Origin: Paraphysomonas bandaiensis
Taxonomy: Eukaryota; Protista; Chrysophyceae
NCBI GenBank assembly: GCA_965644295.1
Contig: CBFFRP010000355.1
Location: 57,405-121,404, forward strand
DNA: 64,000 nt
Reading direction: 5' to 3'
The notes under the pieces were generated by a model. It was not told the origin of the DNA. It saw only the letters and a list, made by a program, of their open reading frames with translations, and ran no database searches. This document shows, one piece after another, positions 1 to 64,000 of this stretch. The first letter of the stretch is position 1; every line of letters starts with the position of its first letter. Made by a program: the position numbers and the translations under genes.

Positions 1-499
1 TCGTGTAAACGATATTAATAAATCTATCTAGTCTTACGACAATTTCTCTCTGAGATCTAGTTAAGAATGAGCAATTCCCAACAATCTAGGGTTAGGGTAT
101 ACGTGAATCAATAATCAATGTATCTTAATAATCATAACTTAAATGAATTATCATACCCTTCAAATCGCTTTTCTTTATTATGTGGGCAAGAAGATTTACG
201 TGTAAAAATGGTGTCATGCAGGCTTTTATACAGTTTGTTGTATTAACAAATTCTCATTTGCTATATTACCTATTATCCGAAAGCTAAGTGGTTGTGCTAT
301 TACATATCGCCTCAACGGCCAATTACTAAGCCTTTGCACTAGCACTACGAATAAAAAGGTTAATTGCGAATAAAATTGTCATTTTTACTGCAATGAGCTG
401 TGTAGCCGTAATCTGCTATATTCTTGACATACATTTCACTATAAACAATATGGTCCATACAGCAATACTACACTATAGCGTCTGAATAGATAACTCGAA

Positions 500-1585
500 C
501 TAACCATATGGCCAAAACCTCCTAATACGACTTGACATAGTTGACATAAAGCCGAGATTACGATAACGTTTTTGTGTTCCTTCTCGCTTGATGCCAGAGC
601 ATAGCCTCTGATATTCTGTTGTGGCGGACTCAATAGTATGATTGTAAACAGCCAATTGATCTTTATGTAGTTGTACAGCTGCAAGATATAACTCTTTCTC
701 ACATTGTAATTCCTTGTGTATCACGTCTATTACTTCTGGAGTGAACAACTTTTCTGGGGGTGGTCTATTAGGTGAGTCGAACAACTGTTTGTACATCACA
801 GGGGCTCCATGGTTATCAGCCCTAGCAGTGCAAGATCGATCGAGTGGGACCTTTAGTCGCTTCCATAGCAAGTAGTAGAAAGTTGACATGTGTTCCGTTA
901 AGCCAGCAACTGTGAGGTCTCGTCTCATATTATCTGCCGCAGTAGCGCATGAACTGGGATTGTATGGGCGCACTACGAGACGGGTTGTCTGGGAAAAGAC
1001 GTGCTCGTACTCATGTATACCTACGTTGTTGTCTTCAGGGCGCTGCAGAAATGGAAGCGAGGTTCGCATAATAGTAAGAAGATTTTCCATGTCAACGGCT
1101 GTGATATTCAGAGGAGCAATGGTGAGTAACTCCCACGTGGATATCGCATTCTTCAATTTCTGCGATAAACTATCCGATACAGAACTACTAGAAGTGCGAT
1201 TCAGTCTCTCTCCTATATCTTTATGAAAATAGAAAAACATCGATAGTATTCGTTCAATTGGATCTCTAAAAGCAGCCACAAAATACAATTTTGGAGAGTT
1301 TTCAGAGTCGTCTAAAGTTGTGCATTTTCTTCTAATGGATTCCATATCATTTTTTCTATAGACTGCAAGCATTTCATGAGCCGTTGGAGTCGGTCCGCAC
1401 TCTCCTCCATGTTTCCACCATGACACTTTTTGTGACTTATGTGGAGACAGCACGCTATTAATGGACGACCCCCCTACTTTATGAAACTTAAGGTGAAGGA
1501 CCTCCATGCCCTCCTCACAGTGAATGGACGACCACTGGAGGGTGCTGTGTATGAAGAGATATACAATAAATTGATTGATGTGCAT
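500..1585 (-). CDS. Secreted/Golgi-type sulfotransferase (galactose-3-O-sulfotransferase / Sulfotransfer_2-like)
   Basis: Hydrophobic N-terminus; 5'-PSB-like motif HLKFHKVGGSSI and 3'-PB-like motif AAFRDPIERILSMFFY; later GLTE motif. Single 361-aa ORF. Confidence 0.8.
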   Translation of the reverse strand: MHINQFIVYLFIHSTLQWSSIHCEEGMEVLHLKFHKVGGSSINSVLSPHKSQKVSWWKHGGECGPTPTAHEMLAVYRKNDMESIRRKCTTLDDSENSPKLYFVAAFRDPIERILSMFFYFHKDIGERLNRTSSSSVSDSLSQKLKNAISTWELLTIAPLNITAVDMENLLTIMRTSLPFLQRPEDNNVGIHEYEHVFSQTTRLVVRPYNPSSCATAADNMRRDLTVAGLTEHMSTFYYLLWKRLKVPLDRSCTARADNHGAPVMYKQLFDSPNRPPPEKLFTPEVIDVIHKELQCEKELYLAAVQLHKDQLAVYNHTIESATTEYQRLCSGIKREGTQKRYRNLGFMSTMSSRIRRFWPYG

Positions 1586-2922
1586 GTGTCAGTTGATGAC
1601 CATGTATGTATGGTGCTGTACCTATATATGGAGTGGAGTGGGAGATATATAATGCCTGATGGAATGGTATAGGAATTCCTAGTGACTAGACATCTCTATA
1701 CGCTGTTGACAGTTTTGGTTGAGAACTTATGGTCATATAAAAAAGTAGGATTTTATATGAAAAACTAAAATTCATATCAAGAATTCCGGAATTATTCGAC
1801 GCTATACACAGCGGCAGAGTATGATGCCAGATAGGACTATAAATGCATGCCAGATAGGACTCAATGTGATGCGCCTGTGCTGACTTGATAGCATACGAAC
1901 TGGATGTCACTGCACAGCAGCAAGAGTCTAGCATTCATAATCCACTGTCGTGTGTATCACTGTATATATATGGCATTGTAGATATGCTGCTGTGTACACA
2001 TACCTAGAGTTGTTCCCAAGATAGCACGATACGACATCCGTATGCTATTATCATTCTACTGGATTTGGATGCACTGAAAGTGTCTGAGTATTAAATGGAC
2101 AGACATTAATGTAACGGATATATCTTGACACTCTTATATAGCAGAAGATTTTGTAGGTGAAGATAGAAGAATTCTCCTCCCCACGACTGACGATGGTAGA
2201 GTACGAAACGATTTCAGATGATCGAAATCTCGTGTACTGAATTGAAAGTTTGTATGCTGCAAATAATGAGAATATAGCACCTGGAGAAGGTGGCCGTGGT
2301 AACAGTTAAGGTTCATTCACGATAATGTAGACAAGTAGATTGTTGTGCGTGGTTGTCTATTACTCATTTGTGGTAAATTTTTTCGTTAATTTCAAATTCG
2401 AAGTACTACGAACTATTCGTTACTATAGATAGCTACAGATTTAGATCGCTTTCATGCCTAAAAAACGAAATCCCTACAACTATCATACCCCATTTCGAGT
2501 GCGTCTCTTATTATAGTTGAGTGTTGACCAAACTAAGCGATACATATTCCTCTATTACAACACCAAATTTGTGATAAGTACTTGCCATAACACCGAATTG
2601 GAACTACAACGTCAACCTTTGTCATGTTTGGGCGGTGAAATTACATAAAGAACTGAATTTGATATATATTTAATATTTATAAGCTATAATCAATCTCTCC
2701 TCATATTATGTTACCTTACCATTCATTGTCATAGGATTATATGTGTTTCTTGGCGACACTATAGCCCCACTCTTATATGTTCGTCTGCTGTATAGATCTA
2801 GCAAACAACCGGCTCAGCGCGACCCCGATGTATATAGTACTTAAACAACAATATTTTGTCAGCATTAGGTATCTAAAAAATTTGATGTGACGACTATTTA
2901 ATTCAAGCAATATGAAAGTATT

Positions 2923-3090
2923 CTAACTACAATCTAGCACCCTACTAATTTCTAACTTCAATCTTAGTTGAATAACAGAGCCACCATTGATATTGTAATC
3001 GGACAGCATGCAGGAATCATCCAATCGTTTTCCATTGAAAATAAGTTGTTGCAAACTGTTAGGAATTCTTGTCATCCTTGTATTCACTCC
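2923..3090 (-). pseudogene. Ubiquitin-like domain fragment (degenerate gene or orphan exon)
   Basis: Manual minus-strand translation GVNTRMTRIPNSLQQLIFNGKRLDDSCMLSDYNINGGSVIQLRLKLEISRVLDCS* aligns with ubiquitin [38 protein letters not shown]. No terminal GG; in-frame stops immediately upstream. Confidence 0.65.
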
Positions 3091-3514
3091 CTACAATGAT
3101 TATGGGCGTGTGAAATATGTCACCGTAGCATTTCTGCCCAAAACGTTTTCATCCATACACTCCATCTTGCCTGGTTTATGATTTTGTCATGTTTAAGCGC
3201 ATTTTTATTTTAATTTCATTACATTTGTGTCACTAATATTTTACTCTCTGCTGTCACAGTTGGCCGCTAAACTTCGTTCGAAGACGTCGAAAACGTACAC
3301 AAGACGTATGCTTCATGTTAAAAGGGTTAATAGACAAAAAAAATTAAATAATCAAGGGACGTGTACAGTTAGGATAAGTTACATGAGCTACAATTCGTCA
3401 TGTAATACCAGCATCACTACATATTACATATTTCCAGTGTAGCAGCCTAGTCCTGTACAGACACGTACCATTCATGCATACCGTACTACATGAAATTATA
3501 CTTGTATATTTAGC

Positions 3515-4594
3515 TTAACTACGTCCAGTAACTTTGCTCATTAAAAACTCTATGCTGTCAACCACATAATCCGCACAGTACTCGTGAAATGCCCATGCAC
3601 GGTGCAAAACTTTAGCCAGTGGACTCTTTCCCCTCGTTAAAACTAGTCTAGACATCAGATCAACAGGGAGGTGCTCAATTAACACTGCTCGCCAATTGTT
3701 ATTAGTATTTGTTGGGTCCTTAAGTAACATTCCAGTATCACGACTGAGGTGCCCCGCTTCCTCCAGAGCTGATATAACCAAGTCAGCTTCCTGAAATGTT
3801 ATATGTAGAAACCATAAACGTTTTACTAAGTAGGAAGATGTGACAGGTAAAGGTTGGCATTCTTGAAAAACTATATCACCTATATGGTACCCTGAGCTCA
3901 CTAGCATATCCATATTACTTCTAACTTGTCGTAGCGTATGAGAATCACGACTCATAGGGTTAAAGACAACAGGAACTTGGCGCAGCTGAGCCCGTGAGGA
4001 GGCTCGCATGATATCTAATGACATAGATTGTACAACAATTCCATTAAAGAGATTGGATATCTGCGCAAGTTTCCACACGAATCTACCGCCCGAACTACAG
4101 CCCAATGCAAATATCGGTATATGCTCCAATGCATACTCCTTCTGTACGGCTTGAACTGCGGAAACAACTCCAGCAATATCACCATCTCCCCAACACCCCG
4201 ACTGTCGGTCTAGACTGCTCATAGCTATTACAGCAAACTCCTTTGATACAGATGCCTGCACAATTGCTACCTCCTCTGCTAAACCGATGCACGCAGCACA
4301 ATGCGGAGATGGTGGCCAAAAGTCATACGCAGAATGTGTACACGCATGAGCTACAAACATGATTCCTTGAACATGCGATATATTCTCTGGGAGCTGGAGT
4401 AGAATCTGCGATCCATATTTACTACCATGTATAATGATCGGGTGGTGTTGGTGTTTTATCTCTTCAGTCGATTCAGATTTATGGGCCTCTAAAATCGGTC
4501 GTCGACTCAAGAAAACCACATAAACAATCACTGATACGCTGCACAGCAGCAGTAAAACCCATTTGATTTTTAGTTTTCCTGATCGTGATACCAT
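3515..4594 (-). CDS. Type II membrane alpha/beta-hydrolase-fold protein
   Basis: N-terminal transmembrane segment (WVLLLLCSVSVIVYVVFL); nucleophile elbow GCSSGG; HACTH oxyanion-region motif; C-terminal AFHEY candidate catalytic His. Confidence 0.65.
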   Translation of the reverse strand: MVSRSGKLKIKWVLLLLCSVSVIVYVVFLSRRPILEAHKSESTEEIKHQHHPIIIHGSKYGSQILLQLPENISHVQGIMFVAHACTHSAYDFWPPSPHCAACIGLAEEVAIVQASVSKEFAVIAMSSLDRQSGCWGDGDIAGVVSAVQAVQKEYALEHIPIFALGCSSGGRFVWKLAQISNLFNGIVVQSMSLDIMRASSRAQLRQVPVVFNPMSRDSHTLRQVRSNMDMLVSSGYHIGDIVFQECQPLPVTSSYLVKRLWFLHITFQEADLVISALEEAGHLSRDTGMLLKDPTNTNNNWRAVLIEHLPVDLMSRLVLTRGKSPLAKVLHRAWAFHEYCADYVVDSIEFLMSKVTGRS

Positions 4595-5142
4595 TTTATG
4601 TACCAGAGAGAACGAGAGGGTTCGGCTGCAGGCTAGAGTCAGTGCATGTGTGTCTATGAGAGGTACGAGCTGAGATTACCATAATATTACAATGTTGCTG
4701 TGTTGTATGTGCTGTTAACGGCATTGACTAACGTCAATCTGACACAGAATATGGAATGAGATGATGAGATATGCATGCAGTGATGTCCAACTAAGAGTAG
4801 AGTATGATTTCCAGTGCTCGGCTCGATCTGCTATCTGAAGGCAGGGTGGTTTATAGCACTGGAGTGGATATGTACATGTAGTTCACATGCATATCGTGTA
4901 CTGCTGTTTTCATACTCTTAGAGATTTGTGCAGTAGTACAGCTGTACTACATCTCCTCAGTATGGATGTGTTTTTGTGTTTTTGTACACATGGAGTGTAC
5001 TTACGTTCTTTATACGAGTACAGCATCCATGCAGCGTCTGCGTACAGCAGTGCATTAAGTCAGCAGGTCAGATGGGACGAATGGAAGCAAGCGATGTGTG
5101 TCCATCGAACTCACGTATAACTCACCTGACGAGAATAGAGTG

Positions 5143-6843
5143 ATGACAATGAACACTGTTGGGTTGGGACATCAGTTAGAGGAGTATCTGGATCACAGTG
5201 ATAACGTACAGGGGCTCATAGATATACTGAACTCTCATGGTGGGAATGTATGGGTGGATGTTATGACTGATACTGACCGCACTGTGCTCATGAGTGCAGC
5301 TAAGCGGGGTCGATATGAGGTGTGTAGATATACACTACAGAGAGACATCAGATCCATCAATCGTCAAAACAAGAGGGGGTATACAGCTCTGCACTACGCT
5401 GTATTTAATGGTCATTATCATGTTGCTCAGCTGCTGTGTGGTCATGGAGCTGACATGCATTGTAAGAATAGATATCAGGAATCTTCATATGATGCTGCCT
5501 GCTCTGCTGGACACTACACTCTTGCATTCTCAATGATATCTGATCACCTGTTTCCCGCACCTTCGCTACCTAGTGAAGGGGAATATATTCTTCCTTTCAA
5601 GAATAGTACATGTAGTGTCAGTGGATCTAGTCAAAGTGTCCGGAAAGCTAATATGCAGCAGTGGTTAGATTGTGATTCAATCAGTACATTTACGCCCACA
5701 TATGATGACCGTGGCCAACATAGTTTAGGGAACTCCTTCTCAGATTATTCTGGGTTGTTTCATCCATTAATATCTCGTCGTAATGTGAGTGTTCTGTCGG
5801 CCAAAATCCATGATGAAAATAAAAGTGTGGATCCTGTGAGTGGACCGGAGACGTTTACAAATACTGTTGGTTTTCTAACCTCTACAGAAGAACTAAGTGA
5901 ATACTCTATAAGAGTTGTGGGTGTGGTTAATGGAGGAACAGCAAGGGTTGGAACAGAATTCAATTGTTTTGATTTTTCTCCCACATCCGCTTCAAACATT
6001 GTGACCATTGGACGCAGCCGACAGTGCACCGTATGTTTGGCCGATATTTCGCTAAGTAAAATTCATGCACAGATAGAGCACATTCCCGACACTGGCTTGT
6101 GCATTCGTGACTTGGGTAGCAAACATGGTACTTATGTTAATGCAACTAAGCTATGTGTTCCGGGTTCAATAGAAGGAAAAGATACTGATGGTGTTTGCAG
6201 CAAATACAGTTGTGTGGTGCGCTCACCAGATGATACAATACAAGTAGGACGGGTGGCCCTTCAAATACATAAAAGGAATGTCGCAGATGAGACATCGGAT
6301 AAAGAGTACGTGTACAGTGTATATATGTCTGTCATTGAAATATTCTTGTTTATACCTTGGATGGTTTCTCGATATATGGTTGAGCTTACAAGGCACTGCT
6401 TTTGTATGAATAGGTTAAATTTACGAAAAGAAATGGGAAGAAAGTTATACGACGCCACGCGCCGTGCACATGAGCTAGAATCCGCACTTTCCCGGTCTAA
6501 TAGGCCAAAGAAAGCCTCTATTCCGAAGTTATACCCCCCTCTTGCTCATCTAATTCCTACTGCTTCAACCTACTCAGGAAATAGTAACGCTTCTGAATCT
6601 ATAAATATCGACTCGGAGACTTTTGTTGGCCGAAGTTTACTGAAAAAAATGGGATGGAAAGATGGCGTGAAGTTGGGAAGATTGGGAGGCGAGGCAAATG
6701 GTCCAGTTGAGGTGAAGCAAAAGAAAAATAGGTATGGTATCGGAACTGAAGAATTTCCTGATACACATTACGACGCCAAAAATGAATCAAGAAAGTCTCA
6801 TGCATATAAAATGACACAAATGAGATTTAATGCTCTGGGCTAA
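5143..6843 (+). CDS. Ankyrin repeat + FHA + G-patch protein
   Basis: Ankyrin repeats (RTVLMSAAKRG, GYTALHYAVFNGH); FHA motifs (IGRS, LSKIHA, DLGSKHGTYVN); G-patch (VGRSLLKKMGWKDGVKLG..RYGIG). Likely ATG at 5143 or 5149; probable in-frame 108-bp intron 6306-6413 retained in the ORF track. Confidence 0.85.
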   Translation: MTMNTVGLGHQLEEYLDHSDNVQGLIDILNSHGGNVWVDVMTDTDRTVLMSAAKRGRYEVCRYTLQRDIRSINRQNKRGYTALHYAVFNGHYHVAQLLCGHGADMHCKNRYQESSYDAACSAGHYTLAFSMISDHLFPAPSLPSEGEYILPFKNSTCSVSGSSQSVRKANMQQWLDCDSISTFTPTYDDRGQHSLGNSFSDYSGLFHPLISRRNVSVLSAKIHDENKSVDPVSGPETFTNTVGFLTSTEELSEYSIRVVGVVNGGTARVGTEFNCFDFSPTSASNIVTIGRSRQCTVCLADISLSKIHAQIEHIPDTGLCIRDLGSKHGTYVNATKLCVPGSIEGKDTDGVCSKYSCVVRSPDDTIQVGRVALQIHKRNVADETSDKEYVYSVYMSVIEIFLFIPWMVSRYMVELTRHCFCMNRLNLRKEMGRKLYDATRRAHELESALSRSNRPKKASIPKLYPPLAHLIPTASTYSGNSNASESINIDSETFVGRSLLKKMGWKDGVKLGRLGGEANGPVEVKQKKNRYGIGTEEFPDTHYDAKNESRKSHAYKMTQMRFNALG

Positions 6844-7270
6844 TTGTGAGTTATTTTGTTGTGTTTTATTTTGTTCACAGTCATACTCAGTTACATTCAT
6901 ATGGCTCTCAACTATTTGGAATGGAATAGGTGTAAATCACTTGGCATGATTTACTATTACTGTTAGGAGCTTTTCCTCAATAAATTATATATTTAATTTG
7001 GACTGCGCTTGTCCTAATTTTCTCCCAATCATCGTGTAATAGATTGGAGGTCAATGTAATTAGAGTTATAGCTGATTACAAGATTTCAAGCAGCCATGAT
7101 AGTTGTGTTCGACAGTGTGATATGAATATATTACTAGACCACGTCATGAACTTGTAAAGGAATTCAATCATGGTTAACTAGAAATTAATCAAAAAGGGAT
7201 TTCACTAGTTGCTAACTGTATTCTACACATAGTAAAAGTGTATTAATACACCCACAATGTTATCTTGTTG

Positions 7271-10174
7271 TTATTTGTTGTCTTCGGTATCGGAACCCAA
7301 CAACTTTCGAAAATATCTTCCCAACCTCTTTTTATGGGGTTTTCCACTGAAGAACATGCTACCCAGGGATAGGGAACAATATATTGTATTGCAATACATT
7401 GTACAATATATTGCAATATATTGTAAAATATATTGATTGGTGGACTGGTCAAATATTCCATCAATAGTGTTTCTGCTAAAAGAGCTCACAATACTATTGC
7501 AATATATTGCAATCAATATTATGATAGTCATATAAGAGAAGATTCTCAACTGTAGGGTGCAAAATGGATATAAATAACCGAGAAATTGATTACAACATTA
7601 CAAAAGATAATGAAGCTGATGCTGACTATACGACTAAAAATCTTCAGTCAGCTCAAAAAATTAAGAAACGTACAGATCCACGAGTCATTAACGGTTGCCT
7701 GGCCTTGGTATGTACTTCCAATACATGGGAACGTCTGTTCAGCACAGCTAAACATATTATATCAGTGTTGCGCAAAAGTATCCATCCTACTTAATATGCT
7801 GTTGTTTTAGAAAGCTATTCGACAGTTATGGCCGGATACTAGCATATTTCAATTAATTCTGTGGATGAATATGGTGATGTTGACGTCACCGATGATGGCT
7901 CAGAGGATGAGGACGAGGTGGATTTTTAGTAGCTATAAGCAGCAGTTGGTTTGGTTGTCATGTGATCTTAATGACTAATACTAAAAATGAAATCTACGGA
8001 TGTGTTTACCTACTGATTAGTCAAACTAATATATCGCAATACATTGACAATATATTGCAATATATTGTAATTGTATTGTAGGACCGGTTTAAAAAATCCA
8101 TCAATACTATTGATGGAACGCTATCTAACAATAGTATTGCAATATATTGTTCCCTATCCCTGATGCTACCCACGCTCGCTTCACCAGAACTAACTGTACT
8201 CTTAACAATAGTGAGTTTTTCAAAGTACAACTCAGGTTTTACAAACGGTCTTTGAGAAGGAAAGGATAGCATATCCGGTGTAAGGTTGTCGTATCGGGGG
8301 CCGTGTGTTTCTTTAACAGAAAGTACCAAATCCAGTACATTTTTAGGAAAAACAAACCACGCATAGGCCTGTTTCTCTCCATTGTAAAGTACACTTTCGT
8401 AATCCTCACAGGAAGAAAATTCAGAGCCCATTGCGTAAAGAGAGAAGGATTCGTCATATAATACGAGTGCTGCTTGTAGAGTATTCTGAAAGTAGTCGTC
8501 ACTATTGGTGCTCCTTAAATTCTCGCTCCCACTGTTAGCGCAATGTTGTACTGAATTTATATATTCATTTCCCCTACCAATAGAGAGAAGTGTAAAGTTT
8601 TGTGGTGACAATACACAAGAACGGTTAACTCTCTGACTACCCCTATGTGTCCACTGGTCAGTCGAAGAATCGAACGTATACTATATATAGGCAATGAGCA
8701 ATTGGCGGTACCATCAAACACATGGTACATTATCTTACCTGTGGTAAAAGCTTCCAGGCATGTGTAGCGACATCTCGGATAGCTTGAAGTATAAAATTTG
8801 CTTCTTCATCACTATTGAAGTAAACCAGACTCAATCTTGTGAAGCCAGGCTTTAAGTATTTAAAATCGGCCAATACTTGGGACAGACTTTCAGCCTCCTT
8901 CGAATCCATACCAAATAAACGTATTACATAAGGTCCAGCACACATGCATCCACTACGTGACTGTATTCCATACATATCATTGAGAACAGTAGACACGAAA
9001 TTATGGTGAAGGTAGCGCTGGTCACACCGAATCAAGAACGATAAAATGGGTAACCGCTTAACGCAGCCATCGCCAAGTGAATGGCCTAGTAAAACAATAT
9101 TGGGGTGTTGTAGCATTGTTGCAGATTTTGTTACGAATTCGGTCTCGCAATGTTCAATATAATTAACGCCATATTCGTTTTTTATCTTGAATACGAGAAC
9201 CGATCGGATGCACCCCACTATATCTGGAGTTCCACCTTCCTCTCTTTCAGCTACATCGTGCAGATATTGATGTGACTTATCAGTGACATACAATACAGTT
9301 CCTCCTCCGCTGGTAGATGGTACAGCACTTAAAATTGTTGATTTCTTGGCTATAAGTAGACCGGCTGCCCCAATTCCGCCTATAAATTTGTGTGGTGATA
9401 TGAAGATTGCATCTTTATAGGCCAAGTCACTGATTTGAGAGTTCATATCTATTGGAACATAAGGAGCCACACCCGCATAGTCGAAGCATGCAATGGCATT
9501 ATACTTATGTAGCAGTATTGCTACTTCATCTGTATCGGTCAAAATACCTGTTACATTAGAGCCAGCAGAAAACGAACCAACCAGAACACTTCTGTGGGAG
9601 AACTTCTGAAGTTCTTGCTCCAAATGCACAAGGTCAACCGCCCCAGAAGAAACATCTTCATGAATTTCAACTACCTGTTTATAACTTAGCGATTGATACT
9701 ATATATAGAGTGTACATCGATCACCTGAGCGCCAGACTCTCGCCATGGTAACAAGTTAGAATGGTGCTCATATGGTCCAACAAAGACAACTGGACGGTCT
9801 GCCCGTGATGCCTGCTGACAACGTTTTTCAAGCTCTATCAGTCTCACAAACTTGTTTATTGCAGCTGTCGATCCGCTTCCTGTGAATATCACCACATCCT
9901 TCTCATTACAGTTCAATTCTTTGGCGATTAAATTCCGAGAATTTTCTCGAGTTTCTGTAGTCTGCCAGCCAGTGATTGAGGAGCTGGTATGTGTATTGCC
10001 ATATAGCGGCAGCACATGGGACTCTACATATCTCTCTACTTGATATAATCCACGAGAACTAGCCGTCCAATCAGCATATATGATGCGTCTATCACCGAAT
10101 GGTGTTTGAAATGTTTGCTGAGCGCCAATTACGCCGCTTACTAAGCTATCGTGTACTTGTTGGTGATTGATCAT
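7271..10174 (-). CDS. Class-V PLP aminotransferase / cysteine desulfurase-like protein, 3 exons, last exon interrupted by the hAT element
   Basis: Motifs YADWTASSR, YGNTHT, GPYEHHSNLLPWRE, DYA, SPHKFIGG (PLP lysine), RSGCMCAGPY. Introns 9675-9724 and 8681-8738 join the ORFs in frame. The ancestral stop is at 7271; with the insertion the frame stops at 8021. Confidence 0.88.
7364..8162. mobile_element. Non-autonomous hAT-type DNA transposon (799 bp)
   Basis: Perfect 23-bp TIRs CAGGGATAGGGAACAATATATTG; 8-bp TSD ATGCTACC at 7356-7363 and 8163-8170; subterminal CAATATATTG-like repeats; internal remnant TSNTWERLFSTAKHII..RKSIHP (ORF 7564-7794) resembles the hAT C-terminal dimerisation motif. Confidence 0.92.
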
Positions 10175-10750
10175 TGAAGGAACTGCTGTGGATTGGATAA
10201 CAACTGACTATCAATGTAGGAACATTTAGTGCGGTGTGATTATGTTGTGTTAGATGTATATGTATGTATGAGCATGTAGCTACATACATGTGTATACATG
10301 CAGTGGAGGTGTTGTAGATGAGTGTGTACGTATTTCTTGTACATGGACAAGATTATAGCCAATGGAAAGAGTTTACATATCGCTGATTTGAGGATTGGTA
10401 TATGGGGACACTTCAACACGTACAGTATTAATGTATCAGTATACAGGTGCTGTACATTGCATTGGGTTGAGGTAGTATTGAACTTCAAGTTTCTCATCTG
10501 ATGTAGAACACTCTGTACGTGTATATACATACTGTACATATATACATATACCTACAGTACATACTGCTGTAGATATATACAACACACGCAGTCGTAGTGT
10601 ATACCAAGCAGCGGTGCATACAGAGAGCAGCAGTATGCTCATGTATAGCTTGTCCATCTATTAAGCTTATCACATCCTTCCAGTATCCTTCCAGTCAGGC
10701 ACATTTCCTTCTAGAATCACAGTTGTTCATCTGGGTGTAGTAGTATTCAT

Positions 10751-12237
10751 ATGGGTAATGCCACTAGCGGTGCAATGGCACTGGAGAACGATGACAACCC
10801 CCTGACCAAAGATGAGCAACTAGCTATCAATAAACTATACGAAAGTTTACTTGAAGACAATGTGCCATCTCAGAAAAAGTTTACTGATATGTTTTCTTCT
10901 GAAATTTACCCAAATTTTGGCTGTGCATGCTACTCATTCCTTGTTGATAGTGCGCCTATGACGTTACCATTATTTCAGAAGTTTGTTATAAATGGTTCAC
11001 GCTCTCCTTCCAACCGATTGTTGCAACTAGTTTGGAATATTATACAGAATGACTCGACTGTTAGAAGTGATCGCATAGTTGAGTATTTCTTTCGACTTGT
11101 ACTGGAGCTCAGTGGGTGTGAGCTCAATGGAATGGATGTAACAGCCACTCGACTCAGCAATTATGTCAGACAAACTTGTAATAATGGCGAACCACCAAGT
11201 TGTCGCACAGTCATTAACTGGACCAATGAGTATGCACCGTACACAGCAAAAGTTTTTGTTACTTATGTAAACCGAAAATGCTTCGGAGATATTGAACTTC
11301 AGTATGAAGCTTTTAATCCCCCGTTACTTCGTGGAGGAAGTTCGGTTCTCTCCCAATGTGACGTAATTCCCTTAGCTTTATATGATAAATCACTACAAGG
11401 GAGCTGGGAGAGGCTGTATACCACCCAGCAGGATGGCTTCAGTTTCAACCGCATAGCACACCATATTTTGGGATATAGGGTATGTGTATTTGATGTGTCT
11501 ATCTTCATAACTCAATGCCGTTCGATATTTTAGGGACCTTCGTTGATACTTATTAAGTGCCGTGGTAGTGATATTGTGCTAGGTGCTTACAACGAGGATC
11601 AGTGGAGAGATTCCAATAGGTAGGCTACTGTTTTTGTATTATGTATTTATTTTGATAAGTTTCGTAGGTTCTATGGGAATTCTGCGTCATTTTTATGTGT
11701 TCTGTCTCCAGATATAAAAATATTCAGAAGTAAGTGTGAGTCTAATGATAACTACCAGTGGCTCAACATAAAGGTATCCAACTGCTGAAAGTAGCCATAT
11801 ACTCATGCTGCCACCTATCCATTCGTGTCTAAGTGTTGTATAAGTCCTACAGCACACCACGAGGTCTCGGCATGGGAGGTACGACAGAAAAATTTCGAAT
11901 CTTTATCCCCGATACCCTGGAACAGTGCAGCGCCCATTCCAGTTGCTCAACATTTGAATCTGGAGACTTGATGAATACGCCGTCGGAGATATTTGACATT
12001 GAAGTAATGGAAGTGTGGGGATGTGGCGATGATGACCTTATTCACGATGCTCTTGCTGCCCGAGATAAAGACAGGGGGGATCGAGATGACATGATTCGAA
12101 AGGCGAGGCAGGTAGACAAGGCTGCGTTTGCAAATAATTCCTTTGATCAGGAGTTTTTATTACCAAAAAACTTTTCTCATAAAGTTCGTATGGTGGATGA
12201 CGCAGCAGCTGGATCCTGTGACAGTAAACCTAATTAA
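10751..12237 (+). CDS. TLDc-domain protein with N-myristoylation motif (MEAK7/TLDC1-like), multi-exon
   Basis: MGNATS start; WERLYTTQQDGFSFNR, GLGMGG, STFESG, IEVMEVWG TLDc motifs spread over exons separated by short introns (first 11480-11533). Confidence 0.85.
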
Positions 12238-12574
12238 ATTTATTTTGTCCATATAACAGAAGTATATTTATAATTAGTAACCATTTATACAACTTGTCAT
12301 AGTAGACCACTTTTATAATTCCCTACAAGTTCAGTCGTCCCCTATCCGCTTGCCCAAAAATCTGAGCAGACTAGTAAAGCCCCAGACTAGTAAATTTGGG
12401 AAAATAGAAACACAATGGGTATTTTTGAGGTGGGGTTCAAACATGAGTTGTACGTTATTACTCCAGCTATACTCGTATTTAATTCGTATGAAGGTAGCTA
12501 GAACAAAGCGTGTACAGTTTAAGTAGTGGTTATAATTAAGAACATGCCTGGCAAAAATATACGATACTAAATAA

Positions 12575-13333
12575 CTACTGCACAATAGCTAATATCTTCT
12601 CAACATTTGTCTTGATGGTAGCGTTTTCTTTATGAAACTTTAATGCCATTCCAACAACTTCATCTAGGCCGCCGTGAAGTTCACATGCGGCGCGAAATAT
12701 TTCTCTGTTCGCTTCTTGTTCGAGTATGTCGACAACACTTCGCAAGTACTTGGCGATTGTCTCTTCTTCAGTCAGGCTTCTCTTCATGGACTCTATTAAA
12801 CTGTTCATGGATGCCTCATCAAGCTCGCAAAATTCTGAAAATGCCCTGCAATGAGCAGGGCCTTCGTCCAATAGACATATCATCAATTCTAATATTTTAT
12901 TTATTCTGATATCTTCAGCATCCTCGTCCTCATCCTCAGACTCATCTTCATCTTCCTCTTCTTCAACAGAAAGAAGTATGGTTAGCACCTTAAATAGATT
13001 CATTGCCTCGCACAAACGCCATGTGCCCTGTTGAACATGTTTCTGGTTTCGGCTGTCGAGTAGAGCCTGTTTAATGGACCCCATTGCAAAGCAACAATTT
13101 ACAAATGTTTCCGATCCCTTTGATGCCCTTTCGACAGTATTCAAGCTCTCTTGAAGTCGCTGCTTCATTAGAAACTCTTCGTCATTTAAGTATACAAATA
13201 ATCCTGATGTGTTGTACTCAGTGTCTTCTATCATCTGCATCACATCTTCTACCGCCTCACTGGTGCTCATGCCTTCATCCTTGGACTCAGACACTAGCTT
13301 ATCAAAATCTGATTGCTTGATAATCACACTCAT
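12575..13333 (-). CDS. Acidic helical protein; N-terminus resembles the ARMC6-type N-terminal motif
   Basis: Open frame from ATG 13333 (MSVIIKQSDFDKLVSE..MSTSEAVEDV), acidic tract EEEEDEDESEDEDED. Family call is by eye only. Confidence 0.55.
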   Translation of the reverse strand: MSVIIKQSDFDKLVSESKDEGMSTSEAVEDVMQMIEDTEYNTSGLFVYLNDEEFLMKQRLQESLNTVERASKGSETFVNCCFAMGSIKQALLDSRNQKHVQQGTWRLCEAMNLFKVLTILLSVEEEEDEDESEDEDEDAEDIRINKILELMICLLDEGPAHCRAFSEFCELDEASMNSLIESMKRSLTEEETIAKYLRSVVDILEQEANREIFRAACELHGGLDEVVGMALKFHKENATIKTNVEKILAIVQ

Positions 13334-13569
13334 AGTTCTACTCTCAGAAGGTATCAGGAATGAGCTCTCTGTGTAGATGGCTGTTATTGTTGTATGAGGC
13401 AACAGCACAGCACAGCACATATGTGCTGCAGTGTTGTACTCTTCCACTTCTAGCCAATGAAATTATACTGAGGCCAGATGCTCTCATCCAATCGGCTGCG
13501 GTATACAGTAGTTCAACTACGTATACCATGAAATACAGAGTACAGTACTTTGATACGTCAACCCGATGA

Positions 13570-13602
13570 ACTACGATACGTAGGAATTCCTAGTATCGTA
13601 GT
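13570..13602. promoter_or_regulatory. Near-perfect 33-bp palindrome in a divergent intergenic region
   Basis: ACTACGATAC-G-TAGGAATTCCTA-GTATCGTAGT; the core TAGGAATTCCTA recurs at 1670-1681 upstream of the sulfotransferase. Regulatory role is inferred. Confidence 0.4.
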
Positions 13603-13814
13603 ACTGTATACCAAATACCATATATATACTGCTGTACGTCTACAATACCAGCCAGCATCTGGATATCCATGCACAATCTATCTATGCATGTATGTATCCA
13701 CTTCCCTGTGAGCGTAATCTGCTTCCATGTTCCCCCCCATCTTCATATTAATAGCAACCCCTGACTTCAATTAATCCTCATATCGTTACTATCCTCATCT
13801 CTTATACAGTTCTA

Positions 13815-15900
13815 ATGGACGATAAGATTCATTCAAGTCGACCCGCATCCAAAGAAGAAAAAGAAGTACGATTACGTGAATTATGCGAAAGAAAAGAAGA
13901 CAAGCCGAGCTTCCTGTTCGATGCACTCGTACCACAGTTTCATTTTAGTACTTTTGTGGAGCAATTTTTTATGAATCTGATCCCCCCCCTACTATGGCCG
14001 TACTTCATATATAAGTATGGCTTCGGGTTCATATATTCTCAGCACTACGCTCTTACTACTCCTAATGTACGGATATACCATAAGCCTCATATGTATATAA
14101 TGACAGGCATATACAGGGGTGGTTAACGTTAGTTATCCAGACGAGTGCTTATATAGTGGTGATATCTTCTTTCTTCGCAACAGAAGATACGAGATGGAGA
14201 ATGCCAGCAACTGCCTTCTTGTTAGTCGTTCACCGCTCAATGATAGCTCTAAAGTACGCCTCTCTCAGTCCAACAGAATACCGGTACTGATTACACGTAT
14301 ATATGTATACAGAGATGTGCATATGACTGTATGTGTATGTGTATACATGTGTATGTGTATACATGTGTATGCGGTGGGAGGTATGCGTACATGATATCAC
14401 TGTAATATACAGGCGGATGATGACAGTCGACGAAGAATGTAGCGCTCCATTTAATGGTTGGCGGATTCCAACTAAGAAACAAATCACAGCTTTTCTTGGG
14501 TATCAGGATCAGTTACAGCTCATCACCAGCTGGCTATCTTGGTCGGATATGATGATTGAATTTGAGGTTTTGGCCGCAGCGACAGCACACAACATTGACA
14601 TATGGAATACTTATTTTGTGGCTAAATCACCAGAGAGTGGAGAACATGATAGTATTCAGTATGAAAGGTGGAAACTATTTCTGGATCGTAGTTTGCCTGG
14701 TTTAAAGCAACCTGACGGATCGATACGTATCAGCGTGAAGGATGTAATATTTGCAATTCTATCAGCCACAAAAAAAGATTCTTCTTCAAAACACACTGTG
14801 CTCATATTAATTCCTATTTTCTCCGTGTTAAATGTATCTATTCCTTTGTATTTAAGTGGTCCGTTTAGTTCGTTGTCTACTTGGGGAATAGTATTTACAC
14901 TTACGTCAACATTTATCAGCTTCATTTATTTTGCAGTGTTGCAAATTCTCATGTACGTGGTTTTTCTAGATGTATACCGCCGGTACAAGTTTGCATATTT
15001 GCTTGGCCTTCTTATTCGTGAAGCTGACGTGGACTGCAATATTAAATATCACCTTACTTCGTCAATCAACAACACTGTCCAAACGAAGTTTGACACCAGA
15101 CGGAAATCGTTTATGTTTTTTCCGGGTATTGATGGCCGCAGGCACGCAATAACTCCAGTGTCGTCTACTACAAGTTCTGAGTTTCTTGCCCGCAAACTCG
15201 ATACTATCTACGGACTTAACGTGCCGCAGCTTAGCATGGATGATCCGCATAACTCAGTAGCGTGGTTACTCTGCAGACGAGTTCTCGTTAGATTCGGTAC
15301 AAGAATCAAATTCAGATTAGATATCTACATCGGTACAGTGATTGCAACTCCGTCCAGTTAATGATGTAATAAATCGCATGTGTATAGGTATCTTGGGTAT
15401 TTTGTCAGTTGGTCTATTGCTCATGTTATCTTACAAAATGGGAATCGAAGAATCGTCAGATATAATATACACAAGTTTTTTTCCTCAAACTGTGTTATGG
15501 ATAGTGGTACTCATCCTTGAACAAATTGTTGTTGTCTACACAGGTGGCATGGTCAATGAAAAAATGGCAGAACAAAGGTCAGAATTAGTGTAGTTTCAGA
15601 TCAAATCTTATGTTATGCAGGGTTGCGATTGACTCTCACATCATACAACTTCTGCACAAGAATACGTTTCGAGTCTTCGAAAGTGACCCTGAGAAGTCCT
15701 GCAGTAAAGTGATATCTGACTGTGTCGCAAATGCAGAAGCGGTCCGGGAAGCGATGACTGACGAAGATACATCTCACCCTGTTCGAGTACTGGGTATAAT
15801 ATGTGAAAAGGAAAGGGCATTTGCAATGCTGTCATCGTTTACGGTATATATGATATTTGTACTGCAATATACAGTAAATGGAGAACAAATAGAGCAGTAG
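13815..15900 (+). CDS. Multi-pass membrane protein of unknown function, multi-exon
   Basis: Consecutive plus-strand ORFs with several hydrophobic helices separated by short GT-AG introns; one intron (about 14300-14410) carries a TATG/TG-rich low-complexity tract. Confidence 0.65.
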
Positions 15901-16505
15901 TCTTGATGCTGCTTTATTGAATACGACCCCTGTACCCAATATTCTCTGTATTCCACACCATAGTGTGGAGCAGGTGGTGACACATATAACATCGTATCAT
16001 TTTTGTTTTGCTTTTGTGTTAAAGCCGAGGTAATACCAAAACCTGGTAAATATTGTCCATCATGCACCAGTAAAGTTATAGCATATTAATGTGACATTAC
16101 ATGCTTAAAATAAAACTTATGTTTATTGAAAGTCTTATTATTAGCAATAGGCGTTAAAAACCTGCACCAACTTAGTAGCTAGATGAATGCTAGACGAACT
16201 AGTTAGACCTCTACCTGTAACTAATCAGTACATCAGTACAAACTTTTCTATCCTACTATTTAACGCTATGAGAGCTGCTTGTGCGTCGCCGCAAGCACCA
16301 AGGTGTGACCACTTCCGCTCTGAGTTCTTAAGGTGAACATCCCGGATGCTTGACTTCAGCAGGCAGCCCAATATACCTCGGTTATTACCCATCAGGTGGG
16401 CCCTGTCCCGGATGCCCTTGAGGTGGGCCCATTCCCGGATACATGTTTATTCGTCAAGGCTCAAAGACGTCTACACAAGTGACACTTATTGGTGTCCCTT
16501 GTACC

Positions 16506-16605
16506 ACACAAGCATTCCGCTATGAGTGGGCAGAGGAGTATCTGTTGACTATGTTTGCGGCTCACGTTAGTTTCCCAGAGAGAATCTCTCCGGTACTTAT
16601 ACCCC
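16506..16605 (+). repeat. Dispersed repeat copy A
   Basis: CAAGCATTCCGCTATGAGTGGGCAGA..GCGGCTCACGTTAGTTTCCCAGAGAGAATCTCTCCGGTACTTATACCCC matches the reverse complement of 51083-51181 with scattered mismatches. Confidence 0.8.
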
Positions 16606-17396
16606 AGAACACCACGAAAAGGTGAGAGTCCGACTTTGTTGAGGGATAAACTTATGAATACCTTAATTGTTAATATTCATTTTTATAATTTCACTGTATA
16701 TAAATATATTTATGCAAAGAGTTGGCTGTCTGATTCTATAATGATCACTTTAGCTGTTTTAGGTAGAGCTCTAGATTTTCAATTCTATTTTCAAATTTAG
16801 ATTATTTATTTTGAGGCACACTTTCTTTTTGATATATGTTATGTTTAATAAATCTTTTGATACTACAAAGTTCAGAAATAACCTCATCGTAAATCCGAAT
16901 GTATGAATGTATGAGTCGCGCACATATTCAACTACAGAGTACAGAGAGTACTGAATTTATGGCTGCAACATCTTCAGTTTCTTTGTTTCGCATTCTATTG
17001 GATATATGGTGATAACGTAGAACACTGCAGTGCTTAGTTTTTTAATACAATATAGATCTTACTATTTATCTTACTATTCAACTTAATGGCTATTTCAAGT
17101 TTTCAGTAGTTGTTTGAGTTAAATGACTGTGCTGAATGAAAATAGTAGTGACCGCCAAGTTTAGCAAACAATGAATGGCGTAGAGCCAATAAGCCCAGAA
17201 ACTGGAATATACATAACCATAAGGCTGCTTAAGAGTATGTACATGTGAGGAGGCATTATTAAGGTTTATAACTCTGCACAACTCTGATCACGACATACAT
17301 AATATACACTATGATGCATGATATACAGTATGATAAACATTGAATGCAGTAACTTTAATTCCACCAAACTGTGTGACTTAATACAACAAATACGCC

Positions 17397-19289
17397 TCAT
17401 GTCTTCTTGCACTGTTTCTTATGGAATTTCCAATGCAACTTCTGGCAGTTCGAGCTATGTATATAATTAACTATTTAATACATTTACACTATCAGCAACT
17501 CACTAACCTGCAGTAGCAAACTACTTTGCATCGACTACATCTCAGCGTAGCAAACCCCTTAGCGGCTCCACACCACACGCACACGCCCAGTGACATTCGC
17601 TCCTGAGTGCCCTTGTCTATTTCCGCATTCAGTGCAGATAAAATAATAGTACGGCAGTTGTATTGTTCGTACATTTCAGCCGCTCTGGTTTTCAGAAAAT
17701 CCATATCCTGTACTTCAGGTATACTGCACACCTGCCGGAAAAAAACTTCCAGGACACTCCTCTCAGACATAGACATCAACTTTACGATGAAGTCTTTTTC
17801 ATTGCACTTTATTCCACTCTGGAAATATTCAACTTGAGAGCCACAGCTGAATTCAACCAAAGTTTTCAAGGCCTCCAGTCCCGATAATAATGTCGATTGG
17901 CACTCACATGTCTGATTGCGAGTTAACCTTTCGAACTCTTCTGTAGTTGCGACTACACACAAGCAAAAGTGAAACAATTGAGTGACCACAGTGCAAGGGC
18001 TGTGTAACAGCTGCTCCATAGAGACTGTAGTCTCATATGGAACAGGGTTCGAGTGATAAAAATATTTCTTTTTCCTCTCTATCAATGCTTCCATCGAGTT
18101 CCGCGAGATACATCTAGAGTCAACAGTGCTCGATAGATTATCTTTGAGCTTCTGGTCAAGGAAGGTATGAAGGCGCAACGCTACAGTATTTCGCGGATTT
18201 CGGAGAATTATCTCAGGATCACAAGGGAGATAGCCGTAGGATAACAAATACTCGGTGCTACTGCACGTTCCACAGTATTGAAGAAACAATTCATCACCAG
18301 CACAGATACTTTTAGTAGTAATTATCGTTAACATAGGGCTTTGTGGAGCGGGATCAGTACTGGAACATGATTTGTTAACTTCGTCCTTCATATCGAAAAC
18401 CTCAAGCGCAACATTGGCTGATAATTCATAGGCTGTACCGTTAATCATATCCACTAATGGTAAAAGCATACTGCCTTTATTACATGAACTACTACACTCA
18501 AATGTTCGGGACATTACGATAGAAACCAAGTATCGAAACTTGAAGAGATCTATAATACTTTCCAACGCAGGTACCCCTAAGAGTAAAGAAAAAAATAGAT
18601 CAAATCAATATGCAATGGCGCTACATTAACATTGCATAATACTGAGGCGGTGTACCTGTGTCCATTGCCAATCCTCCTCCGAATTCACCTATATGACTTT
18701 CGATAAACGGTACTACGACATCACTGAATACGGCATCGATATACTTCTTCGTAGACTCCACCACACCAAACACAGAAGTTCCCATCAACTTTTTATAATC
18801 CTCCACTGCCCAATCAAATAACACACTTCCTGGTGTTGATGGCATTGAATTCCAGTAGTAGTCGAAACACTGAACGTTTAGACTACGCTGAGAGGGAATG
18901 GTCGACTTCAACTTCTGGTGTAACCCAACAATACATAGTACAAGAATCAGCTTGTCGATAGTCAGTAGTGATGAAGCACATCCGACGGTGTCCTTGTGCT
19001 GTTGTCTATTATAAGCAGTAAATCTCCTTCTCAGATCACGCCATAACATGTTTGCATCACCATCAGCAGAACGAAACTCATCATAGAGCATAGACGAGTC
19101 AAACGCACACGATGCAGGCATGAAAATTACCCGTGTATTGGCTGGAATAAATCTATTCGCTAAGCATCTGGTGTTTCCTTCAGTGACTGTGAATCTTATG
19201 GATCCACTGCTGTATACTCCGAAATACAGACGACAGAAATTAATCAGCTCATTAACAGCTTGTTCTCGAGTGCAATTAACTGCAGTCAT
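17397..19289 (-). CDS. SET-domain (SETD3/Rubisco-LSMT-like) methyltransferase with C-terminal MYND zinc finger
   Basis: LLPLVDMING, ICAGDELFLQY, YLLSYGY SET motifs; CVWC..CSRCKVVCYC|SSNCQKLHWKFHKKQC MYND completed across a short intron; stop at 17397-17399. Confidence 0.85.
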
Positions 19290-19429
19290 GTTGCGTGGAT
19301 GTTTGGTTATATGGTTACTTGGTGCGTTTATATATATATACATGTATGTGGCGAAGTCAATCGATGTCCACGCCAGTGTACGTACCCTTCTGTATACATC
19401 CTATACTGCATACTAATAATGTGCAGCAG

Positions 19430-19441
19430 TACATACATACG

Positions 19442-19473
<32 letters not shown>

Positions 19474-19495
19474 CAGCAGTACATACATACGTACA
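19430..19495. repeat. (TACA)n microsatellite
   Basis: Tandem TACATACATACA run in the divergent intergenic region. Confidence 0.85.
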
Positions 19496-19665
19496 GTATT
19501 CTTCGTATACTGCTGTACGTCGTACTCCGTACTTGTGTGGTATCCAACATTCTGCCTGCAGTCTACAGGCATGTTCTTCCTCATATCTTGGGTAGATTGC
19601 CTGTCATAATTGGAGACTGCTATTCCATATTATTACCGCACCACTGCACATTTATTTTCTTTGTA

Positions 19666-20271
19666 ATGCCGTTCTTCACTGGTCTATATCCAACTGTAGC
19701 CCTAAGTGATACAGCTACTGTTCTCGGTCATTTAATTGCATCCAAGCTCTGCTATGACAATGGAATGATAAATTCATGTCTTGGGTTCCTTTCTGTTGCA
19801 ATTGCTGCGCTTATTGGCGTTTACCGGTTCGGCTTTAATGAAAGTTACGCCCAGGCTAATGCTGATATGGCGGATATAGCCGCTTTCATTGGCCTTCCCC
19901 TCATTGGGTTTGACTATATGCGTACTCGAATTCCGTCGACGAAATCTTTCACAAGTGCAGTAAACATTCAAACGTATATAGTTAGTTTGGTTGTATTGGA
20001 AGCTGTCACAAGGTCTATGCGTAAAGACATGCGCGAGTTAGTAAAAACGGTGACTAATGTGATACTCTTCGCTTTACCAGTGGCATATGCCTCGTTGCGT
20101 GTGCATGACTGGCAGACATTGACAGGCATTGTTTTATTCGTGGTGGCTGCTGTAGTAATCACGCCAGATCGCCACAAGTATCTCTTGGGGGTGCGTTGTG
20201 AGAATTGGTTTCACTATATTATCTCCGTAACTGCCATCATGATTTCTCGTGGTCTCGTACCACGGCTGTAA
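19666..20271 (+). CDS. Small multi-pass membrane protein (about 200 aa), unknown function
   Basis: ATG 19666 (MPFFTG); six to seven hydrophobic segments; GVYRFG and ENWFHY motifs. Confidence 0.65.
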   Translation: MPFFTGLYPTVALSDTATVLGHLIASKLCYDNGMINSCLGFLSVAIAALIGVYRFGFNESYAQANADMADIAAFIGLPLIGFDYMRTRIPSTKSFTSAVNIQTYIVSLVVLEAVTRSMRKDMRELVKTVTNVILFALPVAYASLRVHDWQTLTGIVLFVVAAVVITPDRHKYLLGVRCENWFHYIISVTAIMISRGLVPRL

Positions 20272-21547
20272 GAGATGAATTCACATATGTAGGCATTACG
20301 TCACTGAGAATTTATGCTTACTTGAAATTTAATAATAACTTAATTGAGGAAATATTTCTACATCGACCATGACATATGGAGAGCGTGTTAAATATGTGAA
20401 CACACACAGATACCTATGTATTCAACAACCTACGATAAGTATTCAGAGGTACGACGTAACACTGGTTTATGTCATTACGCTGTTGGAAAACTCAAAGCTA
20501 ACTCTTTAATCATAATAGAGCTTTCCAATGATATAAATACAATCCTCTTGCGATAAATTTAGTATTCAAATTATAGAATTGATACTGGACGTATTATGAT
20601 TTCAACACATGTATGAACGTATGAACAGAGACGTATAGTTTTCAAAATGTAGGTTAAAGTAATTCATACTTTTATAATACTCTGTAAACACTAGCTGGTA
20701 TCCATAAAGTGACAGAACATTCCACGATAGCAAGCACACGCCATCTACAACCTTTGGCATCAAATCAATCCAGCATCTTTGACCACAAAATACTCGCATT
20801 TGGTTTCTCGCAGCGGTCACATATATTGAGCACGTTAGTGTTCTCGATCATGGAGATTCGATAGGTAACCAATTTACTTTATATTATTCTGAAACACATA
20901 TATAAGAAGGTCCTAAGCATCGACTACTATGCAAAAACTGAAGAGACAACAAGTATAGAATACTAAAATCTCTGACGTTATAAGTTCCAGTTGCTATTCT
21001 GCTTATTTTTCAATGTGTTAAGGACCCCTACATTGGGTGGCCTCAACTTTCCGATGGAGAATGATGCATGTCACGTCATACACTGCAATGGCATAATACA
21101 CAAGCTGTATATAATAATAGCGATGACTTCAAGGATACTTATATTGTTGTTCCTTTATCACTAATATAACTTGAGTTATAATATTCATCGTGATGTTATT
21201 CAGCAGTATCTACTCACGATCTTAGAGAACTTAACTCGGTTCATATCTCCACCACAATATCCATGATGGATATGGCTGCATGTCCTGCTGTTAACGTAAT
21301 TGTAGGACCACTGCAGCATTTTTTTGTAATTTCGTTTGTATTTTTACACCAACTTTTTTGTCCGTTGGCTGCTACAGCAACTCTCATAGAGATCACTGCC
21401 AATTTTTCATTGGTGCTTTCCCCAATCCTTCTCCACAACTGACTTTTGTGAAGTGTGAAGTGATGTGCTAGTATGCTAGTATGCATATATGACCCTCATT
21501 ATCTTACAGTGATGATGATATAAACTACTATCAGCGAACCATTAAGC

Positions 21548-24500
21548 ATGATGAGACTCACTGCTATATTTATTCTATTGCCGAGTTTATTTGGCGTGTG
21601 TTTGGCTGAGAAGATCTTTACTCAGCAATTGAACCCAGTGATAACCAATATAAACCCATGGTACAGTGGGATTGATGGTGGAACCCAGATAACCATATCT
21701 GGGGCTAATCTAGGATCATCAGTGCTGTTTACTGAGACAGTTGTGTTCATTGGAAACGAAAAGTGTGATGTAATTAGTCATTTTTCTGGGATGGAGAAGA
21801 TTGTGTGTATCACTCCGAAATGCTACACAGAAACATGCCGAAATGGGAATATATGGTCTGGAGCTAGTACTGTGGAGCTCAGTGTCTATGTATCTTCTGT
21901 GGAGGGCATATTAACAACATCATCTGTTTTTTATTATTACAACTACTATACTCCCTATGTGTACATGATGCACTCCTCCACATGGGGCAGTGCGACTTCC
22001 GTCGTGCATGCCAGAGCGCGAGTATTTGAACTAAGTGATGTAGACATTGTTATTGGGGACGGATATCACGGTTACCTTGGAACTGCGGGAGAGTTAAATT
22101 ATGATGAGTTACCGTATTCATCAAATGACCACTACTTATACTACCGCCCGCCTTCAGATATTTCAGGAGGATTCCATAATCTTTCCCTTTACTTTCAAGA
22201 CGACCTAAAGGACGGAAATCCATCTTTAGGTGTGGCCAATATGTTTGAAAACGATCGATATGACACTTCTAAGTACGGTAACTTCTATCTCTTTCAGTCT
22301 ACACCACAGGGCACATCATATTCTCTGTGTGTATTTCCTTCGATTGCGTCCGTCAGTCCCCATTTTGGGAGTATTGGTGGTGGCACAATTGTAACTATTG
22401 AAGGGACAGGTTTCTCGAAGGATAGCAGTGAACTTGAGGTCTTTGTTAGCGGGCAACCTTGTCACGTGGTCGCCTCTGATGTCCATACTATCCAGTGTAT
22501 GACCTCTCCTCGCTTCAACCAGACTTTCCTTTATTCTCTAACAGGCGGGGATACATTCACTCTTCCGGAATATTTGGAGCAGAATGAAATCTTCCCCTCT
22601 TCCCGGAAGTATGGATCGCCCGGATGGTGGGTGAAAACATGGAACTATGACAGTTATTACGCTGGGTACAGTGGGTTGGACGCTCATATTGAGTTGGCGT
22701 TCGGGTGGAGGCAGGGAGCGTACATGTCATTCTATGATCACGTCTTTGAGGGTTATTCTTGGCCTGATACCATTGGCTTTTCCACTTCATATGAGGTCTA
22801 TGCTAAAGATGCTGGAGCTGTGTTCATTGCGCCATATGCCGGCCACTACACTTTTTTTGTCGCCTCTGACGACCAGGGATACCTTTACGCTTCCTCCTCA
22901 GGGATGGAGATAGACGAAATTCTTATTGCTTACAACTCTCGACATTCAAGCTCATATAAATTTCATCGTGATCCCTCCAAACAGATATCGGAACCTATCC
23001 CTCTAGGCAAAGGAGAGAGACTTTATTTGCGATTTCGACATGTGGGTTTTCCTCATAGCGCTTTTATCACTAACCTGTGATTTATCTAGGTGAATACATA
23101 TGGATATGATTTTTCTCTGCTGGCTGTAAAGATTTCCCCAGCTTATGACTGCGATGGGGCGCTGATGAGCCACTGGGAACCTGGTAGCAATATCACAGTG
23201 TCGTGCGAAGGAAATGCTGTGGCCCCACACGTGCTGGAAGCGAACTTCCCTGACCGCCTGATCCAACTACATTCGACGCCAGAAGTGCAGGAAATTCACT
23301 TGGACTTTGAATTTCATCGTGAGAGACAGGTTTATTAGTTCTTTCTGTTTTTTAGCGCTAATGTGTGATACAGCTAATTAATATTACCGGTGCCTCCTCT
23401 GGAGATTTCTTACTAGTTGTACAAGGGCGACAATTGACGGAATACCTGTCAATGGATTCTAGTGCAAGCACAATTCGAAACGCACTGAACGCAGCCACGC
23501 AATCGATTAGTAGCTCTATACGTGAAACTTATAGCTTTCTTGTGTGGACGGAAAGAAGAGACACAAGTTTAGAAATATACGTGGAATTTTCGGTGGACAA
23601 TACATCACCACTGACGTTGCTACAGATTTATCCCGTGTCACTCGTTGGTATGTTATGTCATCTTAACTGACACTCCATAGTTATACGTATTTACCAGGAA
23701 GTAATCCCCATACTTCAGTTACAAGAATTCAAGAGCATACTCCTTTTCCCTCAGATAGTTTCGAAATATTATTCGGAGATGGTTCTGATAGCTCGGGGCC
23801 CATTATACCTTGGGATTCGTGGATATCCACTGTGGAGTCCAACATAGAAGGCTACTTCGACGATAACAGATACAACGTATGGCATATGTATGTATATACA
23901 TTCGTAACATCACTATATACTAGGTGGAAGTTACTCGCAGTGGTTGGTCGCTGACGGGTTATGTGTGGACAGTTAGTTTTATCACCCCGCGAGGTGATGT
24001 GCCTCAGATGAGAGTTGATGTATCAGGCATCAGTGGACCAAATGTAACAGGATATGTAACTACTCAGTCCAACGGAAGTACCAGTGAACTCTGGTTTGAG
24101 CCGATCCCCTCTTGGATGACAGAAGTACCTGTAGAGTGGGCGACTGCGGGAAAAGTCCAGAGTAATGTGGAAGTGTATCGGCGCAGTGCTGGTGGAGATA
24201 TTGTAAAGGCGGTTTGTGATGGTTCTGGTTATCGAGGAAGTGGATTTGAGGGGATGATTAAAGGAGGAGAAGCGGACTGTGCTTTTTCATACAACTCGAA
24301 TGCTACTGCAGTTGTGTCAAACTACTCGATTTTATCATATGTTGACGCTCAGACTGTGGAAGTTGGAATATTTGGTCACGGCTTTCTCAAGCAGGAACCC
24401 AACTCAACTATCACGGTTGCTATCGCTGGCAAGGTTTGCAACATAACGCTGGCATCGGATGAAAAAATAATCTGCAGAATTAAAAATGTTCCATGGGGAA

Positions 24501-27500
24501 GTCATGTAGTCGCAGTGACATTGTCGGGCTTAGGTAGCGCATTGCGAACAACTGATACTATGTTGAATTTCAGTCTTGATATTTATTCTGTTGATCCTCC
24601 CAGTGGAAGTCTGTCGGGTGGGCAGTGGATTACGATCACGGGTAAAGGCTTTCGTAACGATTCTACTGTGTCCATGGGCTCGGGCCTGTGTGATATTCAA
24701 TATCTATCTCCATCTCAGATCATATGTATAACTCCTCCTGTGAAATCGTTCCTCGGAAGAGACAATTCGACGAATTGTACGCAGACTAGTGAAAGTTGCT
24801 TGCCTTCATACGCCAATGTGACTGCCTGGGAAGAAAATACGACGATAGCTATCGATGGGTATGAATTTCCAGGGATGTATGTGCACGACATACTATCCAC
24901 TCCAACGATTGATGTTGTATCACCGCGAGATATATCTTCAGCATTAACAACACTTGTAGAAATAATTGGCTTGGGTTTTGTATCTAATTCATCTGTAAGT
25001 ATTGATGGAAATGAATGCATTGTTCAGGTACTTTATCCAGACATGATTGAGTGTCTTCTTGTGCGTTCTTTACCCACACAGCAAAAACACGGCAATGTGA
25101 AGGTCTATGTTCCGAATGTGGGATATGCATCCGAAGCTGGAGATGTAACGGAATTACCTGTGGTAAACTTTGGCTACGAGGTTCACAACGTGTACCCTTG
25201 GAAGGGAAGCTTAAAGGGAGGCACTAGATTATATATAGATGGATTCGGATTTATGGAGAACGGTATCGACCGACACACTGTGTCTCTTAAAGACAGAAAC
25301 TACATCTCCAGTGAGTATGAAGAGCTGCTCTTTGGATTAGGGCTGTCAGATAGGCCCGGTGGGATTGTGTACTGTGAAGTAATTGAGGTATCATTTAATC
25401 AGATTGTTTGTGAACTGGAAGAAACTATATCTGTTGTAAACGACACGTCGTATATTGTTTCCGTCGCAGTCAATGGAATGACAGCAATATGTGACGACAC
25501 ACAAGCGTGTAGCTACCAGCAAGCTGCCAGTCATACCCCTGTTGTGTATTCTACGCATGTGGTGTCGAGGGATAACAACACAGGACATATTGACGTACAC
25601 GTGTACGGAAACGAGAATTTGGTAAATGCTACCAATCCTGCATACTCCTTGAATCGGCAGTCTTGTGTGGTGATTGATCATGTTACAGACTATGTAACTG
25701 TGAGGTGTCCTAGTTCTCCCGCTGGATCATATGTACTGTCAGTATTCGTGGAAGGTTTGGGTAAAGCCCATGTGGAAGAAAATGCAACTGTATTGGTAAC
25801 GATGTGGGTCTCCGAGGTATCTGCCATGGGTTACAAAGGGTCACTTGGTGGAGGGACACCATTTGTTTTGACGGGCTATGGGTTCGGAAAATCTTGCTCA
25901 GAGAACACCGTCTCAATGCGTTTCAGTAACAATGAAATTATGTATCTCCCGAATACGAGCTTTGTTAATTGCGCTGTCAACACTTTGTTCCTTAGAACTC
26001 CTTCCGTAATTACGCTATATGGAGGTATACCATTTGACTTAAACTCCGCTGAAAACTTCTCTGTTGTGGAAATAGCTGTGTATTATAATGGTATGTCTGC
26101 CTCAACTGGACTTTCCTTTACTTTTTCTCCACTTTATACTCCGGTAGTTGCTGTTCAAGGGACCTCTGGGTTTGCGGAATCGAATATATCTTTAAACATT
26201 TCTATTCCTGAAGTCGCTGCGAATTCCAGAGATTTCTCAGTTACTGTAGGTGGCGAAACCTGCACTTCCCTCTCGAGCAAGCCAAATAGGAATACTTCAA
26301 TCGAACTAATATGTGATGCGCCTGCTCTTCCTGGAGACTTAAGTTACGGGATCGAAGCTTTAATATTACCTTTCGGGGTAGCGTTGACCTCACTTGCTTC
26401 GGTTCCTACCTTTTACTCTGAATTTGCCGTGAATCCATTGGACACAATCGATATCACTAGCAGTGTTGCTGGTGGTTCAGTAATTGACGTTATCGGAAAG
26501 GGTCTTTCAGCAGGTACTCAGGTGCACATCTGCGGTCAGCCCTGTATGACTCAAGTCTCCTCATATAATCATATTAGCTGCACCACTCCCCCTCGAATGA
26601 CTGTTTCTGCAGTCGAGCATTTTGAATCCATTGGAGCTAGTATTGATACCATCGAAGATATCGTTGGTGGCATTGTAGGTTCAAACGGGAATTATCTACG
26701 TAACCTCGAAGATGGAGATTATACGACGTATTTTTTCCACGATTCCATTCACTGCTACATTGGAATTGATTTGCCTGTTGGATTCGTTGCTCGCCCATAT
26801 CGCCTTCGGTTTTACCCTCGACTACAGTATGCTAATGATGTTGGTGGCTCCGTGTTTGAGGGAAGCGTTGATGGTGGAAAATCGTATATTGTTATCGACA
26901 GAATATTAAGTGCCCATGAAGGGTGGAATTATATGGAGGCCAATGAAACACTGAGTAGACAATGGTTTACGAGTTTTCGATTCCGGTCAACCGCTTCAGT
27001 ATCATCGAAATGCATGATTTCAGAAATTCGATTTTTAGGAACCGTGGCTGCTCGCGACGAAACCTGTGAAGTTAGTGTGACGTCATCAGAGTTTTCTTCT
27101 TCAGTCTTAGTTGGCAACATCACGTATGACGCTGTTGTGGGGACACCATTTGTGAAATCTATTAGCCCCAATAACGGTACGGCGCTTGGTGGAACAGCTG
27201 TATCTATTCGAGGGTATAACTTTGCGTCAATACAGAATATGTCTTCGTTGGGCAGGAGAGTAACAATGGATGGTATGAATCACAGCAGTGAAAAGGGGGC
27301 AATGGTGCATTTGAATGGTATGATGTGCCACGTGACGAGCATCACTGACTATGAAATTAATTGTACAACTGTTGCTCGTGATTTGGATCACCTTCATCAC
27401 TCCGAAACTTCTGTCCGTATTAACAGCCTAGGAATTGCGGTGACGGATTTAGCAGCAAAGTATTTGTATATTGATCGATGGAGTGATTTGACAACATGGC

Positions 27501-30500
27501 GCAATAAGGAACCACCTGTAGATGGGGACTTAGTGTGGATTCCTGAGGGCCAAGTGGTGTTGCTGGATATAGAGAGCCCAGTGTTATCACTTTTACTGAT
27601 TGAAGGTGAGTTGTATTTTGATCCTACGAGAGATGTCAGATTGGATGCACATTACATATATGTGAATGGAGGTCGACTGCAGGTCGGCACAGCCGAAGAG
27701 CCTTATGAACGAAATGCTGTTATCACACTGCATGGAGATAGGTATACATCTATTGAAATACCCCACATCGGGTCCAAGTGTTTGGCAGTGGCCGCGAAAG
27801 GTATGGTGCATTCCCATGGTAGCACTGGGGCACATGTTACTGACCACGACATGGGGTTTATTGAGATACATGGTTCAAAACGGTTGCGAACATGGACGAA
27901 ATTGAACGAAACAGCTAGTGCTGGCCTTGATCATATTGTCACATCTGAGGCTGTAGATTTCAAGGAGGGAGAGAGAATTGTAATAACAGGGTCAGAGATT
28001 CCAGTTGGAGACAATTTCCAGGAGGAAGTAGTGACAGTTATATCAACGTACAATTATCATACAGTAAAATTTTATCCACCGTTACAATTTACACATCGCT
28101 CAGAAATAGTGGTAGTCGAAGGGCGTGAACTTGATTTGAGATGTGAAGTTGGGTTACTGACTCGGAACGTGGTTATCCAGGGTGATGACAGTAGTGATGA
28201 ACAGCTTTTTGGTGTTCATACCATTGGAATGTCAGGAACGTACCGTATCGAAAATGCAGAAATCACGAAGTGTGGTCAGGCATTCAATCTCGGTCGATAC
28301 TGCACTCATGCCCACCATGCTGGCAACTTCGAGGGAAATTATATAAAGGCGAACAGTATTCATCGTAGCTACCAGCGTGCTGTCACGACACATGACACCT
28401 CCTATTGGGAAGTCCGTGATAATGTGGCGTACGATGTGATGGGCCATGCTTACTTTGTTGAAGATGGGAATGAATTCTATAATAGTATTTCTGGAAATCT
28501 TGGAATTCGCATAAAAACCTCAAGTGCTTTGCTGAAGTCAGACACGAAGCCGGCTGTCTTCTGGACAACTAATCCAAACAACTTCTGGTATGATAATGTT
28601 GGTGTGCATTCTCACTCATTTGGGTTCTGGTTCGAGCTGCCTTCGTCCCCTCCAGTTGGTGTCGTTAACAATATATGCAGTCACAACGAACACCTTGGTG
28701 AATTTTCTAATAACACCTTCCGTGCAAACGGACAACTGGGTCTACGTATCTATCCCAGATGGACCCCACATGTAGATCCTTGTGACGAGAACTCACCACC
28801 TGCGCCACAATACTTACGAACGATGCTGTCGTATAGAAACGCGGGTAACGGTATGTTTTCCAAGAATCATGGGGACCTACATCATTTGGGACACACTTTT
28901 CTTGAAAATGGTGGAACTGATATATCCATTGCACACTATGTTCATGTCGAATATAACTCGAATCCTGCATTTCTTGACACGTACATCATTGGATCGCTGA
29001 GCGATATTGCCCAGAATGCTTCGCTTGGAGCGAAGTTTGCTGTCTGGGCCCCTCAAGATGAATTCTTTTACATGAAGAATACTACGATTATTAATTTTGG
29101 TGTAACTGGTGCATTGTCTGGGTGTAATGACTGTGCTTCTGGGGAAGAGATGAACCAAGGGGCTTTCACATACCGATTTGAAGGTATGAATTTCATAAAC
29201 TCGGACAGGCGTACGCGATGGTCACCACACTACAAGCAGATATTCTGGGATTTGGATGGCTCTATTGCTGGACATGCGAACTCTTACGTCCTACAGTGGT
29301 ATGACTTCAATGCATGGTCACCACATTGCACCCCTCTTTCTAAGCGTAACTACGGAGATTCAATGTTGTGTGTCAATACCACAGTAAGAAGAGTGGAAAT
29401 CGATTATGTAGAGCCAAATCAAGTCGATTTTACTGATATCAAAGTGTATGGAAGTGATCGGAGTGCAGAAGTGTATTTTTTGCCTTTCGACTCATATGGG
29501 TGGGTGGTTCCGTTGGTGATGAACCAATCGTATGGTCTTGAGTGGCACGACGCTGGTGTGTCCCCAACTGAATTCGAATTTAATTTAGGTGCGACAGAGT
29601 ATATCAAAGAAATGTATGACAGGGGTGTAAATGAAACAGTGAGATTGAGTTTTATGCCTAATCGACACGACTATATTCCGTATTCGTATAGCGTTCACTA
29701 CGGTGCTGAGCACGAATACAGCAGCCGGAATTTCAGTGCGTCACTTACAGATAGGATGGGAACTAGCTCATTTGTTAATAACACACTGAATGTAATTTTA
29801 TCTTCCAATGGAGCAGATTGGAATCTGGACGAGCCTTTTGCTGTTGCTGTAGAGGCCGAGTTGTGTCCTCCGAGTGGATGCCCGATTCCACCTTTGCCAT
29901 CATTACCCTCAAACTATTCGTTATGGAGCGACCCGTCGTCCTGGCCAGATGGAATCCTTCCGGTCGCAGGTTCAGATGTCGTCATTGAAGCGGACATGTG
30001 GATTCATATGGACATATCACCTCCGCCGTTTAGATCGGTTACCATATATGGTGCGCTGACATTCAAGAGTGGAATGAGCAGTACCCTTACATTGGAAGCA
30101 AATAACATCATCGTTTATGGTAGTTTTGAAGTGTCTGGAGTAGATAAAAAACCCTTTAACGGAAATGCCGAAATAATTTTAAGCGGCGACAAATCTTCGT
30201 CGATTCCAATCGTCGTCGGCGAAGACAGGTTTATAGGGTCTAAGGTAATGGCTGTTATGGGAAATTTAGTGCTGGTTGGAAAACAAATCGCTGATACTTG
30301 GGCTCGATTAGCAGCCACAGCCAACCGTGGTGATAACATTGCTGTTATCAATTCCACGCAGATATCGTGGGAGGTTGGGGATGAAGTAGTTTTCTCACCA
30401 ACGGGATATTTTGGCGTAGACGGCGAATTGTGGAGTAATGAAGATGGTGCTGTTGAGTATCGAACCATTACAGGAATTAGCAAGAGTGGAGAATTGACGG

Positions 30501-33500
30501 ATATCACGCTTGATAAACCTCTCTCTCAACCTCATTTGTGCACAGTTGTTGAGAACCACTCGTTTTGTGGGGCTGTGGGACTGGTGACAAGGAATATAAA
30601 AGTGTTTTCGCGAGACTCGGAGGATGATAGTACTTCCAGCGATTTCGGATTTGGAGGACATATTGTGGCTGTAGATCTTGTCGAGGAGCTCTATGAAGCT
30701 GAGAGATATTTTACAGGTAGTCTGTATTTGGTTTCCGTTGAGATGAAGAACCTTGGAAAAGCGAATTCAGATCATTACGCGATTGGTTTTGAGTACTCTG
30801 GCTCTCATGGAAGCAGTGTTGTGACCAACTGCTCATTGAACAGAAATTATAATTTTGCATTGGGGGCCTTTGGCACAAGAGGCCTTGTCTTCGATAATAA
30901 CATTGCCGTTGATAATTGGGGTGGTGGTGTTTACATTGACATGTCTTGTTCGAATTTTTCTCTTGTACATAATTTAGTTGTTGGAGTTCATCAACTACCA
31001 TCTGTCCTGAAGAGCAGTTTCCCTTGGACGAGACCTGTTGCTGCATTTACGATCGCAAGCACAGATGGAATTATTCAACACAACCTTGCTGCGGGATCTG
31101 TAGACCAAGGTTTTGCGATTGCCACCAAACTTTTCATTCATTCAGATGAAAGTCTTTGTCAAGTAACAAGGGGGCTACCATATACTCATTCCGCTGCAAT
31201 ATCACCGCAACAGCAATTTTTGGTCAATGAAGCGGTCGCGTGTCGAGGTGGCTTATCTGTGATGAATATGGGGTCAGCAGAAAGCTCGCCTTCTGACTGT
31301 GCAGTTGTTAATGGAATCAAAGCTTGGCGGAATGCACATACCGGAATAATGGCGATTGCTGCGGAGGCCAATGTCATTGTTGCTAATGTAATTCTTGCTG
31401 AGAATCATATTGGTGTAGTTGCTGATTATTTCAAGGTATCTTCAAATGCATTTTCTGGTGTTATTTCGTCAACAATAATTGGAAGTATGCATTCGAATGG
31501 GTATTCTGATTTGCCAGACAGTGCGTGGGATAGAAAATGTCAAGTATTTTCTGAAGCGGACCCACATGGATTGACATCTGTGTGTAGATCGACTATCAGT
31601 TCGTTTTACCAGCGCGTTGGCATATTACTACCTCAGTTTACCAATCGTGGCAAAACTTGTGCCGTGGAAGGTCGATGGGATCAATGCCAGCCGGCAACTA
31701 CTCCTGACCGGTTGTGTGCATTGCCTTACGAAAAGCGATATGGTCTTCCGATGGATATGCAGTACTCTGAAATGCATGTCCATGACACTGTTTTTACTGG
31801 GTTTCGAAGTGCTGACACAATACCAGACACCACGCGGAGTTCCGCCGCTATTGCCATCAATCCCTCACAGCTGGACCAGCAGCCCAGCGTTGTGGTGTCA
31901 GGACTGGTATGGAGTGGTGTGGACGATGGCCGTATGGACAGAGAAGCGCGCTTTGGGTTTAAATCAACTGGCGCTGGTTGTAATTCGCGTACCTGTATGG
32001 GGCTGGACATGGGCCTAATCTATGACATCGACGGATCCGGGGCTGGATACGAACATTCTGGTCAGATTGTATTCGGCAACCCTGGATATACAGCACCACA
32101 TCCCTTATGTTCTACAGCTTCCGAGCTAGGAGTTGGAGTGGCATTTTGTTGGGGCAACGGTAATGAGTCCAGCACTACTTCATTTCGTCAGTATAGTGCA
32201 GTGTGGCGGGATTACCAGACTTTCTTAATTGGGCCCATTCAAGTGACAAGACGCTTTGAGTCTCTTCAAGAAAATCGAACATATGCATCCTATGGACCAA
32301 CTGATGACAGCTGTCCAAAACGATTTTACTTTAGTCGGTTTCCTCTATATATTTCCCCTGGAATGAAGCATGATATAGTGACCACAGGCACGGTACCTAC
32401 GACATGGTTCTTTCGCTGGGATTCACCCTTCGACTCGGACTCCGCTGTGCTAGAATTTTTTATTCACGGATCGAACAGCGTCAGAGTGTTTATTGCATCG
32501 ACTGAAAGGGGGCCCTATATCGAGGTTCCTCGCTTCACAGATCGCTACCCTACTCTCGACGACCCTGCGGGATCAAGTGCTCGAAATCCACAGAAGAGAA
32601 CTCTGACTGTTACTATACGCGGAGGAAGCAAGCGATTTTACAAATTTGTTGTGGTTCCAGTCGTTGCTATTAATATGAAGATCGAAACAGATTTCGACTC
32701 TTTTAACTCCAATAATTTTATTGCCAACGTCGCTTTCCTATTGAACATTCCGCTGGATAGAATCAAAATCGCGGAAGTGCGACGTGGGAGCGTGATTGTT
32801 GATTTTTACATAGAGGCCTCACCTGAATCCAACTCCAATATCACATCGACTGACAATTCCACCGACGCAGAAACTGTCATTGCTAATCAAGTAACAGAGC
32901 TGCAAGCCGTTGCATCTAACTTTTCCAAAGCTGTTTTCTCGGGAGCGTTGGAGACAACGCTCGGTGCCTCGATTGACACCCTGACTGTCGTTGAGCCCGT
33001 TATACCAGAAGTTATTCCAGACATCAGCAATGCCGACGATGACAATGACGACGACTTGAGCAGCAATACTACTAATACAGACGGGGGTAGTTCAACAAGC
33101 AATGGAAATGTGTTATACTTAGTTTCCAAACCCCCCACCAACTTCCCTACCTCGTCTCCGACAGTGTCTCATCATCCTACTCACTCCCCAACTCCTATTC
33201 CCACAGGTACCCCGACAGCCCCAACATCATTTCCCACTACGCAGGCGCAGACGCAATTGACTTTACCGGGCAGCTGCTCTCTGTCTGGAGTCACTGTCAG
33301 CAACTTTTCGAAAAATTATTCAGACTCATTTACGGAAAGTATTGCGAGCTCTATGAGCTCGAGTTCTAACCGAGAGTTTGATAGCTCTCACGTGATCATT
33401 CGCAGTGTGGAAGATGTATTGCGCAGGGTCTTATTTAACTCAAATCCTTCGACCATATCGAAGCGTGAGTTGTCTGGGTCTGGAGTAGTTGTCGTGTTCG

Positions 33501-34378
33501 ATATCGTATTCATTGTTGAACAGTTTGGATTTGAAGTGGATAATGTTGTAACTAGCATACGAAATCAGCTGGCACTCTCTATGTCGACTGATGTGCTACA
33601 AGATGCACTTAATTCTGCGCTGCAGTCTCGCGTAGGTGACTCCTTCTCTCCTATAAGCGTTGTGGGATTAAATGTCAACGAAGATGCTGCTGAGTTCAGT
33701 CAGGTACGCACAGCGGCGCCCACTCCTCGGCCTACGTCGGAGAAAAAATCTTCTGGTGCAACTGGTGATGCAAAGGGACTGGATGATTGGGTGGTTTGGA
33801 CCATCATAGCTGTGTCCACAATTTTCCTGGTTGCTGTAGGTATTGCAGGCAAAAGTTATTTTGATAATGCTGGTCAGAATGTGGGCGTGACCCAACTGAA
33901 GTCCAGAAAAATTGAGGTTGAGCCTCTGCCTTCATCTGTTGTGGTTAGAAACGAAACGCACAGTGTGGACGAATTGCGGGGAACGACACATGTAGCCCCC
34001 CAGCCTTCGGTTCAAACTGATGCCAGTGGCAATCCGGTATCCTTGGGAATATTCCTCAACCGGGTTAGTCCACATCTTGCTATTGATAGCAACGAGGTAA
34101 GACATTTGCGTATGGGAAAGATTGCTGACGTGACTGTATGTAGTGCTCCGACAGTAGTGAACTCTCAATTAGCAAGAGTAACTCTCCAGCTGCTCCTAGA
34201 AATCCTAATGTAAGCTAACGTTAAACAATTTGTAGTTCTGTGTAAGTTTCTGTGCGTTCAGATCGCATCTTTTGATGCAGCTCACATCGGCCAGCCCACA
34301 CGGCCCGATGTTTATATACGATCGACTTCAGTCGATTTAGAAAGAGGTAAACAATCCCCTCTAGCGCGACGCGGGTAG
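21548..34378 (+). CDS. Fibrocystin-L (PKHD1L1)-like giant type I membrane protein
   Basis: Signal peptide; repeated IPT/TIG starts (GIDGGTQITISG, GSIGGGTIVTIEG, GSLSGGQWITITG); PA14-like YTFFVASDD; two G8-like domains (RWSDLTTW, LWSDPSSWPDG) each followed by beta-helix repeats; P/T/S-rich stalk; transmembrane helix WVVWTIIAVSTIFLVAVGI. Several short 5' introns; probable 3' introns from 34097 give a stop at 34376-34378. Confidence 0.85.
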
Positions 34379-35266
34379 AGGCAGAGTGGCGGTTTATAGC
34401 TGCATTGGATCTAATATGGGTTGTGCAGCAGGTTTTATACGCTGCACATCGCTATGTTTGTAGGGAAATAAGTAGGGATATAATTTGCGAAGAGCAATGC
34501 TACTATGTACGTATTGGTGGTATATTTGTAGCTAGTTGATGATGTACTTAAACTTTTCATACCTTCTTTCAATGAATATTGCACAATTACGATATATTCG
34601 AAGTAAATGATTCTTCATGATACATTTCTTCCGCGTAAAAAATTGTAGAGGAAGGTACGATTGCTTATGATTTTCACTACAACCTGCTCCGAAGTACTTA
34701 CTTGTACTTGTTGATGTGCATCGCTAGTAGCTAGTAGCCATCCCATATTCCGTGCAGCAATGAAACAGAATCAACAAAAACTACAACAGCAGGAATATTA
34801 AAAAAAACTTAAAAAGTAGTAGCTCGGTAGCTGTTAAAGATATGAGTTGTAGAGAACAATATTGGTGTTGGTGGTTGATGTGTTGCTACAATCCACCTAC
34901 AACATAATCAATTTATATTTATACATTTATACATTCTTTCTGTCATATAACATCTTATTCTCTTCTTGTCCTGTTTAGATTTTTGCATAATGCCGTTTAT
35001 AGTGTAATTTAATTCTGTTTTATTTACTCTCTGTTGACTGTTGAGATCTGAAGATTATATATCTTGCGATTGAGTGCATTATCATGTGTGCATTGAGGAT
35101 CGAAAGATATCTCTATGAAATTTGTATATTATATGGTAGAATGAAACTGAAGTATAAGTTGGTGACTATACAGGATAAGACTACTGAGTGTGTGGTTCGT
35201 ATATTATAGAAGTATATAGAAGCTGAAGTATTTATCACGACGATACAAGATACGTAAGTTGAGCAG

Positions 35267-36128
35267 TGGTTGACACGAACGAAATATATTATCATGTTGT
35301 TGACATGTTTTACATGACAACATATACAAATGTGTATGCAATATAATAAAATAGTCTACCTAGTTTGATTACAGTTAACTTCTCTTTATGATCTTAATTG
35401 TGAAAATGGCCAATAGTCAATACTCTCTGTAGGAATGATAGGTAGGCAGGGTGAGGGGGGAGGTTGCTTGATAAATGCACCTCTAGAAAACCATGTTGAA
35501 TTGGCTTGTGTGGTTGTCAGGTTATAGTCCTGTTGTACCTTGGAATGGGGTCGATAGGAGACAGGAGATGTAGAGAAAGGACGAGCAGGCAATTTGCGAT
35601 TACCTATCCGCACGAGCCATGCTATAACCAGCTGTAGCCGGAATGATCGGTGTACTAAGCGGTGATGTCTACTAGGGTGGGAGTAGAAAGTAGGTTGCAG
35701 CGCTGCAGTGGGGTGCAGGCACATGATTTAACTGAAACAGTTTGGCAAGAAGGGAATTGCAAGGGCAAGTACTAGTGGGGCTTGGAACGTGTACAACATG
35801 TTTGGACGAGAGTTTTGTCGGTATGGTGGTGTGATACAAAATGCAGCAATGTACTGCTGCCAATATAACACTTCCACGGTCTCAACAGAGACATAGAGCG
35901 TAGTGCGAGGTAAAAAGATGTAACTTTTTGTCGGGCTGTATTTTCAACCAGATTCGTTACTTATTGGTTGACACAAACGAAATATATTATCATGTTGTTG
36001 ACATGTTTTACATGACAACATATACAAATGTGTAGGCAATATAATAAAATAGTCTACCTAGTTTGATTACAGTAAACTTCTCTTTACGATCTTAATTGTG
36101 AAAATGACCAATAGTCAATACTCTCTGT
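35267..36128. mobile_element. Element bounded by 164-bp direct repeats (possible TRIM/LTR remnant or local duplication)
   Basis: 35267-35430 and 35965-36128 differ at about 5 positions; the 534-bp interior is more GC-rich than the flanks. No convincing TSD, PBS or correctly placed PPT. Confidence 0.55.
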
Positions 36129-36561
36129 TACATTGCTCACATTTAACCTTTCTACATAAACTATCATTTTTTCTCTGTTCTGCTTATAATATTTTTTCTC
36201 TAATCACCTATTAATTTATGATTACATCCCCTTATATTATGTAGGGCATAAAAAATTGACCACTCGTAGATGCCCTTATTACCCATTATGTATTAACATG
36301 TATCTAATAATTCGTAATCTCCTCTATCGAATTTATGTAGATTTTAGCTAAAAGAGCCCAAACAATTTCCACTTTTGATATCATCCTAGACGTCATTTAA
36401 CTAAGCAAAGAGAATGTACTTATGATATCAGTAAATTTTGAAATTATACAATTCGACAGCAAAAAAGCCAGATGGACATATGAATTGCTTTCGTTTCTAT
36501 AATGACACATCGTATTGAACAGTACTAACATGTGAATTCTGTGCTACAAACACAACATCCT

Positions 36562-38189
36562 CTAGCAATCAAGATCTGCATGTGGTTTTAATGGAGTTGT
36601 TCTGGTAAGAAGGGCCCTGTCATATTCAGCAAATACTCTGGAATAGTCTGCAGCTCCATAAGATCCGAAGAGTTCCGCTAACATATTCGGAAATTTCCGG
36701 TATGGTGAAATACCCAAATCGCCTGCATTATATTGTAGTTATTACAAAATATAGCACTGGATATATAAGTGTGAACTTACTCAGAAGTGTATCTATAAAC
36801 TGCTGGTAGCGAGCGTGGGTCACGTAAGATATTGTTGGGTCAAAAGCCTGATTGAGTTTCTTCCAAGACTCAACACGTCTCGTGCATTGCTCCATTTTCT
36901 GTACAAAGTATCAACTGTGCATACATACATGCAGCACACCATACCTCCACCGATGGGAGGACCATCTCTCCCTTCCAGACGGCTACCATCCAGAGTGTAC
37001 TTATTTCAACAGAGGGCATAAAAAGGAGGGATTGATTAAGACCTATGAAAGCCATTCGAGGAATCCTAGGGTGATATAAATGACGATATAGCTGTGCACC
37101 ACCCTCTTTCTCAAGCATACACCGATACTTGAGGGGAAGGAAACGGAAGTCAGGAGTCTGAATGCCTAGAGAGAGGACGGCAATGTCACAAGGTACCTGT
37201 TCGCCACTTTCCAATACAATGCCGTCAGAGTAGAACCCAGAGAAGTCCCCCCGTACAGGGAGGATCCTACCGTTCAGGATGTTATCATAGTATAGTTTAG
37301 GGTTAAAGGGAATAATTGCTGGTCGATGAACGAAGAGTGGGGTGTCCGGAAATGTCCGTTTGACAAGCTCCTCAACCCTCTGACCTTTATTATGCTTTCG
37401 CACATACCGCATCACCTGAAACTTAAGTATCCAACTCACAAGATTCCAGTAGAAATGCACAAAGGCTTTAAAGCGATGTATAAATTTGGCTGTTTTATTG
37501 GGCTGTACCCAGCACGTTATCATCAATGTTCCAAGTCGACAGAATAGAGGATACGTCCAGTCTCCCCACCACAGTTTCTCTGTAAGGGCCCATCTCGGAC
37601 TACGAAACAAATGTATCGTCTGAGCGGTCCTCTCAGCAGATAATGCCACTAAATCCATAGCACTCTTACCATAACCAATCACAGCCACTCGTTTGTTCTC
37701 TAATTCATTAATGTTTTGAAGGAATGGCCCGAGATGAACCTCCCCTTTAAAGGCATCTCTTCCAGGTAGACTGGGATAATACATGCCTTTAGTGAACAGA
37801 CCCGTACACGCCACTATATAATCAAAGAACCTCTCTGCATACTCCCCCTTATCGTCCTCATAACACAGTATCCATCCATTAGTCTCCTCTCGTGTGGATA
37901 TCACACTGTGACTTGTTCTGATGTCAAGTTGATAGTATGCTGCAGCTAGTCGTAAGTATTTCAATACTTGTTCTCCTGTAGGATGCTCTGACACCTTGAA
38001 GGGACACTCGAAGTCAGTGAATCGATATTGAAAGTCAAAACTCTGTATAGGGATTAGCGGGTATCCAGTATTCCACACCCCCCCTATTTCACTGGATTTT
38101 TCATATACGACTACTTCATAGCCGTATTGTTTCAAGACTTTCGCACAGCCGATCCCAGCAACTCCTGCCCCTACAACCGCTACGCTCAT
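36562..38189 (-). CDS. Flavin-containing monooxygenase (FMO family), 3 exons
   Basis: FAD motif VVGAGVAG, EIGGVW, CTG, FKGEVH, NADPH motif VIGYGKSA, LYRH; two short 3' introns lead to a stop at 36562-36564. Confidence 0.9.
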
Positions 38190-38593
38190 ATGTCCCCCTG
38201 TGAGTAGTATCTGACTGAAGCGGAGCGAATCATACGACGTGAAGATTATGCATAGCACACTTCGATGTAAGTCAATTGTGCGTGTTTTTTTGGCTGGGTG
38301 TTTTCGAGGCAACCATATCCACCTCCAGACCTCTACAGATTGCCACATAAAGTATACTGCTGTACATGTATTCCATAAATAACGTACTATCATACGTACT
38401 TAAAAGTTCCTGAAATCTGAAGTCATTTTTAGGTAAAAAGAAGTAAAAAATACCCTTTTTTTCTTTCTTTGCTGATTTAAAAAAAAGGAAAAGCCGTCCA
38501 CAGCAGTCTGTATAGAGCAAGTTAAGGTACGACAGCATTGTGCTGGAGCATTAACAACACAGTCACTGTGCTCTGGTCTTATATGACTCATTT

Positions 38594-40231
38594 ATGGTCA
38601 TAATGAAGCACCTCCTAATCCTTGGGGATGGAAACTTTACATTCTCTAAGTCACTCGTTGATCATTTACTAGAGGCTGAGGACGTTCTCTCGCATGAGCG
38701 GGAGAGTTATTCAGTGGTGTGCACCTCATTCGACACTCAGACTGATGTACTACGTAAATATCCAGAGTCACAGTCTATCTTACAGTACTTAAGAAAGAAC
38801 CCTCAAGTACAAGTGGTTCATTCCGTTGATGCCACACAGTCACTGTGTAGTTGCTTACAATTAATACAAAGAGACTCTGCTGCCGGTCTCTTGTTTGACT
38901 ATCTTGTGTTCAATTTTCCTCATCTTGGTATTGAAGACTGTCATCGTCATGCCTCAATGCTTGGCCATTTAATATATCGAGCAAATGAAGTGTTATCAAG
39001 TGATGGAATATTTTACCTTACTTTGGCCAATGAACAGGCTCAAAATTGGAAACTGTGAGTTATGGAGTTTGTTTAGCCTGAAAAATTGTATCTTACGTTT
39101 GCGATACTTGCGTAGGGATGATATGTGTAAAAGGAACAACTTCAAGGTGACACGAATTTTGCCGTTTCAGCCTTCATTTTGGCCAGGTAAAGCACGTTTC
39201 GTTGTCTTTTTATGGTATAACTTCGTGTTCAGGATATCAAATGAAACGCCACCAAGTGGGGAAATCATTTCAGAGTCGTGCTCCCATTTGTTCCACGTTT
39301 TGTCTGATGTAAGATGGAATTATATAGTTGTCTAGTTATGGTTGTGCTAAAGCTGAATTCTCAGGAGAGAATCATGTTCCACAGCAAAGGTCGTTGATAC
39401 GAACAATTGTATTTTCAGTGCTATGAACACACGTGCACTGAAGTCGCAGGTAGAAGAATCTCTGTACCCTTATGATTACTGAATCTTATCAATTACACGA
39501 CACCAGGTCAGTGAAGAAAAAGGTTTGCTTTCACCTACTACAGCCCCATCGAATACTACCACTGGGGTCATTCCACCAAAGCAGTCGAAAAGTCGTTCTA
39601 AGAAGCGCAAGATGGACCGATTGACGGAGGGCATGTATCGGCGTGTGACCGTAGGAGAAGTCGAATGCACAAATGAAGAATTCACATGTAACATATGTGG
39701 TAAGAAGTTTGCACACGAGCAGGTAGTTGAGCGTTTACTATTCATATATGTACTGTCCTAATATGTCAACTATAGGGAGCTAGAACTCACGCCTATGCCA
39801 TGCATGTTCTAACATCAGTAAGTTCTGTATCAACTGAGAACGCGGAAGCAAATTCCAGCTTCATTTGCGACGAATGTGATCCTCCTCGTGACTTTGTGAA
39901 TTCAGATGCATTGTTTCAGCACAAAATCGCACGACACAAGACCGGTATCCCTCTTGGCACAACTTTAGCTGGTGCCGATAGCTCATCTGGTGCACTTTGT
40001 GAAAATAATGGTGTGTCTGGTACTAGTTTGGACAAAGGTGAAAGCTCTAGCGTAGCACTGACGGAATGCCCAGTGTGTGGGGACGTAGTAGAATCAGTAG
40101 AAGAACACATGAATAGTTTTGCTCCTCCAACTCATCCAGACATCCCGTGCCCAACATGTGGCAAGGTTTTCCATAGTAATCGTAGTTTTAGTCAACATGC
40201 GAAATTTTGTATATCCACAGATGGGGCATAG
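38594..40231 (+). CDS. BMT5-like (DUF2431) rRNA uridine-N3 methyltransferase domain with C-terminal C2H2 zinc fingers, multi-exon
   Basis: LILGDGNFTFS, VDAT, FNFPH motifs; fingers CNICGKKF, CDEC..HKIARH, CPVC, CPTCGKVF..H. Confidence 0.8.
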
Positions 40232-40516
40232 TAATATTATAAGCTACAGATTTTATACTTCTATCTGACTACTGTCCGAGTGTGGGGTAGCACGTACAGG
40301 GAGTTCTCTTTTGTTTAATTTTTTGTATGGATCATATGCCATTCAATTCTTCCAAAGTTTTATTTTTGTTTCAATCAGCACTACTGTCATGTCAAAGAAA
40401 AGTGTACGGTTACTAATTGGTGTCGCCGATCTGCACCTCTACGGCGTCACAGGAAATAAAAAAGTTATAAGTACACAAATGAGCTTAAACGTAATACTCT
40501 ACACTCTACAAATTCT

Positions 40517-42381
40517 TCACAAAATTACAACTAATATCGTAATGTCATCCACGATATTGCGTTTATATGGCCCAGAAGGCATATTTCGCAATGCATCAAA
40601 TGTTGTTCCCGCAGCAGCAGCGGCATTCCGTAAACACTTCTCAAGTAGCATGTGAGCGGGTGATAGCTTACTATGTGCATTGCTGGAATCGAGATGAGAT
40701 ACTGACGGAGAACTCGTATGACTCACACGCTCAATTTTATTTCCTGAACTGATCTCACGACAAGTAGCCAACTCTGCCTTACTCGTTGCCGTACGATCCA
40801 AGTACTCTCTCAGTGTGGCCGCCACCTCAGGAGCTTCAATATAGTTCCAGAGACCATCTATAAAAAAATTCATGTTACCAAGGGGATTCAAATAACATGT
40901 TACCCAACGCAGTACCTGAGGCAATAACAAGTGCCGTGTCAGTGAGCGATATATTTCTACAACTAACGAAAGGCAAAGCAGAAATATACGGAACATGGTC
41001 CACATACGGCTCCTCACTGCAAATACAGTAAGGGTTAGATGTACTAGGGAATATATTCCTGCACCTTAGTGACGGAGTCTTCAAGTAGCCGTCTCCAAGA
41101 GCTCTGGTAACAGATAACGATCCACCGACTCTACGCCAAATGTCAACATATAAGGCTGAGTTGTATAAACTTGGTGTAAACCTTTTAAGTGCTAGCTTCC
41201 CAAACAGCTTTTTATCATTTGCAGAAGGACGCATCGCCCGATTATCAGAAGGACAGAGAGCCCGTACCGCCGCCCTTTCCTCCTTGTCATCGCAGCTGTG
41301 GTCCTTCGTAAGACAATGCACACTGAGACCAGAGGAAGGGCAATGTGCTGTACATTCTGCAGATCGGCAACCATCATAAAAATAAATACACAACAAAAAC
41401 ATTTCAACACCTGCAAAATCGAATTCAGACTCTAATTGTGCTTTTATTTTGCACTTAACACGCTTGCCAGAGGAAGCAGGATCTTTGGGAGCTGCAGCGC
41501 ACTCCCACGCCCCCAAAATCGCAGACGTTGTAATATTTTCCTCAACCGTCGTCGGAGCGGGCACTGCAAGTGGAGGGTTGGACATATTGGCTTTTGCAGC
41601 GGGATATTCAAGCGCTCCGTGGCCAATGACCTTGCCACATACCGACACCGAGAGGCGAAGGCCTGGCCGGGTAGGTGACGTTGTTGGGTTCAATTCTTCC
41701 TTTGAGACAATCTTGCTGTTACTTGCAACATCAGAACATAAGGCTTCTACATGAAAATCTCTGGCTAAAAAACTACGACTACATAAACCCAAGCTTAGGC
41801 TTTTCGGTGCAATTGGGGTTGAAGGGCTTTCTTCTCCAGAGGTACGTGGACGCTTCCGTCCAGAGTTGACATTTGAATCTCTTCCCGCTCGGATGATGAG
41901 GCGATTCGCCCTAGATTCACCGATAGATCGACATAAAACAACGCGACAGTCCCTGTCGACAAGAACGTTACATACATCACCATCAAGCAAGCATCACTTA
42001 CCCCACATGTGCAACAAAGAGTTTATCTCCAATCAATGCAGCAACTGCGGCACAGCACCCAGTCTTCCCGCTCTTAGGCATAGAATGATGGACTTTAATA
42101 GCCTCATCCAGTATTATTTCATCGCACTTCTTAAATGCTCGATAAAAACACTCAATGATATCGTTCGAACTTCGAGCATGGATTGCGCTATACGGACCCA
42201 ATTCATCCAATATAATATCTAACAAAGAAGAGTTTGCAATTTCACATGCAAAACAACCTCCATGTCCGTCAATAACGGAATAAAGGGCGACTCCCTCCCT
42301 GAACCTAGTGCTATATCGATCCTCGCCCGGGTTGTTGGACGATTCTTGACACACAAAGTAGGACTTTGGAGACCGCATCAT
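40517..42381 (-). CDS. PPM/PP2C protein phosphatase with large insertion, multi-exon
   Basis: GEDR, IDGHGG, AHVG|DCR, LTKDH, LSVTRALGD, IAS|DGLW, DDITILVV motifs in correct order across short introns. Confidence 0.9.
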
Positions 42382-43056
42382 GATTAAGGTCTAATAACAA
42401 GAGAACAAGCTCATAGATATGCCTTCAGTGAATCGTTGCAATCCAGTCGATGTTACGTATGTAACCCACCAATGACACTAACAGAGAAGGGCCCTATTAC
42501 TTAAGCAATACGATTTGAAGCAACTCTACCTGCTCACATATGAACCGCTCTGTTCAATGAGAAGGTTGCATCAGATCAATCGGTCTGGCGTTATGTGAGG
42601 GAGAGCTAGCTATGAGGAACCACTGCACACACAAGCAGATGCATGCAGAGGACAGCAGCAGTATATACCGGTATACGGTATACTACAGTGCAGACCGTGA
42701 ACGTCTATCAAATCTTGAGGTTTCAGTTTCTATTTAACAAAATCTCAGAAATATTGCTGTGAAATGGAAGAAAACTGCGAGAATATTCATGATTCTGCTG
42801 ATTTTCCATGAAGTGGTAGCATAGGAGAAGTATTCGTAGTACAGTGCACCAGAATGTCTAGCTAGGTATACCATACTCCTATAGGCTCTAGCCTCCAGGT
42901 TGATCTAGAGAAGTGAGGAAGTTACTGTACTTCACACTCATCACACACACTCTTATCTGTCTCTTATTCAGCACATCGCATTAACTATACGCTAGTCGGT
43001 ATAGTACAGCTACTAATGAATCTAGAGTCTTAGCTTGCTGTTAGTACGGGCTGGTA

Positions 43057-45260
43057 ATGGCAATGACAGTAAATAATGAATCCGTGGAGCTCCCAATTCA
43101 TCCACGGAGTCGTAATCCGACTGAATGGATTATAGATGAGCCATCGAACAACACATCATATGTACAGCTGGGAAAGGAGAGTATGAATGAAGCAGAGAAG
43201 TTGAAATTTGATGATCCGAATCAGTCTCAACAGCTGTATCATCATGCAGCTATGTACTTCTCACGTGCGGCGGAATCTATATCAGATGAAATGGTGTATT
43301 ATTGTAGTGATCTGGCATTTATCGTATACTGACACTTTAATTGTAGACGAAAGCAGCTATGCGCTATCTCTCGCAGGCCTCGCTTGATAATGCGAAATTA
43401 ATACAGCATTACTGCGACAGTACTGTTGCAGATGGAAAAGTGAACGAATCGTTTTACCCGGCTCCAATAGCACTGAACTGGCAAGAAATTGATGGTAATA
43501 GACCAACTGCTAGTGGAAGCAGAGGGAAAGTATCTGGAATATCTAAAGTAGGTGTCCAATGTGTACACTTCTTTTCCTCTGATGTGATGACAGATTCCAA
43601 AAGCTGAAGAAAAAGCTGATAACAGCATTGATGACTTATTGATATTGGAATCAAAGCTGGAGGAAATTGGTACCATATCATATTTTATGTAGTATATATA
43701 GTAATACGGTACATTTCAGGCCTTATGCCACCGTCTGCTCTTCTGCGCGATGACAAGTCGGCCCTATCCTCTTCGACCGCCCGACTGAACTTTTTGTCTT
43801 CCAACTTGGGCGAATCATTCATGTTTCTCTCGTCCTCTATGCAGCTGGGGAACTCTGTGTCATTTTCTGGCCCTCGTCTACCAGGCGTTGGTGTTGGAAG
43901 TGAACGTAAACCTAAGGAAGTCGGTTACTTTCCATCAACGAACACAGACTCCACCAATGCAACGTCAGCCTACGGTCCCTACGGTATTGCAAGTAAGAAA
44001 CCAAATCCTCCTTCGTCAACAGCATCGGCAGATCAAGCATCTGAACGACCAGGGGGGACTTATTGGGGGGCAGCTGCAGAGGGACTATTGGCGTGGGCAA
44101 CCCCCCGTGCGCCATCGGAACGGCCGCCGGTACCTGGTCAACCTGTAAGCAATCCTCCTGCGGCAGGATACGCTATGGATGCCAGCATTAACTGGAACGA
44201 CAAGAGTGGGATAATGGCTGGAACTACTGGGGACTCTGGAGGGGCCGATGGCATGCTCAAGCTGTTAGACACTATAGAGAGGCTCAGTGAGTGTTTTGCT
44301 ACATGTAATGGTATGTGGTCATTCTGGTCGCAGGTGCGGAGAATAGTCGCCTTGAAAACGCTGTACAGACACTTAAGGCTGAGAAAAAGAAGAATCAAAT
44401 ATTGCTGCAGCAGGTGGATTCTTTTAAAAAGGAATACAAGACGCGTCTGCAGTCCATCAGGAGCAAGATGGTAGCCGATCGGAGCACCTCTCAAGAGAAT
44501 GGAGCAGGTGTCGCATATGTGTGCCGCCTGTGAATGGATGTCTTTATATAGCTATTATTCTGTACGTAGACCACGGTAGGCGCAGCGGAGATAATGAATA
44601 CAGCAGCCGGAATAGGATGAATGAGCTTGAGCGCACTGTAAAAGGTTTAATGGGAAGAATATCCGAGGTACTCAAGGCCATGTACTCCAAATCTCGAATT
44701 CGGTAATGTATTTCTTGTACAGTTAAAAGCAGAAAACGAGAAAAAAGATAAAGTTCTGCGTGCATATAAGGTAGGATTGTGGTTCAACTGGATTGCCTAT
44801 AGGAGCTTGTCACTGGTACTTTTGAATGTAGGCTCGACAGTCGCAGCGGGATCATTCACACAGATCCGATAAAAATGACATTCAGGAAGTCAATGCTGAT
44901 GGGGTGGGTGGGGAAAAGGAAAAGGAACATGTTCAGCCACCAACGGTGTCTGTCTCCGTCGGAGGAGAATCGATCGCTCAGCGAAGTACAGGAGAGGGCT
45001 CTTTTAGTCCTGTTGACGGTATAGGAACTCATACCCACCGGAGACGAGACAAAGGATCACCGCGCTCCAACCATACCCTAAGTGCGCGCAGAATGGCTTC
45101 TGCCTCGCCCTCGACTGCCACGCTCCAAACATCGTTGCAGCGGGAGATGTCGGGTGGATATCCTCCAGGTATGGGACCGCAACACAGCTCTAAGCAACAG
45201 TTTCATCGTAAAGAGCTCCGGCGACCGCAACAGCAACAAAGATATGACATGACAAGATAA
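43057..45260 (+). CDS. Hypothetical protein: helical N-terminus, low-complexity middle, C-terminal coiled coil; multi-exon
   Basis: Chain of plus-strand ORFs separated by short GT-AG introns; coiled-coil-like LLDTIERL|AENSRLENAVQTLKAEK. Confidence 0.6.
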
Positions 45261-46498
45261 TATTGAGTGGTGTTGATTAATATGTTTACTATGTATTTCA
45301 TGTTGAAGCCCTTTTCGGAGTAACTGTGGTCAAGTTTTATATCCTTTGTGAAGAGACTTATCTGTAACGTCATAACAGCTGATGTACTTATAAATAGTTA
45401 TAGGTACGACGTATAGTTGAGTCGTGCTTTGATGCGAACTCTGTGTATAAGGCATGATTTTATCAAGCACACCCAGAAGTTATACTTAGCTGCAGTGCGT
45501 CAACAAAGTTCTATGTATGACCGCTACTATATAGCTATTCCCTCAGTAAAACATTCCCTCATTTTATTAGCTGTAGTTATAAAATTTTCTGAAGGAAATG
45601 GAATGAAATTATTAATAAAGCTATTGGATTCGAAGCGTATATCGCTTGTTGATACGAATAGTTGTGAATTTTCAACCAATATTAAATTTATAATTATTCA
45701 TTGATTTATTGTTGTACCTGCGTTCATTATAAATAATTAGGAACGTGCAACGAAAGAAAAATCTCCCCATTGCTTGTCCTAGCGTTGATTAAACTAAGAT
45801 ACATAGCTACATAGTTACAGAGCTATACTTTCTTAAATCCCGCCGTATTCGTTATGTGATTCCCCAAACTTGCGTGGTTCATACACGATTACAATTAACC
45901 TGTAACTAGGCCAATGCTTTGCTAGGCCTGCACAATACATTATACATACATGGGTCATTCGTCATTTGCAGCTATAAGAGGTCCAAAGTACTCTTTGCCA
46001 GGAATGTGAAGGCAAACACGGCCTTGCTAGAGTCAGAACGAATTTTAAACATATGTCATGCATAGCTATGACAAATCCCGAGTAAACTTTGTAAAGGCAA
46101 ATAAGGGTGGGCCAGATAAGATAAGAAACGAAGTGTTGACTTTATATGTTGTGTACCAGCGAACCTACGCTATGATAATACTGTGCAAATGCAGTAAAAT
46201 CTACTAGAATCAGATTTCTTTTCAACTACAAGCATTGTACACTCTCTCTATTAACACAAACTTCGAGGGCAAGCGATCCCTATTTTTCGCAAGTATGACT
46301 TGTCAACCATCACCATCGTCATAATTCTGATATTAAAACATACGACAAAAATACGCATTTATACAATACTCACGTATTACTTATAAACATGTTTTTAGTT
46401 TAACTATATTATTCACATCAGCTGTTAGATAAAAAGCACTACGATAGTACAGTAGCACGTATCAACTAATATACTTGCAGTATTCTTCCATCATCGCG

Positions 46499-47184
46499 TC
46501 ATGCTGTTTGATTGTGACCCTGAAATTGTAAAGAAATAAACATCTCTAAAATGGGATGGTGCATCAACAAGGTGAGTACTTCCTCGTATGGAATACAACC
46601 ATCAATTTTGCCAGCCAACGTGAAAACGGAATCCACAAGATCGTGAACTTGTTGATCGTGTAACTTCTTGTCACCAAAATAATAACATGTATTATTCATC
46701 AGCTTTATCAGACGAAGGCATTCGTCTTTGGTGCATTCACATTTTCCTTGTGAGTACATTTCGATTGCTGTCCATATGCGATCTCGGATACTGGGCAATT
46801 CCAGAATCACACAAAAGCACGTCAATATATCCTATGCAACAGTCATAAGTCACAAACATCATTGCTGATACGCTTAATTCTCACCAATATGCTAACTTCT
46901 TCGAATCCGCTCACATCTAATAACGTATAAAACTTCAAGAACAGATTCCTATCTGTATGCTTCATTAACACACAGCACACATTGCTCTCAATATACGCAC
47001 CAGATTCGTGAATATCACATTCAGTCAACAGATATTCAAATTCTATTCTCGTAATCTTCATATCAGGCCGCTTCTTTATATCAGACTCCTGATATGTGGA
47101 CATTATGGACTTCAGTTTAAACTTTGTCGTGCATACGATGTACGATATAGCAGTGACATTGAAGTGTGGTAAATTGTTTCCCAT
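46499..47184 (-). CDS. Myristoylated EF-hand-like (calcineurin B/recoverin-like) protein, multi-exon
   Basis: MGNNLP start at 47184; degenerate EF-hand segments (FYTLLDVSGFEEV, KIDGCIPYEE, HHPILEMF). Confidence 0.6.
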
Positions 47185-47641
47185 AGCAAGTATCCCAATA
47201 TCTATCAGAAATAAGAGAACCTGCGAGGTATTACTTTCAGGCTCTGTCACAGTATGTTGATGTCGCAGTCAACTATGAGCACAACGATCTGTTAAGACTG
47301 CAGTAACAGCTCTGATACAGGAAAATCCCTTATTTTAAGACTTTTAGGTTATAAATGCCGGATATACAGGAACAAGTATACTGTATATGTACTGTACCTA
47401 TGAAAATGTACAGCATGAGTGTATCCAAGTACAGTATACCATTCTCCTGTATGCATATAGCGGTATATATACATGGACATGTCGATATGTACCGTACATC
47501 TCTTCGTACCAATGCCCATATACATGGAATGGTACGCTGCCACTGCTGCCTGTTTGTATGTCAGAACTACTCAACGTTAGAGTGACATAACTATGCAGCA
47601 CTGCGTTTAGCCATCCTACTTGTCCGTGTATCATTACTCAC

Positions 47642-50600
47642 ATGCTGGGAGGTCGTGTAGGCGCTCAAGGCGTCCCCGTTAAATGCATACACTCCTCTTC
47701 TTCTCTCTATTATGCCGACAAAGATATTGACACTGGGTTTTGTCGTATGCCAATGTCTCTATTCGACAGATTCAGAGCTGATCCGGGGAGTGTTGTTCAT
47801 CTTATCGTCATACTATCAGAGACATGTTCATATGAAGTGCTGTGTACCGCGTGGCCCCATACACGAGGGCTCGTAGATGATAATGAGATATGCATAGACG
47901 ATGTTGTCTACAGAGGAGAAAAGCGTAATTGGACTATCGCACAGTGTAAAGTGAGTCCGTGAATTTCCAGTGTGTATTTACCTTATATTTTACCCTTAGA
48001 TTCATCGAATTTTTCCCGGAAATGATTGTACAACTCTCCGAATTGATACAAGTGATTCTAGCTCACAAGCTAACCAGCCGCATATATCTACCTTTGGAGG
48101 TTATGCTGCTTGTGACGGTTTCTTCGTTGATTCAAGTGCGAATCCTTCGAAAACATTTAAAATAATGTAATAATGGCGGCTTGTATGGTTCTATCCTGTA
48201 ACACTACGTTATTTGAGCAGTGGTCCAAATACACCAGCAGTTGTGACCCCTCTAACCCTCCTCATACTGTCGAACTCGGGCAATGCGTCCAGCTTCACCC
48301 CGATGAAATCAAGTGGAGAAAGATTAATCGCTACCGCTACCAGTGTAGTGCGGAGAATTATTCGCGATGTTATTTGGCCATCTGTTGCGTTGCCAGTCAA
48401 AAACAATGTTTCTATTCAAGGTATCTTGCAAGTGTAATTCCCGGTATATCGCTCATCGTGTACAGGACTTTTACTCTTGGGACCCCCTGGCGTAGGTGAA
48501 TTTCCTAAGAAAATGATGCTACACTTGTTGACAGTTGTGCGTTTAGGAAAGTCTTACGCTATTACCGCCGTGCGAGAGCTTTGTAAAGCGTGGTGCACGG
48601 TACGCATTCAGTGTTTTCTGTTGGAACATCATCGTGCCACTGTAGGTGTCCGTGCATAATCTCAGCATTCCTGATGTACTGGCTGACCCTGATCCTGTTG
48701 GGTATTGTAGGTGCCAATTTATGTAGACGATTCTGATATTCTGTTTAGATATACACGTGAGATACTTGCCAAGGCGAGGGCCAACTGTGTGCCTGAAGAG
48801 TGCCCAATCGCCACAGCACCACTACATTTTACCCCGTCGACGGAAATCGAACCGATGACGCCGGGCACTGGGAAAAGGAGTCCTTTTTCTTTCAAGCACA
48901 CAGGTTTCAGCAGCTCCTCGTCAACTGTGAGCACCCCTGTGTCCTCTGCTTGTACCCCAATGTCTCTGTCCCCGTTCAGCGCCCGAGGGACACCTGCTGG
49001 AAGGACGAGCACTGGCACCTCTACCCGTATGCGGCCTCTCCCTGAGGTTCATATATTGATGCTGGATGAGTTGGATGCTCTTGGTAGTGGAGGGGAGAAA
49101 AGCTCGTCAGGTTCAGAAACGCAGACTGTGGTTAAGAGTTTAATCTGCTCTTGGATGGATCACAAGCCCACTTCTCATGTCAGGGCAGCGGTTATTGCCA
49201 CTACGAACAGGCCAGCTGAGGTTGATCCATGCTTTAGGCGAGGAGGTAGACTGGAAAAAGACATAGATGTACTTGAATCGTCCACAGATGACAGAAGCAG
49301 GCAATAAGTTGTTTTTGTATTCAACCATGAAGTTATACTATTGCAGGCTATTCAGGAGCCTCTTGAACCAGGTACGCCCGGAGTTGTCGAAATTATTCCA
49401 GGAACACATGAACAAGGATGAATCTTACAATGAATCCAAATTTGAAGAAGATATTGAACGCATTTCTGACCATATTGCATTAGCTACTGGTACTCATTGT
49501 AACACGTATTTCCAATATCTAGTAATAGTTATACAAAGGAGGATACGTCGCTGCCGATGTCACGGCACTTGTTAGAGAGGCAACAGGGTGCACTGCCAGC
49601 AGTATATCCAAGGGAACATTGCCCCCGTCTTACATCTCAGGAAACACTGCAATTCCCAATCTATCGCCACTGGGTGATGTTCTGGCCCAGTGTTTGATGG
49701 AAGCCAAAGCACTTATTCCGCCGTCGTGTCTCCGCAAGGATGCTATAAAAATTCCTTCGGTGTGTAGTTGTACTGGCTGATGGGCCATGTAATCTGATTT
49801 TGGACTGCTTATGTTTAGCTCACATACGAGGACGTTATTGGCTACGCGGATGTGAAGAATAAGCTTGGGCGTGTCCTTGCCTTTGCAGATGCAGAGTCCA
49901 GGATAAGGCTTCAGCGATTTGGACTGACCGGGGCAATGGGAGGTGTCTTGTTATACGGTCCTCCCGGTATTCATGTATTACTTTATTGTACCTTATATCA
50001 TGATGGTCAACAGGGAACTCTAAAACTCGCCTCGTGATGGCTGCTGCGAGCACACATTCCCTTCCTGTGATATCTCTGTCTGCTGCGGACGTGTATTCTG
50101 CATACGTTGGTGCGTCTCGCTCTCGATATAAGCTTGTGATATTTAGCGTTTATGTGACCGGTGCACTACATATAGGCGATGCTGAAGCCGAAATTCGGAG
50201 AGTATTTCGTCTTGCTCGACAAGCACACCCATGTGTTTTATTTTTTGACGAGTTAGATGCTCTGGTGACTGACAGGTAGGGAGCTGTACATTGTCGCGAC
50301 AAAATTAACTCTTCTATAGAGGAAGCGGTGGTAGTAGCAGCAGCAGTAATGTCGAAAGTCGAGTGCTTGCGTCGCTACTGACTGAGATGGATGGTATAGA
50401 TGGGGCGGGGGACGGGGTATTTGTAATCGCAGCGACAAACAAAATTGAAAATATTGACGCAGCTCTGTTGAGAAAGGTTCCTTATATGTTAATAAATAGC
50501 TATTTTCTAATCATCAGTACACAGGGGCGGTTTCATCACTTGCTGCATGTTCCTACTCCAAGTATGGAGGATATGCAGGAATTGGTACTCTACTTCGGTC

Positions 50601-50749
50601 GAAGGTATGGTTTATCGGTATCCGCACAAGAAAATATTAGGATTGTGCTAAGGGAAGGTATGAGTGGTGCAGATGTAGAAAATTTATGTAGAGAAGCAGG
50701 AATGCAAAGAGTTAAAAGTATGATAGCAGTGTCTTCTAGTCCTAGTTAA
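47642..50749 (+). CDS. CDC48-family double AAA+ ATPase (AFG2/SPATA5-like), many exons
   Basis: D1 Walker A GPPGVG|KS, Walker B LMLDELD, TTNRP..DP.FRRGGRLE; D2 LLYGPP|GNSKT, FFDELD, LLTEMDG, AATN, GMSGADVENLCREA. Confidence 0.88.
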
Positions 50750-51082
50750 CAAGTAAAACCTAAGAAATGTGTCTATATTATTGGAAGATGCGAATGGAGG
50801 ACCAGCTTTAAAGACGAAACAATTATATTATTTACGAATATATTTCATAGGTGTGATCTAAACGTAATCCCTGTCTCGAAGTCTAGTATTTTTTCGTTTA
50901 ATAACAGATAGCTGCTAGCCAGATACCATCTCTATGAATCAACTTAAAGTCTTGTTAATTACTTCATACTTCATATTTCATATTATTGCCAATTGTATAA
51001 TTTAATGAGAGATACACTTCGTATTAGGTAAAGAGAAGAAATGAAGACACTACGTGAGGAATAAAACCTAACAGTCCCTTAT

Positions 51083-51181
51083 GGGGGGTAAGTACCGGAG
51101 ATATCTCCGGGAAACTAACTTGAGCCGCATATATAGTTCTTGCAGATATTGTTCTGTCCACTCATAGCCAAATGCTTGTGT
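51083..51181 (-). repeat. Dispersed repeat copy B
   Basis: Reverse complement matches 16506-16605; contains the perfect 16-bp palindrome CCGGAGATATCTCCGG. Confidence 0.8.
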
Positions 51182-51601
51182 ACTTGTGTACTACTTAGTA
51201 TTTAGTGTAGCATTCCCAGAACGGTCATGAATATTATAGTCTATAATCTGACGATAATTCCTCGGTCAATTGTTATTTCATTGCACTTTATTGTATTCGT
51301 GTTATAATATATACATATATTAGGCATACGTGAATTCATTGATCTTAATGCAATCTACATTCTACATCGTATAATTGAGTTTCATGCTCTGCAGTCGAAA
51401 GCAGTGTTTTCTTAATATCAAATGCCTAGAGTGTAGTCCATACATCACGTTAATAACTTCGATATATTCATATAAGAAGTCATTGTAAATAACATACTCG
51501 ACAGATTTATTAGCTTTACCTACTACTACTTGATTTCTACAATCTCATACTACCACACTGTACCACAATGCTACACAAATTACTGTCGCGTATCCAACAA
51601 C

Positions 51602-53239
51602 TTACAGCAATATTTTATACTTCTCAGTGGACGGTACATGATTAAGAATGACCCTGAGCATATCCAGTAAGATCAATTTATCGTATCAAATAATAACTCT
51701 CTACCTTCCTTCGTAGGACAAGGAACAATACATCCAGGCTTCAGCAGCGCTCCAAGCGAGGTCGTAGACGCACTCTTCATGTTGATCCATGACTTTTATC
51801 TATAATATATATACCCACAGGACAAGTTTAAATACTGCAACAATGGTACACCAAGTTCAAACAACTCACCCTGACGTCTGGTGGATCATCGTCCACATCT
51901 TGTTGCGATGATCCAGCTTCGCTCTCCTGTAAGCCAACTCCCAGCCATGGTGCCGATGAACAGGAAGCGATCCGCCAAAGATTCACAAGGTTGTCTGATC
52001 CTCCGCTAAAGTAGACAGTTTATTATAGAAGTAATTATGAGCAGAGTCATACCTTATGATGAGCTGGTCATGGAAAGGGTTGTACTTGGCACACCATACC
52101 CAGTGGCTGTGACCCTCCATTGTGGTCACCGGACAAGAGAGAGACCTCGCATCCCACATCTTAATCTTTCTATCATCTCCTGTTGTAATTAGTGTAAGCG
52201 GTTTGTTCGGGTTGTAGTCGACATCTCTGTGCATCATTTTTAGATCGGGCATTCCACAGTAATTTCAAATACATACCGTATGCCACCCTTGTGGGCATTA
52301 GACACACAGGAGGTGACCTGAAGCTTTCTCGTGTCTATAAATCGCAGAGACGAGTCTGATGCTATTGCAGCCAGATTGACGTTATGAGGGTCCCAAGCTG
52401 CCCCCCCTGAGGTCAACATGTGATACAATAAGGGAACTATAGTAAACGAAATGCAACGCATGTAACCTGCAGCGAACTCCCCGATATCAACATTTTCTTG
52501 TGTAGTCGTGGAGATACTCCCAACAGACTGATGTCGAAAAAGTAACCACATGCTAGCACCATATAAACATTGACTTACACTGACACCGCCTTCTGCCAGG
52601 GACCAGAGAGTAACGGCTGCGGGATCCAAGGCGAGCACTGAGTCTTTCATAGAATGCCACTTCAAAGTATTTACGAATACGGAAGGATCATAGGAAAATT
52701 TGGAAACAGACCCAAGATCTAATAAGTCGCCATCGTAACTGTTGTGCCTTCCACCTCTTTCCTCTTCCTCATCATCGGCATCCATAAACTCCTGCAAGCG
52801 ATACAACGACACACTATTGGTTCCATTCCCTCCTTGACTTGCAGTCAATACGAGAGAGCTATCTTTCGGTGAAGGCTCCATAGCCCAAACTTGATGGGGG
52901 TGGGAGTACACAGCTTTAGCTTCAATTTGGTTATTCTCTTCATCGTATTGCAAAACTGATAACTGCAAGAATCAATGAGACACATGTCTATTAGTACAAA
53001 TAACTACTATAAGAAAATATCATCACCTCATTTTTATCTTTGGCGGAACATGTGCCAACTATGAATCTATGCTTCTCATTGTATGCTTTTTGGGCACTGA
53101 TGCATCTGGCCTGAAGCACATCGCAGTGAGCACAACAGAGCTCAGAGTTATTGCAGATGAGTGTGTGCATAGAGCATACAATACAACCATACTGTACCTG
53201 ATAATTCACAGAGAAAACACATGGTGCGGAGGTGAACAT
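51602..53239 (-). CDS. EIPR1: EARP/GARP-interacting WD40 protein (TSSC1), multi-exon
   Basis: N-terminus APCVFSVNYQ|ARCI, RFIVGT..NE, WDPHN, RDVDYNPNKP, GHSHWVW.AKYNPFHDQL, characteristic end VPSTEKYKILL* at 51602. Confidence 0.88.
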
Positions 53240-53659
53240 CAGCTCGGAGTAACTAACGAGAACCACGCTGCTATTACACTTGTGTGTCTGATATCCGCAC
53301 CGTCGGTCTGGAGGCTCTATGGGATTCTAGTCACATATACATATATGTTCACAGTATGCTGTGTAGATACTACTGTGTAGGCCTATAGCATACAGCGTAT
53401 AGCGTACAGCGTATAGCGTATAGCAGTGCCTAACCGTATATTACACACAACAGTATACCTGGTATACTGCTGTAGTATTATATCTTGTCACAAGCACTGG
53501 ATACATCCCAACAATATTTTATATGATATACCGGTATACCGTTGTATACTGCCTCTATACAGAGTGATTGTCCAATTTTAAGACAGTACTGGAATCAGTG
53601 AATCCAATCAGCCATATGAAGTGAAGTGTGAGTGCCCTCATATACCGCTGCACACATAC

Positions 53660-53787
53660 ACACATACATACATATATCCATAGAGCCGTATAAGGTCCAA
53701 AGACAAAGAGTGCAGTGGGGGTGTAGACACATACATACATATATCCATAGAGCCGTATAAGGTCCAAAGAGTGCAGTGGGGGTGTAG
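53660..53787. repeat. Two-copy tandem duplication (67 + 61 bp) just upstream of the RdRP-fusion start
   Basis: ACACATACATACATATATCCATAGAGCCGTATAAGGTCCAAAGA(CAAAGA)GTGCAGTGGGGGTGTAG at 53660-53726 and 53727-53787. Confidence 0.9.
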
Positions 53788-53834
53788 TGTTCCTACCATT
53801 GTCTGCGTGTACTGTTACTGTTATATTATCAACC

Positions 53835-56800
53835 ATGCAAGGCCTAACAAACCCTATCGGTGAGTTACATGAGCTCGTGGCGAAGTTGTCTCCGGGTACT
53901 CCATTGAACTTTAAGGAAGAGAAGATGATTGCGGGCTTTGTCTGTACCGCTTCTGTATATATATATAACAGAGAATATAGTCGACAAGGCGAGCCGAAGA
54001 GCACAAAGAAAGAAGCGAAGAAAAGTGCAGCATCATTATTATTGAATGATATTAAAGTTACGGATAGTGTACAGCCGACTGAGCCAAATGATACTGATAC
54101 AAAAGATGATTCGGTAGCATCTTATAACGCATTGGAGCAAACCAGTGATTGTTACGCTGATGAGTTGGCAGCCAACAGTGAATCAAGTTGTGTTATATGC
54201 ACTCAATGTTCTAGTGTCCTTGGTTCATTAGTCGATTTTATTTTATTTCAGAAATCGGAATCAGAGATCGAGTTTTCTTTAAAGGAAAGCTGCATTAGTT
54301 CTTACATTTCCACAGAAAAGTTGAAAATAAAAGATAATCTCCACAACAGCTCCTCCAGGTTTCACACCTCGTTTTGGAATGTGGTTTGTGGGAAATGTAA
54401 TAGAAAGTTGGGTGTGGAAAAATGGAATGGACTTTCCAAAATGGTTGTGTTTGGTTGTAATAAAGTACATGTGGACTGCTTAAAAGAGTTTGCAGGGAGA
54501 AAGTGGGTTACAATGAAGAATCATTTGCATCACATTGGCGTTAAGGTAATTTCAGAGTATACATCTTTGTCGACAGATGTGGAATATAATCCACACAAGG
54601 AGTTAGTTGTTGCAGCTTCATCGGAGTGTTTTGAATGGAAGGATTTAGTCAAGAATGGTCTTAAGCCGCGCCCCTATCAGATAGATGCATACCACGCATC
54701 TCTGATTACCAATATCGTGATAGCTATGCCAACTGGGTTTGGCAAAACACTGATAGCGTCGATGACACTGCACCGAATGACCCTGCTGAATCCTGAAAGG
54801 TTGGGTATTTTGATTGTGAGTAGAATTCCTCTTGTCTATCAACAAGCGGCTGCTATTGAAGAACACACATGGTTGCCTGTCTGCAGGCTCTGTGGTGAGA
54901 CAAGTACACCGTATTTGATAAAAAAGATTAAAAATAGATGCGCCAATATCATTGTTGCAACTGCCGGGTCGCTCTTGGATATACTGCAAAAGAAAATATT
55001 ATATATATCCAATTTTAGCTGTATGGTATTTGATGAATGTCACCACGTTAACAAGAAGCACGACTATAATCGCATTTTGCTGGAGTATGTCAGCAAGTGT
55101 CCATCGAAAATAGGTCCTCGTTTAATTGGCTTATCTGCTTCCGTTGTGTCCGCTAAAACAGTGGCCACAGCTGCTGAAAATGTTCGTAAGTTGAAGATAG
55201 CGTTTCGGGATGCAATATTATGGAATACTCGCTTTGATTTCGATCAAAATGAAACAAAGTGGCACGTTGAAGTGAACACCTGTAACCAAGAGGAGATGAA
55301 CGAATATTTGTTTCAAAAGTTAAAAGGCTACATATCGTGTCTGTCTAAATTAATAGGTACAGAAATGCATTCAATGGACAGTATAATGGATCCACAATCG
55401 TCATGGGCTGCAATACTTGGATGGGCAAGAAAATTGCGACGCCAAGTTGACAGCAGTATTAAAGCGGACGTGGAGTGTTTGATAGGGCAAGTGGAAGTTG
55501 CTGTTGCGGCTCTGGAGTGTAATGAACTCCTTGGTCCATACTACGTCTACAAGTTGTTACTTGAGTCATCTCGTGCTGATGATATGGACGCTGCCATTCC
55601 TTTACCTCTCTTACCCCAACTGGAAAGTAAGTACAATATTTCAGAGCTCATTGAACGTGAAAGTTCTGTTGAAGACACTGCGGAACTTCTATCACATCGT
55701 GTGCTCAAGCTTGAGCTGGAGATTCGGAATCTCATTAATATGAGTACAAATTCAAGAGTAATTATATTTGTAGACACGAAGAAGGCGGCCAAAATGCTTA
55801 AGAGTAGGTTGGATATATCGATACGTGAGTGGAAATCTGCTATAATAGTTGGGCACAGTGGGTACGATGGCATGAGCTGGGGAGAGCAAAAGAAAATACT
55901 GGAAAACTTCAGATGTGGAAAGATACGGTTGCTGATATCTACCAGCGTATTGGAAGAAGGTCTGGATGTACAGAGTTGTGACCGAGTTTTTAGATTGGGT
56001 GGCCGATGCTCACTTATTCAAATGGTGCAAAGTCGAGGACGTGCCCGCGCTCAAAATAGTAAGCTGCAGATGATTTTAACGGAAAAAGAACAAGACCGTA
56101 TGATTAAGTTGATGGCTGAGGAAAGGAATTTGCAGCTAGTTCTTGAAGAGGAATGTCAAAGAGAAAACTATGATAGCATAAGGCGTAAGCTAGACAAGCT
56201 GTCTGTGCCGCAAGTAAACGTGGATAAGGATGAAAACAACAGTATGCCGTGTGCTCCAGTTGATGATTATAGTAATTTTACCGAACACTACGCTTTAAAA
56301 CTTTTTGTCCACGGTGGTGGTGACCATAAAATGGTAGACTATTGTCAAAATGAATTATCTGATTACGCGAAACTCCATCATTTTGAGCAGACTTCTATAA
56401 ACGCATCTGTTGATTTACAGTGCTCAGCTTTCGACAAGGACACCGCGGTTTTAGTTGCCAGCTTTTCCTCAAACACCAAAAGTTTTTTCCCTATGTTTTG
56501 CTCTAACTGGAAGTTTCAGTTTCAAATTCGTACTAACGATGATGTCCACCTCAACGATGTCTATATGGCCGTCCCCTCTTCTGAGGTGTTCCCGGAAGGC
56601 CATGTAAATGTGGAACCGATAGGGGGTATTACAGTTGGCTACTTAGTAGATAAAAGACGTTTCGAGAAGTGCTACCGTCTTGGCAGTGACGAGTTGGTTT
56701 ATTCGTCACTGACACTTACTCCTGGAAAGTCCTGGAAACTTACTGCTACCCACAAAGACGGTGATGTTCATATTAGTGACCCAGTGACGAAACTCAACTC

Positions 56801-59800
56801 TTTTGCTTTGATTACTTTTGACACAGTTTCAAACACAATCACTCTTTATCTCATCCTCTCATCCCCTCCAGCGGTTGTAATTTGTGACCGTGTTGAAGGA
56901 AAAAGTGAGCGTGTATCTTTACACTCTCTCTCGAAATCGAATATATATCAACTGGCCCAGAAGGATTTGGAAGCTCTCAAAGGACTTCCTGTGATTGCCA
57001 TATCTTTTCCACTATCGGAGTGGGAAACCCTTTTGAATGCTGTTGGAAACAGGAATATATTAGGAGTGAGAACATACATAACTCGTGTCCATCAGACAGA
57101 GCGTCGCCTAGATACCTATGAAAGGAATGTGATTAATTCTTTCTCAGAGAAAGACCAACTGGAGTGCATCTGGGCTCTTGAATCCCTGAAAGCTCACAGT
57201 TTTATGATACCTTTGAATCCACACGTTATTTTGACATTGCATCGATATATCCACAATGCCTTGAAAGATGGAAAAGGTATTATTGCTGGCATTACACGCG
57301 CTTTATACCGCTTGCCAGTGGTACTCGCACATTCATCTCCTTGGACAGATGCCTTTGAAATGTTCCGCAACATTCTATCTAGCGTCGAAACCTTCCCGAA
57401 CGATTTCTTTGGCGAAGAGTATATAAGTGTTCCTCGTGTTGTAGTTACGCCATCAAGAATACTCTGTCAGCCCTACACTTGGGTAAAGAGTAATAGACTT
57501 CTGCGAATTTTTACACCCGACTTCACCTTCATTTATGTTGCATTCAGGGATGAAGATGGACAGTATTTGTTTAACACACACGTGTTCACTAGTCGTTATC
57601 AAAATATTCTAGATTGTGGCCTGGAAGTATGCGGACGGCTGTTGTCATTTGTCGCTGGATCCGGCTCTCAGATAAGAGGACAGGTTGGAACGTTTGTACT
57701 GGGTGATGAATCTGTAGCCAGCAGTATTCGAGATCGGATTATTCCGAGAACTCAATTTGAAGGGTCTATGTCGAAATATATAAGTCGTCTTGGTCAATTT
57801 TGCACTGCAGATTATCCCACTGTCGACTTATCTGCAGCGAGATGCAAGGTTATAGATGATATATACACCTCTGGTTCTCCTCGCCATCTACTTACAGATG
57901 GAGCTGGAATGATAGCACCGAAGATGTTTGAGTATTTACAAACTAAGTTTTCGAAAGTCGTCAGCAGCAGTTGTTGCGCAGTGCAAGTTCGTGTTCAAGG
58001 CCACAAGGGGACCCTCTCTGTTGCTGACATATCCCACTTTCCGGAAGTAGATGTCGTCTTTCGAAGGAGCATGGAAAAATTTTCTAGTAATGACATGACT
58101 CTTTGTATTGCATCATGTGCTGAATACAACCCGCTGAAGCTGAATAGAGATTTCTTGAATCTTTTATTTTCTATTGATACCAGTGAAGGATGGACACCCT
58201 ACAATTATCTGTATCATATACAAGAGAAGGAGCTCTGCAGACTAGCTAATATTCTAATGGACGAAGATGCTGCACTACAGGAATTAGACAGCATCGGATA
58301 TGCAACAGATTCATTGCGACGGGCAAAGCACATGATACTGAATGAGCCTTTTTTTGTCAACCTTTTGGTGACTTATTATCACCAAAAGTGCAGGGCCCTC
58401 CGTTCCAAGACACAGATTCCGATTTCTGATGGATGTTTGTTAATGGGAATTCCTGATCCTTCTGGTCTCTTGAAAGATGGTGAGGTTTTTTTGCAACCGC
58501 ATTCGCCTGAAAGCGAGACGCCTACATGTGTTTTGGGTAGGGCGCTAATATGGAGAAATCCTTGTTTGGATCCCGGGGACCTGCGGTGCGTTCAATGCGT
58601 AGATATTCCCGACTTAAGGAGATACGTCAATGTTCTTATTCTCCCAGCATCGGGTACTTGTCGGCGCTCTCTAGCCAGTGAATGTTCTGGTGGAGATTTG
58701 GATGGAGACAAATTTTCTATTATGTGGGATGATTCCGTTGTACCTCCGTCTCGTTTGACGCCGTGGGATGCAGTGGACTATGATATGAACGCTCAGAAAG
58801 CGAAAGAAAGTTACCCTGCTGAAGAAAGTGGTTCCATGGGATCTGTTGTCGCCAAAACTATGTGCAACACTGCCTTAGGTCGTATCGCGAGAAAGCATAT
58901 GGCGTACTGTGATCAGAAAGATGCCGGTGCTGCTGATCCTTATGCCCGTGAAGCCGCACTTGCACAGGCCCTTGCTGTCGACTACCCGAAAACTGGCATT
59001 CCACCTAGAATACCTATCAAAGTTGACCGGATAAAATCCTACCCATCCTTTATGGAGAACACGACGAGGGACTCATACGTGTCACGTAAACCCCTCGGAA
59101 TGTTATATGACCGGTGTATCTCTGTGGTATACGACACCAATTTTGCGACCTTGACTACACAAGTACTACCACAAGACGTCTTTTTGATTCCCGACAGGGA
59201 AGTATATCAAGACGAGGCCAATCAAGTCTATAAACTCTACAGGGATGATATAATGAATTATATGATTCGCTTTGGACTGAAGTATGAAAGTGAACTCATA
59301 CTTGCCATGCCACTCTCACTGCAGAATGAGTTGTCTTCTGACATTGGGGCCGTTCAGCGATCCCTTAAAATAGCGTGGGAATCAATTCAAAGGAAATATC
59401 AAGAAATTTTTTACCAGGGTTTGCATGACGGCACTTGCAGAGCTGCTGCATGCAAGGCGTCAGCGTGGTACTCTGCTGCATACGATATAGAGAGGGAGGG
59501 ATATGACGGTTATCGAGTCTTGAGTTTTCCATGGCTCGTCGCCGAACACTTAAGTGGGCTATGTGATTCGTGCAATATTTCCACGGGTTGGATATATGAG
59601 CTAGTTGGTAGTGAGGTGTTAGCGCTATGGAAACAAGCCGTTCCTATGATCAAGCATATTGTGTCTGTGAAAATGGAGGTTTTTGAAAAGATAAAAGCGA
59701 TTGTGTTAAAATTTAATGACAGTTTTCGTATTGAGCCGTATGGGTCTGTCGCTCATAGGTTGTGTGATACTTCTTCAGATCTTGATATTTTCGTGGAGAA

Positions 59801-62009
59801 TACAGGGGAAAATAGAATGGATCGAATAGAAATGTTGAAAGAAGTAGCAAGTGTGCTACTGGATGTATCATCGAACGTAAGGTTAGTAGCAGATACAGAT
59901 GTACCTGTGGTGAAAGCGGCGTTAGATTCCGATACTTCTGGGAATGAGGCCGAATATGTTGACGTATGCTCCAACGAGGATGGCGTCAATAAAGCAAGGT
60001 TTATACAAGCTTTCTACCGGAATTCTGCCTGCAATATTGTGATAATGCATTCGTTGATAGAATGGGCAAAGTGCTGTGGCATTCTGCAAAAGTCTCGTGT
60101 ACGTAAGGGAGAATTTCACGCACTGGTACTGTCAATTCTCTACGACCCTGAAATTGTTGCTGGAGATAATAGGAACGAGGGAGTCGATATTGATTCGGAT
60201 ATTATTGATAGTACAAAAAAATGCAAAAGCACTGAGGTTGGTGAGAAGCTGCTTCGTTTTTTTAGATTGGGACAGACAAAGGGGGGTGCTGATTTTGAAT
60301 ACACGTGGCCTGTTAGAGGGTCTCCACAACATAAAATATCCAGTATTCACATGACCGATTTCTCGAAATGTTGCGCCCAGGCGTACCACTGTCTTGCCGT
60401 ATCGCGTTCGTGGAAGGAATTACTGCTCCACATCAGTCAGAATGAAACGCAACAATCGTGTGTCATTAAGCTCCCCAATAACTTAATCGTTACTGAGGAG
60501 CTTGAGAAAGTAAGGCAGTTCCATACCCTACTCTTAGAAAATAAAACTGGGGCACGAGTGGAGTTTGACATGTCAAGTGCAATATCGTGTGAAGTACGGG
60601 GATGGGGAACTAGAAACCAACTTCGCTTGTTGGAATCTGAAGTGTACCGATTATTTAATATGGGCAAGTACTACCTGACGGGAAGTATCCGCATGAAACC
60701 GAGTGTTTACTTTATGGAGGGGTCATCTTTTATGTTTTGCAGGTATGCTTCAGGATCACATGCCAAAATGAAGTTTAAACCTTATCTTTCGAAAAACTTC
60801 TACAATCGTCACTGTTTCAACGAGCGGGCACGACCGTATTTGATGTCAGCGAAATGTCAATCCTGGGAAGCGTGTTTTAAGTTAACATTAAAAAAAAAGA
60901 TTCGTGAACAGCTTAGACTCTTGCTTCTCGAAGATGGCGAAGAAATCTCGATGTCAGCAAACTTTGGTACTTTCTACGGAATCAATGCTACGAGTTCCTT
61001 TGGAGCGGGGGCTATACTTGGCATATCGCTGCATGAAATTGAGAATGCCTACAAAGATAACAGAAGAAATAAAGAAAGGGCTGAATATGATGACCATCGT
61101 AGTGTATCAGCATCGTATGACGTGGATCGTCAGAGCAATTGTCATTCCTCCGTGGAAGTGACTTCTGCGGATCACAGGGATGACTCTGACAGTGAGCGTC
61201 GCAAGAGTATTGCTGACTCGAAGAAAAGTAGAAATGGAAACTTCACCAGCTCTTTCTGGTCAGGCATCACTGATGATGACGTTAATTTTTCAAATGTGTA
61301 CGAAACTGTGAAAACTTTATTATCGCGTATTGGCTATATTGAGTCGAGTGATGATGAGAGGAAAGTAAAGATTCAATTTGCAGCTTCTTTGAGCTATCAA
61401 GCCAGTGTGGTTGCAAATACTGACGGCTCAATTGAAGAGGTGTATGAAAGACCGCTAAATTGGGTGAGTGCGACATTATTGACTGGCAATGGGGGTGAAG
61501 GGGATGGCGTTGTTGGCCATGACGAATTCCCACTTTCGTCGACAGCCAGTTCCATTCGACGACAAAACGACATAAGGTTTAAAGTGGTCACCAAAAAGAA
61601 ACTGCCTACAAATCACAAACTATTCAAACGGGCAACGTGCAATGACAGGTCTCCAGTTGTTATCAGTGAGTCAAAATTGAAGCTAAGCGAATTCCTGCAG
61701 CCCGAAGATAGAGAGCGGGTTTATTTTGCGCGAAATGTTTTGTCCCGAAAAGTATTTGAATATGCTGTAGATGATGATGGGTGCCCGCTGAAAGTGAAAG
61801 CATCGCTTGAGGAGGCCGAACATTTCTCGGGCCGGGAGCTGTCGCACTTTGTTAACGTTATTTCCCTCAATTTGGATTTTGATTCCCGCCCGTTAGTCGA
61901 ATGGGTAAACAGGCCGCCTCAACCTGCAAATGCTCTGGATGCATGGCTCGATGCTGTAATTTCCCACGCAATATTGATATCGGACTTGATTTGCACTAAC
62001 AGTGGGTGA
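53835..62009 (+). CDS. Multidomain RNA-silencing enzyme: dsRBD - Zn (RLR-CTD-like) - DExH helicase - cellular RdRP - nucleotidyltransferase - KH-like - unknown C-terminus
   Basis: dsRBD NPIGELHEL..KKEAKKSAA; CTQC..CGKC; PRPYQ, MPTGFGKT, FDECHH, GLSAS, STSVLEEGLDV, QSRGRAR; RdRP VTPSR, SNRLLR, TDGAGMI, QVR..GHKG, RNPCLDPGD, SGGDLDGD, AVDYPKTG, SFPW; NTase YGS-x10-DLD. First ATG at 53835; no in-frame stop over 2724 codons. Confidence 0.9.
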   Translation: MQGLTNPIGELHELVAKLSPGTPLNFKEEKMIAGFVCTASVYIYNREYSRQGEPKSTKKEAKKSAASLLLNDIKVTDSVQPTEPNDTDTKDDSVASYNALEQTSDCYADELAANSESSCVICTQCSSVLGSLVDFILFQKSESEIEFSLKESCISSYISTEKLKIKDNLHNSSSRFHTSFWNVVCGKCNRKLGVEKWNGLSKMVVFGCNKVHVDCLKEFAGRKWVTMKNHLHHIGVKVISEYTSLSTDVEYNPHKELVVAASSECFEWKDLVKNGLKPRPYQIDAYHASLITNIVIAMPTGFGKTLIASMTLHRMTLLNPERLGILIVSRIPLVYQQAAAIEEHTWLPVCRLCGETSTPYLIKKIKNRCANIIVATAGSLLDILQKKILYISNFSCMVFDECHHVNKKHDYNRILLEYVSKCPSKIGPRLIGLSASVVSAKTVATAAENVRKLKIAFRDAILWNTRFDFDQNETKWHVEVNTCNQEEMNEYLFQKLKGYISCLSKLIGTEMHSMDSIMDPQSSWAAILGWARKLRRQVDSSIKADVECLIGQVEVAVAALECNELLGPYYVYKLLLESSRADDMDAAIPLPLLPQLESKYNISELIERESSVEDTAELLSHRVLKLELEIRNLINMSTNSRVIIFVDTKKAAKMLKSRLDISIREWKSAIIVGHSGYDGMSWGEQKKILENFRCGKIRLLISTSVLEEGLDVQSCDRVFRLGGRCSLIQMVQSRGRARAQNSKLQMILTEKEQDRMIKLMAEERNLQLVLEEECQRENYDSIRRKLDKLSVPQVNVDKDENNSMPCAPVDDYSNFTEHYALKLFVHGGGDHKMVDYCQNELSDYAKLHHFEQTSINASVDLQCSAFDKDTAVLVASFSSNTKSFFPMFCSNWKFQFQIRTNDDVHLNDVYMAVPSSEVFPEGHVNVEPIGGITVGYLVDKRRFEKCYRLGSDELVYSSLTLTPGKSWKLTATHKDGDVHISDPVTKLNSFALITFDTVSNTITLYLILSSPPAVVICDRVEGKSERVSLHSLSKSNIYQLAQKDLEALKGLPVIAISFPLSEWETLLNAVGNRNILGVRTYITRVHQTERRLDTYERNVINSFSEKDQLECIWALESLKAHSFMIPLNPHVILTLHRYIHNALKDGKGIIAGITRALYRLPVVLAHSSPWTDAFEMFRNILSSVETFPNDFFGEEYISVPRVVVTPSRILCQPYTWVKSNRLLRIFTPDFTFIYVAFRDEDGQYLFNTHVFTSRYQNILDCGLEVCGRLLSFVAGSGSQIRGQVGTFVLGDESVASSIRDRIIPRTQFEGSMSKYISRLGQFCTADYPTVDLSAARCKVIDDIYTSGSPRHLLTDGAGMIAPKMFEYLQTKFSKVVSSSCCAVQVRVQGHKGTLSVADISHFPEVDVVFRRSMEKFSSNDMTLCIASCAEYNPLKLNRDFLNLLFSIDTSEGWTPYNYLYHIQEKELCRLANILMDEDAALQELDSIGYATDSLRRAKHMILNEPFFVNLLVTYYHQKCRALRSKTQIPISDGCLLMGIPDPSGLLKDGEVFLQPHSPESETPTCVLGRALIWRNPCLDPGDLRCVQCVDIPDLRRYVNVLILPASGTCRRSLASECSGGDLDGDKFSIMWDDSVVPPSRLTPWDAVDYDMNAQKAKESYPAEESGSMGSVVAKTMCNTALGRIARKHMAYCDQKDAGAADPYAREAALAQALAVDYPKTGIPPRIPIKVDRIKSYPSFMENTTRDSYVSRKPLGMLYDRCISVVYDTNFATLTTQVLPQDVFLIPDREVYQDEANQVYKLYRDDIMNYMIRFGLKYESELILAMPLSLQNELSSDIGAVQRSLKIAWESIQRKYQEIFYQGLHDGTCRAAACKASAWYSAAYDIEREGYDGYRVLSFPWLVAEHLSGLCDSCNISTGWIYELVGSEVLALWKQAVPMIKHIVSVKMEVFEKIKAIVLKFNDSFRIEPYGSVAHRLCDTSSDLDIFVENTGENRMDRIEMLKEVASVLLDVSSNVRLVADTDVPVVKAALDSDTSGNEAEYVDVCSNEDGVNKARFIQAFYRNSACNIVIMHSLIEWAKCCGILQKSRVRKGEFHALVLSILYDPEIVAGDNRNEGVDIDSDIIDSTKKCKSTEVGEKLLRFFRLGQTKGGADFEYTWPVRGSPQHKISSIHMTDFSKCCAQAYHCLAVSRSWKELLLHISQNETQQSCVIKLPNNLIVTEELEKVRQFHTLLLENKTGARVEFDMSSAISCEVRGWGTRNQLRLLESEVYRLFNMGKYYLTGSIRMKPSVYFMEGSSFMFCRYASGSHAKMKFKPYLSKNFYNRHCFNERARPYLMSAKCQSWEACFKLTLKKKIREQLRLLLLEDGEEISMSANFGTFYGINATSSFGAGAILGISLHEIENAYKDNRRNKERAEYDDHRSVSASYDVDRQSNCHSSVEVTSADHRDDSDSERRKSIADSKKSRNGNFTSSFWSGITDDDVNFSNVYETVKTLLSRIGYIESSDDERKVKIQFAASLSYQASVVANTDGSIEEVYERPLNWVSATLLTGNGGEGDGVVGHDEFPLSSTASSIRRQNDIRFKVVTKKKLPTNHKLFKRATCNDRSPVVISESKLKLSEFLQPEDRERVYFARNVLSRKVFEYAVDDDGCPLKVKASLEEAEHFSGRELSHFVNVISLNLDFDSRPLVEWVNRPPQPANALDAWLDAVISHAILISDLICTNSG

Positions 62010-64000
62010 TGCAGCAGGGTTGTTGTATGCATATTGAATAAAATGAGTTTTTTCAATCATTTTGATGAGTGTGTAAACATAAACTCTATCTTATATTGCC
62101 ATACCATGTAGAGACTGATTGTATCTAAGGTGAATTCGTTGGGCTTATATATTGTGTTTGTAATGCTGTGTGTCAATTGTAGAACAGTATGTACGAGAGA
62201 AATTAACCACAAAATATTTCTTCACCCAGTAAATAAAATAAATTAAAGGGAGAAGGAAGAATGACAAGTGTTTCTCTCCACTTTTTGTGCAAGGCTGAAC
62301 ATCCGAGTTTGAAAATAGATGTGTTGGAGTGTATTCGACTCCAAGAATGAAAGATGTTACAATTCACGTCACTTTATGTTTGCATAATTATAAGGAATGG
62401 TAATATATCCATATTCTACGTGCTTTTTAATTTGTCTGCTGCTTCTATTTTCTAATTAATATACCAATTAGCCATCTAGCTATACACTATCGCAGTGTTC
62501 TTGTATTATCCATTTATTGTATCAATTTTGCAGTCTGTGGAAATTGTTTCAAAAGCAGTGAGTGCAGAAATGCAAAATGACATAACAATGAAGTAGAAGC
62601 CGGAGAAACTAGACAATGACCGATGAGGAATTTGGCTGTCATTGAGTGAGAGGTATCCGAAACTGACATTTGAGTGGTGTAAATAAAGTAACTCAATTTT
62701 GAATTAATAAATTGTTATCAATATTTCTCGTCATTCAGATGAATTGTGGTGTAGTGATGCCTCCACATCACTGTTGGGAGTTTGGAAAAAAGAGGTACAT
62801 TTCTATACTGCTTACAATTTTGATGATTATATATAACAAGTCACATGATAATATTAAGATATTGTTCGACATAGATACTTAGTCTGTACCCTACAGGATT
62901 ATATATGCAAAATGGGATTTTAGTCATAAAAAAGCTACATAATGCTGTGAATAGCATTATCTTGACTAATTTTTATTTTATACTTAAGTTTTATCTATTT
63001 TATACATGCATTTTACGTTAGTTATGATATTATAATATTATTCAAACATTGAAAATTAAAAAAAAAATATTCCAGTCCTTACCGACATACATCAAGGCAT
63101 TCAATTAGGGTTAGATAATAACAATATAGTATATATATAATATATATATGTTGTTATAAAGCGGAGTATGGATTTTAAAAGGTGAAAATGCCACGTATAT
63201 ATAAACAGTGAGAAGTGCTGCAGCGTATTAATGTACGAAATAGGCAGAGCATATTGTATTTGAAATAAAAGGTAATATATTAGACATTAAAATATATATA
63301 TTGTTTCTATATTCTATATTCTATATTGTTCAAGACTTTTTAGAGTAGAAGTTTTCAGAAATCTCATGTGAATTGGCCAAGAAAGTTTTGTAAGAAGCAT
63401 AAAAGACACATTTTCAAGCATGCCAAATTGTTCTATACACTGAATCTTACAGAGCCACTGTTATCAGCATTCATATTAGAATTTTATCGCCAACTCCAAA
63501 TGAGTACAAACCCCAACAATGTGCTTACTTCACCTTATAATAAGTAAACAATATGCAAACGTGGGAAATTTCAAAAATTCGGGAAGATCTACTAGTAGAT
63601 TTTACTAGACTTTTAAGAATTGCTGTAGAATGGTTCAGGGATGGTTGCACCAACAAGGTGCTTGCAGCAATAATGCGCAAGCAGTCCCGAGACAATTGAT
63701 TATTTCGTAATCCGTGTTACCACTAGTCTAGAGTAATAGATAGATAAATGCAATAAGTTCTCTCATGTAATAATCAGATCTTTTATATGTAGAATGGTTC
63801 TAAACACGAACACTACCTTGTTTTTGTATACCGTAACTCCTACTGAGTATAGTATGTCAGTACAGTTTATGACTAGATTTTTTGCTAAAAAGAGACTAGA
63901 CTTTGCCGATTTCATAATTAATTTGTAGATGATGGAGCTTTATAATACCATTATTTTTAAATCGTGCACAAGTGGTGGTTACTGTATATAGTGTCACCTT

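Follow-up and report, generated by a model that had tools for sequence, protein, structure and literature searches.

A single uninterrupted reading frame of Paraphysomonas bandaiensis encodes a helicase, a cellular RdRP and a nucleotidyltransferase (NTase) in one predicted polypeptide (Table 1). Tentatively, and with a confidence that falls a little short of even, we read this protein as the representative in Paraphysomonas of an ancient family of fused RNA-silencing polymerases in eukaryotes. To judge from its sequence and from analogy with known systems, it would sense, tail and copy aberrant RNA to feed Dicer. As far as sequence can tell, the three enzyme active sites are under long-term conservation within the single chain, which also has two folds of the kind that binds RNA ends. 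The full architecture, with a RIG-I-type C-terminal domain (CTD) fold placed at the front and a probable 5'-triphosphate pocket, appears to be undescribed. What appears to be new here is the family-wide NTase and its co-descent, the RIG-I/LGP2/DRH-3 CTD fold ahead of the helicase, and the KH-like domain and barrel; our search of the openly accessible literature turned up no description of the whole architecture, of the CTD-like domain or the barrel, or of an NTase across the family, although an earlier account elsewhere is possible. The gene belongs to a widespread and partly described family and is therefore less singular than it had seemed on first reading.

Table 1. Features of the fused gene. 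Positions are those of the window, that is, the whole stretch of 64 000 nucleotides analysed.
Feature	Residues (aa)	Position	Strand	Evidence
Open reading frame, 2724 aa + stop		53835..62009	+	Uninterrupted frame
dsRBD	7-77	53853..54065	+	Pfam dsrm, model topology, Foldseek
Zn beta-tent domain, RIG-I/LGP2/DRH CTD-like	~118-245	54186..54569	+	Foldseek, family alignment
RIG-I/Dicer-type SF2 helicase: Hel1, Hel2i, Hel2, pincer-like helices	~276-780	54660..56174	+	Motifs, profile
Conserved linker	~800-1200	56232..57434	+	Alignable across main clade
Cellular RdRP, catalytic + head domain	1204-1915	57444..59579	+	PF05183, PDB match
TENT-type (Cid1/GLD-2/TUT) NTase, catalytic + central domains	~1918-2202	59586..60440	+	Profile, Foldseek
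Degenerate KH-like domain	~2205-2282	60447..60680	+	Weak profile matches, model topology
Beta-barrel, predicted triphosphate-tunnel (TTM) fold	~2344-2721	60864..61997	+	Model, Foldseek

The reading frame and its front half

The window contains no Ns, and the frame runs for 8.2 kb without an internal stop. An earlier note on this DNA had read intact motifs of three enzymes in the frame, and all of them lie where it had placed them: Walker A at 54726, DECH at 55032, QSRGRAR at 56028, DLDGD at 58695-58709, GS at 59742 and DLD at 59778-59786. The third NTase aspartate, D2043 (59961-59963), was absent from its list. Pfam domains above curated cut-offs occur in the order dsrm, DEAD, Helicase_C, RdRP and MTPAP-like_central, and the domain calls that the note had wanted checked by an HMM scan (dsrm, helicase, RdRP, NTase) were right. 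Such agreement goes well past anything that chance would give. The predicted start is the ATG at 53835, with A at -3, which we preferred to a GTG start at 53787, a product of the bacterial code. The C-terminal 352 residues (aa 2373-2724) are identical at 351 of 352 positions to a transcript-derived protein of Paraphysomonas MMETSP1103 (taxid 36769), and at least the 3' part of the gene is therefore transcribed; the match also places the host in that species or one very near to it.

The neighbours are ordinary nuclear genes (AAA ATPase, FMO, PP2C, a G8/TIG protein and, immediately upstream in the reverse orientation, an EIPR1-like gene), and no further RNA-silencing genes were seen among the ORFs scanned around the fused gene. 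We rejected a viral or transposon origin in view of the cellular type of the RdRP and of these host neighbours (EIPR1, AAA ATPase, FMO, PP2C).

The dsRBD that the note had set ahead of the other domains is real. Pfam dsrm matches aa 7-72 (E 5e-5, above the curated cut-off), the predicted structure has the alpha-beta-beta-beta-alpha topology, and Foldseek matches dsRBD1 of Loquacious (TMt 0.62). The dsrm domain is present in one homologue (P0004) and weakly in another (P0001), the latter 39% identical to the Paraphysomonas protein over a full-length alignment; it is absent from animal, oomycete and chytrid members, whose N-termini lie at or just before the Zn domain. Judged on these sequences, the dsRBD is a lineage add-on confined to the chrysophyte-type clade.

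The Zn domain is weak in Pfam but was confirmed by family alignment and fold. In the Paraphysomonas protein it draws a weak Yippee match (E 0.045), and in the family the Pfam matches, all of them weak, are to RIG-I_C-RD in 18 of 41 members and to Yippee in 21 of 41. The key residues are C122, C125, C185, C188 and W224; the four cysteines, W224 and G193 are near-invariant in the alignment. Foldseek placed the CTDs of DRH-1, DRH-3, RIG-I, LGP2 and MDA5 at the top (E 1e-4 to 3e-3), and the family profile aligns along the whole LGP2 CTD, including its His and KW. In the Paraphysomonas domain itself that His and one Lys, both retained in most of the family, have been lost. Yippee and MsrB have the same fold and comparable sequence scores, so a specific relation to the CTD of RIG-I-like receptors (RLRs) is likely rather than proven.

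The helicase is of the Dicer/RIG-I type, as first proposed, with motifs I, II, III and VI intact and the RLR/Dicer-type insertion and pincer region present. Pfam DEAD covers aa 280-437 (E 5e-19) and Helicase_C aa 630-737 (E 2e-15), and in a PDB sequence search aa 276-777 match Dicer and RIG-I helicases. The profile of the C-terminal half, from Hel2i to the pincer, matches the ancestral Dicer helicase at 2e-53 and LGP2, MDA5 and RIG-I at 1e-41 to 1e-36. Neither PAZ nor tandem RNase III found a Pfam or PDB match in the ORF, and the fused protein is not a Dicer. RIG-I, MDA5, LGP2 and DRH-1 share with it the Hel1-Hel2i-Hel2-pincer order and the Zn CTD fold; however, their CTD is C-terminal to the helicase, whereas here the CTD-like domain (aa 118-245) is N-terminal to it. 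The fused protein also differs in carrying polymerase output modules and no CARD (Pfam, model), and is not an RLR.

Behind the helicase, the linker gave single weak matches to PH_fung_RdRP and PH_met_RdRP and no PDB match over aa 800-1200; it is probably the usual PH-like and helical N-terminal region of an RdRP. The RdRP has a full catalytic domain: PF05183 matches aa 1204-1760 with E 1.5e-109 and 367.8 bits against a cut-off of 23.8, spanning profile positions 1-581 of 582, and plant RDR2 structures match aa 1245-1907 (E 2e-55, PDB sequence search). The DxDGD active site is intact, with DLDGD at aa 1621-1625, and GGDLDGD is invariant across 18 homologues.

Nucleotidyltransferase, KH-like domain and C-terminal barrel

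The Pol-beta-family NTase noted earlier stands up by its GS and catalytic aspartates and by its Pfam and fold matches. MTPAP-like_central covers aa 1942-2029 (E 6e-9); over some 240 positions the profile matches GLD-2 (3e-21), TUT4, CutA and Cid1, the nearest relatives of known structure, and Foldseek returned Cid1 (TMt 0.62), TUT and mtPAP. Among about 80 members the catalytic residues are almost invariant, with G1970 and S1971 kept in 78/78, D1982 and D1984 in 78/79 and D2043 in 78/80, as is the family-specific K2053 (79/80). The nucleotide-recognition loop, canonically DPF...N, reads WP at the position assigned to it in the clade of the Paraphysomonas protein (W in 65/77), and by the same positional assignment DP is kept in Riccia, chytrids, Pelomyxa, Cavostelium and Plasmopara. 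Because the loop is altered in the Paraphysomonas clade, the added nucleotide cannot be predicted.

The NTase is not the last domain. About 520 residues follow, made up of a KH-like domain and a beta-barrel, both of which the first reading of the sequence had overlooked. The KH-like domain has a KH-like topology in the predicted structure and weak profile matches to the KH domains of hnRNP K, KHSRP and FUBP1 (E 0.02-0.4), with a KH_PARP14 match of 1.3e-5 in one family member; the GxxG loop is absent from the family alignment.

The barrel found no Pfam or PDB sequence match, and its fold call rests on a fold search with the joint NTase-KH-barrel model (aa 1915-2724; pLDDT 88.9, pTM 0.87), in which the three domains pack together. 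Foldseek with this model returned, among TENT matches, the RESC-A chain 8fn6_1 (E 2.9e-6, TMt 0.56), and a viral fold library gave many giant-virus mRNA capping enzymes and stand-alone 5'-phosphatases, each of them weak (E 3e-3 to 0.2). The predicted barrel is thus like those of RESC1/RESC2 and of the Cet1 and giant-virus RNA triphosphatases in fold, but without detectable sequence similarity to any of them, and it is fused to a silencing polymerase rather than serving editing or capping. RESC1/2 have a Cet1-type tunnel fold without two of three metal ligands, and RESC2, a dead tunnel barrel, binds the 5'-triphosphate of RNA via basic residues (PMC10201420). The fused family follows a similar pattern, with metal ligands lost and basic residues conserved: R2539, R2581 and R2633, which would contact the gamma-phosphate if they face the tunnel, are basic in 37-39 of 41 aligned members, and an R/H-F-G strand lacks the motif-A glutamates. 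Since these metal-binding glutamates are missing, the barrel is probably catalytically dead and a 5'-triphosphate binder, as far as the model and the RESC2 analogy go.

Could the barrel instead work as an RNA triphosphatase, trimming the 5'-triphosphate that RdRP products carry, as C. elegans PIR-1 reportedly does? Such an activity would be compatible with any of the roles weighed below, and would agree with the fold matches to viral capping triphosphatases and with the acidic residues that the family retains, one at motif C (35/41 members) and D2579 (36/41). However, the motif-A glutamates, each essential in Cet1 and in the mimivirus enzyme, are replaced by S2372 and S2374 in the Paraphysomonas protein and are acidic in 7/40 and 1/40 members, and Ser stands at its motif-C position, the motif mapping to Cet1 being inferred from alignment and not from superposition. 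We therefore hold an active enzyme to be very improbable. Three short matches checked as possible stand-alone copies of the barrel (P0194, P0195, P0199) were not accepted as such, since each sits immediately downstream of RdRP and NTase fragments and resembles an exon from a spliced form of this gene.

Distribution of the family and its known relatives

Dozens of homologues of 2.3-3.4 kaa have the same domain order. They occur in another chrysophyte (Spumella), in animals (the cnidarians Hydractinia, Rhopilema and Hydra, and Macrostomum), in an oomycete (Plasmopara RDR1), three chytrids, the liverwort Riccia, the diplonemids Diplonema and Sulcionema, the dinoflagellate Effrenium and the amoebozoans Pelomyxa, Cavostelium and Acytostelium. 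Plasmopara RDR1 and one Hydra RdRP are full-length homologues; each of the eight domain profiles is matched, and in unchanged order, by the Plasmopara (P0164, P0193) and Hydra (P0072) proteins, several of these sequences having helped to build the profiles. P0215 and P0216, neither of which went into the profiles, are matched by those of the NTase, KH-like domain and barrel too. The dictyostelid scored was Acytostelium (P0216), the RrpA-C proteins of D. discoideum and the Nematostella RdRPs lying outside the sequence set. The rarity implied by the earlier note is thus not supported, the Zn-helicase-RdRP-NTase core being spread across eukaryotes, oomycete RDR1 and Hydra RdRP included, and with homologues so widespread we rejected a unique chrysophyte invention.

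When trees were built separately from the RdRP and from the NTase-KH-barrel region, both set apart the same 28 proteins, comprising the Paraphysomonas protein, chrysophytes, cnidarians, Macrostomum, the dinoflagellate and diplonemids, from oomycetes, chytrids, Riccia and amoebozoans. Of the 17 splits with strong support, 13 recur in both trees and one is in conflict. This congruence indicates that the parts have evolved as a unit within a single gene. Both trees are quick, unrooted IQ-TREE runs with SH-aLRT support only, and fit an early origin with losses as well as horizontal transfer.

The same data bear on whether the frame could be an assembly chimera or a read-through across adjoining genes. 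Transcript evidence from Paraphysomonas itself spans aa 2373-2724 only, which leaves some room for such an artefact. Against it stand the long stop-free frame, an even GC content, the collinear homologues from independent assemblies and the congruent domain trees. Above all, since the Cavostelium transcript ORF is complete and RefSeq models exist for Hydra, we consider a chimera effectively ruled out and accept the single polypeptide of the earlier note.

The activities joined here are familiar as separate subunits. S. pombe RDRC has its RdRP, helicase and TENT in Rdp1, Hrr1 and Cid12, of which Hrr1 is an SF1 helicase, and the Tetrahymena Rdr1-Rdn complexes divide the same set of activities among subunits. 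In C. elegans, too, RdRP, helicase and TENT are distributed over RRF-1/EGO-1, DRH-3 and MUT-2/CDE-1, DRH-3 having the same helicase class and CTD fold as the fused protein. The fused protein would work in the way of the RDRC and DRH-3/RdRP/MUT-2 systems without being one of their subunits. We know of no tunnel-fold domain in the DRH-3/RdRP/MUT-2, RDRC or Rdr1-Rdn systems.

Fusions of the core have been described, and the earlier note's mention of helicase-RdRP proteins in Dictyostelium and oomycetes is borne out by Bollmann and colleagues (2016; PMC4791657), who cloned the RDR cDNA of P. sojae and also recognised such proteins in Dictyostelium (RrpA-C), Hydra and Nematostella. As in the Paraphysomonas protein, DEAD and Helicase_C precede the RdRP in these, and GxGKT and DECH are intact. 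That paper treats helicase and RdRP only and nowhere mentions an NTase; the CTD-like Zn domain, TENT, KH-like domain and barrel that we find in Plasmopara and Hydra are undescribed in it, and the Paraphysomonas protein has a dsRBD beyond the oomycete and Hydra proteins. As to whether the identical architecture had already been characterised in stramenopiles, the helicase-RdRP core had been, as oomycete RDR1, but the Zn CTD, TENT, KH and barrel had not in the literature that we searched. A PAP_NTPase domain was recorded in two amoebozoan RdRPs in the legend of Extended Data Fig. 10 of a preprint (bioRxiv 10.1101/2023.10.19.562841). Helicase, RdRP and NTase thus occur within that one family, as in the Paraphysomonas protein, and Acytostelium P0216 has all three; the preprint covers two proteins, without catalytic, structural or cross-kingdom analysis and without the CTD-like domain or the barrel.

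Possible role and origin

By analogy, the 'amplifier in cis' proposed in the earlier note is plausible. The dsRBD, CTD-like Zn domain and helicase would load, using ATP, on the end of a duplex or structured RNA, whether viral, transposon-derived or an aberrant transcript; the TENT would add a short untemplated tail to the 3' end of this target and so license it as a template; the RdRP would start de novo and make a complementary strand bearing a 5'-triphosphate; and that new end might be held by the tunnel barrel, probably inactive and lying against the NTase and KH-like domain in the model. The duplex would then pass to a separate Dicer, whose siRNAs would spread silencing. Counted in favour are the intact, conserved catalytic residues of three enzymes, an architecture kept in many eukaryotic groups, the congruent RdRP and NTase-KH-barrel trees, and RESC2 as a precedent for a dead barrel with a 5'-triphosphate ligand. 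The model draws its support from RrpC, the Dictyostelium helicase-RdRP, likened here as such, which is needed for 21-nt DIRS-1 siRNAs and their spreading (PMC3950715); from the DRH-3 CTD, a top fold match, whose ligand, dsRNA with a 5'-triphosphate, is characteristic of secondary siRNAs (PMC8464030); and from MUT-2, whose tails recruit RdRP in C. elegans (PMC7988573). Counted against it are the His and Lys missing from the Zn domain and the W of the recognition loop where the second clade has D.

Observations on animals also weigh against amplification. Nematostella RdRP1-3 are induced by the viral mimic poly(I:C), yet secondary siRNAs were undetected, and Branchiostoma has RdRPs without a secondary-siRNA signature, the proteins of both animals being compared here as RdRPs and not by domain architecture. 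Because of these cases we allow for surveillance without amplification, in which viral or aberrant RNA ends would be found, tailed and copied into short complementary RNA leading to decay or a dsRNA alarm, without secondary siRNAs. The antiviral action of uridylation in parallel with RNAi and a front half built like an RLR sensor would suit such a role, but the dependence of siRNAs and their spreading on the helicase-RdRP RrpC speaks against it, and on balance we think it unlikely. Alternatively, the amplifier may be as outlined except that the NTase acts not on the template but on the RdRP product or the siRNA, its tails serving to limit, sort or stabilise these. CDE-1, which binds the RdRP EGO-1 and uridylates EGO-1 siRNAs, is a model for this, and, provided that the barrel captures the new 5' end, the packed NTase-KH-barrel module would be the part that grips the product strand. 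On the other hand, the MUT-2 precedent points to template tailing; sequence cannot tell the two apart, and we rate product tailing as distinctly unlikely. Template-tailing amplification is the role we tentatively retain.

Whichever role applies, what RdRPs do in organisms other than plants, fungi and nematodes is a puzzle: cnidarians and lancelets keep them yet show no siRNA amplification. For those of Hydra, Macrostomum, oomycetes and chytrids, the conserved tailing enzyme, RIG-I-type fold and probable 5'-triphosphate pocket supply residues to mutate, and untemplated tails and triphosphate binding are testable read-outs of RdRP function in non-nematode animals and protists. Moreover, the coupling of tailing to RdRP initiation is simpler to study in one polypeptide than in a complex of several subunits.

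Finally, the occurrence together of a RIG-I CTD fold and helicase outside animals bears on the origin of RIG-I-like receptors. It may be, and we regard this as a doubtful conjecture, that a Zn-CTD-helicase-RdRP-TENT-KH-barrel protein was an ancestral and self-sufficient 5'-triphosphate/dsRNA sensor-effector of early eukaryotes; animal RLRs and nematode DRHs would derive from its front half, with the CTD moved to the far side of the helicase, and some stand-alone RdRPs would have arisen from it by loss of the other domains. RdRPs of plants, fungi and arachnids are interspersed with the fused proteins in the unrooted RdRP tree, as horizontal transfer might also bring about; the sample for that tree was picked by similarity to the Paraphysomonas protein.

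NTase region and C-terminal end

The NTase region scored poorly or not at all in the long helicase-RdRP members P0115, P0139, P0167 and P0217, which suggests that the tailing domain has decayed in some lineages. At the C-terminal end, the Hydra isoforms X4 (P0206) and X3 (P0208) both stop early in the barrel, as do the homologues P0010, P0011, P0061, P0063 and P0066, such that these proteins reach only ~2300–2360 aa compared with 2566–2599 aa for the full forms. These early-stopping members are either barrel-less isoforms or ORFs cut at an intron. The homologue P0148 carries an additional phosphoesterase domain (see table), which could be a source of end-processing or could be the product of a gene-model fusion.

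Gene structure and host range of homologues

In the locus of the closest homologue, P0001, an ORF with dsRBD matches lies upstream on the same strand, and may be either a partner gene of P0001 or an upstream exon. In three eukaryotic assemblies (loci L003, L004 and L005) an ALG10 gene adjoins what are apparently spliced versions of the fused-polymerase gene, present as separate pieces. The full architecture, without the dsRBD, was also observed in a land plant, the liverwort Riccia sorocarpa (P0097, on a 46.9-Mb scaffold), reflecting either retention or horizontal transfer.

Surroundings of the query ORF

The 67-bp duplication and the 7-bp repeat both fall in the region common to the query ORF and its opposite-strand neighbour, the EIPR1-like gene. 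Other ORFs in the window are included in the table.

Features of the window and of homologous sequences
Feature	Sequence	Position	Strand	Remarks
Ankyrin, FHA and G-patch ORF	window	5098-6843	+	
TIG-containing ORF	window	21548-23080		precedes the G8/TIG ORF
G8, TIG and beta-helix ORF	window	23924-34213	+	3429 aa, uninterrupted; fibrocystin-L-like
7-bp repeat	window	53384-53424		further upstream than the 67-bp duplication
67-bp tandem duplication	window	53660-53787		two copies; ends 47 bp 5' of the query start codon
ORF with three dsRBD matches	L001 (locus of P0001)	8591-9880	+	120 bp upstream of P0001
Calcineurin-like phosphoesterase	P0148	about aa 3180-3320		behind the barrel; E 8e-11
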